NCBI GenBank assembly: GCA_045633245.1
Contig: JAZQYA010000001.1
Span: 3,017 to 67,016 of the forward strand
Length of the DNA stretch: 64,000 bases
Source of the DNA: Candidatus Onthoplasma sp.
Lineage (GTDB): Bacteria > Bacillota > Clostridia > Christensenellales > UBA1242
Reading direction: 5' to 3'
Shown: positions 1 to 64,000 of the stretch, one piece after another
Layout: each line of letters begins with the position of its first letter
Position numbering within the stretch: the stretch's first letter is position 1
Notes under the pieces: model-generated
The model's input: the letters and a program-made list of their open reading frames with translations, nothing else
Database searches by the model: none
What the model was told of the DNA's origin: nothing
Made by a program: the position numbers and the translations under genes

Positions 1-503
1 ACTAAATATTTTAATTGTTCAACTGTGAAGTAACTGCAAGTGTAAGGTATTAACTTTTCAATTGTTGTTTTGATTTCTTCAATGCTTTTTCCTTCGTTGA
101 TCAAATCATGTGCTTTTAAAACTAAAATTCCTTCTCCGCATGAAGCATTAAGAGAATCGATAATCACAATTTTATTTGAGTGATTTTCATTTAGTTCATC
201 TGCAACTCTTTTCAAGGTTGCGCAAGTTCCAGAAAGGGCAGAAGAAAATGCAATATGTAAAATATCTTCTTTGCTTTCTAGCAAGTGCTCAAAATATTCT
301 CTAGCTGAATATTCATTTATTTGCGCAGTGGTTGGAGTTGCTCCCTCACGCATTTGTTGATAATATTCCTTTATTGGAAGATTTTCGCTTAAATCATTAT
401 AAGTTTCACCATTTAAAATGATTTGCATTGGAATCATTTTAATATTTAGTTTTTGATAATATTCTTTTGGTAAATTTGCTGTTGAATCTGTTGAAAGTAT
501 CAT
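1..503 (-). CDS. DegV family fatty-acid-binding protein (partial; 3' end lies outside the window)
   Basis: Minus-strand translation from the ATG (complement of 501-503), with AGGAG 5 nt upstream, gives MILSTDSTANLPKEYYQKLNIKMIPMQIILNGETY...AFSSALSGTC. This matches the DegV N-terminal pattern. Paralog of 2612..3526. Confidence 0.8.
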   Translation of the reverse strand, partial: MILSTDSTANLPKEYYQKLNIKMIPMQIILNGETYNDLSENLPIKEYYQQMREGATPTTAQINEYSAREYFEHLLESKEDILHIAFSSALSGTCATLKRVADELNENHSNKIVIIDSLNASCGEGILVLKAHDLINEGKSIEEIKTTIEKLIPYTCSYFTVEQLKYL

Positions 504-556
504 AATTTTCTCCTTTTTAATAATTATTTTAAATAGATTTTAATAATTATTTTAAT

Positions 557-1828
557 TTAATAATTTTTTCTTTTTAATTTTACAAGTGTTTCAAGATTTA
601 TTGTGTTTGGGAACATGTCGAAAGGCACGATTTCCTCAATAATATAGTTGTCTTTAATAACATTTAAATCTTTGGATAATGCAATAGGATTACAAGATAT
701 ATATATTATATTATCAATGCCATTTATCTCGTTCATGACATTTTTTCCGCAGCCGCGTTTTGCCGGATCAAGAATGATTGTGTTTACCTGTTTCATTTCT
801 TGTTTAAAGCATTTAAAAAAGTCGCCACAAATATTAAATATATTTGATATTTTATTTTTTTGTTTTAATTTTTCGGCACTTTTATGAGAACTCTTATTAA
901 TTTCAATTCCAATCACTTTTTTTGCTTTTTGAGCCAAAATTGCAGTTAATAATCCTTGGCCACTAAAACCATTTATAACGATAGAGTCAGAACATATATA
1001 ATTTAGCACACTCTCATATAATTTTTCTTGGATTTGTAGGTTAGTTTGATGAAAACCCAATAAATCGACAGAATAATTCAAATTAATTGTCGAATCTTTA
1101 TGCAATATTTTGATTTCTTTAATTCCACCAATGTGATTAACTTTTCCGCTTAGCACAACACTATCTTTTCTGGTATTAACAATTTCATATAGACCAACGT
1201 TTTCAAACTCTGTGGATAATGCGGATAACAAATTTGTTAAATCAATATGTTTTTTTGTCACAATGCCAACTAAAATTTGATTTTGAATTGAGCGCACAAC
1301 CAAGTTTCTAATATGTTTGCAAGGGTTATTTTGAATATAAGTTTTAAACACTTTAAACACAGAATTTATGCTATTATCAGCAAGAGGGCAATAATCAATA
1401 TCAACAATTTCATTACTTTTTTCTTTTAAAAATCCACAATTAAAACTCTGAATTGAAAAGCTCATCTTATTGCGATAATGAAAAGGGGTAGAGCAAGGTA
1501 CAGTGTCTTTTATGTTGATGTCTAACCCTGTTATTTTTTTAATTGTTTTTCTTATGTGATTTGTTTTTAGTTTAAGTTGTTCGGAATAATTCATGTGTTG
1601 CAATTGACAACCGCCACACTGGTCAAAATACGGACATTCTGGTTTGGTTCTGCTTTTGCTTTTTTTAATAATATTAGTTGATTTTGCTGTTGCATAATTA
1701 CCGTTATCGTTAAGAATGTCAACATCAACAGTTTCGCCGTTAAGTGTGTTTTCAACTAAAACAATTTTACCATCAAGTTTTCCAACGCCTTCTCCATTCA
1801 TTCCATAATCAAAGATTTTAATTTCCAT
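557..1828 (-). CDS. 23S rRNA (uracil-C5)-methyltransferase, RumA/RlmCD family
   Basis: 423-aa ORF. It has the Cys cluster CPYFDQCGGCQLQH typical of the RumA Fe-S site, a SAM-methyltransferase core and the ISCNP catalytic-Cys motif near the C-terminus. Confidence 0.85.
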   Translation of the reverse strand: MEIKIFDYGMNGEGVGKLDGKIVLVENTLNGETVDVDILNDNGNYATAKSTNIIKKSKSRTKPECPYFDQCGGCQLQHMNYSEQLKLKTNHIRKTIKKITGLDINIKDTVPCSTPFHYRNKMSFSIQSFNCGFLKEKSNEIVDIDYCPLADNSINSVFKVFKTYIQNNPCKHIRNLVVRSIQNQILVGIVTKKHIDLTNLLSALSTEFENVGLYEIVNTRKDSVVLSGKVNHIGGIKEIKILHKDSTINLNYSVDLLGFHQTNLQIQEKLYESVLNYICSDSIVINGFSGQGLLTAILAQKAKKVIGIEINKSSHKSAEKLKQKNKISNIFNICGDFFKCFKQEMKQVNTIILDPAKRGCGKNVMNEINGIDNIIYISCNPIALSKDLNVIKDNYIIEEIVPFDMFPNTINLETLVKLKRKNY

Positions 1829-2396
1829 AATTAATCACACCTTTTAGACCATTTTTAATTAGTGTCGTTAAATAGTTGCAAAGTTCGTCTAGAGTGCAAC
1901 TGATTTTTCCGTTTAACCAATTAATATAAGCATCAATTCCACCGCCAACAATATATTGGATAACAACTTTAAAACGTTCATAATTCGTTACGTATCTCAT
2001 AACCATAAAATTATTAGATATGGCAACAAAAATGATATTTTTAATTCTTTCCATTAAACCCAAACTTCCCGCATTAATAATCAACTTGTAGAATTCAAGG
2101 TCTTTTAAAAGAATTTCATTTAATTTGTTTAAAATGATTTCAGGTGTTAAATCCACTTGGATTTCTCGAAACTCTTCCTCAAGTTGTTTGAAGTTGTTTG
2201 CAAGTTCATTTTCAATGTATTCATCAACTGCTTTAATGTTCTCAAAATGTAAATAGAATGTTCCTCTATTAATCCCAGCATTTTTAACAATTTCAGTGAC
2301 GTTTAAGTTGGCAGGATTTTCGATGAGCAACTTTAAATAAGCTGATGCAACTTTCTTTTTGCTTAGTTTTGCATTTTTATATTCTTGTTTTTGCAT
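1818..2396 (-). CDS. TetR/AcrR family transcriptional regulator
   Basis: 192-aa ORF with an N-terminal HTH region (VTEIVKNAGINRGTFYLHFENI). It overlaps the downstream methyltransferase gene by 11 nt. Confidence 0.75.
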   Translation of the reverse strand: MQKQEYKNAKLSKKKVASAYLKLLIENPANLNVTEIVKNAGINRGTFYLHFENIKAVDEYIENELANNFKQLEEEFREIQVDLTPEIILNKLNEILLKDLEFYKLIINAGSLGLMERIKNIIFVAISNNFMVMRYVTNYERFKVVIQYIVGGGIDAYINWLNGKISCTLDELCNYLTTLIKNGLKGVINYGN

Positions 2397-2415
2397 AGTG
2401 TAATATTATAAATTA

Positions 2416-2441
2416 TGAACACAAAAGTCAAATAATGTTCA
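2416..2441. promoter_or_regulatory. Candidate TetR operator (TGAACA-N14-TGTTCA inverted repeat)
   Basis: Perfect 6-bp arms at 2416-2421 and 2436-2441, about 20 bp upstream of the TetR start codon. The TGAACA half-site recurs at 2525. Confidence 0.3.
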
Positions 2442-2489
2442 ATGTTTTAAAAAAAAACATAAAAAAATTCAAATTTAATGATAAGAAGA

Positions 2490-2518
2490 TTGCAAATTGT
2501 ATGTGTTTATAGTATAAT
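2490..2518 (+). promoter_or_regulatory. Sigma-70-type promoter for the DegV gene
   Basis: TTGCAA (2490-2495), a 17-nt spacer, then TATAAT (2513-2518). Confidence 0.55.
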
Positions 2519-2524
2519 TAAAAA

Positions 2525-2538
2525 TGAACAGGTGTTGA
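2525..2538. promoter_or_regulatory. Candidate TetR operator half-palindrome (TGAACAGGTGTTGA)
   Basis: Imperfect inverted repeat with one mismatch, immediately downstream of the -10 box at 2513-2518. Confidence 0.25.
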
Positions 2539-2611
2539 GGATTTTAAATAATATCACACACAAAAGAGAAAGATGTTATCAAAATTATGATAAATAAAGG
2601 AGTAAAAAAGT

Positions 2612-3526
2612 ATGGCAAAAAAAGTTGCTTTAGTTGTTGATAATTCTGGCAGTTTAACTTTGGAAGAAATGGAAAAAATTCAAGTTGAAAAAATGGTTCC
2701 AATTTCTTTTATTATTAATGGTGAAGAGTATTACGAAAATGAAAATATGAGTTACGATGAATTTTATAACTTCTTAAAAGATAAAAATACAAATGTTAGC
2801 ACGTGTCAACCTAGTTGTGAGCATGTGAAAGAAGTTTGGCGTGAAGTTTTGAAAACTTATGATGAAATTGTTTATATCTTGCTTTCCAGCGGACTTAGTG
2901 AATCTTGCAATACCGCAACAAAAGCAAGCCATGAAGAAGAATTTGAAGGTAGAGTTTTTGTTGTAAATAATCAACGCGTTGCATTCTTAAACAAAATGGC
3001 TATGTTTCAAGCTTACGAAATGATTAATCAAGGCAAGGGTGGAAAAGAAATTAAGGAATACTTAGAGCAAACCAAGAACGACACCGGAGTATATATTGCG
3101 GTTGACACACTTAAATATTTAAAAAAGGGTGGGCGTGTAACTCCAGCTGCTGCAGCGATTGGAACACTTTTAAACATTAAACCAATTCTTCAAATTCATG
3201 GTGGAAAACTTGATGCATATGCTAAAGTTATGTCAATGAAACAAGCAAAAACAAAAATGATTGCAGCAACAAGAAAAGAAATTGAAGAACGTTTTCCTGA
3301 AGAAGCAAAACAAGGAAGAGTTTATATTGGAATGGCTCATAGTTTCCAAGATAAAAATGCGCAAGAGGCAAAAGATTTTGAAACAGAAGTTCGCGCAGCT
3401 TTCTCTGATTATCCTTTCTTTACACATGATCCATTGCCACTATTCATTGCATGTCATACAGGTCCTGGGGCATTGGCAGTTGGTTATTGCGTTGACAAAA
3501 TGGATATTATTAAAAATTTAATTTAA
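2612..3526 (+). CDS. DegV family fatty-acid-binding protein
   Basis: 304-aa ORF beginning MAKKVALVVDNSGSL, with a GGAG RBS upstream. It shows the DegV pattern along its full length and is divergent from the TetR gene. Confidence 0.85.
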   Translation: MAKKVALVVDNSGSLTLEEMEKIQVEKMVPISFIINGEEYYENENMSYDEFYNFLKDKNTNVSTCQPSCEHVKEVWREVLKTYDEIVYILLSSGLSESCNTATKASHEEEFEGRVFVVNNQRVAFLNKMAMFQAYEMINQGKGGKEIKEYLEQTKNDTGVYIAVDTLKYLKKGGRVTPAAAAIGTLLNIKPILQIHGGKLDAYAKVMSMKQAKTKMIAATRKEIEERFPEEAKQGRVYIGMAHSFQDKNAQEAKDFETEVRAAFSDYPFFTHDPLPLFIACHTGPGALAVGYCVDKMDIIKNLI

Positions 3527-3583
3527 AAGTTGAAGTGGGCTGATGCTCACTTTTTCTTGGCAAAATATTTAAAATTTGTTAAT

Positions 3584-3952
3584 ATGAATTTAATGAATAA
3601 TATTATAACATTTGAATTAGAAATAAATAAATCCCGTTTTATTGCATACAAATTAGAATTAAATTCACTAGATGTTGTGAAGCCTTTTTTGGAGCAATTG
3701 AAAAAAGAACATAAAAAAGCAAGACATGTTTGTTATGCGTATGTTTTTAATAAGGATATTATAAGTGAAAAGTGTAGCGACGATGGAGAGCCAGGGGGAA
3801 CTGCCGGATATCCAATATTAAATGTTATTAAGAAAAAAAATCTAACCAATGTGCTTGTTGCAGTGGTTAGATATTTTGGTGGAATAAAGTTGGGTGCGGG
3901 TGGATTAACTCGAGCATACACTAAAGCATGCGCTGGGGTTTTATCTTTGTGA
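3584..3952 (+). CDS. IMPACT/YigZ family protein, N-terminal domain only
   Basis: Motifs SDDGEPGGTAGYPIL and VVRYFGGIKLGAGGL match the YigZ N-domain. I placed the start at the in-frame ATG at 3584 rather than the TTG at 3530. The ORF stops right after the N-domain. Confidence 0.7.
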   Translation: MNLMNNIITFELEINKSRFIAYKLELNSLDVVKPFLEQLKKEHKKARHVCYAYVFNKDIISEKCSDDGEPGGTAGYPILNVIKKKNLTNVLVAVVRYFGGIKLGAGGLTRAYTKACAGVLSL

Positions 3953-4768
3953 GTTTTCCAAAGAACTAGATAATTTTTCCAATTCGTTTTCAAAATCCAG
4001 ATCGTGAAGTTTTTCAATTGCTTCACGATTTTCTTTTGAATACTCTCTATAAATTTTATGATTATGTTTTTTTGCTTTATTGATATAATTATAAATTGAG
4101 CATAAGAAATCTAACATTTCATCATCTTCTTCAACTCTGATAAGTTCTGTTAATATTGAGGCAAAATACATGTGAGCTTTTTTGTCAGCATTTCTTTCCG
4201 AACTGCTCATGTAAGCTAATGCGTTGATATGTTTTCCTAATGATTTAATTATTAATCTGGTTTTTCTGGAACTTGGCATCAAGAAGCAAACTTGTTCAAA
4301 GGCGTCAACCAAAGCGGTATTATTTTCGTCTTCAATTTCCATGGTTTTTGGCTCTAAAATGTATTGGAAAACATGACCAAGTTCATGAAAGAATGATATG
4401 GTTAGGGTTAAAATTGACGCCTGTCTTACTTCAAGAAGTTCTTTTTTGCTAAGGGTTTCTTTTGTTTTATTTGAAGATTCTAATAAACTATATTTATTTG
4501 AGAGTTTGTTGGAATTTAATGTTATTCCAAATTTTGTTGGATCTTTTTCATCGGCGCACATTTTAGCTTCATCAAAATCGAGTTCTTTTGATTTTGTGAA
4601 ATGAATTGTTATATTATAATCGTTTTCATTTATGCCATATCCTTTAAAAATAAAAGTTTTGCATTCAACTAAAAAATTATAAACTTCTTCTTCGGTGGGA
4701 TAATCAGTGCGAATAAGGTTGAAAAAATTTCGTATATTTATTAGATTTTTGTTTAATTCTCTTTTCAT
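3941..4768 (-). CDS. Hypothetical protein with an HExxH zinc-metallopeptidase motif
   Basis: 275-aa ORF with FFHELGHVF and no signal peptide. The family is not identifiable by eye; an ImmA/IrrE-like HELGH is possible. Confidence 0.5.
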   Translation of the reverse strand: MKRELNKNLINIRNFFNLIRTDYPTEEEVYNFLVECKTFIFKGYGINENDYNITIHFTKSKELDFDEAKMCADEKDPTKFGITLNSNKLSNKYSLLESSNKTKETLSKKELLEVRQASILTLTISFFHELGHVFQYILEPKTMEIEDENNTALVDAFEQVCFLMPSSRKTRLIIKSLGKHINALAYMSSSERNADKKAHMYFASILTELIRVEEDDEMLDFLCSIYNYINKAKKHNHKIYREYSKENREAIEKLHDLDFENELEKLSSSLENSQR

Positions 4769-4889
4769 ATTTTGAGAATAACATAAAAATGCAAATAGTC
4801 AAGGGGGAAATTTAAAATATTCTTGCGAAAAATAAAAAAACATGACAATATTCAAAGTTAAGGCTGAATATCTTGTAAAAATATAATGA

Positions 4890-4917
4890 TAAAAAAATAT
4901 TAGGATAACCTAATATT
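4890..4917 (-). terminator. Rho-independent terminator of the protease gene
   Basis: 9-bp stem AATATTAGG / CCTAATATT (4896-4904 and 4909-4917), with a U-run on the minus strand. Confidence 0.6.
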
Positions 4918-4930
4918 TTTCATTTTAATT

Positions 4931-6358
4931 TTATTCAACAATTTGCAATTGTGTTGGAAGAACACCTAAAGTGTTGGTAATTCCTAAATCAACGATATTT
5001 CCGCCACGATTAACGTTAAATACGATTTTGTCCCCTGTTCGAATAGTTAACATTAAATCTGCAAGTTGATAAGCGCGGGTGATGTTATGAACATTTCCAT
5101 TGATTGAAACAGATTTAACAATGTCTCCTATTTCAAGTCCAATATAATATCCAACACCATTTACTGTGACTGATTCGACCTTAAAGTCATCAACAATTAT
5201 TGTTCGATTTGTGGTTGGATTATAAACAGCATGACTATTGCTTGCAGAATATTGAATGTCTAAAACAAGTTTTTTCACTTGAGAGGGTGTTCTGTTTAAT
5301 TCATAATAATAAATTAAGTTGTCTGCAACTTTTGTTACGTTATCAATTGGAAGAGAGTAGGCAATGTTATCAATGTCACTTGAAACAGCTTTTGCATTAA
5401 CAATACCCATTAATTCACCATCCATATTGAAGAGTCCACCTCCAGAGTTGCCGCTGTTAACAGCTGTGTCAATTCTCATAACTCTAAATTTGCAGTTGGT
5501 CACATTGTCAGCTCCGGTCATTTCAATTGTTTCACTCACAACGGAAATAATTCCGCTTGTCACACTAAAACCTTCACATTCTGGATTTCCTATTGCAATT
5601 GCAGACTCACCTATATTATATTCGGTTGCAACTGATGCGGCTTTGGCATATTCATTGTTTTCTAATAATTTGGCGGTTTGAACCCTTAAAACGGCAAGAT
5701 CATAATTCAAAGTTCCACCAATAAATTCTACTTCAACAGCACCATGTCCGTATGTGTAAGTTGGATAACCATTATTTGTCTCACCTGTGTCATATACGGC
5801 TTCTTCGCCGCCATATTGGAAAATATTTATGCGACTTGCAATATGATTTGTTGTTTTGGTTTCTGGGGAATAAACAACGTGATAATTAGTCAGGATATAA
5901 CTATATTCATCATCCATTTTATATATCACACCAGCACCACAAGCAAGAGATGTGCTTTTTTCAAAATATGCTGACATTGTTGGGAATTCACACCACACAG
6001 TAACAGCGGATTGTATTGCAATATTTGTTGCATCTTCCACTACGGATTCTGTTTTTATAACGGTTAAGTATTTTTCAATAAATGTATCAAAATCTATAGA
6101 ATTTTCTTCGCAATAGTTTTTTATGCTTTCAATTGTTAAGTCGTTACCATCTTCTCCGTCTGAGCCATTTTTTACACTAAACAAAGAGGTTGAGCCGTCT
6201 GAGTAATGTATAGTGTAAGTTGCTGTATCACCAACAACTTCGGTTTTAACTATGTTAGTTACAAAAACTTGATCTTGTTTGAAAATTGAACACGCATTTA
6301 GCAAAAAAACGCACGGAATTAAACTGATTATTAATAATATTTTCTTTAATTTTTTCAT
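4931..6358 (-). CDS. Lipoprotein, trypsin-like serine protease (S1C/HtrA-like) with a C-terminal PDZ-like region
   Basis: Signal peptide plus lipobox (FLLNAC). Catalytic triad contexts are LTNYHVV, DLAVLRV and GNSGGGLFN. Confidence 0.8.
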   Translation of the reverse strand: MKKLKKILLIISLIPCVFLLNACSIFKQDQVFVTNIVKTEVVGDTATYTIHYSDGSTSLFSVKNGSDGEDGNDLTIESIKNYCEENSIDFDTFIEKYLTVIKTESVVEDATNIAIQSAVTVWCEFPTMSAYFEKSTSLACGAGVIYKMDDEYSYILTNYHVVYSPETKTTNHIASRINIFQYGGEEAVYDTGETNNGYPTYTYGHGAVEVEFIGGTLNYDLAVLRVQTAKLLENNEYAKAASVATEYNIGESAIAIGNPECEGFSVTSGIISVVSETIEMTGADNVTNCKFRVMRIDTAVNSGNSGGGLFNMDGELMGIVNAKAVSSDIDNIAYSLPIDNVTKVADNLIYYYELNRTPSQVKKLVLDIQYSASNSHAVYNPTTNRTIIVDDFKVESVTVNGVGYYIGLEIGDIVKSVSINGNVHNITRAYQLADLMLTIRTGDKIVFNVNRGGNIVDLGITNTLGVLPTQLQIVE

Positions 6359-6560
6359 GAAACCTCTCTATTTAATTTGTGGAATTATTAATAAAATATT
6401 ATAACTACAATAATTGTAATGTTTTAAGTTTAAGATAAATAAATTATATATTGTTTTATTTTTTTTATCAACTAAATTTAAAACAACTTAAAAAAATCAC
6501 AATTTTGTCTTGTCAAAAATAAGTTAATATGTTAATCTAGCAAAAACAAAAGAGGAAATT

Positions 6561-7334
6561 ATGTCTGATAAAAAAGATAATATACACAAAAATCATAGAA
6601 ACAGACTGAAAGCCAAAGTTAACAAATTTGGTTTGGAGTGTCTTGAATATCATGAGATTTTAGAATTGTTGTTAACATATACAATTCCAAGGAAGGACAC
6701 CAATATTATCGCTCATGATTTAATTGATAATTTCAATTCTTTTGCAAATGTTATTGATGCCGACTATCATGATTTAATGAAAGTTGATGGTGTTGGACCT
6801 GAAAGCGCGCTGTTTTTAAATGTATTGTCACAGTTTATGGAAATTTACAATAAAAGCAAACTTGAAGCGAGCACATATGTTTTAAATAGCACAGACCAAG
6901 CGGTTGGGTTCTTCAGAGATTCATATAGAATTAAAAATTATGAATTTATGGTTGTGGCATGTTTAAGCAAAACAAATAGAGTTGTTAAAACTTATCTTTG
7001 CAAAGGTAGAGATGAAACAGAAGTTACATTTGATTTGAAAAAAATAATAAATTCAATTAACGATGCTGGTGTTGATAGTGTTGTTTTATTTCACACCCAT
7101 CCAAATGGAAGTGTTTCGCCAAGCGAAGAAGATGTTGCAACAACTCAAAGTTTTTTGAATATGTGCTTAATTAATGGTATTAATTTATACGATCATATAA
7201 TTCTTAATGAAAGTGAGCACTATTCTTTCAAAAAGTTTGGAATTATTGATAGAATGAAAGCAAAATATACATCAATTTTTTCAACAAATGATATCATATT
7301 CAATGGTAAAATTTTAACACCAAAAGACAAATAA
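6561..7334 (+). CDS. radC: RadC-like JAB/MPN domain protein
   Basis: 257-aa ORF with the JAMM motif HTHPNGSVSPSEEDVATT and an HhH-like LMKVDGVGPESA in the N-terminal half. Confidence 0.8.
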   Translation: MSDKKDNIHKNHRNRLKAKVNKFGLECLEYHEILELLLTYTIPRKDTNIIAHDLIDNFNSFANVIDADYHDLMKVDGVGPESALFLNVLSQFMEIYNKSKLEASTYVLNSTDQAVGFFRDSYRIKNYEFMVVACLSKTNRVVKTYLCKGRDETEVTFDLKKIINSINDAGVDSVVLFHTHPNGSVSPSEEDVATTQSFLNMCLINGINLYDHIILNESEHYSFKKFGIIDRMKAKYTSIFSTNDIIFNGKILTPKDK

Positions 7335-7364
7335 AAAAGCAACTATGCATCGTTGCTTTTTTTC
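7334..7364. terminator. Bidirectional terminator hairpin
   Basis: AGCAAC (7338-7343) pairs with GTTGCT (7352-7357), flanked by an A-run and a T-run. It sits between convergent genes and overlaps the 3' end of the minus-strand CDS. Confidence 0.55.
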
Positions 7365-8113
7365 TTTTTGTGTAAATGTTCTTGGAATGTTACAGTACCT
7401 TTTTCATTGATTATTTTATTTGCAGCGTCAATACCTCTGTTGTATTGATCTTTTGTGATTTCACCTGTTTTCAATAATTGATCGGGGTAGTAATACTCAC
7501 GTTTACTTTGTCCTGCTAGCGACCCTTGACCTTCTTTTTTAAAAACAGCAAAGAAGGTTTTGAATAAAATTTTCACATCGCCCCAGAATGTAATATTTTG
7601 AGAATATTCTAAGTCTTTTTCAAAAATGCTATCCCAAGATGCTTCACTTCTTCCGCCATTTATTTGAGATAAACATGTTATTCCAGGACGAACGCTATAA
7701 GCTTCAAATTGATTTTTATCGTAGAAGATCATGTCTTTAACGAGTCTTGGTCTTGGACCAATTAAACTCATGTCACCTTTAAGTATATTGAAAAGTTGTG
7801 GTAATTCGTCAATACCTGTTTTTCTTAAAAATTTTCCAAATTTGGTTATTCTGTCAGTGTCTGGTAAAAGTTTTCCATTTTTATCTTTTTTGTTTGACAT
7901 GCTTCTAAACTTATAAAGTTTAAACACTTTTCCATTTTTTCCCGGTCTATACTGTGCAAAAATCACAGGATGACCAACCGTCATTAATTGTATTAAAGTT
8001 ACTATTAATAAAATTGGAGATAAAACTATTAATGCTATTAAAGCAACCATAAAATCAATAAAACGTTTAAAAAATTTTTCGTAAATTCTAACTTTTTTCT
8101 TTTCTGTTTTCAT
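7343..8113 (-). CDS. Undecaprenyl-phosphate sugar phosphotransferase (priming glycosyltransferase, small WbaP/PglC-type)
   Basis: Bacterial sugar-transferase motifs are present (DELPQLFNILKGDMSLIGPRP, PGITCLSQINGG). I moved the start to ATG 8113, which is preceded by GAGGTGG. Confidence 0.85.
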   Translation of the reverse strand: MKTEKKKVRIYEKFFKRFIDFMVALIALIVLSPILLIVTLIQLMTVGHPVIFAQYRPGKNGKVFKLYKFRSMSNKKDKNGKLLPDTDRITKFGKFLRKTGIDELPQLFNILKGDMSLIGPRPRLVKDMIFYDKNQFEAYSVRPGITCLSQINGGRSEASWDSIFEKDLEYSQNITFWGDVKILFKTFFAVFKKEGQGSLAGQSKREYYYPDQLLKTGEITKDQYNRGIDAANKIINEKGTVTFQEHLHKKKKSNDA

Positions 8114-8177
8114 AAGTGCCACCTCTTGATGAAGAATATAGCACAAAAAAAATAATTTTTCAACCTTTTTTATTTAA

Positions 8178-8558
8178 TTACATATTTAAACTAGTTAAAA
8201 GAGGTAAAGGGTTAATTTTTAGTTTCAGCAATTTTTTTCCTAGATTAGTGTTAATATTGCTTAACAGCATCTCATTTTTAGATAAGGTTTTTTCTAAATT
8301 TTCAAACGTTTCATTCGCTTGTTGAAAATATAGATGGTTGTTTTTCGACAACTGTTCTTCTAAAATTGAAAAAGAAATATCTTTTAAATTTAAGAGTGTG
8401 AAAATTTTATCATATATTTTTTTTAGTGACAAGCATAAAGATTTTTGCTTTTCAATAATTGGAATTAGATTGCATGAAAAATTATTATTGTAAAAATTGT
8501 CTATTAAACTGATTGTGATATAATCATCAATTAATGAAAGTTTGATTGCCGATTTCAT
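8178..8558 (-). CDS. Hypothetical protein
   Basis: 126-aa ORF filling the gap in a same-strand gene row. No recognisable motif or clear RBS, and a terminator lies just upstream. Confidence 0.35.
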   Translation of the reverse strand: MKSAIKLSLIDDYITISLIDNFYNNNFSCNLIPIIEKQKSLCLSLKKIYDKIFTLLNLKDISFSILEEQLSKNNHLYFQQANETFENLEKTLSKNEMLLSNINTNLGKKLLKLKINPLPLLTSLNM

Positions 8559-8592
8559 ATTATTAATATATGTATTAATAAATTTTTTAGTA

Positions 8593-8625
8593 AAAAAAAC
8601 AAGGAATTTTTATTCCTCGTTTTTT
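8593..8625. terminator. Terminator hairpin at the end of the ligase-like gene
   Basis: AGGAAT (8602-8607) pairs with ATTCCT (8612-8617), flanked by an A-run and a T-run. Confidence 0.5.
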
Positions 8626-9977
8626 GTTGATACTTGTTCTGAACTTGGTTCTTCTTTAATTGAAAACCTTGGTTTGCAATTTTCAAAAAGAATTTGAGCT
8701 GATAAAATTATATATGTAAAATTATAACTTTTCATGGTGTTTGAAACCAGACTAACCAACAAAAACATTATTAATGGTATATATGAAATTAAGCTTGGTT
8801 TTTCTTTATTTAATAGTTTTAGGAATAAATAAACAATATATGCTAGAACTAAAATTCCAACAATTCCAAATCTATATAACAAGAAAAGATATAAACTGTG
8901 TGGAGATCTAATTTCGTATTGAGCGTAAATAAAAACTTCTTGCGTTAGCAATCCATTTCCAAATAATAATGTGAAAGGTGTTTTTATGCATTGTTTAAAA
9001 TAATCAGACCAGATATCATTGCGTCCGGTTGTTAAAGAGTTTAATTTGTTGTTTTTAAAAAACGCATCTCCAAGAAAGATTCTTTGAAAAATAGATGAAA
9101 TTTGTTTGTGGCATATTAATGCGATAATCAATAAGATGGTTGCGAAAATTCCAACATATTTAATTCGTTTTTTAAAATCTTGTTTTAAGTATATTATAAC
9201 AGTAATGAATGTCATCAAACACAACATCGCTATGCCCATTTTAGAAAGAGTTAATAAAATTATTACAGCTGAGAAAAGATAAATTAAAATAAATTTCCAC
9301 AAAGGCAATTTGTTATTTAGTAAGCAATACATGTAATATGTTAATCCAAACAAGGCTCTAATGTAGAGTGAATTGGGATGATTTGAAAACGCTACAAAAC
9401 GGTTCCCATATTTAGTTGTGTTGTATTGAAATTTTGGAACAAAATGAAATATTAATGATAATCCACATGTTATAAAAACGCCAGACATCATATATTTTAT
9501 CGCTTGATTGATTTCGAAATCTTTACGCATTGCAAAGAAAAGATAAAACAATGGGAAATATGTTAAATACATCCATGCGCCGGCATAAAACTTATTTGGT
9601 AAGCTGATTAAAACACTCACAAGAATAAATGATGACATTATAATTATGAGTTGTTTATAAATTGGATAAGTTTTATGTTTTACACCAATGATATACTTTA
9701 TTAATAAAACTAAAGAAAAACATATTGTGGTTCCAATTAAGCAAGATTCGTAACCGATATTGCTAAGTGTGAAACTATGAAGATACATATAAACACAAAA
9801 AGATTTTTGAACTGGTTGCAAAATAAAAAAGATAAGCGCAATTGCCGTAACGCCGATTTCCAACCATTTCCAATAGCCACTGATTAAATATACGACAGTC
9901 AACAATGCACAAGTCATAAATGTTTTATTATTGATGAGTCTGTTAAATTTATTTTTAATTTTTGAATTTAAAGTCAT
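8610..9977 (-). CDS. O-antigen ligase / polymerase-like polytopic membrane protein
   Basis: 455-aa ORF with at least 10 hydrophobic segments and a large loop, located in a polysaccharide locus. The family is inferred from topology and context only. Confidence 0.55.
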   Translation of the reverse strand: MTLNSKIKNKFNRLINNKTFMTCALLTVVYLISGYWKWLEIGVTAIALIFFILQPVQKSFCVYMYLHSFTLSNIGYESCLIGTTICFSLVLLIKYIIGVKHKTYPIYKQLIIIMSSFILVSVLISLPNKFYAGAWMYLTYFPLFYLFFAMRKDFEINQAIKYMMSGVFITCGLSLIFHFVPKFQYNTTKYGNRFVAFSNHPNSLYIRALFGLTYYMYCLLNNKLPLWKFILIYLFSAVIILLTLSKMGIAMLCLMTFITVIIYLKQDFKKRIKYVGIFATILLIIALICHKQISSIFQRIFLGDAFFKNNKLNSLTTGRNDIWSDYFKQCIKTPFTLLFGNGLLTQEVFIYAQYEIRSPHSLYLFLLYRFGIVGILVLAYIVYLFLKLLNKEKPSLISYIPLIMFLLVSLVSNTMKSYNFTYIILSAQILFENCKPRFSIKEEPSSEQVSTKNEE

Positions 9978-10132
9978 TACATAATTATATCATTTATTAT
10001 TTTTTTTGCAAGCAATTTAAATTAATTATATTAATAATTATACATTTATAACATTTTAATAGACAATGTTTTTAGTTGCCAAATTTGCTTATTTATGATA
10101 TAATTTTAGTGTATTTAAAATATGGAGATGCT

Positions 10133-10999
10133 ATGAAAATAGAAATTATATGTCCTCTTTACAATGCGGAAAATTATATATTAAAATTAAATCAATCAAT
10201 ACTTAACCAAAAAACAAATGATGAAGTCGTTGTTTCATATGTTTTAACAGAATCGAAAGATAACACCGAACAAATTTTAATTGATGAAAAGTTAAATTAC
10301 CATAAGATAAAAAAGGAAGAATTTTCTCATAGTTTAACAAGAGAATTTATGGCAATGAAAAGCGAGTCTGACATAATTGTGTTTATCTCTCAAGATATCG
10401 TTATTGAAAGAGAAGACTGGCTTGAAAATTTGGTTAAACCAATAAGAGAGGGTGAATGTTCTGCAAGTTTTTCAAGACAACTCACTAAATATGAAGGAAT
10501 TGAAAAATATATAAGAGAGAAAAATTACCCAGACCAATCATACATTCGCTCGAAAGATGATTTGGAAGAATTAGGAATGAAAGCGTTCTTTTTTTCAGAT
10601 GCATCTTCTGCAATAAAAACTGAAGTTTTTAGGTCGCTGAATGGGTATGATCATAAAAATTTGGTTATCAATGAGGATATGTATATAGCTTTTAAGTTGA
10701 TTTCTAATGGGCACAAAATCAAATATTGTGCAGATTCAGTTGTTATTCATTCTCATAAATTTAAACTAAAAGAATTGTACGATAGATACTACCTAACTGG
10801 AATATTTATGGCAGAAAATTCTTATTTGGATTGTTATGGGACGACCAAAACAGGTGGGGGCTTGGCAAAATATGTTTTAAAACGAGCACTAAAAGAATTC
10901 AATGTTAAGGCATTGTTTAGATTTGTTCCAGACATGGCGGCACGATGGTTTGGAATGAGAAATGGTAAAAAACATGGTTTAAAGAGGGTTGAAAAATGA
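10133..10999 (+). CDS. Glycosyltransferase family 2 (rhamnosyltransferase-like)
   Basis: Starts MKIEIICPLYNAENYI, with GGAG 5 nt upstream of ATG 10133. It has a DxD-type region (FISQDIV) and overlaps the next gene by 4 nt. Confidence 0.75.
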   Translation: MKIEIICPLYNAENYILKLNQSILNQKTNDEVVVSYVLTESKDNTEQILIDEKLNYHKIKKEEFSHSLTREFMAMKSESDIIVFISQDIVIEREDWLENLVKPIREGECSASFSRQLTKYEGIEKYIREKNYPDQSYIRSKDDLEELGMKAFFFSDASSAIKTEVFRSLNGYDHKNLVINEDMYIAFKLISNGHKIKYCADSVVIHSHKFKLKELYDRYYLTGIFMAENSYLDCYGTTKTGGGLAKYVLKRALKEFNVKALFRFVPDMAARWFGMRNGKKHGLKRVEK

Positions 11000-12204
11000 T
11001 TTACACAATTCTTATTTTGCTCGCAGCTTTGATTATAATCGATGTGGCTAAAAATAAAAAACTTTTATCTCCAGGAATTGTGTTTAATGGAATTTTTTTC
11101 ATTACACTTTTTCTTTATACATTTAGATTAAGCTATATTCAAAGAGTTTTAACAAATAAAACTCTTTTGTTGTTATTTTGTTGTGTTATTGCGTACAATA
11201 TTCCAGTTTTCATTTATTATTTTAGGAAAAAGCCTAAAAGAGATGTTGTGCAATCAAAAAAAGAATTTAAATTCGAAATTTCTAAAAGTGTAGAATTTGT
11301 AATGTTTTTGATTGTGTTGGCTATATTTTTGATTGAAGTTATAGTTGAAAATGGGTTCCCTCTTTTGTGGAAATTGGCAAATACAAACCAGACCTATGTT
11401 GAGTTCGGAATACCAATTATCCATGGCGCATTATGCGCAATTATAACGTTGATGGGATCATATTGTATTTTTAAACCTAAAAATTATTATAAATACTTTT
11501 ACTTGCTTTTGCCTATTTTGATAATTTCAAGACAGTTACTTATTTCAATAGCAATTCAGGGGGTTATCCTGTTTTTACTTGATACAAAAAAATTAACCAA
11601 AAAGCATATTGTTTTTCTTGTTGTTTTATTGATTGTTGGTATTGCCGGGTTCGCAATAATTGGAAATATTCGTACTGGTGAAGGGGAATTTATGAAGGTT
11701 GCCCAAATTAAGGATCAATTCCAATGGGTTCCGTCTAGTTTTTTATGGATCTATTCATATATTTGTTTTTCTTTGTCCAATTTAAATAATTTGGTTGGTA
11801 TAACAAATGGATTCACAACTTACGGACTTTCTTCTTTGTTTGAAGTTGTTCCAAGTAGTTTAAAAGGTCTTTTCCCGACAATTGATGAATTTTCATATTT
11901 GATTTCACCATATTTTAGTGTTAGCACATTTGCGCCATCGTTATATCTCGATTTTGGATTTATTGGTGTTTCATTATTCTGTTTGTTGATTGGTTTTTTG
12001 GCAGTATTTATATATCATCGAATTGAAAAAGGGTTGTTTAAGATGCTTTATATGGTGTTCTTGCACAATATTATATTTTTATTCTTTGTTAATTTTTTCT
12101 TTAGAATTTCAATACTTGCAGAAATAGTAATGATACTGCTTATATGCTTGCTAGAAAATAAAAAAGATGCTATAATATGTAAAACTCAAAAAAAGGAGAA
12201 ATGA
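10996..12204 (+). CDS. Oligosaccharide repeat-unit polymerase (Wzy-like) membrane protein
   Basis: 402-aa highly hydrophobic ORF, translationally coupled inside the glycan locus. Confidence 0.55.
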
Positions 12205-12206
12205 TT

Positions 12207-13103
12207 ATGAAAGGTATTATTTTGGCAGGTGGTAGTGGAACACGTTTATATCCACTTACTATGGTAACTAGTAAACAATTGTTACCAATTTACGACAAAC
12301 CAATGATTTATTATCCATTATCAGTTTTGATGATGGCTGGAGTTAGAGAAATCTTAATCATCTCAACCCCAGAGGACACTCCAAGATTTGCTCAACTTTT
12401 GGGCGACGGAAGTGAATTTGGTGTGGACTTAACTTATAAAGTTCAACCATCTCCAGACGGTCTTGCTCAAGCATTTATGATTGGTGAAGATTTCATTGGT
12501 GATGATTGTGCTTGTATGATTTTGGGAGATAACATCTTCTATGGTTCAGGTTTAAAACGTGGTTTAAGACGTGCGATGGACAATGCAAAGAAAGGTATTG
12601 CAACAGTTTTCGGTTACCATGTTCCAGATCCGGAAAGATTTGGTGTTGTTGAATTTGATGAAAACAAAAAAGCAATATCAATTGAAGAAAAACCAGAACA
12701 ACCAAAGTCAAATTATGCGGTAACAGGTTTATATTTTTACGATAATAGTGTTGTTAAGAATGCAAAAAGTTTAAAGCCTTCAAAAAGAGGTGAGTTGGAA
12801 ATTACAGATCTTAACAGAATTTATTTAGAACAAAACAAACTCGACGTTGTAACATTCAGTCGTGGAATGACTTGGTTGGACACAGGGACACATGAATCTT
12901 TAGCCGAAGCAACCGACTTTGTTAAAATGGTTGAAGAACACCAAGGTCTTAAAATTAGCTGTCCGGAAGAAATTGCTTACAATAATGGCTGGATAAGCAA
13001 AGAACAATTATTAAAACGTGCCGAAATGATGAAGAAAAATCAATATGGTCAACATTTGTTTAAAGTTGCAAACCAAGGAATTATTGAAAGGGAGCTTGTT
13101 TAA
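12207..13103 (+). CDS. rfbA: Glucose-1-phosphate thymidylyltransferase
   Basis: Begins [18 protein letters not shown] and shows RmlA-like sequence throughout. AGGAG lies upstream; the start could be 12201 or 12207. Confidence 0.95.
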
Positions 13104-13651
13104 TGAAAGTTGAGACAACAGAACTTAAGGACGCATACATAATCACTCCGGATGTTTTTGGTGATAGTCGTGGTTGGTTTATGGAGACATATTCAAAAAC
13201 CAAATTGCAAGATGTGACGGGAATTGAGTTTGTTCAAGACAATCAATCATATTCTTCTCAAAAGGGGATTCTACGCGGGCTTCATTGCCAAACGAATCCC
13301 CATTGTCAAACAAAGTTAATACGCTGTACTCGTGGCGAAATTTATGATGTTATTGTGGACATAAGAAAAGGTTCACCAACCTATAAAAAATGGATTAAAA
13401 TTTTGCTTACTGCAGAAAACAAAAAACAACTTTTCATTCCAAAAGGGTTTTTGCATGGTTTTGTAACTTTAACTGATGATGTTGAAGTTCAATATAAGGT
13501 TGATGATTATTACTCAAAACCAAATGATAGATCAGTAAAATTTAACGATCCTGAATTCGGTGTTGATTGGGGAATTGAAAATCCAATTCTTTCAGAAAAA
13601 GATAAAAACGCTCCACTGTTTAAAGATAGTGATTGCGATTTTACATACTAG
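13103..13651 (+). CDS. rfbC: dTDP-4-dehydrorhamnose 3,5-epimerase
   Basis: 182 aa with RmlC motifs (FGDSRGWFMETY, RGLHCQ, VDDYYSKPNDRSVKFNDP). Confidence 0.95.
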   Translation: MKVETTELKDAYIITPDVFGDSRGWFMETYSKTKLQDVTGIEFVQDNQSYSSQKGILRGLHCQTNPHCQTKLIRCTRGEIYDVIVDIRKGSPTYKKWIKILLTAENKKQLFIPKGFLHGFVTLTDDVEVQYKVDDYYSKPNDRSVKFNDPEFGVDWGIENPILSEKDKNAPLFKDSDCDFTY

Positions 13652-13659
13652 GAGAAAAA

Positions 13660-14520
13660 ATGAAGATATTAGTGACAGGAGTTGCTGGACAATTAGGATA
13701 TGACATCTGTAGGGAATTAAAAGAACGTGGCTATATTGATGTTCTAGGAATTGATCGAGAAGAGTTGGATATAACCGACAATCAAGCTGTGGAAAAGTTT
13801 ATTTTGGATTATAAGCCTGATGTGGTTATGCACAATGCAGCGTGGACGGCTGTGGATAAGGCAGAAGACATGGAAGAAGTTTGTTACAATGTAAACGTTT
13901 TGGGAACGAAATATATTGCAGAAGCTACGCAAAAAGTTGGAGCAAAGTTTGTTTATATTTCAACGGATTATGTGTTTAACGGAGAAGGTGAAAACTTCTT
14001 TGAAGTTAATGACAAAAAAACGCCGCTTTCTGTTTATGGAAAAACCAAATACCAAGGCGAAATTGAAGCGCAAAAATGTAAAAAACACTTTATTGTTAGA
14101 ATTTCTTGGGTGTTTGGTGTTAATGGAAATAATTTTGTTAAAACAATGTTGAAGATTGCAGAAACAAAAACCGAATTAAATGTTGTGTGCGATCAAATTG
14201 GTTCACCAACGTATACATATGATTTATCAAAGTTGTTGTGTGATATGATTGAAACGGAGAAATATGGTGTGTATCATGCAACAAATGAAGGAGTTTGTTC
14301 CTGGTATGAATTTGCCAAAGCCATATTTGAAGTTGCAGGAATTGATATGAAAGTTAATCCAGTAACAACGGCAGAATATGGAGTGTCTAAAGCAAAACGT
14401 CCTTTAAATTCTAGGTTGTCTAAAAAATCTTTAGACTGTGCTGGATTTAATCGTCTTCCAAACTGGCGGGACGCATTAAATAGATATATAAAAAATGAGC
14501 TTATAAAAATAAGGATATAA
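13660..14520 (+). CDS. rfbD: dTDP-4-dehydrorhamnose reductase
   Basis: Begins MKILVTGVAGQLG. The motifs YISTDYVFNG and YGKTKYQGE match RmlD. GGAG lies upstream of ATG 13660. Confidence 0.93.
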   Translation: MKILVTGVAGQLGYDICRELKERGYIDVLGIDREELDITDNQAVEKFILDYKPDVVMHNAAWTAVDKAEDMEEVCYNVNVLGTKYIAEATQKVGAKFVYISTDYVFNGEGENFFEVNDKKTPLSVYGKTKYQGEIEAQKCKKHFIVRISWVFGVNGNNFVKTMLKIAETKTELNVVCDQIGSPTYTYDLSKLLCDMIETEKYGVYHATNEGVCSWYEFAKAIFEVAGIDMKVNPVTTAEYGVSKAKRPLNSRLSKKSLDCAGFNRLPNWRDALNRYIKNELIKIRI

Positions 14521-14523
14521 CAA

Positions 14524-15420
14524 ATGAATAACAAACCTAAAATTGCCGTTATCATGTCTACTTATAATGGCGAAAAATATTTAAAAGAACAGCTTAATAG
14601 TGTTTTAGCCCAAACGAATGTGGATTTGGATTTATTTGTTTTTGACGATTGTTCTACTGATCAAACAGTAAATATTATTGAGAGTTTTCAACAAAAGCAC
14701 AAAAATATTTATTTAAAAATTAATGAGAAAAACAAAAATTTTACTTATAATTTTCTAGATGGGTTATTTAGTTTTAAAGATAATCAAGATTATGAATATT
14801 ATGCTTTTGCCGACCAAGATGATTACTGGTTGCAAAATAAACTTGAAGTGGCTATTGATAAAATAAAACAAACAGATGGTTGCACACTGTATTGTTCAAA
14901 TTTAAAAGTTGTTGATGAAAATTTAATTTATGCAAACAACAACATGCTGCCCAAAAACTACAAAAACAACCATTATGATGTGCTGTGCAAAAATATTGTT
15001 ACAGGTTGTACGATTGTTATGGACAATAAATTTAAAGATTTTGCAACAAAGCATTATCCTCAAGATATTTATCTTCATGATCATTGGCTTGCTGCAATTG
15101 CAAATTATTGCAAGGACACAAATTTTGTTTATGATGAAAATCCAGATAAAATTTTATATAGACAACACAACACAAATTTAATTGGTAGTAATAAGAAAGT
15201 TTTAAAGAAATTAAAAAAGAAGACATTTCAAAAAAGTTCATTTAATTTAATGAAACAATTTTATGAATTATATAAAAATCACATATTGGAAGATGATTTG
15301 ATTGTGTTTAAAAAGATAAGCAAAATAAACAAATTAAAAAATAAATTGTATTTGTTTTTTAAAATTAAAAGCAATTTTTCGCTTGTGTTTAAAATTAAAT
15401 TGTTGTTGAATAATTATTAG
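14524..15420 (+). CDS. Glycosyltransferase family 2 (paralog A)
   Basis: Contains AVIMSTYNGEKYLKEQLNSVLAQT and FADQDDYW. Clearly paralogous to 16428..17342. Confidence 0.8.
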   Translation: MNNKPKIAVIMSTYNGEKYLKEQLNSVLAQTNVDLDLFVFDDCSTDQTVNIIESFQQKHKNIYLKINEKNKNFTYNFLDGLFSFKDNQDYEYYAFADQDDYWLQNKLEVAIDKIKQTDGCTLYCSNLKVVDENLIYANNNMLPKNYKNNHYDVLCKNIVTGCTIVMDNKFKDFATKHYPQDIYLHDHWLAAIANYCKDTNFVYDENPDKILYRQHNTNLIGSNKKVLKKLKKKTFQKSSFNLMKQFYELYKNHILEDDLIVFKKISKINKLKNKLYLFFKIKSNFSLVFKIKLLLNNY

Positions 15421-15429
15421 GAGGCTTTT

Positions 15430-16422
15430 TTGAAAGATTTAATTAGTGTGATAGTCCCTGTTTATAACATGGAAAAATATCTAGATAGGTGTGTGGAAAG
15501 TTTAATAAATCAAACTCATAAAAATTTGGAAATAATTTTGATAGATGATGGAAGCAGAGATTCTTCTCCACAACTGTGTGATGATTGGGCAAGTAAAGAT
15601 AATAGAGTTAAAGTTATACATAAGCAAAACGCTGGTGTTTCTAGCGCGAGAAACGATGGTATTGCTGTTGCAAATGGTGATTTCATTGCTTTTATTGACT
15701 CAGATGATTGGATTGATGAAACAATGTATGAAAAAATGATTCAAAAACAGAAAGAGCTTGATTATGATATTGTGTTTGCCGGTTATAAATTGGCTTATGA
15801 TGAAGCGTCATATAATGTTGTTGAAAAGAGTTTACCACAATTTTGTGAAAGTAAAGATATTAAATATTTATTACGTCATGAAAATTTAAGGTTTGAAAAT
15901 AATGTTTATTCAACTGAAAATAATGTAAATTGTTACACTGTTAGAATATTATATCGCAAAAAATCTATTGGTAATTTAAAATTTCAAGAAAATTTAAATT
16001 ATATGGAAGATGTTAGATTTTTAGTTGAGTTGTTTTTAAATAAAAGTTTAAAGATCGGACTTGTTGAAGAGTGTTTGTATAATTATTATATCAGGCAATC
16101 GTCTTTAAGTCATGGAAAAATTAATGATCTTCAAGGAAAGTCAACAAGGTTTGTTGAAAGTCTTACACCTGTTTTAGAAAAAACAGAACATACCAACTTG
16201 ATAAATGCGGAAAAATTTTATGCTTACTATATGTGTGTTGCAAACAAACTCAAATCAAATTCAGATGATAATATAGACATCGTAAAAACGTGGAACACAA
16301 AAGAAAATTATAAAGCGCATAAAACACTTTGCAATGGATTTGCATCAAAGATGAAAGCCTTTTTGATTCATTATAAACTAACTTTTGTTTTGAAAGTTTT
16401 GCTAAAACTTAAAAAGAGGTAA
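15430..16422 (+). CDS. Glycosyltransferase family 2
   Basis: TTG start, with AGGAGG 6 nt upstream. GT2 motifs SVIVPVYNMEKYLDRCVESLINQT, IDDGSRDSS and DSDDW are present. Confidence 0.85.
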   Translation: MKDLISVIVPVYNMEKYLDRCVESLINQTHKNLEIILIDDGSRDSSPQLCDDWASKDNRVKVIHKQNAGVSSARNDGIAVANGDFIAFIDSDDWIDETMYEKMIQKQKELDYDIVFAGYKLAYDEASYNVVEKSLPQFCESKDIKYLLRHENLRFENNVYSTENNVNCYTVRILYRKKSIGNLKFQENLNYMEDVRFLVELFLNKSLKIGLVEECLYNYYIRQSSLSHGKINDLQGKSTRFVESLTPVLEKTEHTNLINAEKFYAYYMCVANKLKSNSDDNIDIVKTWNTKENYKAHKTLCNGFASKMKAFLIHYKLTFVLKVLLKLKKR

Positions 16423-16427
16423 TGAGT

Positions 16428-17342
16428 ATGAAAAAATTTAAAGTTGCAGTTATTATGTCCACATATAATGGTGAAAAATTCTTAAAAGAACAACTTGATA
16501 GCATTTTGTCGCAAAAAGATGTGGAAGTTGATATTTATATTTTTGATGATTGTTCCAAAGATAGAACAGTTGAAATAGCCAGGGATTATGAAAAAAACAA
16601 CAAAAATATTCATTTAAATATAAATGAAAAAAATAAAAACTATACTTATAACTTCATTGATGGATTATTTACTTTTAAAAATAAAAGTGATTATGATTAT
16701 TACGCTTTTGCAGATCAAGACGATGTGTGGGTGGAAGATAAATTAATAACCGCAATCAATGCTATAAACCAAAAAGGCAAATGTACACTTTATTCATCAG
16801 ACTTAACTGTTGTTGATGAAAATTTGAATTCTATGGGAAGAACTCTAAGGGGACCAGATTTTGCTTTTGAATGGCATGATCAACTTTGTTTTTGTATGGT
16901 TACTGGATGTACGGCTGTTTTCGATAAGGAGTTTAAGGATTTGGTAACACAACATTATCCTGAAAATTTGTTATATCATGATTATTGGATTGGACTGATT
17001 GCAAATTATTGCAAAGATGCTAATTACATATTTGATAAGGATGCCAGCCATATTCTTTATAGGCAACATGGTAAAAATGCCTCTGGTGGTGCAATAACAT
17101 GGGGGTTCTTTGATAGGCTTTTGGGAATGTTTAAAGGTTATGAACAAAATTTCCATATATTAAGGTTATTGCTTAAATATTATGGTGATAAATTAAATTC
17201 CGACGATAAAGAATTAATTGAGAAATTTATCAACTATAAAAAATGGAAAAATAAAAAATATGTTTTAAAACATTTTAAAACAACTAAACCAAGCAAATTC
17301 AAATTTAAAATTTTATTTAATAGATATATTGAAAAAAAATAG
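16428..17342 (+). CDS. Glycosyltransferase family 2 (paralog B)
   Basis: Contains VAVIMSTYNGEKFLKEQLDSILSQ and FADQDDVW. The start is ATG 16428 (better RBS spacing) or 16422 (a TAATG overlap with the upstream stop). Confidence 0.8.
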   Translation: MKKFKVAVIMSTYNGEKFLKEQLDSILSQKDVEVDIYIFDDCSKDRTVEIARDYEKNNKNIHLNINEKNKNYTYNFIDGLFTFKNKSDYDYYAFADQDDVWVEDKLITAINAINQKGKCTLYSSDLTVVDENLNSMGRTLRGPDFAFEWHDQLCFCMVTGCTAVFDKEFKDLVTQHYPENLLYHDYWIGLIANYCKDANYIFDKDASHILYRQHGKNASGGAITWGFFDRLLGMFKGYEQNFHILRLLLKYYGDKLNSDDKELIEKFINYKKWKNKKYVLKHFKTTKPSKFKFKILFNRYIEKK

Positions 17343-17352
17343 GAGGAAATTT

Positions 17353-18369
17353 ATGAAAATTTTAATCACTGGTGGGGCAGGATTTATTGGTGGAAACTTC
17401 TGTCACTATATGTTAGAAAAACACCCAGAAGATAGTTATGTGTGTTTAGATGCATTAACTTACGCTGGAAATATGGAAACTTTGGCTGACATTTTGGACA
17501 AGCCAAACTTTAAATTTGTTAAAGGAAACATTTGTGATAAGGCTCTTATCGAAAAACTTTTTGAAGAAGAAAAATTTGATGTTGTTATTAACTTTGCAGC
17601 AGAATCTCATGTTGATAGATCAATTGAAAATCCAAAGATTTTCTTAGAATCAAACATTATTGGTGTTCAAACTCTTATGGACGCTTGTAGAAAATATGGC
17701 ATCAAACGTTATCATCAAGTTTCAACAGATGAAGTTTATGGTGATCTTCCACTTGATAGACCAGATTTATTCTTTACTGAAGACACTCCAATTCACACTT
17801 CAAGCCCATACAGTGCTTCAAAAGCATCTGCAGATTTACTTGTTATGGCATATCACAGAACATTCAAATTGCCGGTTACTATTTCAAGATGTTCAAACAA
17901 CTATGGTGCTTATCAATTCCCAGAGAAATTGATTCCATTGATTATCAAAAAAGCGCAAAACAATGAAAAACTTCCTGTTTATGGAAAAGGTGAAAACGTT
18001 AGAGATTGGTTGCACGTTTTAGATCACTGTTCTGCAATTGATTTAATTGTTAGAAATGGTAAAGATGGTGAAGTTTATAATGTTGGTGGTCACAACGAAA
18101 GAACAAATTTAGAAGTTGTTAAAACAATTTTGAAAGTTTTAAATAAACCAGAAAGTTTAATTACATTTGTAACAGACAGACCAGGTCATGACAGACGTTA
18201 TGCAATCGATCCAACAAAAATGGAAAAAGAACTCGGTTGGAAACCAGTTTACACATTTGATACAGGTATTGTGGAAACAATCAAATGGAATGTGGAAAAC
18301 AAAGAATGGTTGGCTCACGTTGAATCAGGCGAATATCAAGATTGGTTGGAAAGACAATACAATAAATAA
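17353..18369 (+). CDS. rfbB: dTDP-glucose 4,6-dehydratase
   Basis: Begins MKILITGGAGFIGGNF. The motifs YSASKASADLL and DRPGHDRRYAID match RmlB. AGGAGG lies upstream of ATG 17353. Confidence 0.95.
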   Translation: MKILITGGAGFIGGNFCHYMLEKHPEDSYVCLDALTYAGNMETLADILDKPNFKFVKGNICDKALIEKLFEEEKFDVVINFAAESHVDRSIENPKIFLESNIIGVQTLMDACRKYGIKRYHQVSTDEVYGDLPLDRPDLFFTEDTPIHTSSPYSASKASADLLVMAYHRTFKLPVTISRCSNNYGAYQFPEKLIPLIIKKAQNNEKLPVYGKGENVRDWLHVLDHCSAIDLIVRNGKDGEVYNVGGHNERTNLEVVKTILKVLNKPESLITFVTDRPGHDRRYAIDPTKMEKELGWKPVYTFDTGIVETIKWNVENKEWLAHVESGEYQDWLERQYNK

Positions 18370-18378
18370 AGGATAAAA

Positions 18379-19383
18379 ATGGAAGAGATTAAGGTTAGTG
18401 TATTATGTACGGCATATAATCATGAAAAATTTCTTAGAAAATGCTTGAATGGTTTTGTTATGCAAAAAACAAATTTCAAATTTGAGATTATTGTGCATGA
18501 TGATGCTTCAACTGATGGGACAAAAGCAATAATTGAAGAATACATGCAAAAATATCCAAATTTAATTGTTCCAATTTTTCAAACTGAAAACAAATACTCA
18601 AAGGGCATTTTAATTGTTGATGATATAATGCTTCCCATTGCCAAAGGCAAATATATTGCAGTTTGTGAAGGTGATGATTACTGGTGTAACGAAAATAAGT
18701 TGCAACTCCAATATGATTTCCTTGAAAATCATCCAGAATGTTCAGCATGTTTTACTAACACCATTTTTCACGATATGAGAAATATCGATAAAGATAGGAC
18801 CTATAACAATTGGAAAGATATTCATTTTCTAACTCCTCTCGAGGCGATAAATCCTGGGATTGTGCATACTTCAACTCATTTTGCCAAAAAAGAATGTGCG
18901 AAAGCCGTTGATTTTGGTCGTAAATATTCTTTTGGTGATTTAGTTAAGCAAACAACTTATTATCTATATGGAGAAATGGCTGTATTGCCTGAAACAACGT
19001 CTGTTTATAATGCATTTAATCCAACTGGTGTAACAAATGAGGTGTTTGGATGTAAGGATGCGGAATATATTATAAGTCGCATTATGGAAATCAAAGATTA
19101 TTTAAACGACTATAACGCGCATACCAATTTAAAATATGATTATGAAATTCATTATTTATATGGAACTCAAATTATTGGGGCGTATAATTATGCAATTGAG
19201 AGAGTAACCGACTATAAAGAAAAAAAGAAATTATTTAAGAAATTAAAAAAAGAACCTGATTATATATGGTATAGAAAAAATATTAAAGGAATAACAAAGT
19301 TAAAGGAAATAATAAGAGCTTCAATTCCTCTATTTGTTTATGAAATATTAAGGAAAATAAAAAGACGTGGTAAAAAGTTATAA
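18379..19383 (+). CDS. Glycosyltransferase family 2
   Basis: Contains VSVLCTAYNHEKFLRKCLNGFVMQ, IVHDDASTDGT and EGDDYW. Confidence 0.8.
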   Translation: MEEIKVSVLCTAYNHEKFLRKCLNGFVMQKTNFKFEIIVHDDASTDGTKAIIEEYMQKYPNLIVPIFQTENKYSKGILIVDDIMLPIAKGKYIAVCEGDDYWCNENKLQLQYDFLENHPECSACFTNTIFHDMRNIDKDRTYNNWKDIHFLTPLEAINPGIVHTSTHFAKKECAKAVDFGRKYSFGDLVKQTTYYLYGEMAVLPETTSVYNAFNPTGVTNEVFGCKDAEYIISRIMEIKDYLNDYNAHTNLKYDYEIHYLYGTQIIGAYNYAIERVTDYKEKKKLFKKLKKEPDYIWYRKNIKGITKLKEIIRASIPLFVYEILRKIKRRGKKL

Positions 19384-20854
19384 AACAAAAGTTTTTTCAA
19401 ATTTAGCATGGCGGCTAGCAGAACGATACGGAGCACAAATTGTGCAATTTATAGTATCGATAGTGCTAGCCCGTATTTTGCTGCCTGAAGTTTATGGAAC
19501 AGTTGCTTTAGTTACAATTTTTATAACCATTTTGCAAGTGTTTATTGATAGTGGTTTTGGAAGTGCACTAATTCAAAAGCAAGATGCTGATGATTTGGAT
19601 TTCTCCACGGTTTTTTATTTTAATGTTGTGCTTTGCGGTGTTTTATATTTAGGAATTTTCTTCCTTGCACCTGTTATTGCAAATTTTTATAATAACGATT
19701 TATTAACACCAATTATTAGGGTTTTATCACTTTCAATTGTTTTTTCAAGTTTAAAGAATGTTCAACAAGCGTATGTTTCAAGAAATCTGCAGTTTAAAAA
19801 ATTCTTTTTTGCAACGTTGTTTGGAACAATTGTCTCTGCTGTTGTTGGAATTTTGATGGCTAAAAATGGTTATGGTGTTTGGGCGATTGTGGCACAAAAT
19901 TTAACAAATTTAGCGTTAGATACACTGATCTTATGGATAACAGTTAAATGGCGACCAAAGTTAATGTTTAGTTTTACCAGATTAAAATCGTTATTTAGTT
20001 TTGGTTGGAAATTGTTGGTTTCCACATTAATTGACACTCTATACAATAACTTGAGACAACTTTTAATTGGTAAAAAATATTCGGCAACGGATCTTGCTTA
20101 TTACAATAAGGCTGAACAATTTCCGAGAATTGTTGCCACAGGAATTAATAGTTCAATAGATAGTGTGTTGTTTCCTGTTTTATCTAAAGAACAGGAAGAT
20201 AAGAATCGAGTTAAAGCAATGACTGCACGTAGTATAAAAACAACAAGTTTTTTAATTGCACCAATCATGATTGGACTTGCTGCAACAGCACCGGCGGTTA
20301 TCAAATTAATTTTGACAGATAAATGGATTTTTGCTGTGCCATTTTTACAAATTTTTTGTTTGGATTACATGTTTTTCCCAATTCATACCGCCAATTTATC
20401 AGCGCTTAGAGCTATTGGAAGAAGTGATTTGTTTTTAAAGATTGAAATAATTAAGAAAGTCGTTGGTGTGACAATTTTATTCATAACTATGTGGTTTGGT
20501 GTTTATGCAATTGCCTGGGGATTATTTATAACATCAATTATTGCCACATTTATCAATTCTTATCCTAATAGAAAATTGTTGGGATATAGTTATTTTCAAC
20601 AAATGAAAGACATTTTACCAAACATTTTATCTGCTTTGTTTATGGGAGTATGTGTTTGGTTGGTCGGACTTTTATCAATTAATTACATCGCATTATTGTT
20701 TATTCAAATTGCGGTTGGTGTTGTTATATATGCATTGGTTTCAATTATTTTTAAAAACGAAACCTTTATTTATCTTTTTGATATCTTAAAAGGATTTTTA
20801 AAGAAACGCAAAAACAAAACTGGAGAAGAAAATGAAACAAATATTAGTGACTAA
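19367..20854 (+). CDS. wzx: Polysaccharide flippase (Wzx, MOP/PST superfamily)
   Basis: 495-aa ORF with about 12-14 TM segments and a Wzx-like N-terminus (NLAWRLAERYGAQ). GTG start, overlapping the previous gene. Confidence 0.8.
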   Translation: MVKSYKTKVFSNLAWRLAERYGAQIVQFIVSIVLARILLPEVYGTVALVTIFITILQVFIDSGFGSALIQKQDADDLDFSTVFYFNVVLCGVLYLGIFFLAPVIANFYNNDLLTPIIRVLSLSIVFSSLKNVQQAYVSRNLQFKKFFFATLFGTIVSAVVGILMAKNGYGVWAIVAQNLTNLALDTLILWITVKWRPKLMFSFTRLKSLFSFGWKLLVSTLIDTLYNNLRQLLIGKKYSATDLAYYNKAEQFPRIVATGINSSIDSVLFPVLSKEQEDKNRVKAMTARSIKTTSFLIAPIMIGLAATAPAVIKLILTDKWIFAVPFLQIFCLDYMFFPIHTANLSALRAIGRSDLFLKIEIIKKVVGVTILFITMWFGVYAIAWGLFITSIIATFINSYPNRKLLGYSYFQQMKDILPNILSALFMGVCVWLVGLLSINYIALLFIQIAVGVVIYALVSIIFKNETFIYLFDILKGFLKKRKNKTGEENETNISD

Positions 20855-21938
20855 ATCTTCAATGCCATCTTTAGATGAATATGTTGAAGAGATTAAAGAC
20901 ATCTGGGAAAGCAGATGGTTAACAAATATGGGTGTTAAACACAATACTTTAAAAGATAGACTAAATGATTATTTAGATGTTGAAAAAATAGATTTATTAA
21001 CAAATGGTCATTTGGCTATTGAACTATCTTTGCAGGCATTAAAATTGAAAGGAGAGGTGATAACAACTCCGTTCACTTTTGCATCAACAACTCACGCAAT
21101 TGTTAGAAATGGGCTAACACCTGTTTTTTGTGATATTGATCCAATTGATTTTACAATCGACACAACAAAACTTGAAAGTTTAATCACTGATAGGACTTGT
21201 GGAATTTTGCCAGTTCACGTTTATGGAAATGTGTGTAATGTGGAAGAGATTGAACGCATTGCAAAAAAACATGGATTAAAAGTTATTTATGATGCGGCAC
21301 ATACCTTTGGTGTTAAATACAAAGGCAAAGGAATAGGTAGTTATGGTGATGTGTCGTGCTTCAGTTTTCATGCGACAAAAGTTTTTAACTCTATTGAAGG
21401 TGGAGCAGTTACTTTTAAAGACGAAAATTTTGGAAAAGAAATTTATAAATTGAAAAACTTTGGAATAAAAGATCCCGAAACAGTTGATGGTGTTGGTGCA
21501 AATGCAAAAATGAATGAATTTTGTGCTGCTATGGGATTGTGCAATTTAAAACATATTGATTCTGAAATTCAAAAAAGAAAAATGGTTGTTGAAAGATACA
21601 ATAAACACCTTGAAAATGTTAAAGGGATTCAAATAAATCCTAAGCAAGAAGGCGTTGAATCAAATTATGCCTATTATCCTATAATTGTACATGAAAATGA
21701 ATTTGGTGTAACAAGAAATGATGTTTTTGTTGAATTGGCAAAACATAATATTGGTGCAAGAAAATATTTTTATCCTTTAACAAATGATTTTGATTGTTAT
21801 AAAGATAAATTTAATGTGCATGAAACACCAATAGCATTAAAAATTAGCAAAAGAGTTTTAACACTTCCTCTTTATGCTGATTTAAACTTGGATGATGTTG
21901 ATAGAATTTGCGAAATTATTTTAAGCATGAAAAAGTAA
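20832..21938 (+). CDS. DegT/DnrJ/EryC1/StrS family sugar aminotransferase
   Basis: 368 aa. The PLP-lysine context FSFHATKVFNSIEGGA and overall similarity point to nucleotide-sugar 3- or 4-aminotransferases. Confidence 0.85.
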   Translation: MKQILVTKSSMPSLDEYVEEIKDIWESRWLTNMGVKHNTLKDRLNDYLDVEKIDLLTNGHLAIELSLQALKLKGEVITTPFTFASTTHAIVRNGLTPVFCDIDPIDFTIDTTKLESLITDRTCGILPVHVYGNVCNVEEIERIAKKHGLKVIYDAAHTFGVKYKGKGIGSYGDVSCFSFHATKVFNSIEGGAVTFKDENFGKEIYKLKNFGIKDPETVDGVGANAKMNEFCAAMGLCNLKHIDSEIQKRKMVVERYNKHLENVKGIQINPKQEGVESNYAYYPIIVHENEFGVTRNDVFVELAKHNIGARKYFYPLTNDFDCYKDKFNVHETPIALKISKRVLTLPLYADLNLDDVDRICEIILSMKK

Positions 21939-21952
21939 TATTGGAGAAAATT

Positions 21953-23131
21953 ATGAAAATTTCAAAAAAGGCCTGTGTTATTGAACCATCATTAACCAGG
22001 CAATTATTTAATATGGCACAAAAATATGATGATGTTGTGGATCTAACACTTGGAGATCCCGATGTTTGTCCATCTGATGTTATAAAAAAAGCAGCTTGTG
22101 AAGCAATAATGATGGGAAAAACTCGATATTCTTCTAATGCCGGTTTAATTCAACTTAGACAGGTTATAGCAAATCATATACAAAGTGAATATAAAATTGC
22201 AGCAGATCCAAATTCCGAAATCTTGGTTACTGTTGGTGGAATGGAAGCGTTATACTTAGCTTTATCTTGCATAATTGATGAAGGAGATGAAATTATCATA
22301 CATGCTCCATATTATGTAAATTATGTGCAAATGATAAGAATGTGTGGAGGTGTTCCAATTATTATAAACACTTCTGAAGATAATGGTTTCATCCTAACAG
22401 CCGAATCGGTTAAAGAAAAAATAACAAGCAGAACGGTTGGTATTGTTATCAATAATCCTTGCAATCCAACAGGTGAAGTTTTAGATGAAAAAACATTAGA
22501 TGAATTGGCGGAAATTGTTAGGCAAAACAATTTAATTGTCATTTCAGATGAGGTGTATAGCTCTTTAGTGTTTGATGGCAAAAAACATCATAGCATTTTA
22601 ACAAGAGATAATATGAAAGATCACACTATTTTAATAGATAGTGTTTCAAAAAGATTTGCAATGACTGGTTATAGATTAGGTTATGTTTATGCACCTAATG
22701 AAATTATTGCAAATATGACTAAGATGCAAGAAAATGTTGCGGCTTGCGCCCCATTACCATCTCAATACGCGGCAATTGCAGCATACACTTTTAGTGATAA
22801 CGATGAGTCTTTAAAAAATATATTTGAAGCAAGACGAAATTATATTTATCAAGCAATTAAAGATATAGATGGATTAACATGTAGGAAACCCTCAGCGACT
22901 TTTTATTTGTTTGTGAATATCTCAAAAACAGGTCTTGCGTCTTTAGAGTTCGCTAAGCAACTTTTACAAACAAAACATGTGGCGGTGGCACCTGGAATAA
23001 CTTATGGTAAAAATTACGACAATTATATTAGAATTGCATATACATTGAAAGAAGAAAAACTTCGCGAAGCTGTAAAAAGAATTAAAGAATTTATGTTGAG
23101 TTTAAAAAACAGCAAGGAGCATAAAAAATGA
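21953..23131 (+). CDS. Class I/II PLP-dependent aminotransferase (aspartate-aminotransferase fold)
   Basis: Contains the SVSKRFAMTGYRLGY PLP-Lys motif and NNPCNPTG. GGAG lies upstream of ATG 21953. Confidence 0.85.
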   Translation: MKISKKACVIEPSLTRQLFNMAQKYDDVVDLTLGDPDVCPSDVIKKAACEAIMMGKTRYSSNAGLIQLRQVIANHIQSEYKIAADPNSEILVTVGGMEALYLALSCIIDEGDEIIIHAPYYVNYVQMIRMCGGVPIIINTSEDNGFILTAESVKEKITSRTVGIVINNPCNPTGEVLDEKTLDELAEIVRQNNLIVISDEVYSSLVFDGKKHHSILTRDNMKDHTILIDSVSKRFAMTGYRLGYVYAPNEIIANMTKMQENVAACAPLPSQYAAIAAYTFSDNDESLKNIFEARRNYIYQAIKDIDGLTCRKPSATFYLFVNISKTGLASLEFAKQLLQTKHVAVAPGITYGKNYDNYIRIAYTLKEEKLREAVKRIKEFMLSLKNSKEHKK

Positions 23132-24330
23132 AAAAACTACTATTTTTAGGCGGATCAATGCAACAAATCCCAGCAATTAAAAAAGCAAAAGAAATGGGTT
23201 TTTATGTGATAACGTGCGATTATTTGCCAAATAATCCTGGACATGCTTATAGTGATGAATATCATAATGTTAGCACAACAGATTTAGATGGTGTTCTCAA
23301 AATAGCAAAAGAACTTCAAATTGATGGTATTGTTGCTTACGCTTCAGATCCTGCTGCGCCAACTGCTGCCTATGTTGCAAATAAAATGGATCTTCCTGGA
23401 AATCCTTATGAATCTGTTAAGTTGTTGACAGAAAAGGATTTGTTTAGAGAATTTTTGGCTGAACATGGTTTTAATTGTCCGCAAGCATGTGGATATTTTA
23501 GTTTTGAAGCAGCATATTCAGAAATTGATAAATTTAAATTTCCTGTTATGGTTAAACCTGTTGATTCATCAGGAAGCAAGGGAGTTGTTAAAATTTATGA
23601 TAAAACAGAACTAATGGCTGCTGTTGAAGAAGCATTATCTTATTCAAGAAGCAAGCGATTTATTGTTGAAGAGTTTATTGAGAAAAAAGGTTATCAAGTG
23701 TCAGGTGATGGATTTTCTGTTGATGGAAAATTGGTTTTCACAAGTTATGGAAACGAACTTTACAGTTCTGTTGGTGGGACTCGTGAATATGTTGCACTTG
23801 GTGAATTTTGGCCAAGTCTTTTAAGCAATGATTTAAAAGAAAAAATAGATGCCGAACTTCAAAGATTAATCACAGCACTTGGAATGAAAACCTGCGCATA
23901 TAATATCGAAGTAATTTTAGATAAAAATGATAATGTATACATTTTGGAACTTGGTCCAAGAAATGGTGGAAGCTACATTCCTCAACTAATTCAATATGCA
24001 ACAGGTGTTGATATGATTGAGTACACTCTTAAAGGTGCAATGGGTTTGGATTGTTCTGAATTAAAAATGACTGGTTCTCAAGGATTTTATAGCAATTATA
24101 TGATTATGAGTATAGAATCTGGTGTGTTCAAAGAAATTTGGTTTGATCAAAAATTTAAGGATAACAATTTATTGGAAGTTCATTGTACGTACTCTAAAGG
24201 AGAAAATGTTAGTGCTTATAAAAACACAACACATTCTTTAGGTACTTTGATTTTCAAGGCTGCAACGCTTGAAGAAATGCTTGAGATCACAAAAAACATT
24301 CATAATTATTATAAGGTTGTTGTTGAATAA
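23128..24330 (+). CDS. ATP-grasp domain carboxylate-amine ligase
   Basis: 400 aa with a pre-ATP-grasp N-domain, PVMVKPVDSSGSKGV and ELGPRNGG. 4-nt overlap with the upstream gene. Confidence 0.75.
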   Translation: MKKLLFLGGSMQQIPAIKKAKEMGFYVITCDYLPNNPGHAYSDEYHNVSTTDLDGVLKIAKELQIDGIVAYASDPAAPTAAYVANKMDLPGNPYESVKLLTEKDLFREFLAEHGFNCPQACGYFSFEAAYSEIDKFKFPVMVKPVDSSGSKGVVKIYDKTELMAAVEEALSYSRSKRFIVEEFIEKKGYQVSGDGFSVDGKLVFTSYGNELYSSVGGTREYVALGEFWPSLLSNDLKEKIDAELQRLITALGMKTCAYNIEVILDKNDNVYILELGPRNGGSYIPQLIQYATGVDMIEYTLKGAMGLDCSELKMTGSQGFYSNYMIMSIESGVFKEIWFDQKFKDNNLLEVHCTYSKGENVSAYKNTTHSLGTLIFKAATLEEMLEITKNIHNYYKVVVE

Positions 24331-24764
24331 TGGAAGTAAAAATTTTTAAAGATAATAATGATATTTTTGAATTGTTAATTGAATTTGATAATTGCTTTCC
24401 ACATTTAAAAGAAAAAGTTGCAAATTATTATGAGTTTGCGTTTAAGTTGGCTAAGAATGCCAATGTTATAACAATTCAAAAAGATCATAAAAATGTTGCA
24501 TTATGTGTTTTCTATGCAAATGATGAAAAAACAAAAATTGGATATATTTCCCTTATTGCTGTAAAAAGGTCCCACAGGGGATTAAATTGGGGGAAAGAAA
24601 TTTTATCAGAAACTATTCAATTTATGCAAAAAAAAGGAATGCAAAAACTAAGGCTTGAAGTTGATAATGATAATGAAAACGCAATTGGTTTTTATTATCA
24701 TATGGGTTTCAAAAAAATTGGTAAGGTGGGTAAAGAAAGTTTTTATTTAGAGTTAGACATCTAA
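24330..24764 (+). CDS. GNAT family N-acetyltransferase
   Basis: 144 aa with acetyl-CoA motif A (VKRSHRGLNWGKEIL) and a FYYHMGFKK tail. Its ATG overlaps the upstream stop. Confidence 0.8.
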   Translation: MEVKIFKDNNDIFELLIEFDNCFPHLKEKVANYYEFAFKLAKNANVITIQKDHKNVALCVFYANDEKTKIGYISLIAVKRSHRGLNWGKEILSETIQFMQKKGMQKLRLEVDNDNENAIGFYYHMGFKKIGKVGKESFYLELDI

Positions 24765-24794
24765 AAAATTATAACATGATTATTAAAATTTTAA

Positions 24795-24818
24795 ATGGGG
24801 ATATTGTCCCTATTTTTT
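24795..24818 (+). terminator. Terminator of the polysaccharide operon
   Basis: ATGGGGA / TCCCTAT stem (one G-U pair), TATTG loop, then a T6 run. Confidence 0.6.
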
Positions 24819-24835
24819 AACCACGCCTTTAATTA

Positions 24836-24883
24836 TATAAAAATCACCCTTGAAATGCGCCAGTTTATAGGCAATTTCAAGGG
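24836..24883 (-). terminator. Terminator downstream of tRNA-Thr
   Basis: Perfect 10-bp stem CCCTTGAAAT (24847-24856) / ATTTCAAGGG (24874-24883) with a 17-nt loop, followed by UGAUUUUU on the minus strand. Confidence 0.6.
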
Positions 24884-24892
24884 TTAAGATTT

Positions 24893-24968
24893 TGGAGCTG
24901 ATAACGGGAATCGAACCCGTGACCTCCACCTTACCAAGGTGACGCTCTACCGACTGAGCCATATCAGC
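24893..24968 (-). tRNA. tRNA-Thr (anticodon GGT), CCA encoded
   Basis: The reverse complement GCTGATATGGCTCAGTCGGTAGAGCGTCACCTTGGTAAGGTGGAGGTCACGGGTTCGATTCCCGTTATCAGCTCCA folds by hand into a cloverleaf. The anticodon loop is TTGGTAA. Confidence 0.9.
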
Positions 24969-24998
24969 GTATTAAGATTTTTAATTATTGGGATTTTA

Positions 24999-25049
24999 GC
25001 CAGGTAGACATTACCAAGGTGTCGCTTTACCGACTAAGTTATATAAGTG
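24999..25049 (-). pseudogene. Decayed 5' half of a second tRNA-Thr copy
   Basis: The reverse complement ACTTATATAACTTAGTCGGTAAAGCGACACCTTGGTAATGTCT aligns with the acceptor-5', D-arm and anticodon arm of the adjacent tRNA-Thr, with the same TTGGTAA loop. No T-arm or 3' acceptor follows. Confidence 0.6.
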
Positions 25050-25197
25050 TATTTAATTTTTCTAAATTATGTTATTGATTATGATTCTAAATTAAATATG
25101 AATTTATTATAAATACAGTTTAAAGTTTTGTCAAGCAAGTGAAAAACATTTATAAATAAATAAACTAAAAATTTCAAAAAATTAATTGCTATGATGC

Positions 25198-25226
25198 TTG
25201 ACTTGTTTTATTTGATATGTTAATAT
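25198..25226 (+). promoter_or_regulatory. Sigma-70-type promoter of the aspS-asnS leader
   Basis: TTGACT (25198-25203), a 17-nt spacer, then TAATAT (25221-25226). Confidence 0.6.
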
Positions 25227-25240
25227 AACTACATTAAGAT

Positions 25241-25450
25241 GTTGACGGAAAAGAGTAACTTTGGAAGAGGCTTTTAGTGAGATAAGGATAGTGAGAACTT
25301 ATCAGTACAGCCAAAGTGAAAGACACTTCCCAGTCTTAAAAACAGCCAATAGGTTGCAGTTTTTAAAGTGGTTGAGTTAAACTCAACAAATTAGGTGGCA
25401 CCGCGGTGAGAGTTCATCGTCCTAATGCGATTAGCGTTAGGGCATTTTTT
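25241..25450 (+). promoter_or_regulatory. T-box riboswitch leader, Asp (GAC) specifier
   Basis: Stem I has an AGAGTA element, with ACTTTGG (25258-25264) pairing CCAAAGT (25311-25317). The specifier loop reads GAAA-GAC-A, with GAC at 25322-25324. The T-box sequence AAATTAGGTGGCACCGCG lies at about 25388-25405. A terminator hairpin CCTAATGC / GCGTTAGG plus a T-run sits at 25421-25450. Confidence 0.85.
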
Positions 25451-25489
25451 ATATTCTAATGCTTTTAAAAATTTTGATAAGGAGAAATT

Positions 25490-27229
25490 ATGATACACGT
25501 AAACAAATATAGAACAATAGATTGCGCAAGTTTGAGAATTCACAATGTTGGTGAGCAACACACATTATCAGGATATGTTGACACTATAAGAAAGTTGGGA
25601 GGAATAACTTTCTTGGTTTTGCGTGATTTCTATGGCAAAACTCAAATTATTTTACCTGAAAATTTAAATGTTGAATTAAATAAAGAAGATGTTATAACTG
25701 TTTCTGGAAAGGTTGAAGAACGTTCAAGTAAAAATCCACAAATGGAAACGGGAGATATTGAGGTAATAGCAGAAAAAATTGAGATTTTAAGCAGATGTAG
25801 ACATACTTTGCCTTTTGAAATTAAATCAAGTCAAGAAGTTAATGAAGATTTAAGATTGAAATATCGTTATCTCGACCTTCGTGCTGATTATAATAAGAAT
25901 ATGCTCAAATTAAGAAGTGATTTGATGTTGTTCGTTAGAAACTATATGAATAGTATAGACTTTTTGGAAGTGCAAACTCCAATTTTAACAGCATCAAGCC
26001 CTGAGGGAGCAAGAGATTTCTTAGTTCCTTCAAGATTAAACCCAGGAAAATTTTATGCATTGCCTCAAGCTCCACAACAATTTAAGCAATTGCTTATGAC
26101 AAGTGGTGTTGATAAATATTTCCAAATAGCACCATGTTTTAGAGATGAAGATGCAAGAGCAGATAGAAGCCCAACAGAATTTTATCAAATAGATATGGAA
26201 ATGGCTTTTGCAACTCAAGAAGAAGTATTTAAAGTTATAGAGGAATTATATGCTGGCATTTTTGAAAAGTTCGCAGGCAAGCGTCCTGTAACACCATTCA
26301 AAAGAATGACATATCTTGATGCAATGAAAGATTATTGTTCAGATAAGCCAGATCTTAGAAATCCACTTAAAGTGGTTGATGTTACAGATGTTTTCAAAGA
26401 AACAGAATTCAATGCATTCAAAAATAACACAATCAAAGCAATTAAAGTGAATTGTGGAGAAAAGGGAAGAAAATTTTACGATGCATTAACAGAATTCTTG
26501 AAGGGAAGAGAAGCAAAAGGGTTGGCTTATGTTAAGGTAAATGCTGAAGGTGAATTTGAAACAGGGATTAGTAAGTTTGTAACATCAGAACAAAAAGAAC
26601 AGCTTAAAACTATGTTACAATATGAAGAGAATGACACAATTTTCTTTGTTGCAGATGAAAAAGATAGAGCTGTTAAATTTACCAATATGTTAAGAAATGA
26701 ATTGGGTTCAAGATTGAACTTGATTGACGAAAATTCATTCAACTTTGTTTGGATTGTTGACTTCCCATTCTATGAACTTGACGATGAGGGTAAAATTGAA
26801 TTTTCACACAATCCATTTAGCATGCCACAAGTAAGCTTAGAAGAAATAAAGAAAGATCCTCTTAAAGCAAAAGCGTATCAATATGACCTTGTTATAAATG
26901 GATATGAAAGTTTGAGTGGAGGAGTTAGAAACTATGATCCAGAATTGATGGTTGAATTATTTAAAATTGCTGGCTATGGAAGAGAAGTTGTTGAAAATAA
27001 GTTCCCAGCGTTATACAATGCATTCCAATATGGCGCTCAACCTCATTGTGGAGCAGGAGCAGGATTTGATAGAATTATGATGCTTCTTACACACAATGAA
27101 TATATTCGTGATGTTTACGCATTCCCAATGAACAAAAATGGTTGTGACCCATTAACAAATGCTCCAAACGTTGTAACTGACAAACAATTAAAAGATGTTC
27201 ATATTAAATTAGATGTAAAAGGAGAATAA
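25490..27229 (+). CDS. aspS: Aspartate--tRNA ligase
   Basis: 579 aa. Class IIb motifs are present (FLVPSR, QAPQQFKQLLM, FRDEDARADRSPEFYQIDME, GAGAGFDRIMM). Confidence 0.95.
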   Translation: MIHVNKYRTIDCASLRIHNVGEQHTLSGYVDTIRKLGGITFLVLRDFYGKTQIILPENLNVELNKEDVITVSGKVEERSSKNPQMETGDIEVIAEKIEILSRCRHTLPFEIKSSQEVNEDLRLKYRYLDLRADYNKNMLKLRSDLMLFVRNYMNSIDFLEVQTPILTASSPEGARDFLVPSRLNPGKFYALPQAPQQFKQLLMTSGVDKYFQIAPCFRDEDARADRSPTEFYQIDMEMAFATQEEVFKVIEELYAGIFEKFAGKRPVTPFKRMTYLDAMKDYCSDKPDLRNPLKVVDVTDVFKETEFNAFKNNTIKAIKVNCGEKGRKFYDALTEFLKGREAKGLAYVKVNAEGEFETGISKFVTSEQKEQLKTMLQYEENDTIFFVADEKDRAVKFTNMLRNELGSRLNLIDENSFNFVWIVDFPFYELDDEGKIEFSHNPFSMPQVSLEEIKKDPLKAKAYQYDLVINGYESLSGGVRNYDPELMVELFKIAGYGREVVENKFPALYNAFQYGAQPHCGAGAGFDRIMMLLTHNEYIRDVYAFPMNKNGCDPLTNAPNVVTDKQLKDVHIKLDVKGE

Positions 27230-27230
27230 A

Positions 27231-28616
27231 ATGCAAAGAGTTGAATTAAGAGATTTACACAAAATCTACAAAGAATATGCAGACAAAACAATCACAATTT
27301 GTGGTTGGGCAAGAACAGTTAGAGACAGCAAAAACATTGCCTTTGTTGAAATCAATGATGGTGCGTTTAAGTCTGTTCAAGTTGTTGTTGAAAGAGAAAA
27401 AGTAACTAACTATGAAGAAATTGTAAAACAAAGAGTAGGTGCTTCATTTGAAATTAATGGAAGATTAATTTTAACGCCAAATGCTCAACAACCTTTTGAG
27501 ATTAGTGCAGTTGAAGTTAAAGTTCTTGGTGAAAGCGAAGCAGATTATCCACTTCAAAAGAAAGGTCACACGTTGGAATTTTTACGAACGATACCAACAA
27601 TCAGACCAAGAGGAAACTTGTTCAACGCAGTGTTTAGAGTTCGTTCTGTGGCAGCTTTTGCAATTCACAAATTCTTTAATGAAAGAAACTTTGTTTATGT
27701 TCACACTCCAATCATAACAGCAAATGATTGTGAAGGTGCTGGCGAAATGTTCCAAGTTACAACCCTTGATCTTGATAGAGTTGCTTCAAGTGGAAAAGTT
27801 GATTACAATAGAGATTTCTTTGGAAAGAAAGTGTCACTCACAGTTTCTGGTCAACTTCACGAAGAATGCATCACTCATGCATTTGGAAAGACATACACAT
27901 TTGGCCCAACATTTAGAGCAGAAAACAGTAACACAACTCGTCATGCTGCAGAATTCTGGATGATGGAACCTGAAATGTGTTTCTGCGATCTTGATGGACT
28001 TATGGATAATGAAGAAGAAATGATTAAATATGTTATTTCATATGTGATGAAAGAGTGTTGTGATGAAATGGAATTCTTAAACAAATTTGTTGATAAGGGC
28101 TTAATTGAAAGATTAAATAGTATTGTTGAAAACGATTTTGTTCGTCTTGATTATTCAGAGGCTATCACAATTCTTGAGAAGGTTAAAGATCGTTTCACTT
28201 TCCCTGTTAGTTGGGGAACAGATCTTCAAAGTGAGCATGAAAGATACATCACTGAAGAAGTTTTCAAAAAGCCTGTTTTCTTGAAGAACTATCCAAAGGA
28301 TATCAAAGCTTTCTATATGCGTCAAAATGACGACGGAAGAACTGTTGCGGCTGTTGATATGCTTGTTCCAGGAATTGGTGAACTATGTGGCGGAAGTCAA
28401 AGAGAAGAAAGACTTGATGTTTTAACAAATCGCATTAAAGAATTAGGCTTAAAAGAAGAAGATTATGCTTGGTATGTTAATACAAGAAGATACGGCACAA
28501 ACGTTCACGCTGGTTATGGTCTTGGGTTTGAACGTCTTGTTATGTATTTAACAGGAATAAGCAACATTCGTGACGTTGAACTTTATCCAAGAACTGTTGG
28601 AAGTATACAATATTAG
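27231..28616 (+). CDS. asnS: Asparagine--tRNA ligase
   Basis: 461 aa with an AsnRS pattern (GWARTVRDSKNIAFVEINDG, FRAENSNTTRHAAEFWMMEPE, GYGLGFERLVMY). The start is 1 nt after the aspS stop. Confidence 0.93.
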   Translation: MQRVELRDLHKIYKEYADKTITICGWARTVRDSKNIAFVEINDGAFKSVQVVVEREKVTNYEEIVKQRVGASFEINGRLILTPNAQQPFEISAVEVKVLGESEADYPLQKKGHTLEFLRTIPTIRPRGNLFNAVFRVRSVAAFAIHKFFNERNFVYVHTPIITANDCEGAGEMFQVTTLDLDRVASSGKVDYNRDFFGKKVSLTVSGQLHEECITHAFGKTYTFGPTFRAENSNTTRHAAEFWMMEPEMCFCDLDGLMDNEEEMIKYVISYVMKECCDEMEFLNKFVDKGLIERLNSIVENDFVRLDYSEAITILEKVKDRFTFPVSWGTDLQSEHERYITEEVFKKPVFLKNYPKDIKAFYMRQNDDGRTVAAVDMLVPGIGELCGGSQREERLDVLTNRIKELGLKEEDYAWYVNTRRYGTNVHAGYGLGFERLVMYLTGISNIRDVELYPRTVGSIQY

Positions 28617-28647
28617 AAAAAATCCACAATTTTGTGGATTTTTTTAA
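28617..28647. terminator. Bidirectional terminator (asnS / XRE gene)
   Basis: AATCCACA (28621-28628) pairs with TGTGGATT (28633-28640), flanked by an A-run and a T-run. Confidence 0.7.
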
Positions 28648-28853
28648 AAGGCTATTTCAGTTAATAGTAAGTCATCAATTGACACTCTAAAGAAATTTGC
28701 AATAGTTATTATATTAGTCGCTGTTGGTTCATAAATGTTGTTTTCCCAAAATGAAATCATTCCATTGCTAACACCCAATTCTTTTGCATGTTGAGATTGG
28801 CTTAACTTTCTTTCATTTCTTAAAGTTTTCAAATTGACAGAAAAATAATTCAT
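28644..28853 (-). CDS. XRE family helix-turn-helix transcriptional regulator
   Basis: 69 aa with an HTH_3 pattern: LKTLRNERKLSQSQHAKELGVSNGMISFWENN. Confidence 0.8.
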   Translation of the reverse strand: MNYFSVNLKTLRNERKLSQSQHAKELGVSNGMISFWENNIYEPTATNIITIANFFRVSIDDLLLTEIAF

Positions 28854-28859
28854 ATATTA

Positions 28860-28873
28860 CTTAGTTTACTAAG
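28860..28873. promoter_or_regulatory. Palindromic operator candidate O1 (CTTAGT-TT-ACTAAG)
   Basis: 14-bp palindrome immediately upstream of the XRE start codon. Confidence 0.5.
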
Positions 28874-28890
28874 AAATTTTTGAAATATGC

Positions 28891-28920
28891 TTGACGCTTA
28901 GTATACTAAGGGGTTAAAAT
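28891..28920 (+). promoter_or_regulatory. Promoter of the lipoprotein gene
   Basis: TTGACG (28891-28896), an 18-nt spacer, then TAAAAT (28915-20). Operator O2 lies in the spacer. Confidence 0.5.
28897..28910. promoter_or_regulatory. Palindromic operator candidate O2 (CTTAGT-AT-ACTAAG)
   Basis: Perfect 14-bp palindrome with the same half-sites as O1. It sits inside the spacer of the divergent promoter. Confidence 0.5.
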
Positions 28921-28950
28921 AAAATCATATAGTTTCAGGGAGGAATGAAA

Positions 28951-29859
28951 ATGAAAAAAGGAATTAAAAATTTAGCAATTGCCACAATGATTGGGGTTGC
29001 TTCAATGGGTTTGATGACAGGATGTGAAAAAGAAGAAGACAAACCATATATTCAAGTGAAAGGGCTAGACACCGCTTACATACAAAACGGAGAAATCAAT
29101 CTTGAAGGGGCAAAGATTTTATATTATAGCAATAAAAAAGATACAACTGCTGATGAAATTAGGCTTCAAGAAAGTATGATTGCAAATTTTTCAACAGAAG
29201 AAACTGGAAATAAAGTTATGAAGGTTTTATGGAATGGTTTTGAATTGGAAGTGCAATATTCGGTTGTGTCTGTGGATGAAGTTATTAGTTTGTATAATGA
29301 TGCACGTGAAACTCTTCTTAACGCTGAAAAAGTTCATGGTGATATGGTTTATACAAACAGTTTGAGAACATATCAGCAGTCATCAAATGTGTCAAACAAT
29401 AAGTATTATGGTTATGCAAGAGAAAACAATCAACTAATGTATGAAAAATGGTGTGAAAAAGATGGAGATGTTTGGTATTTATATGAATCAGATTATGAAT
29501 CAGACGAAGATATTAGAGACGAGTTGATAGGTGTTGAGAATGATAATGTGATGGAATGGGCAATGTCTGCCTTTATTGGACAAACTGGAGAATTTACTTC
29601 TGAAAATTTATCAAACTTTAATGTTGATGTGGAGTATGATGGTGAAAAAACAACATTAATTTTAAAATCAAAAGGTGAAGAGGATCATAGTCTAACATAT
29701 ACAATTGAAAATGGAAAATTTGTTTATGTTGAAATGATCGAGCGTGACTCAGAAGGTGAAATTAAATCACTTGTTACATCAACAATTTCATACAACGCTG
29801 AAGATGTTGAAATGATTGATTTGCCAACTGATGTTGAATGGACTGATGGAAACTTATAA
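28951..29859 (+). CDS. Lipoprotein, function unknown
   Basis: Signal peptide plus lipobox (LMTGC). GGGAGG lies 7 nt upstream of ATG 28951; the ORF track starts at 28945. Confidence 0.7.
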   Translation: MKKGIKNLAIATMIGVASMGLMTGCEKEEDKPYIQVKGLDTAYIQNGEINLEGAKILYYSNKKDTTADEIRLQESMIANFSTEETGNKVMKVLWNGFELEVQYSVVSVDEVISLYNDARETLLNAEKVHGDMVYTNSLRTYQQSSNVSNNKYYGYARENNQLMYEKWCEKDGDVWYLYESDYESDEDIRDELIGVENDNVMEWAMSAFIGQTGEFTSENLSNFNVDVEYDGEKTTLILKSKGEEDHSLTYTIENGKFVYVEMIERDSEGEIKSLVTSTISYNAEDVEMIDLPTDVEWTDGNL

Positions 29860-29868
29860 TGTAAAAAA

Positions 29869-29892
29869 ACGAAGATGTATCTTCGTTTTTTG
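29869..29892 (+). terminator. Rho-independent terminator
   Basis: ACGAAGAT / ATCTTCGT inverted repeat followed by a T-run. Confidence 0.7.
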
Positions 29893-30003
29893 TTTTAATA
29901 TGAATTAATTTTTATAATTCTATTAAAACTTTAGTTGTTGATTAAATTTAAATTGAAAATAAATTTACTTGTTTTTTTAATTTTTTTAGGTTATCATAAT
30001 TGT

Positions 30004-31971
30004 ATGAAATTAAGGAATTTTTTAATTTTAATATTGGTGGGTGTTTTTATGGTTAATTTTGCAACAGGGTGCAAGGCTGAAAGGAAAACAATTGTGTATG
30101 AATCAGGTTCTGCATTATCAATTATATATTCTGATGATACTTATTTTGAAGTAATTAAAAGTTTTTCACAAAAATTAAATCAAATCAGAGGTGGTACTTC
30201 AAAAATTGTAAAAGACGACATAAAGCAATCAAAATTCGAAATTGTTGTCGGGGTTACTAATCGTGAAGTTTCTAAAAAAGCCCATGAAAAACTTAACGAA
30301 TTCAAAAAAGAAAGTAATGAATATTTAAGTTATGTTCTTTATTGTGGAACAAATTGTCTTGCTATTGCTTATGATCAAAGCACTGTTGGAACTGATATAA
30401 TTTTAAATGCGGCACTTTCAAAATTTTTGAATAGTTACGCGGTGAGAGGTTCGCTTGTATTAAATGAGGGATTTTTAGAAAGTGGTACAATTAATATCGT
30501 TGAAGAGCAAAGAAAGGCGGATAACGTTGAAAGAGAAAAACAATGGCAAACACTAAATACAAGATTGACGTCGAAATATGGTGCAACTCAGGCGCAAGAA
30601 ACAATTTCAGCATTGAAAGAATTATATGCATGTTATAATACAGACGTAATATATTGGTTGGCTAATTTGTATGATGTTAATGCTGGATTTTATTACTCAA
30701 ATTCAGGAAGAGATTCAAAAGAAGTTGTGTATAGTGGTAAAACAATACAGTTCGGCTCAGATTTTGAATCTACGGATCAAATTTTTAATTTGCTTCAAGG
30801 TTTCGGTGTTTTTGAAGAATTTTCAAACAACATAAAGGATGGATTGCCAGAAGAATTTGGAAAACATATTGCCTTGTGGGTTAAAAGTTTGCAATCACCA
30901 AATGGTTACTTCTATCATCCTCAATGGGAAGCATATTATATTAGAGAGAATGGTGTAATTGTTAATGATAGTTTGCCAGCAACAAGAAGATCAAGAGATT
31001 TAAGTAGGGCAATAAATCTTCTTGATACTTTTGGATATTTGCCAACATACGACACGCCGAATGGTAGGAAGGGTGATGGAGTTATCGTTAATTTATCAAG
31101 TGAAAATTATTTAAATAAATCAACTCAAATTCAATTACTTTCTGAAGAAGAAAATGTGTCTAATGATATAAATGATAACTTAACTAGCGCAGAAAGTTTA
31201 ACATTGTATTTAGATACTATAATTGGTCCTAACATTAGACAATCTAATCAAATGGCTTATTCACAAAGCAATTTCTTAAACACCCAAATAGGCATTATTA
31301 AAGGTAGAGATTTGGAACTGGATCCTACGGGGGAAACAAAACCATTAACTACGGCATTAATTAATTGGCTGAATGAATTTCAAGATCAAACTTCTGGCCT
31401 TTGGATTAATCCAGCCAATGGATTAGATTTTAATGCAATAAATGGTGCATTTAAAATAGTTTCAATCTATCAAGCAGTGCAAGCTCCGTGCCCAAATGCA
31501 GACAAAACACTTGAGTCCTGTTTAAGATTATTAAAGTTTCAAAGTGTATCAAAATTTAGTCAAGTTGTGTACTTATATAATATTTGGAATGCAATGGATC
31601 TCATTATTAAAAATGTTAATTGGTATCATCCAGCAGAGGATAGAGGTGTAGTTGCTGATATTCGTTCAAAAATAATAAGCGATTCTGTTGTGTATATTTT
31701 AAAATCTCGTGAAGTTATTAAACAATTTATGAAAGCTGATGGTTCAAGTTCATACAATATAGATTCAAGTTCTTATACTTCACAAAATGTTCAAGTTGCA
31801 ATTAAAAACACCAACGAAGGAGATGTTAATGCAACCGCAATAAATTTAAGAGGGATATTAATTTGTATGACTAGTGTTTTAGATATAACTAAAATTAATC
31901 CGTTTGGAGAAGCGGAAAGAATTCAATTTATTCTTGCACTTGAAAGACAACAACCAATTGTAAAAAAATAA
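30004..31971 (+). CDS. Lipoprotein with terpene-cyclase/prenyltransferase-like QW-type repeats (putative alpha/alpha-toroid fold)
   Basis: The start MKLRNFLILILVGVFMVNFATGC carries a lipobox. WLNEFQDQTSGLW fits the QW pattern [FYW][LIV]x3Qx2-5GxW, and WVKSLQSPNGYF is a near match. The fold assignment is tentative. Confidence 0.6.
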   Translation: MKLRNFLILILVGVFMVNFATGCKAERKTIVYESGSALSIIYSDDTYFEVIKSFSQKLNQIRGGTSKIVKDDIKQSKFEIVVGVTNREVSKKAHEKLNEFKKESNEYLSYVLYCGTNCLAIAYDQSTVGTDIILNAALSKFLNSYAVRGSLVLNEGFLESGTINIVEEQRKADNVEREKQWQTLNTRLTSKYGATQAQETISALKELYACYNTDVIYWLANLYDVNAGFYYSNSGRDSKEVVYSGKTIQFGSDFESTDQIFNLLQGFGVFEEFSNNIKDGLPEEFGKHIALWVKSLQSPNGYFYHPQWEAYYIRENGVIVNDSLPATRRSRDLSRAINLLDTFGYLPTYDTPNGRKGDGVIVNLSSENYLNKSTQIQLLSEEENVSNDINDNLTSAESLTLYLDTIIGPNIRQSNQMAYSQSNFLNTQIGIIKGRDLELDPTGETKPLTTALINWLNEFQDQTSGLWINPANGLDFNAINGAFKIVSIYQAVQAPCPNADKTLESCLRLLKFQSVSKFSQVVYLYNIWNAMDLIIKNVNWYHPAEDRGVVADIRSKIISDSVVYILKSREVIKQFMKADGSSSYNIDSSSYTSQNVQVAIKNTNEGDVNATAINLRGILICMTSVLDITKINPFGEAERIQFILALERQQPIVKK

Positions 31972-31981
31972 TTAAAAAAAT

Positions 31982-32010
31982 AAAAAAATCCACAGTTTTG
32001 TGGTTTTTTT
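31982..32010 (+). terminator. Terminator; degenerate copy of the 28617 hairpin
   Basis: AAAAAAATCCACAGTTTTGTGGTTTTTTTTT, with a 5-bp core stem CCACA / TGTGG and a T-run. Confidence 0.5.
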
Positions 32011-32083
32011 TTATAATATTAAGTTTTTTCTATCCATTTAATATGAATTTTTATTATTTATTAATTTATTTTTATTTATTTAA

Positions 32084-32893
32084 CTATTTATTATTAATTT
32101 TCAAATATTCATCATAAATATCATCATAAGCATGAATTTTATAGATATTTTTAACTTGCTCTATATTCCAAGGCTTTATGTTTATAGTGCTGAAAAAGGG
32201 AAACCATTTAATGCGTTTTGAAAAATGTTGAACAATTGTGTTTTGTTTAAGTTTTCCTTGTTCATTAAATTTTCTTGGTAAATATAACTTATGTTTACAA
32301 AATTTGTTAAGTGCACTTTGATCTGGGAAAGCCATCTTTTTTCTTGAACACATATTTCTAACCTTTTCTAGCAATTTTGTTTCTTTTATTTTTTTCATAT
32401 TCATTAAAAGCATTCCTGAATTAAAGTATTTAGGATGAATAAGAATGTGACCATATCTATCCAGAACAATGCCCAACTCATAATTTGAAATATCTGTTTC
32501 AAAAAGTTTTTTGATGTTTCCGTTTATCATAATGTCTGTGTCAAGATATAAAATTTTATCTGGCAAAATTTCAATCTGATCGGCAAAAAGACGTAGAAAG
32601 GCAAATGGTGTGTATGAATTGATTTTATTTGAAGAAGTGCATGCCCAATTGTTAAAATCTTGTCCCATTTTGATTAAGGTTACTTTATTGTTGGGATTTT
32701 TCTTTTTTAAAAAATTTTCCAACAATACTCTTTGACTTTCATTTATTGGTATATATTCTTTGTTTAAATTTGTTATATCTGCAGTTAAAATATAGACCAT
32801 TATTTCTTGATCACAATGTTTAATCATAGACATCATACACAAAAGGATTCCGTCAAAAACTTTATAATTTCCCCCAAACATTATATTTATCAT
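32084..32893 (-). CDS. Glycosyltransferase family 8
   Basis: The GT8 pattern includes YLDTDIMINGNI (DxD) and FNSGMLLMN. I moved the start to ATG 32893, with AGGAG 7 nt upstream. The upstream gene's stop is 1 nt away. Confidence 0.75.
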   Translation of the reverse strand: MINIMFGGNYKVFDGILLCMMSMIKHCDQEIMVYILTADITNLNKEYIPINESQRVLLENFLKKKNPNNKVTLIKMGQDFNNWACTSSNKINSYTPFAFLRLFADQIEILPDKILYLDTDIMINGNIKKLFETDISNYELGIVLDRYGHILIHPKYFNSGMLLMNMKKIKETKLLEKVRNMCSRKKMAFPDQSALNKFCKHKLYLPRKFNEQGKLKQNTIVQHFSKRIKWFPFFSTINIKPWNIEQVKNIYKIHAYDDIYDEYLKINNK

Positions 32894-32894
32894 A

Positions 32895-33668
32895 TTATTT
32901 CTCCTTTTGAATATACTCGACGTATTCATAATTGCTTAACTTTGCTCGTTCACATAATTTAACAAAAACCAAATCACGAAGTTTCTGTTGAGCAAGTTTA
33001 GTATCAACCAAATTGTCGGGATAAAAGGGACCGTCAACAAAAATTTCAATTTTAGGCTTTTTGGAATTCTTTTTTAACTTATAGACGGTCGTGAAGGTGT
33101 AAACAGGCTTGTTGTATTTCACTGGATATCTAAAAGCAGAACTTGAAAAATTTCTTATTTTTGTGTAATACGGCCACAAGTGTGCTTCCGGATAAATAAT
33201 TATTGGATTGTTTTTATTTAAAATCTGTTCAATAGCATTATAGAAATTTTTGGTTGCCTTTATGTCATCTGGAAGAGGAATTGCTCCCCACATTTTTGTT
33301 AGTTTTCCAATAATAGGAATCGATATATTAACCGAATTCACGATTAAATGTGCTTTTTTAGGGAAGCATAGTAGTCCTGGGCAAAAACCATCACAAAATT
33401 GATTGGTGTGATTTGCATAAATAAAATACCCATTTTTATTATGTTTCTTTAAAACTTTTCTGTTATGGAATTTAACGTTTTTAAGAATTTTAAAAACCAT
33501 AAACGCGTATGGAGTTGCAATAAAACGATAAGTAAACCACGACCAAAGTTTATAAAAAGGATTGTTATTAATATATTTATAGTTTTCATCAATTGAAATT
33601 GATTTTTCCTTAAATGAAACAACTTCATCATTTTCGGTTTTATAATAAACAGTTTCACCATGCTTCAT
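32895..33668 (-). CDS. Lysophospholipid/1-acyl-glycerol-3-phosphate acyltransferase-like protein
   Basis: 257 aa with ANHTNQFCDG (an HxnD-type acyltransferase motif with atypical spacing) and IIYPEAHLWP (resembling the PEG block). Confidence 0.55.
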   Translation of the reverse strand: MKHGETVYYKTENDEVVSFKEKSISIDENYKYINNNPFYKLWSWFTYRFIATPYAFMVFKILKNVKFHNRKVLKKHNKNGYFIYANHTNQFCDGFCPGLLCFPKKAHLIVNSVNISIPIIGKLTKMWGAIPLPDDIKATKNFYNAIEQILNKNNPIIIYPEAHLWPYYTKIRNFSSSAFRYPVKYNKPVYTFTTVYKLKKNSKKPKIEIFVDGPFYPDNLVDTKLAQQKLRDLVFVKLCERAKLSNYEYVEYIQKEK

Positions 33669-33811
33669 GGGTTTATTTTCCCCATTGATATCATTTCAAT
33701 GCATTTATTGTTGCAAATATATTACTTCTTGAATAAAAAAAGACTATTTTTTAACAAAAAATGAAAGATTTAATTAACGCCCAACTTTTTTAAAAAAATA
33801 ATTAAATTTAT

Positions 33812-33840
33812 TTGATTATTTGTAATAAAATTAATATAAT
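33812..33840 (+). promoter_or_regulatory. Sigma-70-type promoter
   Basis: TTGATT (33812-33817), a 17-nt spacer, then TATAAT (33835-33840). Confidence 0.55.
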
Positions 33841-33871
33841 GTTTATATCTTATAAAAAGGAGAGGGATAAA

Positions 33872-34102
33872 ATGAAAGGAATGGTTAAATGGTTTGAAAG
33901 TGCTCCAGTTTGGCTTAAAGTTATTTTTGCTTTGCCAGGTTTGGACATAATTTGGGCAATTTTCCGTGTTGTGAAAGGTGCCGTTAAAAAGAACTTTGGT
34001 TTGGTGCTCATTGGAATTCTTTGGATTATTTTGGGCTGGGCTATTCTTTGGGTAATTGACATTGTTTCAATACTTATCAAGAAACATCCTGTTTTGGCTT
34101 AA
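33872..34102 (+). CDS. Small membrane protein (76 aa), unknown function
   Basis: AGGAGAGGG RBS upstream of ATG 33872. Two predicted TM helices. Confidence 0.6.
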   Translation: MKGMVKWFESAPVWLKVIFALPGLDIIWAIFRVVKGAVKKNFGLVLIGILWIILGWAILWVIDIVSILIKKHPVLA

Positions 34103-34112
34103 AAGTTAGTCG

Positions 34113-34148
34113 AAAAAAAGAACTGATATTGAGTCAGTTCTTTTTTTT
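34113..34148. terminator. Bidirectional terminator
   Basis: AGAACTGA (34119-34126) pairs with TCAGTTCT (34134-34141), flanked by an A-run and a T-run. Confidence 0.7.
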
Positions 34149-34151
34149 CAT

Positions 34152-35978
34152 TTATTTTTGTTTTTTGTTTTTTTGTTTTTCGCTAATTGGTTTCCAAAAT
34201 GCTTCAATCAATCTAGATTCTCTAAAATATGAAATGTTTGGACAAACGCTTCTGTGAATTATTATGCCACGTCCCGCAGAGATAAATCCAACAATTTCAT
34301 CACCATACATAGGGTGGCAGCAATTTGCAAATTTAATTAAAATATTATTTAACCCCTTCAAATCCACTTGTTTGTCTGTTGGTTGTGCTAGAGCAATGGT
34401 TGTGTTCCTAACAGGATTTTCAATAGTTGCTTTAATCTGTTTTTGATAGAGTGAAGCAAGTTTGTTTGCAATTGCTTTCGCAGGAATTGCACTTGTTCCA
34501 ATGTTAGCATAGAGCTCTTCAATTTCTGAGTAGTTGTAATGTTTAAGAATTTCATTCATGCCATTTTGAGTTAATTTGCTAACCGAATAACCTTGTTCCT
34601 TAATTGCTGTTTCCAACATTGTTTTTCCAAGTTTGATGGTTTCTTCTTTCATGTTCTTCTTGAAAAAAGCATTTATTTTACTTCTAGCATCGCTTGTTTT
34701 ACAGATTTTCAACCAATCTCTTGATGGGCCTTTTGAATTGGCATTTGTTATGATTTCAACAATATCACCATTGTGAAGCTCAGAATAGGTTGGGGTCATT
34801 TTTCCGTTAACTTTTGCTCCAACACATTTATTTCCAACTTCGCTGTGAATTGAATAAGCAAAGTCAATTGGGGTTGAGCCTGACGGTAAATACACAACTT
34901 TTCCTTTGGGAGTTTGAACAAAGATTTCATTGTTGTAAATATCTTCTCCTAAAGATGAAGATAATTCGTCAATTGAAACGTTTTCATTTTCCATCATTTG
35001 CCTTAACCAAGCAAGTTGAATGTCTAATGTGTCCTGCTTTTTCTTTTTTTCTTTATATAACCAGTGAGCTGCAATACCATATTCTGCATATTGGTGCATT
35101 TCTTCTGTTCTTATTTGTATTTCAACAGGAAAATCTTCAAACAGTACAGTTGTGTGTAAGGATTGATAACCGTTTGGTTTTGGTGTTGCAATATAATCTT
35201 TAAATCTATTTTTTAATGGTTCAACTAAAGAATGAAGTCTTCCAAGAAGAGCGTAACAGTCTGAAACAGTTTGAACCAAAGCACGCACAGCGATAAGATC
35301 ATAAATTTTATCTAGCGAATGGTCTTGAATTTTTTTATAAATGCTATAGATATGTTTTTTTCGGCCGTAAACTCTTCCTTTTATGTTTAGATCTGCCATG
35401 CAGCGTTTAACCAAATTTGTGAGACGTTCAACAATTGGTTGTCTTTTATTAAAACGACTATCAACATTTTCTTGTATTTCATTATAAAGTTTAGGATTGC
35501 TCAACAGAAAAGCGCCATTTTCAAGTTCAGTCTTGTAAGTTGACAAACCAAGACGTGCAGCAAGCGGTGCAAACAGAGAAAAAATTGAAGATGAAAGGAG
35601 CTGTTTTTCTTCTTCTGACTTATCGTTAACGTGACGCAGATCCACAACAACAAAAGCAATTTTGAGCATTATTAATCTGATATCTTTAGTTATTGCAAAA
35701 AACATTTTTCTAATATTTTCTGCTTCAACATCTTGTTGCGAATAATTAATTTTATCAAGTTTATCTAAGGTGATAATGGTGTTGTAAATTTTTTCGTCAT
35801 AATCTTTTTTAATTTCATCCAATGTGATTAATTTGTTTTGAAGCAAACAATAAATAACTCCTTCAAGTTTTTTATCATCACCTAATTTCATATTATCTAG
35901 AACTTCAACAAACTCGCTAACTTTTGCTAACTCAGTTTCATTGAATAATTTTAAAACATTGCTAATTTTCTTTTTCAT
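34152..35978 (-). CDS. RelA/SpoT homolog: (p)ppGpp synthetase with a degenerate hydrolase domain, a TGS domain and a zinc-finger domain, but no ACT/RRM domain
   Basis: Synthetase motifs are RKKHIYSIYKK, GYQSLHTTV and VEIQIRTEEMHQYAEYGIAAHW. The TGS region is IFVQTPKGKVVYLPSGSTPIDFAYSIH, and CCHPMYGDEIVGF...HRSVCPN is present. See the finding for the missing motifs. Confidence 0.85.
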   Translation of the reverse strand: MKKKISNVLKLFNETELAKVSEFVEVLDNMKLGDDKKLEGVIYCLLQNKLITLDEIKKDYDEKIYNTIITLDKLDKINYSQQDVEAENIRKMFFAITKDIRLIMLKIAFVVVDLRHVNDKSEEEKQLLSSSIFSLFAPLAARLGLSTYKTELENGAFLLSNPKLYNEIQENVDSRFNKRQPIVERLTNLVKRCMADLNIKGRVYGRKKHIYSIYKKIQDHSLDKIYDLIAVRALVQTVSDCYALLGRLHSLVEPLKNRFKDYIATPKPNGYQSLHTTVLFEDFPVEIQIRTEEMHQYAEYGIAAHWLYKEKKKKQDTLDIQLAWLRQMMENENVSIDELSSSLGEDIYNNEIFVQTPKGKVVYLPSGSTPIDFAYSIHSEVGNKCVGAKVNGKMTPTYSELHNGDIVEIITNANSKGPSRDWLKICKTSDARSKINAFFKKNMKEETIKLGKTMLETAIKEQGYSVSKLTQNGMNEILKHYNYSEIEELYANIGTSAIPAKAIANKLASLYQKQIKATIENPVRNTTIALAQPTDKQVDLKGLNNILIKFANCCHPMYGDEIVGFISAGRGIIIHRSVCPNISYFRESRLIEAFWKPISEKQKNKKQK

Positions 35979-36095
35979 ATATTATTATATTATCATAACT
36001 TTATTTTTTTTTCAATTTAATATGCAATGTTTTTGAAACTGAACGTTTGAAGTTGGTTTGTTCTAATTTTAAATTTTCTCAAATAAAATATTTAT

Positions 36096-38693
36096 ATGCA
36101 TGATTTATCTGTTAGAGAATGTTTGGACAAATTAAATTCAAACATAAATGGGCTTTCTCAAGTTGAAGTAAACAAGAGATTAAAAGAGTTTGGGAAAAAC
36201 GAAATTGAAAAAACAAAGAAGATGTCTTTTTTGAAATGTTTTTTTAATCAATTTTTAAACATAATGGTTATTATTTTACTAATTTCCGCAGGTGTTTCAA
36301 TCTCTATTGCATTGATAAACAAACAATATTCTGAATTGTTGGAAGGTTTTGTCATTTTGTTTATTGTCATAATAAATGCGCTCATAGGAGTTTTTCAAGA
36401 ATTCAAGTCACAAGCTTGTTTAGATGAATTGCAAAAGTATAACAAAATAAATGTGAAGGTGCTACGTAATGGTGCAGTTATGAATGTTGATAGCACCGAA
36501 CTTGTTTGTGGAGACATTGTGGAAATGGAAGCGGGCAATATGGTTGTTGCAGATATTAGATTAGTAAAATGCAATAACTTTGCTTGTGACGAAAGTCAAC
36601 TTACAGGAGAGAGTGTTCCTGTTGAAAAAAACGCCGAGACAACCTTAAGAAAAAATACACCACTTGCAGAAAGAACAAACATGGCGTATTCTGGAAGCAT
36701 GGTTACAATGGGTAAGGCAATGGGTGTTGTTGTGTCGACCGGAAAAAACACAGAAATGGGCAAAATTGCAAAAATTTTATTTTCAACAAAAAAAGAAACA
36801 ACACCGCTTCAAAAATCGATTAATAAGATTGGTAAAATAATAACGTGGACAGTTGTTGCTGTGTCAATCATGATATTGTTAATCGAATTGATTTGTGGAA
36901 ATTCTGTTGTTGAAGCAATGATGACGGCGGTTGCATTGGCTGTTGCGGCTATTCCTGAAAGTTTGCCTGCTGTAATAACAATCATAATGGCGTTGGGTGT
37001 TCAACAACTTGCTAAAAGGAGATGTATTATTAAACATCTTCACGCAGTTGAAACGCTCGGAAGTTGTGAAATTGTTTGCACAGACAAAACAGGAACTTTA
37101 ACTCAAAACAAAATGGAAGTTGTTGAAGTTTTTTCGGGTTGTGATAATTTAAATGAAGATTATGAATTACGTAATTGTTTGTATTTTTGCAACAATGCAA
37201 AAATGGAAAACAACAAAGTGGTTGGTGAACCAACAGAAAAAGCCTTGTTTGAATACGTTTTAAAACAATATGATTATCACAATTTACCGCACAAAAAATT
37301 CTTACTTGAAATACCGTTTAATAGCGATAGAAAAATGATGACTGTGTTGGTGAACGATTCATGTTTGCAAAGCTACACAAAAGGCGCACCAGAAATTTTA
37401 ATAAAAAAGTGTAAATATATTAAAATAAATGACGAAATTGTGCCATTTTCCAAAGAATTAAGAGAAAAAATTCAAAAAATAAGTAATCAAATGACAGATA
37501 AAGCTTATCGAGTTATAGGATTTTGTTGTAAAAAATTAGATGAATATAACCCAAATGAAGAAATGGAAAATGATATGATTTTTTTAGGGTTGGTTGGTCT
37601 CATGGACAAACCAAGAGAAGAAGTAAAAGCAAGCATTGATAAATGTTTAAGCGCAGGGTTAACTCCAATTATGATCACAGGAGATCATAAGAGAACAGCG
37701 TTTGCAATTGCTCAACAACTAAATATTGCTAAAAATTTAAATCAGGTTATTACAGGTGAAGAGTTGGACAAGTTGAGCGACAAAGAGTTAAAAAAGGTTT
37801 GTCACAAATTAAGGGTTTATGCCCGTGTTACACCTGAGCATAAAGTTAGAATTGTTAAAGCTTATAAAAGTTTAAATAAGATTGTTGCCATGACCGGAGA
37901 TGGTGTTAATGACGCACCAAGTTTAAAAATTGCTGACATAGGCGTTGGAATGGGGAAAAGCGGAACAGACGTGGTTAAAAATGTTGCAGATATGGTTGTG
38001 ACAGACGACAATTTTTCTTCTATTGTTATTGCAATCGAAGAAGGAAGAAAAGTTTACTCCAACATTCAAAAAGCGTTACAATTTTTGATATCCACAAATT
38101 GCGTGGAAGTTTTTGGAATGTTGATTGCATTATTCTTTTTCCCACAATATACGTTCTTGTTGCCAGCGCAAATGTTATTTATCAATTTGGTAACCGATAG
38201 TCTTCCAGCGTTTGCGTTGGGAATGGAAAAGGTTGAAAAAGAAGTTATGGATTCTCCGCCAAGAAATCCCAAAGCAGGATTGTTTAGCGGTAAGGTGGGG
38301 GTTGCAATAATATATCAATCTATTTTGCAAACGGTGATTGCTTTGGTTGGGTTTATTGTTGGTGTGTATTGTTATTCGCCTGAAGTTGCTAGCACAATGG
38401 TTTTCTTTACAATAATTTTCATGCAATTGTTGCATAGCATAAACTGTAAAACAAATAATAGCATTTTCGAAAAAAATTTGTTTGATAATAAAACATTTAA
38501 TATTTGCTTTTTTATTACTTTAATTTTAAATCTCACTGTTGCGTGTGTTCCGTTCATGTATACCCTGTTTGGTTTGGAATCTTTAAACTTCTCTCAATGG
38601 GTTATTGTGATCATTTTATCCGTGTTAATTATTCCTGCATGCGAACTTGTTAAAGCAATATTAATTAAAGAAAAAAATATTAAAAAAATATAA
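36096..38693 (+). CDS. P-type ATPase, Ca2+/cation-transporting (type IIA-like)
   Basis: 865 aa with CTDKTGTLTQNKM, IPESLP, MITGDHKRTA and MTGDGVNDAPSLK. Confidence 0.9.
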   Translation: MHDLSVRECLDKLNSNINGLSQVEVNKRLKEFGKNEIEKTKKMSFLKCFFNQFLNIMVIILLISAGVSISIALINKQYSELLEGFVILFIVIINALIGVFQEFKSQACLDELQKYNKINVKVLRNGAVMNVDSTELVCGDIVEMEAGNMVVADIRLVKCNNFACDESQLTGESVPVEKNAETTLRKNTPLAERTNMAYSGSMVTMGKAMGVVVSTGKNTEMGKIAKILFSTKKETTPLQKSINKIGKIITWTVVAVSIMILLIELICGNSVVEAMMTAVALAVAAIPESLPAVITIIMALGVQQLAKRRCIIKHLHAVETLGSCEIVCTDKTGTLTQNKMEVVEVFSGCDNLNEDYELRNCLYFCNNAKMENNKVVGEPTEKALFEYVLKQYDYHNLPHKKFLLEIPFNSDRKMMTVLVNDSCLQSYTKGAPEILIKKCKYIKINDEIVPFSKELREKIQKISNQMTDKAYRVIGFCCKKLDEYNPNEEMENDMIFLGLVGLMDKPREEVKASIDKCLSAGLTPIMITGDHKRTAFAIAQQLNIAKNLNQVITGEELDKLSDKELKKVCHKLRVYARVTPEHKVRIVKAYKSLNKIVAMTGDGVNDAPSLKIADIGVGMGKSGTDVVKNVADMVVTDDNFSSIVIAIEEGRKVYSNIQKALQFLISTNCVEVFGMLIALFFFPQYTFLLPAQMLFINLVTDSLPAFALGMEKVEKEVMDSPPRNPKAGLFSGKVGVAIIYQSILQTVIALVGFIVGVYCYSPEVASTMVFFTIIFMQLLHSINCKTNNSIFEKNLFDNKTFNICFFITLILNLTVACVPFMYTLFGLESLNFSQWVIVIILSVLIIPACELVKAILIKEKNIKKI

Positions 38694-38848
38694 AAATTAC
38701 ATAAAAAACACAAAAAAATACATTAAAAATTAGAAAAAAATATTAATTTTTATTAAAATAATAAAATTATATGGGTAAAAAATAATTATGAAATTAATTT
38801 TTAGAATAAAAATAAAATTTCGGTTAAAAATACATTAAGGAGGTCGTT

Positions 38849-39292
38849 ATGAGCGTTGGAAACAAAAAAACCATGTCAACCGTTGTTTATTACACATTGG
38901 CTGCAATCACTTTGGCTTTTGCTGGATTTTTTATCTATGCGTTATTAGTTAAAGATGTTGCTATGTGGGCAAGAGTTATTTACTTTATTTGGGTTGGCTT
39001 TGTTGTGGGTGTTGTCATTTTTGATATCATTTGTTCATCAAATGGCGAAGGAAAAACGTTAGCGGGTTTTGTGATTTATGTTTTAAGTTTGCTAGCTTTG
39101 ATTATGGCAATTATTTTATATTTTGCTAACACCGGAACAGCTGGTCTTGCAACAGGTTTCTTCAACTTGTTTATTTCCATTTCTTTAATTTCGCTTTTCA
39201 CTACAGGTTTTATGATTGCCACTTGGGTTGTTGGTGAACATTTGCTTGAGCATTCAACAGAAAATAAAGAATTAGAAAACACAAAAATGTAA
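38849..39292 (+). CDS. Membrane protein, unknown function
   Basis: 147 aa with four hydrophobic segments. AGGAGG RBS upstream. Confidence 0.6.
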   Translation: MSVGNKKTMSTVVYYTLAAITLAFAGFFIYALLVKDVAMWARVIYFIWVGFVVGVVIFDIICSSNGEGKTLAGFVIYVLSLLALIMAIILYFANTGTAGLATGFFNLFISISLISLFTTGFMIATWVVGEHLLEHSTENKELENTKM

Positions 39293-39294
39293 AC

Positions 39295-39327
39295 TAAAAA
39301 AGAGCGAAATTGTTCGCTCTTTTTTTA
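39295..39327. terminator. Bidirectional terminator
   Basis: AGAGCGAA (39301-39308) pairs with TTCGCTCT (39313-39320), flanked by an A-run and a T-run. Confidence 0.75.
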
Positions 39328-39332
39328 TAGTT

Positions 39333-40058
39333 TTATAAAGTCAAACCGCCGTCAATTGTAATTATTTGGCCTGTGACAAAACTTGATTTATCATCACATA
39401 AAAACAATGTTAAATCAGCAACATCTTCTGGTGTTCCAATTCTTTTTAGTGGGGTTTCATTAACAATGGATTTTATTGTTGATTTTGATAAACTATCATT
39501 CATTTTTGTTTTAATCAAGCCTGGACAAATTGCGTTTACATTTATGTTGCTTGGTCCCAATTCTTTTGCGAGTGAAAGAGTTAAGGTGTTAATTGCACCC
39601 TTGCTTGCGGAATATAGACTTTCCATGCTTGCACCAACTTTACCCCACATTGAAGATATGTTAACAATTTTTCCATATTTTTCGCTTATCATGTGTTTGC
39701 TAACGGCTGAAGTTAACATTATGATTGATTTTAGATTTGTATCGAAAATGTTATGATAATCTTCTTCAGTTGTGTCTTGTATTTGTTGAAATTTACTAAT
39801 GCCAGCACAATTAATTAAACAATCAATTTTTCCATAGGTTTCTATGATTTTATCAACCATACTAAAAATCTGATCTGTTTTAGTTAAATCGCATTTAACA
39901 ATTTCAAGATTGCAATTTTCAAAAGATTGTTTCATTTTTTCAATTGAAGTTAAGTTATTGTTATACACTAAAATAATATTGTTGTGACGTTTGGCAAATT
40001 TTTTTGCAATTTCGCTTCCAATGCCGCCACTTGACCCCGTTATTAAAATTGTTCTCAT
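39333..40058 (-). CDS. Short-chain dehydrogenase/reductase (FabG-like 3-oxoacyl-ACP reductase)
   Basis: 241 aa with TGSSGGIGSEIA (TGxxxGxG), NISSMWG and YSASKGA (YxxxK). Confidence 0.8.
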   Translation of the reverse strand: MRTILITGSSGGIGSEIAKKFAKRHNNIILVYNNNLTSIEKMKQSFENCNLEIVKCDLTKTDQIFSMVDKIIETYGKIDCLINCAGISKFQQIQDTTEEDYHNIFDTNLKSIIMLTSAVSKHMISEKYGKIVNISSMWGKVGASMESLYSASKGAINTLTLSLAKELGPSNINVNAICPGLIKTKMNDSLSKSTIKSIVNETPLKRIGTPEDVADLTLFLCDDKSSFVTGQIITIDGGLTL

Positions 40059-40140
40059 GTTTATATTATAATTAATATTTTAAATAAAAACAACAAAATT
40101 AATCGCAATTAAAAAGAATTAATAATTTTTTTATAAAACA

Positions 40141-40169
40141 TTGACTTTGGAGTAGGTTAATATTATAAT
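40141..40169 (+). promoter_or_regulatory. Consensus-like promoter placed for a leaderless transcript
   Basis: TTGACT (40141-40146), a 17-nt spacer, then TATAAT (40164-40169). ATG 40176 begins 7 nt after the -10 box and there is no SD. Confidence 0.6.
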
Positions 40170-40175
40170 TTAGGT

Positions 40176-41036
40176 ATGAAGAAATTCTTAAAGGTATTTA
40201 TTATTGTGCTTTTGGTTCTTGCTGTTATTGGGGGAACTGTTTATTTCTTTTTTAGAAAAATTGAAAAAGAAAACAATAACACTGGTTCTATTATTGAAAT
40301 GTTGGAATCCGAGAGTAAAAATAGATACAATGAAAATTTAGCATTTACATATGAAGTTATAAACCAAAATAAAGATGATGACAGACTTAATCTTATCATC
40401 GAAACAAGCAACAATCTTGATAATATTGTTAGAATTTTAATTTCGTATTACGTTGAAAGTGAAACGGCAATTGACAATGAAATAATTGCAAAACAACTTA
40501 AGAAAGTTCATGATTCTAGAGATTTGCTTGATAGAATGTTGACTGAGTATTTAATAAAAAAAGAATCAGAATTCTTTGATCATCATGAAGGTGCAAATGA
40601 TCTTTATGAACAAAGCTGTCGCTATCTTATTGAATATGCAACTTTTGCAAATTTAATTAATGAAAGCATAACAAATGTTGACAGAACAGCTGATATTAAA
40701 TTTAATATATTTGAAGTTTATTCTAATGTTGTTAAAACAACTTTTGCTTTCACAAAAGAAGAATATGTGGACAATACTGTTAAAGTTGTTCTAGAAAACA
40801 CCGAAACCATAGCGTTGTTAAATGGGTTGCTTAAAATTGAAAATTCTTATGTTGTAACAGTGGTTGATAAATTTTCTATGGAAGTTAGAGATTTCAATGA
40901 ATATTATTTAAAGTGTGATAAGTTTGTTTTTGCAAGCAATTTATTAACAAATATCGAAATAGTTTCAGAGAGTAGAGGAAGTAACGAAAAAATAGCAACC
41001 TATTATTTCAAAGAAGTGTTCGATTTGTGGGATTAA
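40176..41036 (+). CDS. Membrane-anchored protein, unknown function
   Basis: 286 aa with a single N-terminal TM helix. Confidence 0.6.
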   Translation: MKKFLKVFIIVLLVLAVIGGTVYFFFRKIEKENNNTGSIIEMLESESKNRYNENLAFTYEVINQNKDDDRLNLIIETSNNLDNIVRILISYYVESETAIDNEIIAKQLKKVHDSRDLLDRMLTEYLIKKESEFFDHHEGANDLYEQSCRYLIEYATFANLINESITNVDRTADIKFNIFEVYSNVVKTTFAFTKEEYVDNTVKVVLENTETIALLNGLLKIENSYVVTVVDKFSMEVRDFNEYYLKCDKFVFASNLLTNIEIVSESRGSNEKIATYYFKEVFDLWD

Positions 41037-41041
41037 AATAT

Positions 41042-42091
41042 ATGAAGAAAAAAGTTTTAAGTTTAATATTAGTTTTGATGCTTTTGCCAATTGCATCATT
41101 GTTTGTTGCGTGTGGAAAAGATAAAGGATATAATTTAGATGCTTTAAATAATGACTTTAACTTAATTGTTTCAGAAAATAATAATATAGAAAGTGTTGAT
41201 GGCAAGTTTGAGTTTGATTATTCAGCGCATGAAAGTTTGCAATACATCGTTTCATCCACTCAACCTTATAAAGAATTAGAAAAATATAATTTTGTGTTTT
41301 ATAATTTAATGAGTTTCGCTTACGAATATGTGCCTGTTTGTTCAAATAATCAACTCACAAAAGATGTTCAAGTTAAAAATCAAGTTCAAAAAGATTTAAT
41401 AGAACTTAAAAATGCCATTGGAGACACAAATAAATGCGTGAACATGTTTGCTGAAAGTATTGCTGAAGAAGATGAAAAGTGTTTGATGGCATTTAAGAGT
41501 TTAATTTCAAGTTATGAATTAATGTTTAAAAAAGCAGCCAACTTCAACAATTCATTAGCAAATTTATATTTCAATTATGCTTTAAATAATTCAAATCCAA
41601 ATGTCTACTCTGTGGGTGAGGATTCGTTTGATGCCAATATTGTTGTGAACAAACTGAAAAGCAGAATTAAATATCAAGTTAGCTGTTTAAGTCAAAGTTA
41701 TGTTGAAATGTATGTTTGTGAAGACGTGGCAACTAGGATAACAAATGGTGAAATGTTTGATTTGGACGCATTTGAGTATAAAACCAATGTTGAAGCAATA
41801 GTCAATATTGATTTCACAGAGCAAAATGCCGCAATTGTTGTCAATGGGGATCGAAACAAGAAAAAACAATTTTATGCATTGTCAATCCAAGCGCAAAATC
41901 ATCAAGCAACAATTCAAAATGATATAAACAAATTTATTGTTGCTAGTGAAAAAATTAACTTTGCTATGTTTGACGATATTGCTGCAACAGCTTACGAAAA
42001 ATTGTGTTATGATATTGTTGAAAGCAATTATGAGTTGATTAAAAGTTATAATTCAGTTTTAGTACAAATGTTAAATATTATTAAAAATTAA
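41042..42091 (+). CDS. Lipoprotein, unknown function
   Basis: Begins MKKKVLSLILVLMLLPIASLFVACG (lipobox). The ORF track starts 15 nt earlier. Confidence 0.65.
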   Translation: MKKKVLSLILVLMLLPIASLFVACGKDKGYNLDALNNDFNLIVSENNNIESVDGKFEFDYSAHESLQYIVSSTQPYKELEKYNFVFYNLMSFAYEYVPVCSNNQLTKDVQVKNQVQKDLIELKNAIGDTNKCVNMFAESIAEEDEKCLMAFKSLISSYELMFKKAANFNNSLANLYFNYALNNSNPNVYSVGEDSFDANIVVNKLKSRIKYQVSCLSQSYVEMYVCEDVATRITNGEMFDLDAFEYKTNVEAIVNIDFTEQNAAIVVNGDRNKKKQFYALSIQAQNHQATIQNDINKFIVASEKINFAMFDDIAATAYEKLCYDIVESNYELIKSYNSVLVQMLNIIKN

Positions 42092-42107
42092 TATGACGAG
42101 GAAATAT

Positions 42108-43778
42108 ATGACAGAAAAAGAATATTGTGAATTAGCAGAATTGTTGTATCCAAATTGTTTGGATACAGCTTTTTACTTTGATAAATACAAACCAAGAAAG
42201 GTGGCAGGAGAAGTTACGAGAATTGCGCCAAGTCCAACTGGATATTTACATATTGGTCAACTTTACCAAGCGGTTGTTCATAGAATGTTGGCAGATAAGA
42301 CAAACGGCTTATTCTATTGCAGACTTGAAGATACAGATGGCAAACGTGAAGTTCAAAATGCTGGTCAAATCGCTTATGATATGCTTTGTAGATTTGGATT
42401 AAAACCAGACGAAGGTTATCGTGGTGATAATCTTGAAGAAGTTGGGGATTATGGTCCATATGTTCAAAGTAAACGTGTTGAAATTTATCGAGCATTTGCT
42501 CACGAACTCGTGAAGCGAGGAAAAGCATTTCCATGTTTCTGCGAAATGGCAAGCGGAAAAGAAGAAATTTTGAAACGTCGCGAAGAAGAACTTGAACAAA
42601 GTGATGATTTGGAAGTTAAAGATCCGTGTAGAGATTTAACATTAAGAGAAATTAAGGAAAAATTAAATGAAGGCAAAAAATTTGCTTTGCGCTTAAAATC
42701 CTGTGGTGATGCGGAAAAAACATATAAGTTTATTGACGCAATTAAAGGAGAAAAAGAAGTTAGAGAAAACACAAAAGATGATGTGTTAATTAAATCTAAC
42801 GGAATTCCTGTTTATGCTTTTGCTCACGTGGTTGATGATATGTTAATGCACACAACAACTGTTATTCGTGGTCAAGAGTGGTATCAATCATTACCGGTTC
42901 ATATTGAACTTTCACATGCGTTTGGTTATGCTCCTTTCAAATATGCTCACACTCCAAATATCTGCGTTGTTGATGAAACAACAGGAAACAAAAGAAAAAT
43001 CAGCAAGCGTAAAGATGCTTTTGCAGATGTAAGGCACTATTTAAGAGTTGGGTATTCAACCAATGCTGTTGTTGAATATTTGTTAAACTTATTAAATTCA
43101 GACTTTGAAATTTGGAGAAGAAATAATCCGGATTTGCCATATCAAGAATTCCCATTTGCGGTTAAGAAAATTGGTGTTACAAACCCAATGTTTGATTTCT
43201 TAAAACTTAACGATATTTCAAAAACAATCATTTCGAAATATTCAGCTGAAAAAGTATATGATGAACTTCTTGCATGGGCTAAAGAATGGAGTGAAAATAA
43301 TGTTAAAATAATTGAAGAAAACAAAGCTGTTTTAACCCGTGTTTTCTCAATTGATAGGGGAACACCAAGACCACGTAAGGATATCACTTTCATGAGCGAA
43401 GTGCTTGAACTTTATAAGTATGTTTTGCCAAATTTCAAGGCGGAATTCAATTTTGAATTGGGAAGTGTTAATAAGGAAAATTTAATTAAATTTTTAACCA
43501 ATTATGCACAAAATTACGTTGAAAGTGTGGATAACTCTGCTTGGTTTGATGACCTTAAAAATAAGTCACTTGAATTTAATTTTGTTGATAATAAAACATA
43601 TAAACAAAACCCTTCAGAATACGCGGGAAGCATTAGCGACACGTCTAAGTTTGTTCGTATTGCAATCACAGGAAGAGAAAATAGCCCAGAACTTTTTTCA
43701 ATTATGAAAATTTTGGGTGAAAAAGAATGTGTTAAACGAATTAATAATTTAGTTGAATATTTAAAATCTAGCCGTTAA
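42108..43778 (+). CDS. gltX: Glutamate--tRNA ligase (long form)
   Basis: RIAPSPTGYLHIGQ (HIGH), RLEDTDGKRE and KISKRK (KMSKS). GAGG lies 6 nt upstream of ATG 42108; the alternative start is 42093. Confidence 0.88.
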   Translation: MTEKEYCELAELLYPNCLDTAFYFDKYKPRKVAGEVTRIAPSPTGYLHIGQLYQAVVHRMLADKTNGLFYCRLEDTDGKREVQNAGQIAYDMLCRFGLKPDEGYRGDNLEEVGDYGPYVQSKRVEIYRAFAHELVKRGKAFPCFCEMASGKEEILKRREEELEQSDDLEVKDPCRDLTLREIKEKLNEGKKFALRLKSCGDAEKTYKFIDAIKGEKEVRENTKDDVLIKSNGIPVYAFAHVVDDMLMHTTTVIRGQEWYQSLPVHIELSHAFGYAPFKYAHTPNICVVDETTGNKRKISKRKDAFADVRHYLRVGYSTNAVVEYLLNLLNSDFEIWRRNNPDLPYQEFPFAVKKIGVTNPMFDFLKLNDISKTIISKYSAEKVYDELLAWAKEWSENNVKIIEENKAVLTRVFSIDRGTPRPRKDITFMSEVLELYKYVLPNFKAEFNFELGSVNKENLIKFLTNYAQNYVESVDNSAWFDDLKNKSLEFNFVDNKTYKQNPSEYAGSISDTSKFVRIAITGRENSPELFSIMKILGEKECVKRINNLVEYLKSSR

Positions 43779-43790
43779 GCTAGATTTTTT
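43766..43790 (+). terminator. Rho-independent terminator of gltX
   Basis: ATCTAGC (43766-43772) pairs with GCTAGAT (43779-43785), followed by a T-run. The hairpin spans the stop codon. Confidence 0.7.
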
Positions 43791-43874
43791 ATTAAAATGT
43801 TTCATAAATTTATTTTAAATTATTTTGAGATTAAAATAATTTTATGTTACTATGTTATTAAATGAAGGAGGATT

Positions 43875-44393
43875 ATGGCAAAGAAAACGGCAAGCAAAAC
43901 TAGTTCTAAAGTTCAAGCTGAATTCATCTGGGGAATTGGTGAAAAAGTTGAAAGACCAAACAATAATGAGCTTAACAAAAGCATTAAAAAAATGAGATTT
44001 GGCACTTTTTTGTTGGCACTATTTTTTATAGCAATTGGTGTTGGTGGTGGTTTTTTGGGTTTAAAATATTTAACAAAAAATGATTGTTTTGAATTAATTG
44101 GAAAAGATGAAATCACCCTGCAAATCGGAAAAGAAACCTACGCTGATGAAGGCGCCAAAGTTATTGCTTTTGGGAAAAATGATGAGAATAAACTTAAAAT
44201 TGAAACTAACTTAAAGAAAAACGATGACGGAACATATTATGCTGAAGAAGAGGGAACATATTACATCATTTACACTGTTGACAACATTAAGTATGGAACA
44301 CTTTTTAAAGTTCAAAAGATTAGATTGATAACTTTTGTTGAAGCAACCGAGCAAGATGAGATTGATGCAGCAAATCAAGGAGGTAGTGTGTAA
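43875..44393 (+). CDS. Membrane-anchored protein with an Ig-like (DUF5011-like) ectodomain
   Basis: 172 aa with one TM helix. YADEGAKVIAFGKND...GTYYIIYTV resembles bacterial Ig-like domain patterns. AGGAGG RBS. Confidence 0.55.
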   Translation: MAKKTASKTSSKVQAEFIWGIGEKVERPNNNELNKSIKKMRFGTFLLALFFIAIGVGGGFLGLKYLTKNDCFELIGKDEITLQIGKETYADEGAKVIAFGKNDENKLKIETNLKKNDDGTYYAEEEGTYYIIYTVDNIKYGTLFKVQKIRLITFVEATEQDEIDAANQGGSV

Positions 44394-45595
44394 TGAAGAA
44401 GTTTTTAATTATACTACTATCCTTAATTGTTGGATTGGTGGGTGGTGCCGGTTATGTGTGGTATGACACACTGCCAGAAACAGAAAAACTTGTTGCGGGT
44501 GAAGAACAATTCTATTCACATGATAATCATAATCTAAAAAAAGTTGAATTATCAGGCGTTGATGGTGAGTTGTCTGTTCATTTCCTTGAACTTGGCAATA
44601 AATATACAGGCGACTGCACATACATTAAAGTGGGAGATATTGACGTCCTTATCGATTGCGGTTCAAGAACAAGCAGTGTTTCTGCTGTTAGCTCGTATTT
44701 GGATCAATATGTTACAGGTAAACTAGACTATGTGGTTGTAACACATGCGCATCAAGACCATTATGCGGGTTTTGCGACGGGAGCAAAAACAAAAGGGATT
44801 TTTGATCTTTATGAAGTTGGAACAATCATAGACTTTGGTAATGCAACAAGCAATAGTGAATCAGCAATGTTTAATCGTTATGTAACTAAACGTCAAGCTG
44901 AAATCGATGCTGGTGCAAAACATTATTCAGCTTACGATTGTTTTTATGAACAAAATGGTGCGCAAAAAGAATTTGTTTTAGATGAAACTCATGATATTTC
45001 AATTGAAATTTTATATAACTATTATTACCAATATGACTATACTGAACATGATGAAACTGCTCAATATAAAGCACCAAGTGAAAATGACTATTCTGTTTGT
45101 TTGATGGTTAGTCAAGGTGAAAATAAAAATTTCTTATTCACTGGAGACCTTGAAAAAGATGGCGAAGAAAAATTAGTGGATTATTACACTAATGTTGCAC
45201 CTTCACCATTGCCACAAATGTATTTATATAAGGCGGGGCATCATGGAAGTGGAACTTCTTCGAGCGAAGGCCTTCTTGAAATGATTGATCCTGATGTGGT
45301 GTGTGTTTGTTGCTGTGCGGGAAGCACTGAATATACAGACAATATTAACAATCAATTTCCAACTCAAGCATTTATTGATAGAATTGCAGCATATACAGAT
45401 AAAGTGTTTGTAACAACTCTTTGCGTTGATTGGAAAAAAGATGAATACACTTCAATGAATGGAAATATTGTTATTATTGCTCTTCCAAATGAAACAGAAT
45501 TGGGTTTAAACTGCTCAAACAATGATACAATTTTAAAAGAAACCGAATGGTTTAAAACGAATCGAACAATGCCATTAAATTGGCAAACGGAATAA
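44393..45595 (+). CDS. Membrane-anchored MBL-fold metallo-hydrolase (ComEC C-terminal-domain type)
   Basis: N-terminal TM helix, VVVTHAHQDHYAGF (HxHxDH) and YKAGHHGS. Confidence 0.8.
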   Translation: MKKFLIILLSLIVGLVGGAGYVWYDTLPETEKLVAGEEQFYSHDNHNLKKVELSGVDGELSVHFLELGNKYTGDCTYIKVGDIDVLIDCGSRTSSVSAVSSYLDQYVTGKLDYVVVTHAHQDHYAGFATGAKTKGIFDLYEVGTIIDFGNATSNSESAMFNRYVTKRQAEIDAGAKHYSAYDCFYEQNGAQKEFVLDETHDISIEILYNYYYQYDYTEHDETAQYKAPSENDYSVCLMVSQGENKNFLFTGDLEKDGEEKLVDYYTNVAPSPLPQMYLYKAGHHGSGTSSSEGLLEMIDPDVVCVCCCAGSTEYTDNINNQFPTQAFIDRIAAYTDKVFVTTLCVDWKKDEYTSMNGNIVIIALPNETELGLNCSNNDTILKETEWFKTNRTMPLNWQTE

Positions 45596-45605
45596 AAATA
45601 AAAAA

Positions 45606-45628
45606 AGACTGAGAAATCAGTCTTTTTT
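45606..45628 (+). terminator. Rho-independent terminator
   Basis: AGACTGA / TCAGTCT stem with a GAAA loop, followed by a T-run. Confidence 0.75.
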
Positions 45629-45788
45629 AAGATCCTTCAAATTGCTTAAGAAATATATATATCGAATTAATTTAATTAAACCTTTTATCTTTTAAGTGAG
45701 AATTGATTTTCCGAACGACTTGGGATTTTGTGAAAGTTCTTGCAAACACTTTCGCAAAAGTACGTTTAGTGAGTGAAAACAATTCGAA

Positions 45789-46346
45789 TTATCCTTTTCT
45801 TGTGAAGAAGTTTAAAAACCTTGCAAAGGTTAGTGTGATTTTGTTTGCATGCTTAATTGCAATTCGTTTAAATATTGCTTTTCCGCCGATGGTAAGACCT
45901 GCAATTATTGCTGCAATAAGCGATGGAATTAAAATTGCCATAAAATTTCCCCAATTATCTATTGCAATTTTTGCAACAATGCTTGCTCCTGCTGCACCAG
46001 ATAAAATTCCACAAACATCACCAATAACGTCATTTAAAATTGAACTAACTTTATCGGCATTTTTAACAAGTGCGATTGCCTGTTTGCTTCCTTTAACTTT
46101 TCTTGCTGCCATTGCGTTAAAGTCTTCAATGTTTGCACTGGCAACTGCAAGTCCTATCATGTCTGTTATAATGGCAAGAGCAATAAAAACCAAAATAACA
46201 ATAATAGCAACCAAAATGGCAGATCCATCAAGAATTAATTCGCTCAATAAACTAAAAGATAGAGAAAGAAAAACAGCCAATATTAAAACAATAATTGGCC
46301 ATATCCACATTTTTTTATTTTTTGATTTATTTGATTTTTGTTTCAT
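45789..46346 (-). CDS. Small polytopic membrane protein (about 4 TM), possibly an OapA-like / DUF21-like partner of the upstream RNA
   Basis: 185-aa ORF with a Lys-rich N-terminus and then hydrophobic segments. It starts 35 nt downstream of the RNA candidate, with no intervening terminator or obvious SD. The family assignment is speculative. Confidence 0.65.
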   Translation of the reverse strand: MKQKSNKSKNKKMWIWPIIVLILAVFLSLSFSLLSELILDGSAILVAIIVILVFIALAIITDMIGLAVASANIEDFNAMAARKVKGSKQAIALVKNADKVSSILNDVIGDVCGILSGAAGASIVAKIAIDNWGNFMAILIPSLIAAIIAGLTIGGKAIFKRIAIKHANKITLTFARFLNFFTRKG

Positions 46347-46380
46347 ATATGTTAAAGCTTTACGCTGAATAATTTAAATT

Positions 46381-46966
46381 ACGAAGGCAACATCTTGAGT
46401 AAACCTTGCGGCATAAGGTTCGGTTGGATTTCCCAATTTTGCACTTTCCCGTTACCAGCAAAGCGGTTTCCCTTTACGCAAAACTTGCACCGAATCGCCA
46501 CTGAGACCACACTATAATCCCCAAAATGCCTCGGATATCACACGAACAGTCTAGAAGTTTTCCTTAACAACATCGGCTAATCTTATCTTTATTTTGCAAA
46601 CGCAATTTCAAAAGCAACTTAAAATAAAATTTGTACTTCATTCTGTTCTAAGTTCACGCTTTATTCCAAGCAATTCACTCAAAGCAGGCTACACCATACA
46701 TAACTTTCGTCACATACGGGTTCCTCTCCTAAGCGATAAAAAGCGAACATGAAATAACCCATATAGATCCGTTTTTACCCACTTAAGTCTCCGCGATAAT
46801 TGGGCTTGAGCATGTATGCCATTACACACGACCCAAAAATCTTAACTCCCAGCACCAGCCCCGATTTGGGCAATCAAAGCCAGCACCACGAACTTCATAG
46901 TTATGCCAGCAATGCTTGTTTCAGCATCCTCAAATAGCATAGTTGACTAGAATACTGCGCCTTCGT
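46381..46966 (-). ncRNA. Large structured ncRNA candidate of about 586 nt (OLE-like or ROOL-class, or unclassified)
   Basis: About 790 bp has no ORF of 60 aa or more on any frame. GC is locally enriched (26/60 and 30/60 in sampled lines, against 11/60 in the flanking spacer). An 8-bp helix joins the two ends. Several local hairpins are present, and a near-consensus promoter lies just upstream on the minus strand. Confidence 0.6.
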
Positions 46967-46974
46967 GTAATATT

Positions 46975-47003
46975 ATATTAGCACACATTTCAAAAATTGT
47001 CAA
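46975..47003 (-). promoter_or_regulatory. Near-consensus extended -10 promoter driving the RNA candidate
   Basis: Minus strand reads TTGACA (complement of 46998-47003), a 17-nt spacer ending in TGC, then TAATAT (complement of 46975-46980). The predicted TSS falls within a few nt of the closing helix. Confidence 0.65.
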
Positions 47004-47157
47004 ATGTTTGTTGTTTTATTAATTTACGACATTTTTATTTGTTAATAATATGTTAAATTAAGAGCAAAATAATAGCATATTTGACATGTGTTAATATTAT
47101 GATTTTTATTTGATTTTTAAAAGTTTGTTTGTTATAATTTTATAAGAAGGGGTAATT

Positions 47158-49212
47158 ATGAAACATTTAAAAACATTGCTTTGTTCGTTATTTGTTATTT
47201 GTTCTGGATTGGTGTTATTTGCCTGTGGTGACAAATCTCTCAAATTCGATGTTAACAAGGTTCTTATTGATGAAGAAAGAGTTTTTACTTATGATGGAGA
47301 AGAGCATGTGATTGAAGTTTCGTATGAAGGTGTTGATGCGGAAATCACATTTGCATTAGAAGATGATAAAAACAACTTCAAGCAATTAGAAGATTTTGAT
47401 ATCATAAATGCAGGGGAATATAACTTTTATTATAGATTATCAGCTAATGGTTATAAAACTTTCACATCCACAGAAACCTTTAACATAACAATTCAACCAA
47501 AGCCAATTGATATTTCTGTGGAAGATCAAGTTTGGATTAAAAGCAAAAACCCCAACAAAATTAATGTTTCTTACACAACAACAAGCCAAGATCAGGTTGA
47601 ACTTGAATTTAGTTTTGGTGAGGAATTTGATCTAAATTCTGCTCAATACGGAGATGAATATCCTATTTATTGCTCAGCAACTGATTCGAATTATGTTGTG
47701 AACAATATTTCAGCAACCTTGCGCGTGAGTGACATTGTTGAAGTTAGAAACAACGATGGAGTTCTTCAAAATTGTTATTCAAGTCTTAATGATGCGGTTT
47801 TAAATGCTAACAGTGGTGACACTTGCATTTTAAATAGTTCTATCTACTTAACTGAATCAATTGAAATAACAAAAGATATTACAATTGATGGACAAAACAA
47901 TAATTATGGCATAAGAGCATCAAATGTGGAATTTGCTTGTTCACGATATGCAGGAAAAGATGTGGCATCAATTTTTAGTGTTATAGATGATAATGCACGT
48001 TTAATATTAAAAGATATTGATTTAAATGGAAATCAAGTTGTGAGAGGTGTTTCTGCTTTTGCTGGAAAAGTTGTAATTGATAATGCAAACATAACTAATG
48101 GCAAAAAGAATGACAGTTGGAGATCTGGTGGTGTTTATATAACCAAATCTGCTAGTTTTGAAATGCTTTCTGGTAAGATTAATAAAAATAACCCAAATGA
48201 TGAAACTTACACTAAATATTGCGCTGATTTATGGATTGGTGCCAATGCAAACGGAACATTGGCATCAATCACAGGCGGGGAAATTGAAAGTGTGTTTGTG
48301 AATTCTAATGAATATTCAGCCAATGGTGCGGGTAAATTTTTCGTTAATGGCGGAAAAATAACAAATGTTTATGTAGAATATGACAGCGGTTATGGTGCTC
48401 AATTAGATTATAAAACGGGTGAAATTGAACACTTAATGATTGCATATAAAAATGACAATTCAAAAGTCTATGGTCATTGCTATGAAATTGCTCCAACTGA
48501 AAATCAAACATATTTTGGTGGAAAAATTTATTCAAACAGCTCAACAGCAGTTAAATATGAAAATGAAACTTATAATACTTTAAACTTGGAAAAAGGAAGA
48601 ACCTATATTTTTGAAAATTGCACATTTAATAATCCTTTAAGTTTAACAGATAAAGTTGGTTTAATTTTCAATGATTGTAGATTTTCATCAACTGAAGTTG
48701 CAACAATTTTATATGTAACATCTGTTTCAAATTTGATTATCAATAACTGCACATTTGATGGAAACACATCGGGTGGATATGCGATTGAAGTAAACCAATA
48801 TTCTGCAACTTGTGAAAACTTGATTATATCAAACAACATTTTCAACACTACTAATAATAAAAATGTTTCAATTTCAATTAAAGAAAGACTTGGATTCACA
48901 GACACGAACATTGCAGAAGAATGGGCAAAAGTTGAAAATCAGGGTTTAATTGAATGTCAAGTTAAAATTATTGGTAACGATTTCACTACGGGAAACAACA
49001 TTATTTGTATTGGTGAAGGTCCTAATCCTGGCAACATTCCGGCAAACACTTCAACAGGCGATTTTGATTTATTATTAAGTGAAAATCTTGATGCGTTAAC
49101 AATTTACAACAAATATAAAGATCATGCATATGTTGAAGAGCAAGATGCTTCAAAGGTTAATGTTGACGCAAAAGCGATTTATGATTCAACAATAGAAGCA
49201 TTTGAATATTAA
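47158..49212 (+). CDS. Surface lipoprotein with N-terminal Ig/MBG-like repeats and a right-handed parallel beta-helix region
   Basis: Signal peptide plus lipobox (LVLFACG). The C-terminal half has repeated NxxF/GN turns (NNCTFDGN, ISNNIFN, IIGNDFT) typical of pectate-lyase-fold repeats. Confidence 0.7.
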   Translation: MKHLKTLLCSLFVICSGLVLFACGDKSLKFDVNKVLIDEERVFTYDGEEHVIEVSYEGVDAEITFALEDDKNNFKQLEDFDIINAGEYNFYYRLSANGYKTFTSTETFNITIQPKPIDISVEDQVWIKSKNPNKINVSYTTTSQDQVELEFSFGEEFDLNSAQYGDEYPIYCSATDSNYVVNNISATLRVSDIVEVRNNDGVLQNCYSSLNDAVLNANSGDTCILNSSIYLTESIEITKDITIDGQNNNYGIRASNVEFACSRYAGKDVASIFSVIDDNARLILKDIDLNGNQVVRGVSAFAGKVVIDNANITNGKKNDSWRSGGVYITKSASFEMLSGKINKNNPNDETYTKYCADLWIGANANGTLASITGGEIESVFVNSNEYSANGAGKFFVNGGKITNVYVEYDSGYGAQLDYKTGEIEHLMIAYKNDNSKVYGHCYEIAPTENQTYFGGKIYSNSSTAVKYENETYNTLNLEKGRTYIFENCTFNNPLSLTDKVGLIFNDCRFSSTEVATILYVTSVSNLIINNCTFDGNTSGGYAIEVNQYSATCENLIISNNIFNTTNNKNVSISIKERLGFTDTNIAEEWAKVENQGLIECQVKIIGNDFTTGNNIICIGEGPNPGNIPANTSTGDFDLLLSENLDALTIYNKYKDHAYVEEQDASKVNVDAKAIYDSTIEAFEY

Positions 49213-49260
49213 AAAACAAAACTCCTTAGTCAAGCACTTTTGAAACGAACGTAATAATTG
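49211..49260 (+). repeat. Left copy of a roughly 50-bp imperfect inverted repeat (3' UTR element)
   Basis: AAAAAACAAAACTCCTTAGTCAAGCACTTTTGAAACGAACGTAATAATTG matches the reverse complement of 50535-50590 at about 40 of 50 positions, with one 6-nt indel. Confidence 0.6.
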
Positions 49261-49293
49261 AGAGTTAAGATAGAAATGCCTTAACTCTTTTTT
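49261..49293 (+). terminator. Rho-independent terminator of the beta-helix lipoprotein gene
   Basis: AGAGTTAAG (49261-49269) pairs with CTTAACTCT (49280-49288), followed by T5. Confidence 0.75.
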
Positions 49294-49316
49294 AACGGCA
49301 ACTTTATGCCGTGAAA

Positions 49317-49453
49317 GGTACTTAACAAGAGAAGAAATGAAAACATAATATCAAAAGGCAGAGAAACGAAAAACAAAAGTATACGCACACATATCGTTTC
49401 TCTGTCTTAACCAACAAATGAAAAACTCATTTCAGAGACTCTTGTCAAGTACA
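49317..49453. ncRNA. Nested-helix RNA candidate with 6S-like architecture (strand uncertain; the minus strand is slightly favoured)
   Basis: Three coaxially nested helices: 49318-49331/49439-49452, 49334-49340/49427-49433 and 49357-49369/49394-49406. They enclose a 16/20-nt asymmetric bubble and a 24-nt terminal loop. Confidence 0.4.
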
Positions 49454-49477
49454 CCATGGAATACATAGGTATAACAG

Positions 49478-49523
49478 CAAAAAGCGAAAGTGTGTTACGC
49501 TCTACCAACACTTTCGCTTTTTG
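49478..49523. terminator. Bidirectional terminator (probably ends the 273-aa gene transcript)
   Basis: Perfect 11-bp stem AGCGAAAGTGT (49483-49493) / ACACTTTCGCT (49508-49518), with A5 before and T5 after. Confidence 0.7.
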
Positions 49524-49544
49524 TCTGATTTATTTAATCGATAT

Positions 49545-49601
49545 GAGTGTGCTTGTCTGTTGGAGCGAAGCGATCACCACTTGTATATGATAAGCACACT
49601 C
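49545..49601. other. Long-loop hairpin immediately 3' of the 273-aa ORF
   Basis: Perfect 10-bp stem GAGTGTGCTT (49545-49554) / AAGCACACTC (49592-49601) with a 37-nt loop. Confidence 0.4.
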
Positions 49602-49620
49602 CTATGTGTCAATTCAATTT

Positions 49621-50442
49621 CTATTTACTAAAAATATCTTCAAAATCTGTAGAATCCCAATGTGATTGCCAATTACGGATAACTCCAACTCTTAATTGAT
49701 GAGGATTTGGGAAATTTTGTTGCTGTAAACTTCCGCAAAGTTCTGCAACTTCATTTGGGTTAACATTATAAGCAGAAGAAAATGCTGAATATAGATTTCC
49801 CATTTGTTTGCCCGAGACAATAGAATATATTGGTAGTTCTATATCGTTGTATGACATGTAACTTTTAATTGCGGAAAGGTCTTTAAACCAATCACTATTT
49901 AAAACATATTCAATACTTTCTCTCAAAGTAAAGTGACGCAATTTTTTAAATGATTGTGCAACATCTTCAAGTGAACTACTAGGAATACCAATCCCAACAA
50001 AATAAGATGAGTTTATTTTATCTCTTACTCTATATTCGCCATCAAGCCAATCACTAAAATGTTTTGGGTTAAACTCTTTTGTTGTAGAGGGATTGTCTAA
50101 AATGCTTTTATCTAAAATAATACTTAAACCACTAGAAACAAAACAATTATAACTTTCGCTTATTTTTGTTGGATCTACAAAACTTGGTTTTTGACAAATT
50201 GATATGTGATCTCTACCATTACACTTTGGCGAACGAGAGCGAGAATTGTGAAATGCAAAGTCATTTGACTGCAAATTTTCACTTAATATGGCATTAGCGT
50301 CAAGTATAGCTCTCAATCTATTTAGTTTTTGTTGTGGCTCTAAATATGTTCCAATTCCATGAAATAAACACTCGTCAAGGTTAATCTCTTGTGGGATTAC
50401 TCTTTTGGGTGTTGTATGACCATTTTTAATGTTGCATTTCAT
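49621..50442 (-). CDS. Hypothetical protein (273 aa), orphan
   Basis: Long ORF with AGGAGG upstream (complement of about 50450-50455). No signal peptide, no TM segment and no motif I can assign. Confidence 0.65.
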   Translation of the reverse strand: MKCNIKNGHTTPKRVIPQEINLDECLFHGIGTYLEPQQKLNRLRAILDANAILSENLQSNDFAFHNSRSRSPKCNGRDHISICQKPSFVDPTKISESYNCFVSSGLSIILDKSILDNPSTTKEFNPKHFSDWLDGEYRVRDKINSSYFVGIGIPSSSLEDVAQSFKKLRHFTLRESIEYVLNSDWFKDLSAIKSYMSYNDIELPIYSIVSGKQMGNLYSAFSSAYNVNPNEVAELCGSLQQQNFPNPHQLRVGVIRNWQSHWDSTDFEDIFSK

Positions 50443-50501
50443 TTATTTTGTCCTCCTATTTAATATTATAACAGAAAATCTTAATTATTTCAATACATTC
50501 A

Positions 50502-50533
50502 ACAAAAAAGCAAACCACACAAATGATTTGCTT
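50502..50533 (-). terminator. Rho-independent terminator of uppP
   Basis: AAGCAAA (50508-50514) pairs with TTTGCTT (50527-50533), with a U-run on the minus strand. Confidence 0.65.
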
Positions 50534-50534
50534 T

Positions 50535-50590
50535 CAAATATTACACTAGTTTCAAAAGTTGGTGACTTTTTGTAAGGAGTTTTTTGTTTA
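50535..50590 (-). repeat. Right copy of the roughly 50-bp imperfect inverted repeat (3' UTR element)
   Basis: The reverse complement TAAACAAAAAACTCCTTACAAAAAGTCACCAACTTTTGAAACTAGTGTAATATTTG aligns with 49211-49260. Shared blocks are AAACTCCTTA, ACTTTTGAAAC and GTAATA. Confidence 0.6.
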
Positions 50591-51337
50591 TAAAAACAAC
50601 ACGACAAATAAACTTAGCACAATTAGATAAATACTGAAAAAGTATAGTTTATTATTTTTCACTGTTTTAAGCATGATTTTTATGGAGATTAATCCAAAAA
50701 TAAATGATGACAGCATAACTAAAAATATTCCTAACCAGTTTATTGTGATTTGTGAGAAAAATAATTTGTAGCTTTCATAGATTGCACTTGCAACAATAAC
50801 AGGAATGCTCATCAAAAATGAAAAATCAAGAGATTTCTTTTTTTCAACACCAATCAATAGTCCGCAAACCAAGGTTGAACCGCTTCGTGATATTCCGGGT
50901 AGAAGAGCAAATCCTTGACTTAAGCCCATATAAAGAGCAGATTTTTTGTTTATTGATTTTTTGCCATCTTTTCTTAAATCTGCAATCAAAAGCAGTATCG
51001 CAGATAACAAGAAACCCCAAACAAGGGTTTTTGTTGAAAAGTTATCTTCTAAGAACCTGTTAAATAATAGAACTATGATAATGGTTGGAATTGTTGCAAT
51101 AATCAAATTTAAATTTGTTTTGTTTTTCGGAGTTTTAATTAATTCGAAGATTTGTTTTCTGTAGCAATAAAGAACAGCAAACAATGTTCCAATATGTGCA
51201 ACAACGCTGATTAATAGCAAATTATCCAGCTCAAACATGCTTCCAAACAACACAATATGTCCACTGCTTGAAACGGGCAAAAACTCTGTTATGCCTTGAA
51301 TAAATCCTATGAAAATATACTTAATTACGTTTTTCAC
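50588..51337 (-). CDS. uppP: Undecaprenyl-diphosphate phosphatase
   Basis: 249 aa with GFIQGITEFLPVSSSGH and PGISRSGST, the BacA/UppP signatures. Confidence 0.92.
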   Translation of the reverse strand: MKNVIKYIFIGFIQGITEFLPVSSSGHIVLFGSMFELDNLLLISVVAHIGTLFAVLYCYRKQIFELIKTPKNKTNLNLIIATIPTIIIVLLFNRFLEDNFSTKTLVWGFLLSAILLLIADLRKDGKKSINKKSALYMGLSQGFALLPGISRSGSTLVCGLLIGVEKKKSLDFSFLMSIPVIVASAIYESYKLFFSQITINWLGIFLVMLSSFIFGLISIKIMLKTVKNNKLYFFSIYLIVLSLFVVLFL

Positions 51338-51427
51338 TTGAAATTTTTCCTATTTTATTATATTATAAATGTCGTAAGTTAAAAATAAAGATACTTGACG
51401 AAATTTGACAATTAAAAGGAAATTTAA

Positions 51428-52522
51428 ATGAAATTAGGAGTTGTTGGATTGCCAAACGTTGGCAAAAGCACATTGTTTAACGCAATAACAAAAGCTGGCG
51501 CAGAAAGTGCAAATTATCCATTTTGCACAATTGAGCCGAATGTTGGAGTTGTTGATGTTGCTGATAATCGCTTGATTGAACTTGCTGAACTTTATCACAC
51601 AAACAAGATCATTCCAGCGCAAATAGAATTCGTGGATATTGCGGGACTTGTTAAGGGTGCTAGCGAAGGAGCGGGCTTAGGCAACAAATTTTTAAGTCAC
51701 ATTAAAGAAGTCGATGCAATTGTTCATGTTGTGAGATGTTTTCAAAACGATAAGATTATTCACGTTGAAGGTAGTGTTGATGCAATTCGAGATATTGAAA
51801 CAATAAATCTTGAATTGATTTTGGCAGACATTGATGCTGTGACAAAAAGACTAGACAAAATGAAAAAATTTGTTCATGGCGGTTCAGCAGATGCACAAAC
51901 TCAAAAAGAATATGAATTATTAAACAAGATTATGGAACTGTTGAAAGAACAAAAACCAGCAAGACTTTTAAAATGTTCTGCAGATGAAAGAAAAATAGTT
52001 GATAGCTTCTTCCTTATTACAACAAAACCAATAATATATGTTGCAAACACAGCTGATGAACTTGATGATTTCCAAAAGCAAAACATTGAGAAAATCAAGG
52101 AAATTGCAAAAATAGAAAATGCTGAAGTTATTTCTCTTTGCGCAAGAACTGAGGAAGAGTTGGTTAATATGCCAGCAGAAGATAGGGAAATGTTTAAACA
52201 AGAACTTGGAATTGATGTTTCAGGTCTTGAAAAGTTGGTTGTTGCAAGTTATCACTTATTGGGATTAATATCTTATATAACCGCAGGCGAAAAAGAAGTT
52301 AGAGCGTGGACTATAAAAAAGGGAACATTGGCTCCTCAAGCTGCAGGAAAAATTCACACTGATTTTGAAAGAGGATTTATTCGTGCCGACGTGGTTAAAT
52401 ATGATGATTTGATAACTCTTAGAGACTACAATTTATGTCGCGAAAAAGGCAAAGTTTTAAGTGTTGGAAAAGATTATGTTGTTCAAGATGGTGATATAAT
52501 TGTTTTCAAATTTAATGTTTAG
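51428..52522 (+). CDS. ychF: Redox-regulated ATPase YchF
   Basis: 364 aa. Begins MKLGVVGLPNVGKSTLFNA, with a TGS-like C-terminus and an FERGFIRA motif. Confidence 0.93.
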   Translation: MKLGVVGLPNVGKSTLFNAITKAGAESANYPFCTIEPNVGVVDVADNRLIELAELYHTNKIIPAQIEFVDIAGLVKGASEGAGLGNKFLSHIKEVDAIVHVVRCFQNDKIIHVEGSVDAIRDIETINLELILADIDAVTKRLDKMKKFVHGGSADAQTQKEYELLNKIMELLKEQKPARLLKCSADERKIVDSFFLITTKPIIYVANTADELDDFQKQNIEKIKEIAKIENAEVISLCARTEEELVNMPAEDREMFKQELGIDVSGLEKLVVASYHLLGLISYITAGEKEVRAWTIKKGTLAPQAAGKIHTDFERGFIRADVVKYDDLITLRDYNLCREKGKVLSVGKDYVVQDGDIIVFKFNV

Positions 52523-52531
52523 GAGATAAAA

Positions 52532-53089
52532 TTGAAAAAAGAAAAAAAACAGCAAGACGAAATAGAAGAAGTTGTGTTGGGTGAAAAAATCAGAGATGTG
52601 AAAACAAATGAAAAGCAACACTTTTTATTGTTTGTTTCAATGTTGATTTTATTTAATGTGTTATTGATTATATCAGTTTGGTTTGTTTTGCTTCATTTAA
52701 AGAATTGGTACAACTGGGTTTTTTGTTTTGCTCTTTTAGGTGTGGGGTTTGCACTTAGTTTTAAAACATATAGGGATATTAAGAATTTTCATAAATGTGA
52801 ATTATATGATAATGCTATTGTTATAAATTCAATTTGGTTTAACTTAAAAGTTGCTCTGAAAGATATTTATGAAATGAATGTTAAAGTTTCAAAATTAGAT
52901 AAAATTTTTAATTTGAACACAAAGAGTTTGGAAATTAAAATTTTAGGGCATAAAAGGAAAAAATTCACTATTCATTTTATTGAAGAAAATGCCGTTAAAT
53001 TAAAGCAAGAAATCACAATGCTTATAGATAGAAATCAGGAAGAAAATCTGGTGGCAGAAAGTGAATTAAACAAAAAAACGGATGTTTAA
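52532..53089 (+). CDS. Membrane protein, unknown function
   Basis: 185 aa. TTG start with AGGAG 6 nt upstream. Two TM helices, then a soluble domain. Confidence 0.55.
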   Translation: MKKEKKQQDEIEEVVLGEKIRDVKTNEKQHFLLFVSMLILFNVLLIISVWFVLLHLKNWYNWVFCFALLGVGFALSFKTYRDIKNFHKCELYDNAIVINSIWFNLKVALKDIYEMNVKVSKLDKIFNLNTKSLEIKILGHKRKKFTIHFIEENAVKLKQEITMLIDRNQEENLVAESELNKKTDV

Positions 53090-53110
53090 AGCGTCCGTTT
53101 TTTCTTTTTT
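53077..53110 (+). terminator. Rho-independent terminator
   Basis: AACGGATG (53077-53084) pairs with CGTCCGTT (53092-53099) with one G-U pair, followed by a T-run. The loop contains the stop codon. Confidence 0.65.
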
Positions 53111-53114
53111 TCAA

Positions 53115-53891
53115 TTATTTCTTTTCCCAAAGGTTTGTTGCAACGTTTTTAAGCAAATCACCATTGATTACGTATTTTTCAAATAAATTATCAGTTGTGT
53201 TGTAAACATATTTTTCCACATAACTATTTTCTTGAATAATTGGATTAACAAGTTTGTTTACAGGTGGAAGTAATGTTGCAACAACGAGAATGATGTTGCC
53301 AATACAAACAATCAGCGCACCTTTAATAAGTCCTAAAATAAATCCCAACAATTTATTAAGCCCACCTATAACTTTTGTTTTAGATGCATTATCCAACAAC
53401 TTTGTTAACAAAGCAAGCGCTATTCTTAAAATTAAGAATATTAATATTCCGGTTATAACTATCATGGCAATGTTGCCTAAACTTAAACCAATAACAGAGC
53501 CAATTGAATCTGTTGAACTCATGTCAACCTTGTTATTTGAAAATATTATTTTGATGATTTGTGTTAGCAGAGTGTTTACATTATTTGGTATGGCACCTAT
53601 TAAAGCGTCTTTACCGACCGCTTCATAAACATTCACTGATTGAGCAAAGAATTCATTGGTTTTGATTAAACTGTTTGAAATTTTGTTTCCGATCAAACTT
53701 GAGAAATCATATAAAGCATTTATCCATCCAGCAACATGTTTTGCTGCGAAAAATGCAATTGTCACACATAGACCAAAACTGAATATTGATAATATGGATT
53801 TAAAAAATCCTTTTTTTAAGCCAATTAAGCCAAAAATTACCAATAGAGCAACAATAACAATATCAATACCTAAACCTATAACTGTTGTCAT
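53115..53891 (-). CDS. cvpA: CvpA family membrane protein
   Basis: N-terminal IDIVIVALLVIFGLIGLKKGFFKSILS pattern, polytopic. I moved the start to ATG 53891, preceded by AAGGGGA. Confidence 0.7.
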   Translation of the reverse strand: MTTVIGLGIDIVIVALLVIFGLIGLKKGFFKSILSIFSFGLCVTIAFFAAKHVAGWINALYDFSSLIGNKISNSLIKTNEFFAQSVNVYEAVGKDALIGAIPNNVNTLLTQIIKIIFSNNKVDMSSTDSIGSVIGLSLGNIAMIVITGILIFLILRIALALLTKLLDNASKTKVIGGLNKLLGFILGLIKGALIVCIGNIILVVATLLPPVNKLVNPIIQENSYVEKYVYNTTDNLFEKYVINGDLLKNVATNLWEKK

Positions 53892-54069
53892 TTTATCCCC
53901 TTTCAAGCATTCTAGCATAATGAATTTTTTTTGTAAACTTTTTTAATTAGAAAGATTTATTTCTAAATATAAATTTCTTTACGCATAAACTCAATTAGGT
54001 GTCGTAAAATATATTATTTAAACAAAAAATATTTTTTTAGATTAAACCCATTTTCTTTAGTCAAAATAT

Positions 54070-54098
54070 TTGTTAATATTTGCTAGTTGTGATATAAT
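54070..54098 (+). promoter_or_regulatory. Extended -10 promoter of ftsH
   Basis: TTGTTA (54070-54075), a 17-nt spacer ending in TGA, then TATAAT (54093-54098). Confidence 0.55.
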
Positions 54099-54118
54099 AT
54101 AAACTACTGAGGTGAAAC

Positions 54119-56323
54119 ATGGAAAAAAAGAAAAATAATCAGTGGAAATCAATATTCACATACGGATTAATATTGCTATTTGCAGTTTTGTTGATTTATT
54201 GGTTTGTTTCTGAAAATGAAAAAGATAAACAAGTGTCTTACACAGAATTTCAACAAATGGTTGAATATGGCCAAGTTGCAGAAATAGATGTGTATGGCTA
54301 CACGGTTAGAATAAGAAAAGTGGGTGGAGTTTCTGATAAAGACTTCCCCAATAAACTTGATGCATATTGCACTTTCATGAGTTACAATGAATTAGTTGCA
54401 TTTGTTGATGAGTATAATCAAGTTATTCTTGACGCAAGAGACGAAAGTCATCCAGACTTCGATAAGTATTGGGGTAAAGATCCTGAAGGAAACATTGTTT
54501 TATTAAACGGAGTTGTTCTTGTTGATGCCAACTATTCATTTGAAAGCGAATCTTGGTTAAGTCAGGTTCTTCCATATGCAAGCATAATTGTTGTGATCGT
54601 ATTGGGTGTTTTCTTGTTTAGATCTATGTCTGGCAACAACAAAGGTTTTGGTTTTGGAAAATCTAAAGCGAAACTTGTTGTTTCAAGCAATGTGAGATTT
54701 AAAGATGTTGCTGGAGCAGACGAAGAAAAACAAGAATTACAAGAAGTTGTTGAATTCTTAAAAAACCCTGCAAGATTTACCGAGCTTGGAGCGAGAATTC
54801 CTAAAGGTGTGTTATTGGTTGGTCAACCAGGAACAGGTAAAACTCTTCTTGCAAAAGCGGTTGCAGGAGAAAGCAAGGTTCCATTCTTTAGTATATCTGG
54901 TTCAGACTTTGTGGAATTGTATGTTGGTGTGGGTGCAAGTCGTGTTAGAGATTTGTTCGATAACGCAAAAGCAAATTCTCCTTGTATTGTCTTCATTGAC
55001 GAAATCGACGCTGTTGGTCGTCAACGTGGCGCTGGAATGGGCGGCGGAAATGACGAAAGAGAACAAACTCTTAATCAATTGTTGGTTGAAATGGATGGAT
55101 TTGAATCCAATAGCGGAATTATAATTCTTGCAGCAACAAACAGAGCAGATGTTTTAGATCCAGCTCTTACTCGTCCTGGCAGATTTGATCGTCAAATATA
55201 CGTTAATCTTCCAGATGTTAAAGGCAGAGAAGAAATCATTAAAGTTCATGCTAAGAATAAAAAGATTTCAGATGACGTTGATTTCCAAAGAATTGCCAGA
55301 TTAACAAGTGGGCTTGCTGGTGCGGATATTGAAAACGTTTTAAATGAAGCAGCATTGCTTACCGCTCGTGACGGAAGATATAAAATCACAATGGTCGACA
55401 TTCAAGAGGGTTTAAATAAAGCCATGATGGGACCAAAGAAAAAATCTCGAGTTGTTAAAGAAGAAGATAAAATCATCACAGCCATTCACGAAGCAGGGCA
55501 CGCTATTATTGCTCAAACTTTAGATAACTGTGATAATGTTCAAGAAATTTCAATTATTCCTCGTGGTCAAGCTGGAGGATATACGCTAACATTAGATGAA
55601 GAAGATCGTTCACATATGACAAAGAAAAAATTGTTAGACACTATAACAATGATGTTGGGTGGACGAACAGCTGAAGAACTTATGTTAAGCGACATCACAA
55701 CCGGAGCATCTAATGACATTGAAAGAGCAACAAAAGTTGCAAGAAAGATGGTTGCAGAATGGGGAATGAGTGAAAATCTTGGCTTAATCAGTTTTGGAGA
55801 TGGTGGAGAAGTGTTTATTGGTAGAAACTATCAAAAACAAGTTCCATACAGTGATGACTTGGCAAACAAAATTGACAAAGAAATTAAAAATATAATCGAC
55901 ACAGCACACAAGCAAGCAATTGAAATTTTAAAAAGCAAAAAAGACGTTATTGAAAAAGTTAGAGATATCTTGCTTGAAAAAGAAACAATTTATAAAGAAG
56001 AATTCGAAATGCTTTATGATGGGGCAAGTGTTGAAGACGTTAAAAGCGCAATAGATAAAAAAGAAGAAGAAAAACGTGCAATTCAAGATAAAGCAAAGCA
56101 AGAAGCAATTGAAGAACACAAAACAAGAGATATAAAGCAAAGAGTGGAAACTGCTGAAGCGCTTGCAAAAGCAGGTGTTATAACAAAACAAGATTTGGAA
56201 AACATTAAGAAAGATGCAGAAAAAGAATTGAACAATTTGAAAACTGCAAATATCTCTGAAAATTCAAAAGAAAATGCAGCATCTGAAAACAAAATAGATG
56301 ATGAAACAGGCAAAAAGGATTAA
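54119..56323 (+). CDS. ftsH: ATP-dependent zinc metalloprotease FtsH
   Basis: 734 aa with [17 protein letters not shown] (Walker A), IVFIDEIDA, the SRH region and HEAGHAI. It has a long Lys/Glu-rich C-terminal tail. Confidence 0.97.
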
Positions 56324-56367
56324 ATTTACTTGCATTAAATTCAATTTTAGTGTAGTATATGGTGGGT

Positions 56368-56543
56368 GAAATTATTTACGAAGCAAGTTCGATATAAGGA
56401 TTCTTAGTTAGCTTGTTTATATGCAAGCATAACCCAATCAAATTAATGGAGAAAATTATATACGAAGCAAGTTCGATATAAGAATTCCATTAATCCGCTT
56501 GTTTATATGCAAGCATAACCCAATCAAATTAATGGAGAAAATT
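56368..56543 (+). repeat. Tandem direct repeat (two units of about 84-86 bp plus a partial third boundary) in the leader of the downstream gene
   Basis: ACGAAGCAAGTTCGATATAAG...GCTTGTTTATATGCAAGCATAACCCAATCAAATTAATGGAGAAAATTAT occurs twice, with unit starts at 56378 and 56462. The internal roughly 20 nt differ between units. Confidence 0.85.
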
Positions 56544-57083
56544 ATGGCAAAGAAAATTGGAGCAATCGTTAGTTTGTCAATTATCGGTATTTTGATTTTG
56601 ACAACAATTATTATGGCAAGTGTTAATGTTAATTACAGCATTGATTGTGCAAAACCTAAAGATGTTTGTGTAATTTATAACTCTAATGAAAGAGTTGTTG
56701 ATGCAGAAACTGCAAATAAAATCGTAGGTTTTATTGACAATGCAAGCAAGGAAAAAGCTTTAACAGCATTATTTAATGGTAACATTAACAAAGAAGCAAC
56801 TTTAGTGTTGGAAAGTAATGCTGGAAAAACAATTCCAAGCACATCAGGTTTTTATGTTAGATATTCTTATGAAAATCAACAAAAAACAAAAGATGCTGAA
56901 GGTAAAGAAGTTTATTACGAAAATTTAGTGTTTACTGTAAACAATCTTGAAGGTTCAAATGAAGTTAAGGTTTATTTAATTCCAGATGCAACCAACGCAA
57001 TGGTTTACACTCACTATTATAATCTTGAAGCGAATTTTAAAGCTTTATATGATTTCTTAGATGCAGCAGATTATGATGTTTAA
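56544..57083 (+). CDS. Membrane-anchored protein, unknown function
   Basis: Begins MAKKIGAIVSLSIIGILILTTIIMA (signal anchor). GGAG lies 6 nt upstream of ATG 56544; the ORF track starts at 56499. Confidence 0.65.
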   Translation: MAKKIGAIVSLSIIGILILTTIIMASVNVNYSIDCAKPKDVCVIYNSNERVVDAETANKIVGFIDNASKEKALTALFNGNINKEATLVLESNAGKTIPSTSGFYVRYSYENQQKTKDAEGKEVYYENLVFTVNNLEGSNEVKVYLIPDATNAMVYTHYYNLEANFKALYDFLDAADYDV

Positions 57084-57087
57084 AAAA

Positions 57088-57107
57088 AGGACAGATGTCC
57101 TTTTTTT
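57088..57107 (+). terminator. Rho-independent terminator
   Basis: AGGACA / TGTCCT inverted repeat followed by T7. Confidence 0.65.
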
Positions 57108-57134
57108 ATTTGCATAAGATGAGATTTTAAAATT

Positions 57135-57156
57135 AAAAAAACTTGCAAGCGCAAGT
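57135..57156 (-). terminator. Rho-independent terminator of acpP
   Basis: ACTTGC (57141-57146) pairs with GCAAGT (57151-57156), with a U-run on the minus strand. Confidence 0.65.
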
Positions 57157-57162
57157 TTTAAA

Positions 57163-57390
57163 TTACTTTTTAAGTTTTTTAATATAATTAACAACGTCTT
57201 CAACGGTTTTCATTGCCGCGATATCTTCATCTGGCAAACTAATTCCAAATTCATCTTCAAATGCCATGATTAATTCAACAACATCAAGACTATCCGCTCC
57301 CAAATCTTCAACAAGACGAGCACTCATTGTCACTTGTTCTGTTTTTTTGCAAAGTTTTTCTGCAATAAGTTCAACAATTTTTTGTTCCAT
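57163..57390 (-). CDS. acpP: Acyl carrier protein
   Basis: 75 aa. DLGADSLDVVELIMAFEDEFGI contains the phosphopantetheine Ser motif. Confidence 0.93.
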   Translation of the reverse strand: MEQKIVELIAEKLCKKTEQVTMSARLVEDLGADSLDVVELIMAFEDEFGISLPDEDIAAMKTVEDVVNYIKKLKK

Positions 57391-57553
57391 AATTGCCTCC
57401 TATTCTTCATTTTATAACATATATTTAAAAAAGTAAAGCAAATAAAAGATAATCGTCAAATATGCAACAAAAATTACAATTTAAAACAAAAATGGATATA
57501 AAAAATTATTTATTCATAATTTAGACTACTTGCAAAAGTGTTAAAATTATATC

Positions 57554-58492
57554 ATGAAAATTTGCAATGAAAATCCACTTTCTGAAATAAAAAAAATCAT
57601 ACAACAAAAAGCGAAATATCAAAAAGTTATGCTTTTATATGATAACACTGTTTCAACTGTAGAAATAGGTGAGATTTACAACGCAATCAAAGAGTTGTGC
57701 GTTTATAATCAAAGCAATATTTTAGAAGTTGAGAAAAATGAAATTTATAATGGTTATCGTTTAATAATTTTTTTTTGTGATGCTGATTGCTACTTGAAGT
57801 GCGATATAGACAATAGTGAATTTGTAAATATTTTTTTCCCAACAAATAGTTCAATGTTGCCATACTTTTTATCTAAGAATAACCAAATAATAAATGCGGA
57901 AAACTATTTAATAATTGATAAGCAGAAGTATGATTTTTCAATGCTATCAAGTATGAGTTTTAATATTTTTTTCCATGATTTTAAAAGGCTTATTAATGGT
58001 AATCACAAAGGGTGGAATTTTGATCTTGTAAATCAAATTTCGTGTGGGGATATATTTGAAGTTATCAAAAAAATTGAACAAGACACAGTTTTTTTAGATA
58101 TAGCTATTTTAAAAAAATGCGATATTGAATATAAACATCTTGTTTTTGTGGATTTGATTTTAATTGATGCAATAATAACCATGCTCTGTGGAATTAAATC
58201 TAAAAATCTTATGATGGTTGATGTTTACAAGGCGGGAAAAGATGATATTAAACTTATTGATAAATTTTATAAACTATACAACAATGAAACGTTTATTAAT
58301 TTTATTTTATTAAATTTTAATTGTGTTTACAATTATTGTTTAAAAGTTAAACAAAAAATAAAAGATTTAATTGTTTTTTATGAAATAACACAGGAAGATA
58401 TTGAAAAGATAATTGATAAAATAAAACTGTTTGCCAAAGAAAGTGAAGATGTTATTTCATATTTATATTTGTTTAATATTTTTAATGTTTAA
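57554..58492 (+). CDS. Hypothetical protein
   Basis: 312-aa ORF, very AT-rich, with no recognisable motif. Confidence 0.5.
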   Translation: MKICNENPLSEIKKIIQQKAKYQKVMLLYDNTVSTVEIGEIYNAIKELCVYNQSNILEVEKNEIYNGYRLIIFFCDADCYLKCDIDNSEFVNIFFPTNSSMLPYFLSKNNQIINAENYLIIDKQKYDFSMLSSMSFNIFFHDFKRLINGNHKGWNFDLVNQISCGDIFEVIKKIEQDTVFLDIAILKKCDIEYKHLVFVDLILIDAIITMLCGIKSKNLMMVDVYKAGKDDIKLIDKFYKLYNNETFINFILLNFNCVYNYCLKVKQKIKDLIVFYEITQEDIEKIIDKIKLFAKESEDVISYLYLFNIFNV

Positions 58493-58566
58493 GAGATGTA
58501 TTTTATTCGACAATAAGATTTAGAATGTTTATGTTTAAATTTTTAATACGTGCAATATAATTAAAC

Positions 58567-58986
58567 ATGAAGAAATTTATTATTGTTATGATTATGTTTT
58601 TAATTGTGCTAAGTGCTGTTCAAACTAAAAGCAATTTTACTTTATTAGATTATTTTTCTGGAGATTATAAAGTTTACACTTCAAACATCAATGGTGAAGA
58701 TTGTGTCAATTTGGGATTTTGTTATATGGGGTCAACCCCAGGTGAAGATTGTGTCATTGGAGAATGTATTACAATTGATAATCTTGAAGTCGCCTCGGCG
58801 TTGTCAACCTTAAAAGCAAGAGTTGTTAAAACTGAATATCTTGAAGATGGCACAACCATTATTTATGCCCACACGGGATTAATTCAAGAAGTTGTTGAAG
58901 TTTCTGGTGCTCGTGTGAATTTACAAATTGCAACTAGGGAAAATCGTTCAGTTATTGGCTGGCCTTTGATATTGGGAAGTTATTAA
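58567..58986 (+). CDS. Secreted or membrane-anchored small protein, unknown function
   Basis: 139 aa with an N-terminal hydrophobic signal or anchor. Confidence 0.55.
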   Translation: MKKFIIVMIMFLIVLSAVQTKSNFTLLDYFSGDYKVYTSNINGEDCVNLGFCYMGSTPGEDCVIGECITIDNLEVASALSTLKARVVKTEYLEDGTTIIYAHTGLIQEVVEVSGARVNLQIATRENRSVIGWPLILGSY

Positions 58987-59068
58987 AAAATTTCTTTTTA
59001 AAACAAAAAAATTTTAGTTTATGTATAAAAAACATAAAGTTGTCTATCATGTTCTTAGTGGAGGGAAT

Positions 59069-59659
59069 ATGGACAAAAATTACACACAACAAAAGAAAAA
59101 TAAAATAACAGTATACATCTATTCAATTATCGTTGCTTTGCTTGTAATTGCAAGTGCAATTACAATTGCTTTCGTTAATGCAAAAAACACATCTAATGAG
59201 GCAAGTGTTGGAAATGAAAACACTGTTCAAGTCGCAGCAACAATTTATGTTGTTCCAATGAAAAACTCAACAATAGCAAAAGATTATTCTGGCAGTGAAT
59301 TGCAATATAACAATACACTTAAGCAATGGGAAATTCATAAAGCAATAGACTTTTTGGCCAGTGATGATCTAAATGTATATGCCGTGAGCGACGGAACAGT
59401 TTCTAATGTTTACACAAATTATCTTGAAGGAACTGTTATTGAAATTAGTCATAGCAATGGAGTTGTTTCAATTTATAAATCTTTGAATAAGGATGTTAAA
59501 GTGTCTGTTGGTAATAAGGTTAATGCTGGAGCAGTTATTGGTTCAGTTGCTGAAAGTATGTCACAAGAATTAAATACGGGTGCGCATCTTCATTTTGAGA
59601 TGAAAAAAGATGGAAAATTTGTTAATCCAAACGATTATCTTGACTTGGGAATTAAATAA
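59069..59659 (+). CDS. M23 family (LytM-domain) metallopeptidase, membrane-anchored
   Basis: TM anchor, then HKAIDF, SDGTV and TGAHLHFEM motifs. GGAGGG lies upstream of ATG 59069. Confidence 0.8.
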   Translation: MDKNYTQQKKNKITVYIYSIIVALLVIASAITIAFVNAKNTSNEASVGNENTVQVAATIYVVPMKNSTIAKDYSGSELQYNNTLKQWEIHKAIDFLASDDLNVYAVSDGTVSNVYTNYLEGTVIEISHSNGVVSIYKSLNKDVKVSVGNKVNAGAVIGSVAESMSQELNTGAHLHFEMKKDGKFVNPNDYLDLGIK

Positions 59660-59670
59660 GTCATCAAATA

Positions 59671-59697
59671 AAAAAATGGACTTTTGTCCATTTTTTT
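59671..59697. terminator. Bidirectional terminator
   Basis: ATGGAC (59676-59681) pairs with GTCCAT (59686-59691), flanked by an A-run and a T-run. Confidence 0.7.
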
Positions 59698-59698
59698 G

Positions 59699-60310
59699 TT
59701 AAATAATAATGCTTGCAGGAACGGGTGAATAAGTTTCAAGCCAATCAGTTGGCGCTGTTGTCCATACACTGTTTGCGGCATTATTTGCTTTTTGAATTGT
59801 TTCAACAACAACTTCAATAGTGAAGGTTTTGTTTGCATCTTCGTTTGTTAGGGTTGTTGGAATTGTTAAAGCTGTGATGAAATCAACACTTTGATTGGCT
59901 GATATGCTTCCATTATAGTAATAATAAGTGTCGTCACCAGTAACCCAATCGTCTGTTGTGGTTGCGCTAACATTTGTTGTTGCACCATCTGAGTTTGTAA
60001 TAGTTAATTTGGCTCTCATCAATGCTTCTGTCATGTCTGTTGGCGCTTGAACACCAATTGCTTGGTCGTAAACTGTTCCAGGCAATGCATCACCAGCAAA
60101 TGTTAGAGAACTAGCAGATGCTCCACCTTGAGTGATGGAAATTGTAACAGGATCACCTAATGTGATGTTTCCAGTAACTGTTGCGTTTGCTGTGAAGAAT
60201 GCTAGTGTTATCCCAACTGCGATTGTAGCAACAAGTAATACTGATAAAATAGCTATTACGATTGTTGATGTTGAAACCTTTCTTTTTGTTTTAGTTTTTG
60301 CCATTGTCAT
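59699..60310 (-). CDS. TasA/camelysin-like secreted protein with a SipW-dependent-type signal peptide
   Basis: The N-terminus KTKTKRKVSTSTIVIAILSVLLVATIAVGITLAFFTANATVTGN matches the Lys-rich / hydrophobic / (G)TLAxFT pattern. AAGGAG lies 5 nt upstream. Confidence 0.65.
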   Translation of the reverse strand: MTMAKTKTKRKVSTSTIVIAILSVLLVATIAVGITLAFFTANATVTGNITLGDPVTISITQGGASASSLTFAGDALPGTVYDQAIGVQAPTDMTEALMRAKLTITNSDGATTNVSATTTDDWVTGDDTYYYYNGSISANQSVDFITALTIPTTLTNEDANKTFTIEVVVETIQKANNAANSVWTTAPTDWLETYSPVPASIII

Positions 60311-60394
60311 AATTTCTCCTTTTAGATATTCATATTTTGTGAAAAGGAAAAATTTTTATTCATTTTTTAAATCGATTTCAACATAAAAATTTAT

Positions 60395-60419
60395 AAAAAA
60401 AGAACATCCAAAAGGATGT
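60395..60419 (-). terminator. Rho-independent terminator of the PrsA-like gene
   Basis: ACATCC (60404-60409) pairs with GGATGT (60414-60419), with a U-run on the minus strand. Confidence 0.6.
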
Positions 60420-60427
60420 GCTTTTTT

Positions 60428-62356
60428 CTATATGCTTGTTTTTGTTGCTTTGATCTTAGTTGTGTATTTAGTTACCTTATGATCTCTTTTAGCTGATTCG
60501 GTTAAGTTTTCTTCATATTTGGTGTAACCATTATTTGAAGTGTACACTTCGTCAGAAGATGCAGGATAAACCAAATCGAACATCATATCAAAATAAGTTT
60601 TGTTTGTTAATGGGTTTATAGTTTTAGTATATAAATTAAAATCTTCTTCACCATCTATGTTATTATTTTGAATATAAGTTTTAGATGTGTCACCATAAGG
60701 GATATCAAAAGTGTTAACGTCGCCAACATAGAATAATAAATGAATACCATATTCGGTTATGCACAAATTATCCAAATCACTAACAGATGCCGAACTCATA
60801 TTTCCTGCTTTTACTTCAATAACTTGTTCGCCGTCAGCATTTTTGCCAGTCATAAGTTTGATTGCTTCGTTGTTAAATTCTTCAACCATGGCACTATAAC
60901 CATTTGTTCCAACAACATAAGGCATTCCTTGACTAAGAGTTGCTGTGTCACCAGTGAACTTAAACATGAATTGAACAAAGGCTGTTAACTTTTCTTCATA
61001 ATTTGAAAGGTTTTGAATTTGATTATATTCATCAAAGATTTCAGATAAGGTTAAAGCTTCAGCTTCCTCATCAACAAGACCGGTTTCTAAATTTCTAGGT
61101 TTAACTGTCAAACCAGCAATTAGTTGATTGTATTCTTTTTCATACTCTTCAGGATCTCTTTCTTTAATTTCTTCAATAAGTTTGATGTTTTCTTTAATTG
61201 AGTCAAAACTGATTAATGTGTGAATGAAATAACCAAATTGAGTGTCTGTTGTTGGGTGATATAGAACAGAGTTTCCATCTGTGCTAATATTTTTCATTTT
61301 GTCTTTATATGCATTGTGATCATTGCTGTATGTGTTGTAGTTTAATGTTGATAAATAATTATATTCTTCAACCAACAATTCAATGCTTAACTCTTCGTTT
61401 GCAAGATAGTGAGTGCGAATATTTTCTAAATATTGTGATTTGATTTGATTGTTGAAAGTTCTTTCAAAATATCTATTAAACAAACTTTCAGATGCCTTAT
61501 CATATTCTTTGCCATTTTCATCACGTAGATAATATTCATAGTTGATTAGATTTTTAGCAAATAAATCACGCGTTTTGTTATAAATAATGTTTGCATTTTC
61601 ATCTTCATTTAAAGTTAATTCATCCATGAAATGCTCAAAATATTTGGTTTTGATTTCATTTATTGTGTTCTTGATTGTGAAATCATTTAAATATTGTTCT
61701 GAGATGAGTTTTTCATAGTTTGCATCTTCTTCAGGAATGATGTATTCAATGTAATAATCGTTATATTCTTCAACTTTTGAAAATTCAGTTTCTTCAACTG
61801 ACTTTTTAGAGTAAGTTGAATCAGTGTAGTAAACTGTTCTTTCCTTAACTTCAAAATTTACTTCAGCACGTTTTGAATAAGAATAATCTTCAAGAAGATA
61901 TGCTTTTTCATCAGTTTTCTCTTCGTCTTCAGTTTCTTCAGTTTTAATGTTTAAAATCTTTTTTGCAGTTTTAACATAAGAAGACATCTGCTCATCTATG
62001 CTGTTGAAGATTTCTTGAACAACTTGATTTACTTGGTAAGGTGTTGGTTTATAGATATCATTGTGGCTTAAAGCGTATTGATACATAAGTTCACGATCAA
62101 TGAGCAAGTCAAGTGTGCTTGATAAAGCTTCTTCCTCTGTTTGTCCCATTTGTTGAACATAATATGAGTTGCCATAACTGTTATAAGCAGAAAGCAAGTC
62201 AAATCTTGTGATTTTTGTTTCATCCACAGTTGCCAAGACTTCGTTGTAATATTTAACCTTATTTACAGAAAAACCTGCACATCCTGTAAGGCAACATGTG
62301 ACAATCATTAAAAAGCAAATTAAAATAGCTGAAAATTTCTTCACGTTAAACTCCAT
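60428..62356 (-). CDS. Lipoprotein, SurA/PrsA-like foldase (parvulin-like region degenerate)
   Basis: Lipobox (LTGCAG). It has a SurA-N-like N-terminus and EYGIHLLFYVGD where parvulins carry GYHII. Its position directly downstream of mfd matches what I recall for clostridial genomes. Confidence 0.5.
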   Translation of the reverse strand: MEFNVKKFSAILICFLMIVTCCLTGCAGFSVNKVKYYNEVLATVDETKITRFDLLSAYNSYGNSYYVQQMGQTEEEALSSTLDLLIDRELMYQYALSHNDIYKPTPYQVNQVVQEIFNSIDEQMSSYVKTAKKILNIKTEETEDEEKTDEKAYLLEDYSYSKRAEVNFEVKERTVYYTDSTYSKKSVEETEFSKVEEYNDYYIEYIIPEEDANYEKLISEQYLNDFTIKNTINEIKTKYFEHFMDELTLNEDENANIIYNKTRDLFAKNLINYEYYLRDENGKEYDKASESLFNRYFERTFNNQIKSQYLENIRTHYLANEELSIELLVEEYNYLSTLNYNTYSNDHNAYKDKMKNISTDGNSVLYHPTTDTQFGYFIHTLISFDSIKENIKLIEEIKERDPEEYEKEYNQLIAGLTVKPRNLETGLVDEEAEALTLSEIFDEYNQIQNLSNYEEKLTAFVQFMFKFTGDTATLSQGMPYVVGTNGYSAMVEEFNNEAIKLMTGKNADGEQVIEVKAGNMSSASVSDLDNLCITEYGIHLLFYVGDVNTFDIPYGDTSKTYIQNNNIDGEEDFNLYTKTINPLTNKTYFDMMFDLVYPASSDEVYTSNNGYTKYEENLTESAKRDHKVTKYTTKIKATKTSI

Positions 62357-62426
62357 TTAGTAGTAATATAATAATTCTTGACTATTATAATAGATTTTAT
62401 AATAAAAGGCAAGAGATTTAAGGCAC

Positions 62427-64000
62427 TTAAGCGTTTAAAAACTCAATAAAATAACTAATTCCCGCCTGAATTGTGAAATTATTGGCATCAAGCAAAATTG
62501 TTGGAAGGGTTGTGTTTTCAAACCTAAAATAATTGTATCTCGTTGTTTTCTTCATCAATTGATTTATATCAATATCGTTATAGAAGGTTATTGCCATGCG
62601 AGTTTTGGTTATTGTGATAAGTTTTACCTTTTGCTTTATTGCCATGGCTTTTATTAAGGCAATATTTGTTAGTTGATGAATTTCGCTTGGAAGTTTGCCG
62701 TAAGTGTTTAATAAATCGTTTAGAACAGAACGAGCATTGTCTTTATTTGTGATATTTGAAATTTTTGCAATAATTTTAAGTCTTTCAGCTTCGTCAGCAA
62801 CAAATGAATATGGAATTTTTGAAGGAATTGCAATATCTATTTTTATTTCACGTTCAGTTTCAACTTTTTCACCTTTTAGTTTACGTAAGGTTTCATTTAA
62901 AAGTTTTGAATACATATCATAACCAATTTTAATCATGTGGCCATGTTGAGTTTTTCCAAGAAGTTCACCAGCCCCACGAATTTGAAGATCACGCATTGCA
63001 ATTTTAAATCCACTTCCGAGTTCTGTGTTTTCAGCAATGGCTTGAAGACGAGCAGTGCTTTCTTCAGTTAAGCGTTTTTCTTTATCATAAGTGAAATAAG
63101 CATAAGCTTGTTCTTGATTTCTTCCAACTCTTCCACGCAGTTGATACATTTGACTAAGCCCCAATCTGTCACTATCAATAACAATTAAGGTGTTTGCTTT
63201 AGGAAGGTCAACGCCGTTTTCAATTAAAGTTGTGGAAACAAAAACATTAGTTTCTCTATCATATAAGCGCTTCACGGCATTTTCCAAAGCGGTTTCACTC
63301 ATTTGGCCATGAGCAACGTCAAAATTAGCTTTAGGATTATTTAATTGTTCTTTTAGGTGATTGGCTAATTTATAAATTTGTTCAACATTATTAAAAACTA
63401 TTAAAACTTGACCATCACGATTAATTTCATCATTTATAGCGTTTAAAATAATATCCTCATTATAACCCATAACATAAGTTTTAACAGGTAGGCGATTTAC
63501 AGGTGGAGTGTTTATTATGCTGATATCTCTAATTGACATGAGCGACATACTCAATGTTCTAGGAATAGGAGTTGCAGAAAGAGTTAAAACATTAACATTA
63601 TTTTTAAGTTCTTTTATTTGTTCTTTAGCTTTAACCCCGAATCTTTGTTCTTCATCTAAAATTAAAAGCCCCAAATCGTTAAATTTAACATCTTTTGATA
63701 ATAATCTATGAGTTCCGCAAATAACATTTACACGTCCAGCTTGCAAATCTTCAATAATTTGTTTTTGTTCTTTTGCTGGAACAAATCTATTTAACATTTG
63801 AACATTAAGTCCAAAAGCTTTTGTTCTGTTTGTTGCGGTCATGTGGTGTTGAAGGCTTAAAATTGTTGTTGGTGCTAAAATTGCAACCTGTTTTCCTGCC
63901 ATAACAGCTTTAAACATTGCACGCATTGCAACTTCAGTTTTTCCAAATCCAACATCACCACAAATAAGCCTATCCATGACTTTCCCTGAAATCATATCGT
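62427..64000 (-). CDS. mfd: Transcription-repair coupling factor Mfd (partial; the N-terminus lies outside the window)
   Basis: Helicase motifs are DRLICGDVGFGKTEVA, LILDEEQRFG, LTLSATPIPRT and QLRGRVGR, with a TRG/D7 C-terminal region. The reading frame stays open to the window edge. Confidence 0.93.
   Translation of the reverse strand, partial: DMISGKVMDRLICGDVGFGKTEVAMRAMFKAVMAGKQVAILAPTTILSLQHHMTATNRTKAFGLNVQMLNRFVPAKEQKQIIEDLQAGRVNVICGTHRLLSKDVKFNDLGLLILDEEQRFGVKAKEQIKELKNNVNVLTLSATPIPRTLSMSLMSIRDISIINTPPVNRLPVKTYVMGYNEDIILNAINDEINRDGQVLIVFNNVEQIYKLANHLKEQLNNPKANFDVAHGQMSETALENAVKRLYDRETNVFVSTTLIENGVDLPKANTLIVIDSDRLGLSQMYQLRGRVGRNQEQAYAYFTYDKEKRLTEESTARLQAIAENTELGSGFKIAMRDLQIRGAGELLGKTQHGHMIKIGYDMYSKLLNETLRKLKGEKVETEREIKIDIAIPSKIPYSFVADEAERLKIIAKISNITNKDNARSVLNDLLNTYGKLPSEIHQLTNIALIKAMAIKQKVKLITITKTRMAITFYNDIDINQLMKKTTRYNYFRFENTTLPTILLDANNFTIQAGISYFIEFLNA

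Follow-up and report, generated by a model that had tools for sequence, protein, structure and literature searches.

The OLE RNA gene and its neighbour oapA

The window (the whole stretch of DNA analysed here, 64 kb) carries an OLE (ornate, large, extremophilic) RNA gene on its minus strand, followed on the same strand by oapA. The features of the locus are as follows.

46975-47003, minus strand: sigma-70-type promoter (10/12 match, with an extended -10)
46368-46979, minus strand: OLE RNA gene (RF01071), 612 nt as matched
46958-46966, minus strand: 5' strand of P1, ACGAAGGCG (covariation, 42 OLE copies)
46944-46958, minus strand: near-invariant 5' box GCAGUAUUCUAGUCA, then the 5' strand of P3/P3.1 (CAAC...GCUAUU) (cmscan alignment and aligned copies)
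46911-46929, minus strand: P4 hairpin with the A-rich loop GAAACA (cmscan alignment and aligned copies)
46841-46898, minus strand: P5/P5.1 hairpin, loop GCCCA at 46871-46867 (matches the consensus letter for letter)
46816-46823, minus strand: P6.1 loop AAUGGCAU (near-invariant)
46631-46638, minus strand: P9 apical loop AAGUACAA, with the self-complementary tetramer GUAC
46478-46496, minus strand: 5' strand of P12.2, GAUUCGGUG, a 2-nt junction CA (46487-46486) and the 5' strand of P14 (P13 is missing)
46449-46458, minus strand: tip of P14.1 with the GNRA tetraloop GUAA (retained)
46381-46389, minus strand: 3' strand of P1, UGCCUUCGU (covariation, 42 OLE copies)
45789-46346, minus strand: oapA, an open reading frame of 185 aa with its ATG 34 nt past P1
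45601-45628, minus strand: intrinsic terminator after oapA (12-bp stem and U run)

The first-pass annotation, made from the letters of this DNA, had ranked an OLE/OapA-type locus first, with a ROOL-class RNA and an unclassified large RNA as its other options, and had proposed a search of the minus strand with Rfam covariance models. We observed that the OLE model RF01071 (gathering score 50 bits) matched the minus strand at 46979-46368 with 334.2 bits (E 1.6e-94). The match covered model positions 1-616 of 616 and was not truncated, and the core, bounded at both ends by P1 (46966-46381), was 586 nt long. The OLE copies of relatives scored 345-355 bits with the same model. The family is about 600 nt in length with roughly a quarter of its positions near-invariant, and the conserved boxes of the window copy were identical to the consensus (as seen in the cmscan alignment and by comparison of 61 aligned copies). 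We conclude that 46979-46368 is an ordinary OLE RNA of the family described before, complete in length and with its oapA partner downstream, and that it is unusual only in lacking the P13 hairpin. The first-ranked option was thus the right one, and the full-length match excludes an unclassified RNA; as the annotation had itself allowed, a clean OLE match places the RNA in a known family.

No match to ROOL, GOLLD, HEARO, raiA, RNase P, tmRNA, 6S RNA or group I/II introns was seen at E<=1 on either strand of 46200-47150, and a scan of the whole window at gathering score likewise turned up none of these classes (introns included). ROOL was excluded on this basis, the filters in the E<=1 search being permissive. 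The sole other Rfam match at E<=1 in 46200-47150 was to rliH, at a chance level of 13 bits. A ribozyme identity was also rejected, as no Rfam match at E<=1 pointed to one. As had been noted from the sequence, 46369-47157 lacks any open reading frame of at least 60 aa (the two longest have 52 and 50 aa), and the OLE alignment accounts for the entire region, so that a decayed protein gene was rejected.

The compositional claims of the annotation were exact: its GC counts (26/60, 30/60 and 11/60) were reproduced, and the GC content is 40.5% in the OLE RNA, 30.7% in the window and 19.1% in the upstream spacer. The motif CCAGC occurs at precisely the five positions given, where 0.48 occurrences would be expected from base composition, and all five lie within conserved OLE stems.

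OapA and the host clade

The 185-aa protein, described earlier as having about four transmembrane segments, is a homologue of OapA. This identification comes from synteny (of 80 related loci, 74 have OLE and, immediately after it on the same strand, an oapA homologue), from four hydrophobic segments in the hydropathy profile (residues about 14-36, 42-70, 107-128 and 133-158), from the basic loop AARKVKGSKQAIALVKNADK (residues 80-99) and from a weak similarity to CNNM. OapA proteins are small, with four transmembrane helices and a conserved basic cluster on the cytoplasmic side. A profile and structure-database search of the protein, which had been proposed, was productive in part. Pfam gave a weak CNNM match (E 2e-5, 24.7 bits, below the family cut-off of 28.4), but a PDB sequence search returned nothing meaningful (best E 0.6), and NCBIfam holds no model that recognises the protein. 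The CNNM/DUF21 transmembrane domain is common to OapA and the MpfA/CorC/CNNM Mg2+ transporters, and MpfA is treated in the literature as the all-protein counterpart of the OLE-OapA particle; unlike these transporters, OapA consists of the membrane domain only, without CBS or CorC domains.

We found 3,282 OapA homologues. The closest relatives are gut MAGs of 'Candidatus Onthoplasma' with 81-85% OapA identity (class Clostridia, order Christensenellales, GTDB family UBA1242), and homologues adjoin OLE also in cultured Clostridium, Caloramator, Fonticella and Guopingia genomes. Judged by its closest relatives, the host falls among the Bacillota, anaerobic or extremophilic, in which OLE occurs. 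Genomes of the UBA1242/Onthoplasma clade are below 1 Mb (PMC12306168), and a GTDB-wide survey has counted 2,822 OLE copies.

The genomic context, which had been called unusual, is so in one respect, as neighbours of the dxs/ispA type are absent. However, the isoprenoid-lipid gene uppP/BacA is near: it directly precedes OLE in most of the clade and lies 3.6 kb upstream in the window. One relative (L009) has oapA without an adjacent OLE.

Long-range helices

In OLE RNAs, the long-range helices P1 and P3/P3.1 close the molecule and set domain 1 apart from domain 2. The perfect complementarity reported between the two ends of the RNA was confirmed, ACGAAGGC (46966-46959) pairing with GCCUUCGU (46388-46381). 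This end-closing helix fits the published stem P1, and has 9 predicted base pairs in the window copy. An equivalent helix of at least 7 bp joins the 5' and 3' ends in 38 of the 42 OLE copies, and its sequence differs among them (GAAGG/CCUUC, GUGG/CCAC, GAUGG/CCAUC, GACGG/CCGUC, GGAGA/UCUCC). The helix had a mean length of 8.5 with a sequence's own partner; this fell to 5.7 when the tails were shuffled, and to 5.9 with foreign partners, taken as those that differed at 4 or more of 9 positions. The shuffle control is moderate (the observed value is reached by 14% of shuffles per sequence), and a control using all cross-pairs is weak, because the core GGUGGCG is common to many OLEs. The support for P1 as a pairing thus appears to lie in the many different compensating sequences.

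The 3' partners of P3/P3.1 (UAGC...GUUG) lie at about 46586-46570. In the window copy, CAAC can pair with GUUG and GCUA with UAGC, with 2 more pairs and one U-U mismatch (about 10 bp in total). P3.1 covaries widely in relatives. A comparison of this spacer across related genomes, proposed at the outset, found it to be conserved, with covariation in P1 and P3.1.

Two internal hairpins had also been put forward, and the complementary strings are present, but they do not represent conserved structure. GGGUU...AACCC (46718-46760) was rejected as a chance pairing, since it is lost in two relatives (L006 and L004); one of its arms falls in a clade-specific loop insertion. AACCUU-N7-AAGGUU (46402-46420) was rejected as an alternative fold, since it is non-complementary in most other OLEs; its sequence is conserved within the clade and overlaps the consensus 3' strands of the P12-series helices.

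Dimerisation loops, k-turn sequences and P7-P9

All predicted dimerisation loops (P4, GCCCA of P5.1, AAUGGCAU of P6.1, and P9) are present in the window copy. The A-rich loop of P4 is a dimer contact in published structures, and the P5.1 and P6.1 loops form a kissing contact when the RNA dimerises (PMC12265935). The P6.1 loop reads AAUGGCAU in 33 of the 40 copies shown and AACGGCAU in the other 7. The flanks of P5/P5.1, AUGAAGUUC (46898-46890) and GGGAGUUAAG (46850-46841), equal the consensus at the sequence level; in Halalkalibacterium halodurans these flanks refold into a k-turn bound by OapC/bS21 (PMC9723947).

The tetramer of the P9 loop is GUAC throughout the closest clade and GGCC in most OLEs, with GCGC, GAUC and AGCU elsewhere, and its palindromy is retained in most copies shown. 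A change of tetramer that keeps self-complementarity (GUAC for GGCC) gives independent support to the homodimer kissing contact seen by cryo-EM. The P7-P9 region (model positions 198-383) aligned throughout: compared with the model, the P7 loop holds a 16-nt insertion, P8 falls short by 3 nt, and P9 differs in length by no more than one nucleotide.

Absence of P13

At the site of P13, the cmscan alignment has a local end that skips 21 model positions for 2 nt. This site measures 2-6 nt in the window and in all 16 nearest aligned copies (L001-L019), whereas nearly all of the more distant OLEs have a P13 hairpin of about 20 nt, most of them GNRA-looped. This hairpin, with its GNRA loop and single-nucleotide bulge, is the primary OapB-binding site, and the loop of P14.1 is a weak secondary OapB site in H. 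halodurans (PMC7936274). Loss of the OapB site in P13 has already been reported for other reduced-genome gut lineages, and since published variant OLE RNAs also lack P13, its absence is compatible with membership of the OLE family. As P13 is absent in the whole clade, the OLE particle of this clade most likely assembles without OapB at the primary site. Without P13, the four-way junction P12.2/P13/P14/P15 would be left with three arms.

We also looked for the protein partners in the 64-kb window. A Pfam scan of 52 ORFs gave no KOW or L7Ae domain, and three small unannotated ORFs had no match to OapB or YbxF in the PDB. To our knowledge, the genes for OapB (KOW/SBB) and OapC (YbxF, of the L7Ae family) are not normally linked to ole, and their absence from the window says nothing about the rest of the genome.

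Promoter and transcript

The minus-strand promoter was present as described, with TTGACA (47003-46998), a 17-nt spacer and TGcTAATAT (46983-46975). Its predicted start is near 46968, 1-3 nt ahead of stem P1. The number of promoter-like sites in the region was not above shuffled expectation; TTGACA-17-TGnTAATAT is kept, in position and in sequence, in 12-13 relatives (L001, L002, L004-L006 and L010-L016), and its distance from the GCAGUAUUCUAGUCA box is equal across them.

Between OLE and the ATG of oapA at 46346 we found no promoter-like site on the minus strand and, in agreement with the annotation, no terminator-like site. The simplest reading is that ole and oapA would form a single transcript ending at the terminator at 45628-45601, since the 34-nt gap holds neither a terminator nor a second promoter. 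The palindromic A/T flanks of this terminator could also serve a convergent MBL-fold gene that ends at 45595. The ATG of oapA lacks an SD-like core, as had been stated. When this crude test is applied to all 56 window genes, only 28 have such a core, so its absence is not unusual here.

Downstream of OLE, four relatives show a terminator-like hairpin and U run (found by the scanner in L005 and by eye in L013, L015 and L016), and a separate oapA promoter was confirmed in L005 (11/12) and L016 (11/12). Taken together, these hairpins and promoters indicate that co-transcription of ole and oapA is probably not a conserved requirement.

These data bear on a rival reading, in which OLE would work chiefly in cis as the very long, structured 5' leader of the oapA mRNA, setting how this mRNA is translated or how stable it is, and would not be a component of a free-standing RNP. 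Within the window, oapA seems to depend on the OLE promoter, given the short gap without promoter or terminator and the missing SD-like core. However, half of the window genes also lack an SD by this test, and the terminators and promoters in L005, L013, L015 and L016 make OLE an independent unit in close relatives. Moreover, OLE of H. halodurans is an abundant trans-acting RNP (PMC12265935), and conservation of 600 nt across the family goes far beyond the needs of a leader. We consider a role mainly in cis to be quite improbable.

A probable functional ole-oapA locus

From the conserved sequence features together, we conclude that the region is very probably a functional ole-oapA locus. A strong dedicated promoter would start an OLE RNA of about 590-600 nt, with the transcript running into oapA and ending at 45628-45601. 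The RNA keeps the OLE architecture of P1, P3/P3.1, P4, the P5.1 and P6.1 loops, the P9 loop, the k-turn sequences and the P12-P14 junction. By analogy with H. halodurans and two Clostridium OLE RNAs, two such RNAs may dimerise through the P4, P5.1/P6.1 and P9 loops. OapA, a CNNM-like four-helix putative divalent-cation transporter, would bind the RNA and hold it at the membrane, which P3/P3.1 has been proposed to cross (partial cryo-EM structures lie behind this proposal). The roles of OapA, OapB and OapC, the dimer and the membrane model are described in PMC12265935, PMC7936274, PMC9723947 and PMC11332333. The particle may help against excess Mg2+, cold, alcohols and poor carbon sources; membrane localisation by OapA and the stress phenotypes of deletions are known only for H. 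halodurans (PMC12265935). Lacking P13, the particle would assemble without OapB at its primary site.

We also weighed whether the window copy is a decaying relic, an OLE that is losing function in a shrinking genome and whose erosion would have begun with P13. In favour of this are the small genomes of the host clade (below 1 Mb; PMC12306168), the deletion of P13, the slightly weakened P3.1 of the window, and L009, which has oapA without an adjacent OLE. However, the score of 334 bits is near those of the relatives, and the promoter, conserved boxes and dimer loops are all intact. P1, P3.1 and the P9 palindrome have all undergone compensatory change, which points to continuing selection. As P13 is lacking across a whole clade with 50-85% OapA identity, its loss is old and stable, and that so small a genome (about 0.8 Mb) retains 612 nt of non-coding gene speaks for function. 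Decay is therefore highly improbable. That the region holds another large RNA class (ROOL, GOLLD, HEARO, raiA, group I/II intron) or a decayed protein gene has a negligible chance. The size of about 600 nt and the gut/rumen-type host are similar to those of ROOL, but only OLE and the chance-level 13-bit rliH match appear at E<=1, there is no ORF of at least 60 aa, and the full-length OLE alignment covers the entire region.

Comparison with described OLE RNAs

Full-length OLE RNAs (from H. halodurans, Clostridium acetobutylicum and C. botulinum) have the same size (about 600 nt) and the same helix order as the window copy. The boxes GCAGUAUUCUAGUCA, AUGAAGUUC, GCCCA, GGGAGUUAAG, AAUGGCAU, CUAGACUGU, UAAAGGGAAACC and GGGAAAUCC are near-identical, P7, P8 and P9 are of normal size in both, and both have oapA immediately downstream and an anaerobic Bacillota host. 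With respect to the 'full-length' type as defined by Fernando & Breaker 2024, the window RNA has the length of P7-P9 but lacks P13 (2 nt in place of about 21). It further differs from these RNAs in the P9 palindrome (GUAC, not GGCC), in that of P4a (CAUAACUAUG in place of AUCGAU) and in the 16-nt insertion in the P7 loop. It has its own promoter and lies outside the long polycistronic isoprenoid/DNA-repair cluster, and it comes from a mesophile of the gut with a genome below 1 Mb, not from an extremophile.

OLE variants 1 and 2 are found in uncultured gut bacteria with reduced genomes, like the host of the window copy, and the P13 nucleotides that OapB binds, absent from the window RNA, are often missing from variant 1 too. 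However, P7, P8 and P9 are shortened in variant 1, and P7 and P8 are missing in variant 2, whereas all three are of full size in the window RNA; at 612 nt it is longer than the reduced forms among related loci, which span 381-528 nt. The lineage (Christensenellales family UBA1242) also differs from those of both variants.

Significance

The OLE family, its oapA partner and its presence in reduced-genome gut Bacillota are already published, and a P13-less OLE in a minimal genome is a modest lead. We suggest, tentatively and at somewhat less than even confidence, that UBA1242/Onthoplasma (genomes of about 0.8-0.9 Mb) has a distinct OLE subtype that is full-length except for P13, has its own strong promoter and lies beside uppP. 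The window copy indicates that the OapB-binding hairpin can be lost without the shortening of P7-P9 found in the described variants. Should OapB also be missing from UBA1242 genomes, they would have a natural OLE particle that is independent of OapB and whose RNA is otherwise complete; for the role of domain 2, such a minimal system would be cleaner than the TANB77 and RF39 variants. Natural variants of OLE, one of the largest conserved RNAs of bacteria, are useful comparative data on its biochemical role. Here, a 612-nt non-coding gene with a strong promoter is kept in a lineage with genomes below 1 Mb and, if the subtype is real, this would add to the evidence that OLE merits keeping under extreme genome reduction.

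Identity of the RNA and its neighbour

We observed that a scan of the whole window with Rfam 15 gave a match to the OLE RNA (RF01071) at 46979-46368 on the minus strand, with 334.2 bits (E = 1.6e-94; gathering score 50). The match covered model positions 1-616 of 616 and was not truncated. The first-pass annotation had put an OLE/OapA locus first, with ROOL or an unclassified RNA as alternatives. The first hypothesis was correct, since a second Rfam search of 46200-47150, with the filters relaxed and matches accepted to E ≤ 1, added only rliH at 13 bits, a chance match. No ROOL, GOLLD, HEARO, raiA, ribozyme or intron match was seen in that search, which left the ROOL alternative without a match. 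A clean OLE match was to reclassify the find as a known family, and the RNA is indeed a member of the already known OLE family (described in 2006, with a genome-wide survey in 2024).

The minus strand of 45600-47400 was also read directly and its ORFs were listed. As had been claimed, no ORF in 46369-47157 reached 60 aa, and the GC counts of 26/60 (46381-46440), 30/60 (46801-46860) and 11/60 (47041-47100) were exact. The GC content is 40.5% in the RNA, against 30.7% in the window. The five reported copies of CCAGC (46455, 46849, 46855, 46880 and 46906; 0.48 expected) were recovered, and all of them fall inside conserved OLE stems.

Features of the ole locus in the window, and separation signals in two related loci (L numbers denote loci encoding OapA homologues)
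47003-46975, minus strand: OLE promoter, TTGACA-17-TGcTAATAT (promoter scanner)
46346-45789, minus strand: oapA ORF, 185 aa (ORF listing)
45628-45601: 12-bp terminator after oapA
47158-49212, plus strand: divergent beta-helix surface-protein gene, between uppP and OLE
50588-51337, minus strand: uppP/BacA, 3.6 kb upstream of OLE
L005, 5845-5955, and L016, 5802-5830: ole/oapA separation signals (terminator-like hairpin / second promoter)

The 185-aa product had been read as a protein of about four transmembrane segments, and we found four hydrophobic segments together with a basic loop, AARKVKGSKQAIALVKNADK. The Pfam CNNM/DUF21 membrane domain matched it at E = 2e-5 and 24.7 bits, just below the curated cut-off of 28.4. 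The literature describes OapA as having four predicted membrane helices and a conserved cluster of positive residues, as a relative of the MpfA CNNM domain, and as the product of the gene most often found directly downstream of ole. The hydrophobic segments, basic loop, CNNM similarity and position all agree with this description.

The protein collection contained 3,282 OapA homologues, and 80 genomic loci encoding such homologues were taken for synteny. With the window's RNA as query, nhmmer placed OLE upstream in the same orientation in 70 of the 80, and Rfam added four (74/80 in total); its presence in close relatives was also confirmed by a further check. Two loci contain no DNA upstream of the homologue, and in four (L009, L025, L060 and L073) the upstream DNA was present and OLE was not found. 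In L009 (4626-6555), from a Hadza-gut Clostridia metagenome-assembled genome, the OapA homologue shows 63% identity in the locus search and 76% over its C-terminal part by tblastn, and about 150 nt separate it from the end of an upstream tyrosyl-tRNA synthetase gene. OLE was not found by Rfam or nhmmer in this 12.5-kb locus; either ole has relocated within the genome, or oapA functions here without an OLE RNA. A 221-aa TTG-started ORF (45703-46368, plus strand) lies antisense to nearly all of the window's oapA, and is most likely a shadow ORF arising from membrane-protein codon bias.

Transcription of ole and oapA

The minus-strand promoter proposed earlier was also found by the scanner, and its sequence and position are kept in 13 relatives, while promoter-like sites in the region are no more numerous than in shuffles. 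It would set the transcription start 1-3 nt before the first helix. The scan of the window detected no terminator or promoter between the OLE RNA and the oapA ATG, bearing out the reported absence of a terminator there. The remark that the 185-aa gene has no obvious SD also held, as no SD-like core was found; by the same crude test only 28/56 window genes have one. The promoter, the fold, the adjoining oapA and the lack of intervening signals suggest a single transcript, which would start near 46968 and end in the terminator at 45601.

Four relatives have a hairpin resembling a terminator, with a U run, after OLE: L005 (scanner) and L013, L015 and L016 (by eye). A separate near-consensus oapA promoter (11/12 with TG) was confirmed in L005 and L016. 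These signals indicate that the RNA is autonomous in those relatives and not merely an oapA leader. Unlike in the window, ole and oapA then form two transcription units.

Structure of the RNA

The ends of the RNA had been proposed to pair, and ACGAAGGC (46966-46959) is complementary to GCCUUCGU (46388-46381). We compared the 5' and 3' ends of 42 OLE copies, anchored on conserved boxes, and a helix of at least 7 bp was present in 38. Its mean length was 8.5 for own ends, against 5.7 for shuffled tails and 5.9 for tails from RNAs with a different 5' strand. The pairs compensate between lineages (GAAGG/CCUUC, GUGG/CCAC, GAUGG/CCAUC, GACGG/CCGUC, GGAGA/UCUCC). This helix is absent from the Rfam consensus structure; it fits the published stem P1, assigned to domain 2 (PMC12265935), and we infer that it is this stem. 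Two internal hairpins of the first-pass annotation were not supported. GGGUU/AACCC is not conserved, being lost in the closest relatives, while AACCUU/AAGGUU clashes with the consensus 3' strands of the P12 helices, which it overlaps, and is non-complementary in most other OLEs.

Cryo-EM has placed dimer contacts in P4 and in the P5.1/P6.1 loops (PMC12265935), and the corresponding loops are all present in the window: A-rich in P4, GCCCA in P5.1 and AAUGGCAU in P6.1. The P9 apical loop (46631-46638, minus strand) carries GUAC, where most OLEs carry GGCC and others GCGC, GAUC or AGCU. In the 61-copy alignment this tetramer varies yet remains self-complementary in most copies shown, as expected of a homodimer kissing loop; a few (L056, L065, L047, L036 and L043) carry UAGGCAUA, in which no palindrome is obvious. 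The P3/P3.1 helix, a proposed membrane-spanning element, shows strong covariation throughout the family and could form about 10 pairs in the window, with one U-U mismatch. The P5-flanking sequences, which refold into the OapC k-turn (PMC9723947), are identical to consensus, and P7, P8 and P9 are of normal size. In the P4a region (46896-46905, minus strand), the palindrome AUCGAU is a proposed OapA-binding site in H. halodurans. The window and its nearest relatives have CAUAACUAUG instead, slight variations are seen in the remaining members of the Onthoplasma clade, and other gut lineages carry AUCUGU or ACCUGU. Co-evolution of the OapA contact is possible.

The one clear departure from the model is the P12.2/P13/P14 junction, where 21 model positions are replaced by 2 nt. 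In the 61-sequence alignment, the P13 position holds 2-6 nt in the window and in each of the 16 aligned copies closest to it (L001-L019), and a hairpin of about 20 nt, mostly with a GNRA loop, in nearly all other OLEs. In the crystal structure (PMC7936274), the primary binding site for OapB consists of the GNRA loop and the bulge of P13. A second, weaker site in the GNRA loop of P14.1 is retained as GUAA. As the whole clade lacks P13, assembly of the particle probably does not involve OapB at the primary site. Neither OapB nor OapC was found among the 52 ORFs scanned in the 64-kb window.

Genomic context and comparison with described forms

The nearest relatives by OapA (81-85% identity) are gut metagenome-assembled genomes of "Candidatus Onthoplasma", placed by NCBI in Clostridia, Christensenellales, and by GTDB in the family UBA1242. 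UBA1242 genomes recovered in a 2025 paper are reduced (0.76-0.92 Mb) and lack many biosynthetic pathways (PMC12306168). The window carries housekeeping and envelope genes.

The first-pass annotation had called the genomic context unusual. This was only partly right: the usual dxs/ispA-type neighbours do not flank ole, but an isoprenoid-lipid gene, uppP/BacA (undecaprenyl-pyrophosphate phosphatase), is still nearby or adjoining in the clade. In L005, L011 and L013-L016 it is the gene immediately before OLE, in the same orientation. As in the window, a beta-helix gene (up to 684 aa) intervenes in L004 and L006; an extra 273-aa ORF between uppP and OLE in the window was not detected in either. 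In three RF39-like loci (L053, L075 and L077), oapA is followed by an SDR gene and then, within about 1.5 kb, by a uppP homologue (29-31% identity). OLE and the lipid carrier of cell-wall synthesis may be recurrently linked.

Genes for RelA/SpoT (34152-35978, minus strand), a P-type cation ATPase (36096-38693, plus strand) and FtsH (54119-56323, plus strand) lie within about 12 kb of ole; their functions (stress response, ion transport and membrane quality) resemble the published themes for OLE neighbours. A T-box leader (25233-25427, plus strand; 93.3 bits, just at the gathering score of 93) precedes adjoining class II synthetase genes (25490-28616, plus strand), AspRS-type with a GAD domain and then AsnRS-type; a tRNA-Thr(GGU) gene (24893-24968, minus strand) lies just upstream of it on the opposite strand. 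A large envelope-polysaccharide cluster (about 7343-24330) encodes a sugar transferase, a Wzy-like polymerase, several GT2 glycosyltransferases, RmlA/RmlD/dehydratase-type enzymes, a flippase, two aminotransferases and an ATP-grasp ligase, a large coding share for a genome below 1 Mb.

Fernando and Breaker (2024) reported 2,822 OLE genes in Bacillota from an Infernal search of GTDB R214. They described variant 1, mostly from TANB77, with short P7-P9 and the OapB site on P13 often absent, and variant 2, mostly from RF39, without P7 or P8; both come from uncultured gut bacteria with reduced genomes in which OapB/OapC are largely absent. In comparison, the window RNA is full-size except for P13, an intermediate form in a third reduced-genome gut lineage. 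The UBA1242 copies were very probably already counted in that survey, since the standard model scores them above 330 bits. Reduced forms of 381-528 nt were also present among the loci examined. The 381-nt OLE of Clostridium sp. UBA1056 (L042, 5523-5903) still matches the model end to end, and the accessible text of that survey describes no variant this short; 464-nt copies in Tenericutes/Bacilli-labelled gut genomes (L053 and L075, 5518-5981; L077, 585-1048) also match end to end.

Together, the original observation is accurate and its leading interpretation correct. The locus combines a strong promoter, which is conserved, with an adjoining oapA and an OLE fold that is intact and still under selection. 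By analogy with the literature, the RNA would dimerise, OapA would anchor it in the membrane, and the particle would help the cell against Mg2+ and other stresses. The modest remaining lead is that an OLE RNA without P13, otherwise full-length, is kept in a minimal genome.

Follow-up and report, generated by a model that had tools for sequence, protein, structure and literature searches.

The imperfect, noncoding palindrome at 49296-49464 of the window (the whole 64-kb stretch of DNA that was analysed) is very probably a single-strand origin of the ssoA type, which serves rolling-circle and mobilizable elements of Firmicutes as lagging-strand origin; it would act as plus-strand DNA. The assignment rests on a match to a profile of plasmid ssoAs, on alignments with pMV158 and pSRD478 and on a predicted fold like that of the pMV158 ssoA. 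Origins of this type are a known kind of element; the new point is the setting, an inverted-repeat cassette lodged in the loop of a terminator and carrying variable cargo.

The core of the element is a rod at 49317-49453, in a 408-nt gap between the gene for a 684-aa protein, which ends at 49212, and a convergent minus-strand gene for a 273-aa protein. The first-pass annotation had described three helices, a large asymmetric bubble and an apical loop, and every one of these was recovered where it had been placed: H1 pairs 49318-49331 with 49439-49452 (14 nt with a single A.C mismatch, from an inverted-repeat search), H2 pairs GAAATGA at 49334-49340 with TCATTTC at 49427-49433 and appears in the folds of both strands, and H3 pairs 49357-49369 with 49394-49406 and can be extended to 49355-49408, with a 16/20-nt bubble below it and a 24-nt loop above. 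The overall shape of closing stems, bubble and terminal stem is also real, since it folds far better than dinucleotide shuffles of the same sequence: the plus strand as RNA reaches -41.3 kcal/mol (z = -7.55, a value matched by 0 of 200 shuffles), the minus strand as RNA -45.7 kcal/mol (z = -7.0), and the plus strand folded as DNA has z = -6.8. The slightly better RNA fold of the minus strand is due to the H1 mismatch of the window copy, which becomes a G.U pair there. The helix arms of the rod are unique within the 64 kb.

The rod resembles the plasmid origins in sequence only over some 50 nt at its base, and its interior is unrelated. On the 5' side, directly in front of H1, lies the RSB box TTTATGCCGTGAAAG (49303-49317, plus strand), 15/15 identical to positions 5221-5235 of the pMV158 ssoA. 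An RSB of consensus TTATGCCGAGAAAATTT and the CS-6 motif TAGCGT are the published hallmarks of sso regions (PMC4598088), and the window box agrees with 13 of the 17 positions of the RSB quoted in that paper. On the 3' side, the arms of H2 and H1 run into a conserved block (49427-49463 in all, plus strand), the block itself being TTGTCAAGTACACCATGGAATA at 49442-49463, which is identical to pMV158 5341-5362 at 20 of 22 positions, and at 23 of 24 in the related copy L082. In a sensitive blastn search against plasmids, this L082 copy matches noncoding DNA downstream of mobV in pMV158 and in a dozen small streptococcal and enterococcal plasmids; the plasmid ssoA regions read GATTTATGCCGTGAAAGCTATTTGACAATAAGC ... 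TTGTTGTCAAATAGACCATGGAATAAA. An nhmmer profile for which seven plasmid ssoAs were the sole input has a single significant match in the 64-kb window, on the plus strand at 49303-49464 (covering 12-152 of the 163 model positions), and its matches in 1.6 Mb of other loci are confined to copies of this family. The E-values for the likeness to plasmid ssoAs are modest, being 3.7e-4 in the window and 0.3-4 in searches of the plasmid collection as a whole.

The architecture is shared as well. Folded as DNA, the pMV158 ssoA has base helices TTTAT/ATAAA and CCGTG/CCATGG, followed by the TTGACA stem, a 7-bp helix, a 14/14 bubble in which TACGCT follows TTGACA at a distance of 16 nt, and a terminal stem topped by CS-6. 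In the window copy, the corresponding plus-strand parts follow one another in the same way. The 5' arm of H1 (49318-49331) includes a -35-like TTAACA at 49322-49327, which is TTGACA in the family consensus; the 5' arm of H2 (49334-49340) makes up the duplex part of the 16-nt promoter spacer; the 5' side of the bubble (49341-49356) contains the -10-like CATAAT at 49344-49349, as located by the promoter scan; and the terminal stem H3 in its extended form (49355-49369 with 49394-49408) encloses the 24-nt loop. The 3', or template, side of the bubble (49407-49426) is more variable than the 5' side. The family has TTGACA-16-CAYAAT (Y = T or C), its -10 falling within the bubble, where pMV158 has TTGACA-16-TACGCT. 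The equivalent of H2 differs from one ssoA subfamily to another and stays paired throughout: CAGTGAC/GTCACTG, CAATGAC/GTCATTG, CTAGGTC/GACCTAG and, here, GAAATGA/TCATTTC.

The hexamers and the placing of the bubble suggested a single-stranded DNA promoter, and the shared blocks, architecture and profile match led us to file the element with the ssoA-type origins, with two caveats: the unrelated interior, and an apical loop hexamer that reads TACGCA (49382-49387; TAAGCA in other copies) where the plasmids have the CS-6 sequence. Set beside the pMV158/pLS1-type ssoA (palA), it has in common the RSB box, the complementary 3' block ACCATGGAATA, the TTGACAA/TTGTCAA stem, the -10-like hexamer placed in a bubble beyond a 16-nt spacer, the terminal stem-loop, a length of about 160-180 nt, the lack of coding and the strand-specificity. 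The bubble hexamer of the plasmid origins is TACGCT or TAGACT, whereas here it is the near-consensus CATAAT; the apical motif is TAGCGT there and TA(A/C)GCA here; and, unlike the plasmid ssoAs, the present element is found on a chromosome, within an inverted-repeat cassette in the genome of an uncultured low-GC member of the Clostridia, with no rep or mob gene nearby.

The genome, which belongs to an uncultured Clostridia lineage, has a GC content of 30.7%. The 80 loci around ychF taken from GTDB genomes include no copy of the element, and were judged too distant because the best YchF identity among the GTDB species representatives is 65%. Exact look-ups of the window's proteins gave no match, four-pattern scans of viral contigs gave no true match to the element, and the plasmid and phage collections held neither a copy of the cassette nor a homologue of the cargo protein. 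Related copies were found by way of homologues of the 273-aa protein: the block corresponding to 49207-50569 of the window recurs at about 85% identity between different neighbours (L082/L083 and L086), while further homologues of the gene (L081, L087-89, L092-94) stand without the noncoding part. A metagenome scan with the conserved bubble sequence yielded 11 further loci which have the 390-nt noncoding block (49226-49612 in the window) without the 273-aa gene. Contigs L084, L085, L107 and L116 end inside the block, as is expected of a repeat.

Eight distinct full copies could be aligned. Among these, the 5' arm with its promoter-like elements is near-invariant (the family consensus for that of H1 being GTAC-TTGACA-AGAG), the 5' side of the bubble differs only at the hexamer's third base, and of the otherwise variable apical loop just TA(A/C)GCA is kept. 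The rod of the relatives is longer, about 180 nt, and continues through an outer helix H0 (TGGCTA/TAGCCA, TTTAT/ATAAA, CGTG/CATG); in the window copy, 8 nt of the 3' arm of H0 have been lost and the 5' side has drifted into a local hairpin. This deletion, the change of the -35 to TTAACA and the resulting A.C mismatch in H1 on the plus strand make the window copy look weakened. The first-pass annotation had looked to both conservation and covariation of the helices in related genomes. Conserved they are, with 95.8% of cells in the family stems paired; covarying they are not, with one pair doubly changed and a covariation score that is reached by 106 of 500 shuffles. Hairpin I1, a control within the same alignment, does covary (0 of 500 shuffles reach its score), and the T1 hairpin varies in sequence between copies yet remains self-complementary. 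That the stems are conserved without covariation, while I1 and T1 vary and stay paired, indicates that the three helices are constrained in sequence and not just in shape, and stems so nearly perfect, next to a bubble over the -10 that is not complementary at all, speak for design over decay. The one-sided changes of G.U against A.C type, as counted from the alignment, favour the plus strand in about 6 cases and the minus strand in 4, and so express no preference for either.

The inverted repeats and the limits of homology between loci define the carrier as a cassette of 1340 bp (49228-50567). Sequence comparison indicates that it is mobile: it is bounded by inverted repeats, lies among several different sets of neighbouring genes, and is missing in a relative, L137, at the syntenic site. 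There, 32 nt separate the homologue of the 684-aa gene from uppP, and these 32 nt are an unbroken terminator, AAAAACTCCTTAATTTAGGGGTTTTTTT. The window has this terminator in two pieces, divided at the loop into a left half, AAAAAACAAAACTCCTT (49211-49227, plus strand), and a right half, TTTTGTAAGGAGTTTTTTGTTT (50568-50589, plus strand), which are inverted repeats of each other; rejoined without the cassette, they form an A-tract/stem/loop/T-tract hairpin of -13.1 kcal/mol. The intact site in L137 is the decisive control that the 1340-bp cassette has been inserted. In each of the four loci where both ends are available, the outer flanks likewise form an inverted repeat specific to that locus, and when joined they give a hairpin of the same A-tract/stem/T-tract form with a 4-8-nt loop and -13 to -25 kcal/mol. 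Seven of the eight insertions lie between convergent genes. No clear direct repeat that might be a target-site duplication was seen at the cassette junctions, and searches of the viral, plasmid and phage collections did not turn up an autonomous parent element.

The terminal inverted repeats (CTTTTGAAACTAGYGWAAWA) are 37 nt long, imperfect and 78% complementary. The left one (49228-49264, plus strand) has the tip AGTCA and a core, CTTTTGAAAC-A--GTAATA, at 49237-49256; the right one (50531-50567, minus strand) has its core at 50539-50558. Each end also bears a terminator facing inward. At the left this is T1 (49261-49295, plus strand), which reads AGAGTTAAG...CTTAACTCT followed by T6, and at the right a hairpin AAGCAAA...TTTGCTT followed by a run of T (50501-50534, minus strand), an equivalent of which is present at the non-ssoA end of L082, L086 and L095.

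The cargo between the ends is unrelated from one cassette copy to another, and its orientation varies. The window cassette encodes the 273-aa orphan protein already mentioned (49621-50442, minus strand), whose 19 homologues are all unnamed and which has no match in Pfam, NCBIfam, PHROGs, PADLOC or PDB sequences and no recognisable family or fold; a promoter TTGAAA-17-TATAAT for it can be read directly from the sequence at 50465-50493 on the minus strand. Taken over the copies, the cargo includes two unrelated 273-aa orphans, a 487-aa ORF, a pair of 181 and 403 aa, an HD-domain protein and an 89-aa ORF. Rep proteins, relaxases and transposases are absent from this cargo.

Between the origin and the cargo, the conserved block holds two further hairpins. 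T2 (49478-49523), a bidirectional terminator, pairs 16 bp without a mismatch around a 14-nt loop and has A5 and T5 on its flanks. Its stem-loop junction, AAAGTGTG/TTAC, contains AGTGTG/TTA at 49489-49497, which resembles the nick site in the oriT of MOBV elements (the relaxase family of pMV158), where GTG(T/C)G/T adjoins the inverted repeats IR1-IR3; seven of the eight copies retain GTGTGTT. The region nicked by MobM in the pMV158 oriT is AAAGTATAGTGTG/TTATAC (PMC5863519); as T2 and that oriT share only 9 nt and differ in the order of the arms, the likeness is a lead and not a finding. The second hairpin, I1 (49547-49599), has a loop motif GCGAAGC at 49565-49571, and it is its distal stem that covaries among copies.

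Starting from the observed homology, shared architecture, strand, conservation and inserted mobile carrier, a mechanism may be proposed along the lines of the plasmid origins, where the folded ssoA is recognised by RNA polymerase and primed with a short RNA (PMC5703833; PMC4595007). If the plus strand of the cassette were to become single-stranded, as it might through rolling-circle replication or on entering by conjugation, its imperfect palindrome, about 170 nt long, would fold, bringing the RSB box and the -35 hexamer within the duplex stems H0 and H1, with H2 as the spacer, while the -10-like hexamer would be kept open in the 16/20-nt bubble, and the host RNA polymerase would thus meet a promoter that is already melted. 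The polymerase would start at the foot of H3, a short primer RNA would run toward the apical loop, and DNA polymerase would extend this primer and convert the single strand to duplex. The direction of the promoter, into the apex of the hairpin, suggests priming rather than outward transcription of a gene. As every copy of the cassette lacks rep, relaxase and transposase genes, the single-stranded stage is an assumption of this scheme; we infer that the cassette passes through it, and the window copy presumably still fires. Chromosomal precedents are the oriT-mob-ssoA module of IMESag-rpsI (PMC5090054) and sso1 of ICEBs1 (PMC4595007).

The rod had originally been taken for a 6S RNA, and a 6S gene or 6S-like transcript, whose rod-shaped RNA would sequester RNA polymerase, does resemble the element in several respects: 6S RNA (RF00013) is a rod of some 180 nt, the length reached by the relatives here, with a big central bubble, it imitates an open promoter and serves as template for a short RNA, and the slight advantage of the minus strand when folded as RNA, with the H1 mismatch turned to G.U, would fit. 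We nevertheless give this identity practically no chance. The search with the Rfam 6S model that the first-pass annotation had recommended gave no match, either at the gathering score in the whole 64-kb window, where the Rfam models find an OLE RNA, a T-box and tRNA only, or at E <= 10 in 49150-49700 and in the related copies L083, L115 and L104, where all that appears is chance hairpins. The statement that neither strand offers a convincing dedicated promoter held good, in that the promoter scan found no promoter-like site upstream of the rod on either strand; its sole good sigma-70-like site is inside the rod. A promoter starting within the structure had in fact been noticed and dismissed. 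The internal site stands, as TTAACA-16-CATAAT, and the dismissal does not, for the hexamers belong to the design just as they do in the pMV158 ssoA. Similarly, the comparison with an open-promoter mimic was sound in its logic, the ssoA being recognised by RNA polymerase, and went astray on the molecule, which is most probably DNA. Whereas 6S RNA is the product of a housekeeping gene with its own promoter and terminator, the present element carries DNA promoter hexamers, is homologous to DNA origins with which it shares specific blocks, and rides on a multi-copy mobile cassette that is missing from the syntenic locus in L137 and has its other copies in unrelated loci.

The internal promoter might also be an ordinary double-stranded one, TTGACA-16-CATAAT, giving a small RNA of about 170 nt from around 49356 to the end of T2 (49523) with H3 as a protective 5' hairpin. 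The site scores 10/12, its -35 is perfect in the family consensus, a strong terminator lies some 165 nt downstream, and conservation of the 5' arm is high; what such a promoter leaves unexplained, however, is the perfect complementarity of the 3' arms of H0, H1 and H2 and the contrast between near-perfect stems and a non-complementary bubble exactly over the -10, and the same -35/16/-10 layout is found in the plasmid ssoAs, a class published as acting on folded single-stranded DNA. As the main function of the site, this is improbable, and it is compatible with an ssoA in any case, since the integrated site might still fire. Decay is a more serious matter. The window copy could be an ssoA by descent that has lost its function, its cassette being stranded where it is, and the G to A change in the -35 that produces the A.C mismatch, the shortened H0 and the lack of a mobility gene in the cassette would all be expected of a relic. 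Against this, no damage is seen in the RSB box, H2, the bubble, H3 or the 3' block, the fold as DNA is still far beyond that of shuffled sequence, and eight distinct copies share the sequence while their cargo differs completely, so that we hold loss of function in this copy to be unlikely, though with a chance worth keeping in mind. A last reading would make the nested inverted repeats a recombination or transposition site, bound by a recombinase that acts in trans on the cassette. RSB was historically a cointegrate recombination site (PMC5703833), and stems conserved in sequence and not covarying are what such a site might have, but the element lies about 70-240 nt inside the cassette, away from its ends, the true ends bear unrelated inverted repeats of their own, and the promoter-in-bubble layout would go unexplained; the chance of this is slim indeed. 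Other identities were rejected outright: an integron attC site, as H1 in the family consensus has GTCAAG and not GTTRRRY and the site is single; an IS110 bridge RNA or a TnpB omega RNA, as no such protein is present; an independent foldback MITE, as the palindrome is never found outside the 390-nt block; and a coding region, as the ORF at 49456-49590 is not conserved.

With the element thus read as an ssoA-type origin, its carriers may possibly form an undescribed family of non-autonomous cassettes of 1.3-2.3 kb in uncultured gut Clostridia, a proposal for which we would claim not quite an even chance. Such a family would be characterised by inverted repeats of about 37 nt, by insertion at the apex of bidirectional terminators between convergent genes, by a replacement terminator facing inward at each end, and by a 390-nt module, in which the ssoA is accompanied by a covarying hairpin and what may be a relaxase nick site, next to interchangeable orphan cargo; it would depend on helper enzymes, pass through a single-stranded stage and regain the duplex by way of the host RNA polymerase.

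Known systems resemble parts of this picture. The ssoA of IMESag-rpsI (PMC5090054) and sso1 of ICEBs1 (PMC4595007) likewise belong to mobile elements integrated in the chromosome and are used after transfer or replication as single-stranded DNA; those elements are 9-20 kb long with their own relaxase and integrase, whereas the cassettes, at 1.3-2.3 kb, have neither. In the Frpo/ssi promoters of the leading region of conjugative plasmids, a folded single strand also offers a -35 and a -10 to RNA polymerase (PMC4595007). There is no sequence similarity to these, and here the promoter aims into the apex of the hairpin. MIC231 is a mobile insertion cassette derived from IS231. In having terminal inverted repeats and passengers of variable kind and no transposase, the present cassettes are like MIC231 and the qnrD-carrying mic elements (PMC3913671); unlike them, they have no known parent IS, contain an ssoA within a 390-nt module, insert in terminator loops and leave no clear target-site duplication. 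ISPpu9 and ISPpu10 similarly insert at the centre of an extragenic palindrome, the REP sequence; they are of the IS110 family, with a recombinase and a bridge RNA, and target one specific repeat. The cassettes, in contrast, target unrelated terminators which share their shape alone.

A mis-annotation is corrected in this way, and a 6S-like rod in the intergenic DNA of a Firmicute can be a DNA origin and not an RNA gene. The range of ssoA, which has mainly been that of small plasmids of Bacilli, would be extended to chromosomal mini-cassettes of uncultured gut Clostridia that lack replication and transfer genes. If the single-stranded stage is real, the cassettes would be a compact new vehicle for orphan genes, and also a natural element that targets terminator hairpins and mends the damage with terminators of its own. 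The conserved module provides a simple sequence handle by which more copies, helpers and cargo may be sought. A homologue of I1 occurs in a faecal phage-like contig, where the distal stem is present in a fourth compensatory version.

The 1340-bp cassette (49228-50567) splits a host terminator at its loop, leaving the two halves at 49211-49227 and 50568-50589. This terminator is common to the 684-aa gene and uppP, and its unsplit version lies at positions 2802-2833 of L137, a relative with an empty insertion site, where the orthologue of the 684-aa protein has 54% identity.

Beyond ssoA, the long palindrome of probable single-strand-origin type at 49296-49464 (+), the cassette carries two further hairpins. 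T2 (49478-49523) has a perfect stem of 16 bp and an unusually large loop of 14 nt, conserved in part; at its junction stands AGTGTG/TTA, the same 9 nt as in the nick region of the oriT of the rolling-circle plasmid pMV158. The second hairpin, I1, occupies 49547-49599 in the window. Its loop is conserved and contains GCGAAGC, its distal stem covaries, with four versions, and it carries a 3' bulge of 10 nt, ACTTGTATAT. I1 is also present in MT835493.1, an unverified faecal phage contig (L138, 2486-2569), where it adjoins a further long palindrome with TTTAGCGG at the apex. A 44-aa ORF (49456-49590, +) begins directly after the ssoA palindrome and extends through T2; in relatives only two codons precede a stop that interrupts it, and it was therefore rejected as a gene.

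In the related loci L099 and L111, homology to the 390-nt non-coding block of the cassette ends within the apical loop of ssoA, with block-type ends on both sides in L111, and these are truncated or recombined copies. From about position 4592 of L114 the block passes straight into CTGTCTCTTATACACATCT, which is Nextera adapter sequence; the end of this contig is therefore an assembly artefact.

The 273-aa cargo gene (49621-50442, -) has close homologues, with 74-90% identity, that stand without the cassette in L081, L087-L089 and L092-L094, spanning at least four other gene contexts, and the gene itself therefore seems to be mobile or multi-copy. The homologue in L093 adjoins a large serine recombinase. 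AlphaFold models the cargo protein with fair confidence (pLDDT 78.7, pTM 0.77), and this model gave no significant match in PDB or BFVD; the best-ranked matches, none of them significant, were to the DarT ssDNA ADP-ribosyltransferases (E = 0.3-1.7).

Structured RNAs lie elsewhere in the window. At 46368-46979 (-) Rfam places an OLE (ornate large extremophilic) RNA, complete in length and with a score of 334 bits, which is of note in a gut-type Clostridia genome of 30.7% GC. It is adjoined by a gene for a 185-aa membrane protein (45789-46346, -) with a weak match to the CNNM domain, and this gene may be oapA, the usual partner of OLE. A T-box leader (25233-25427, +; Rfam, 93.3 bits, barely over the gathering score) is followed downstream by a 579-aa ORF (25490-27229), and a tRNA-Thr (GGT) gene lies shortly upstream on the opposite strand (24896-24968, -).
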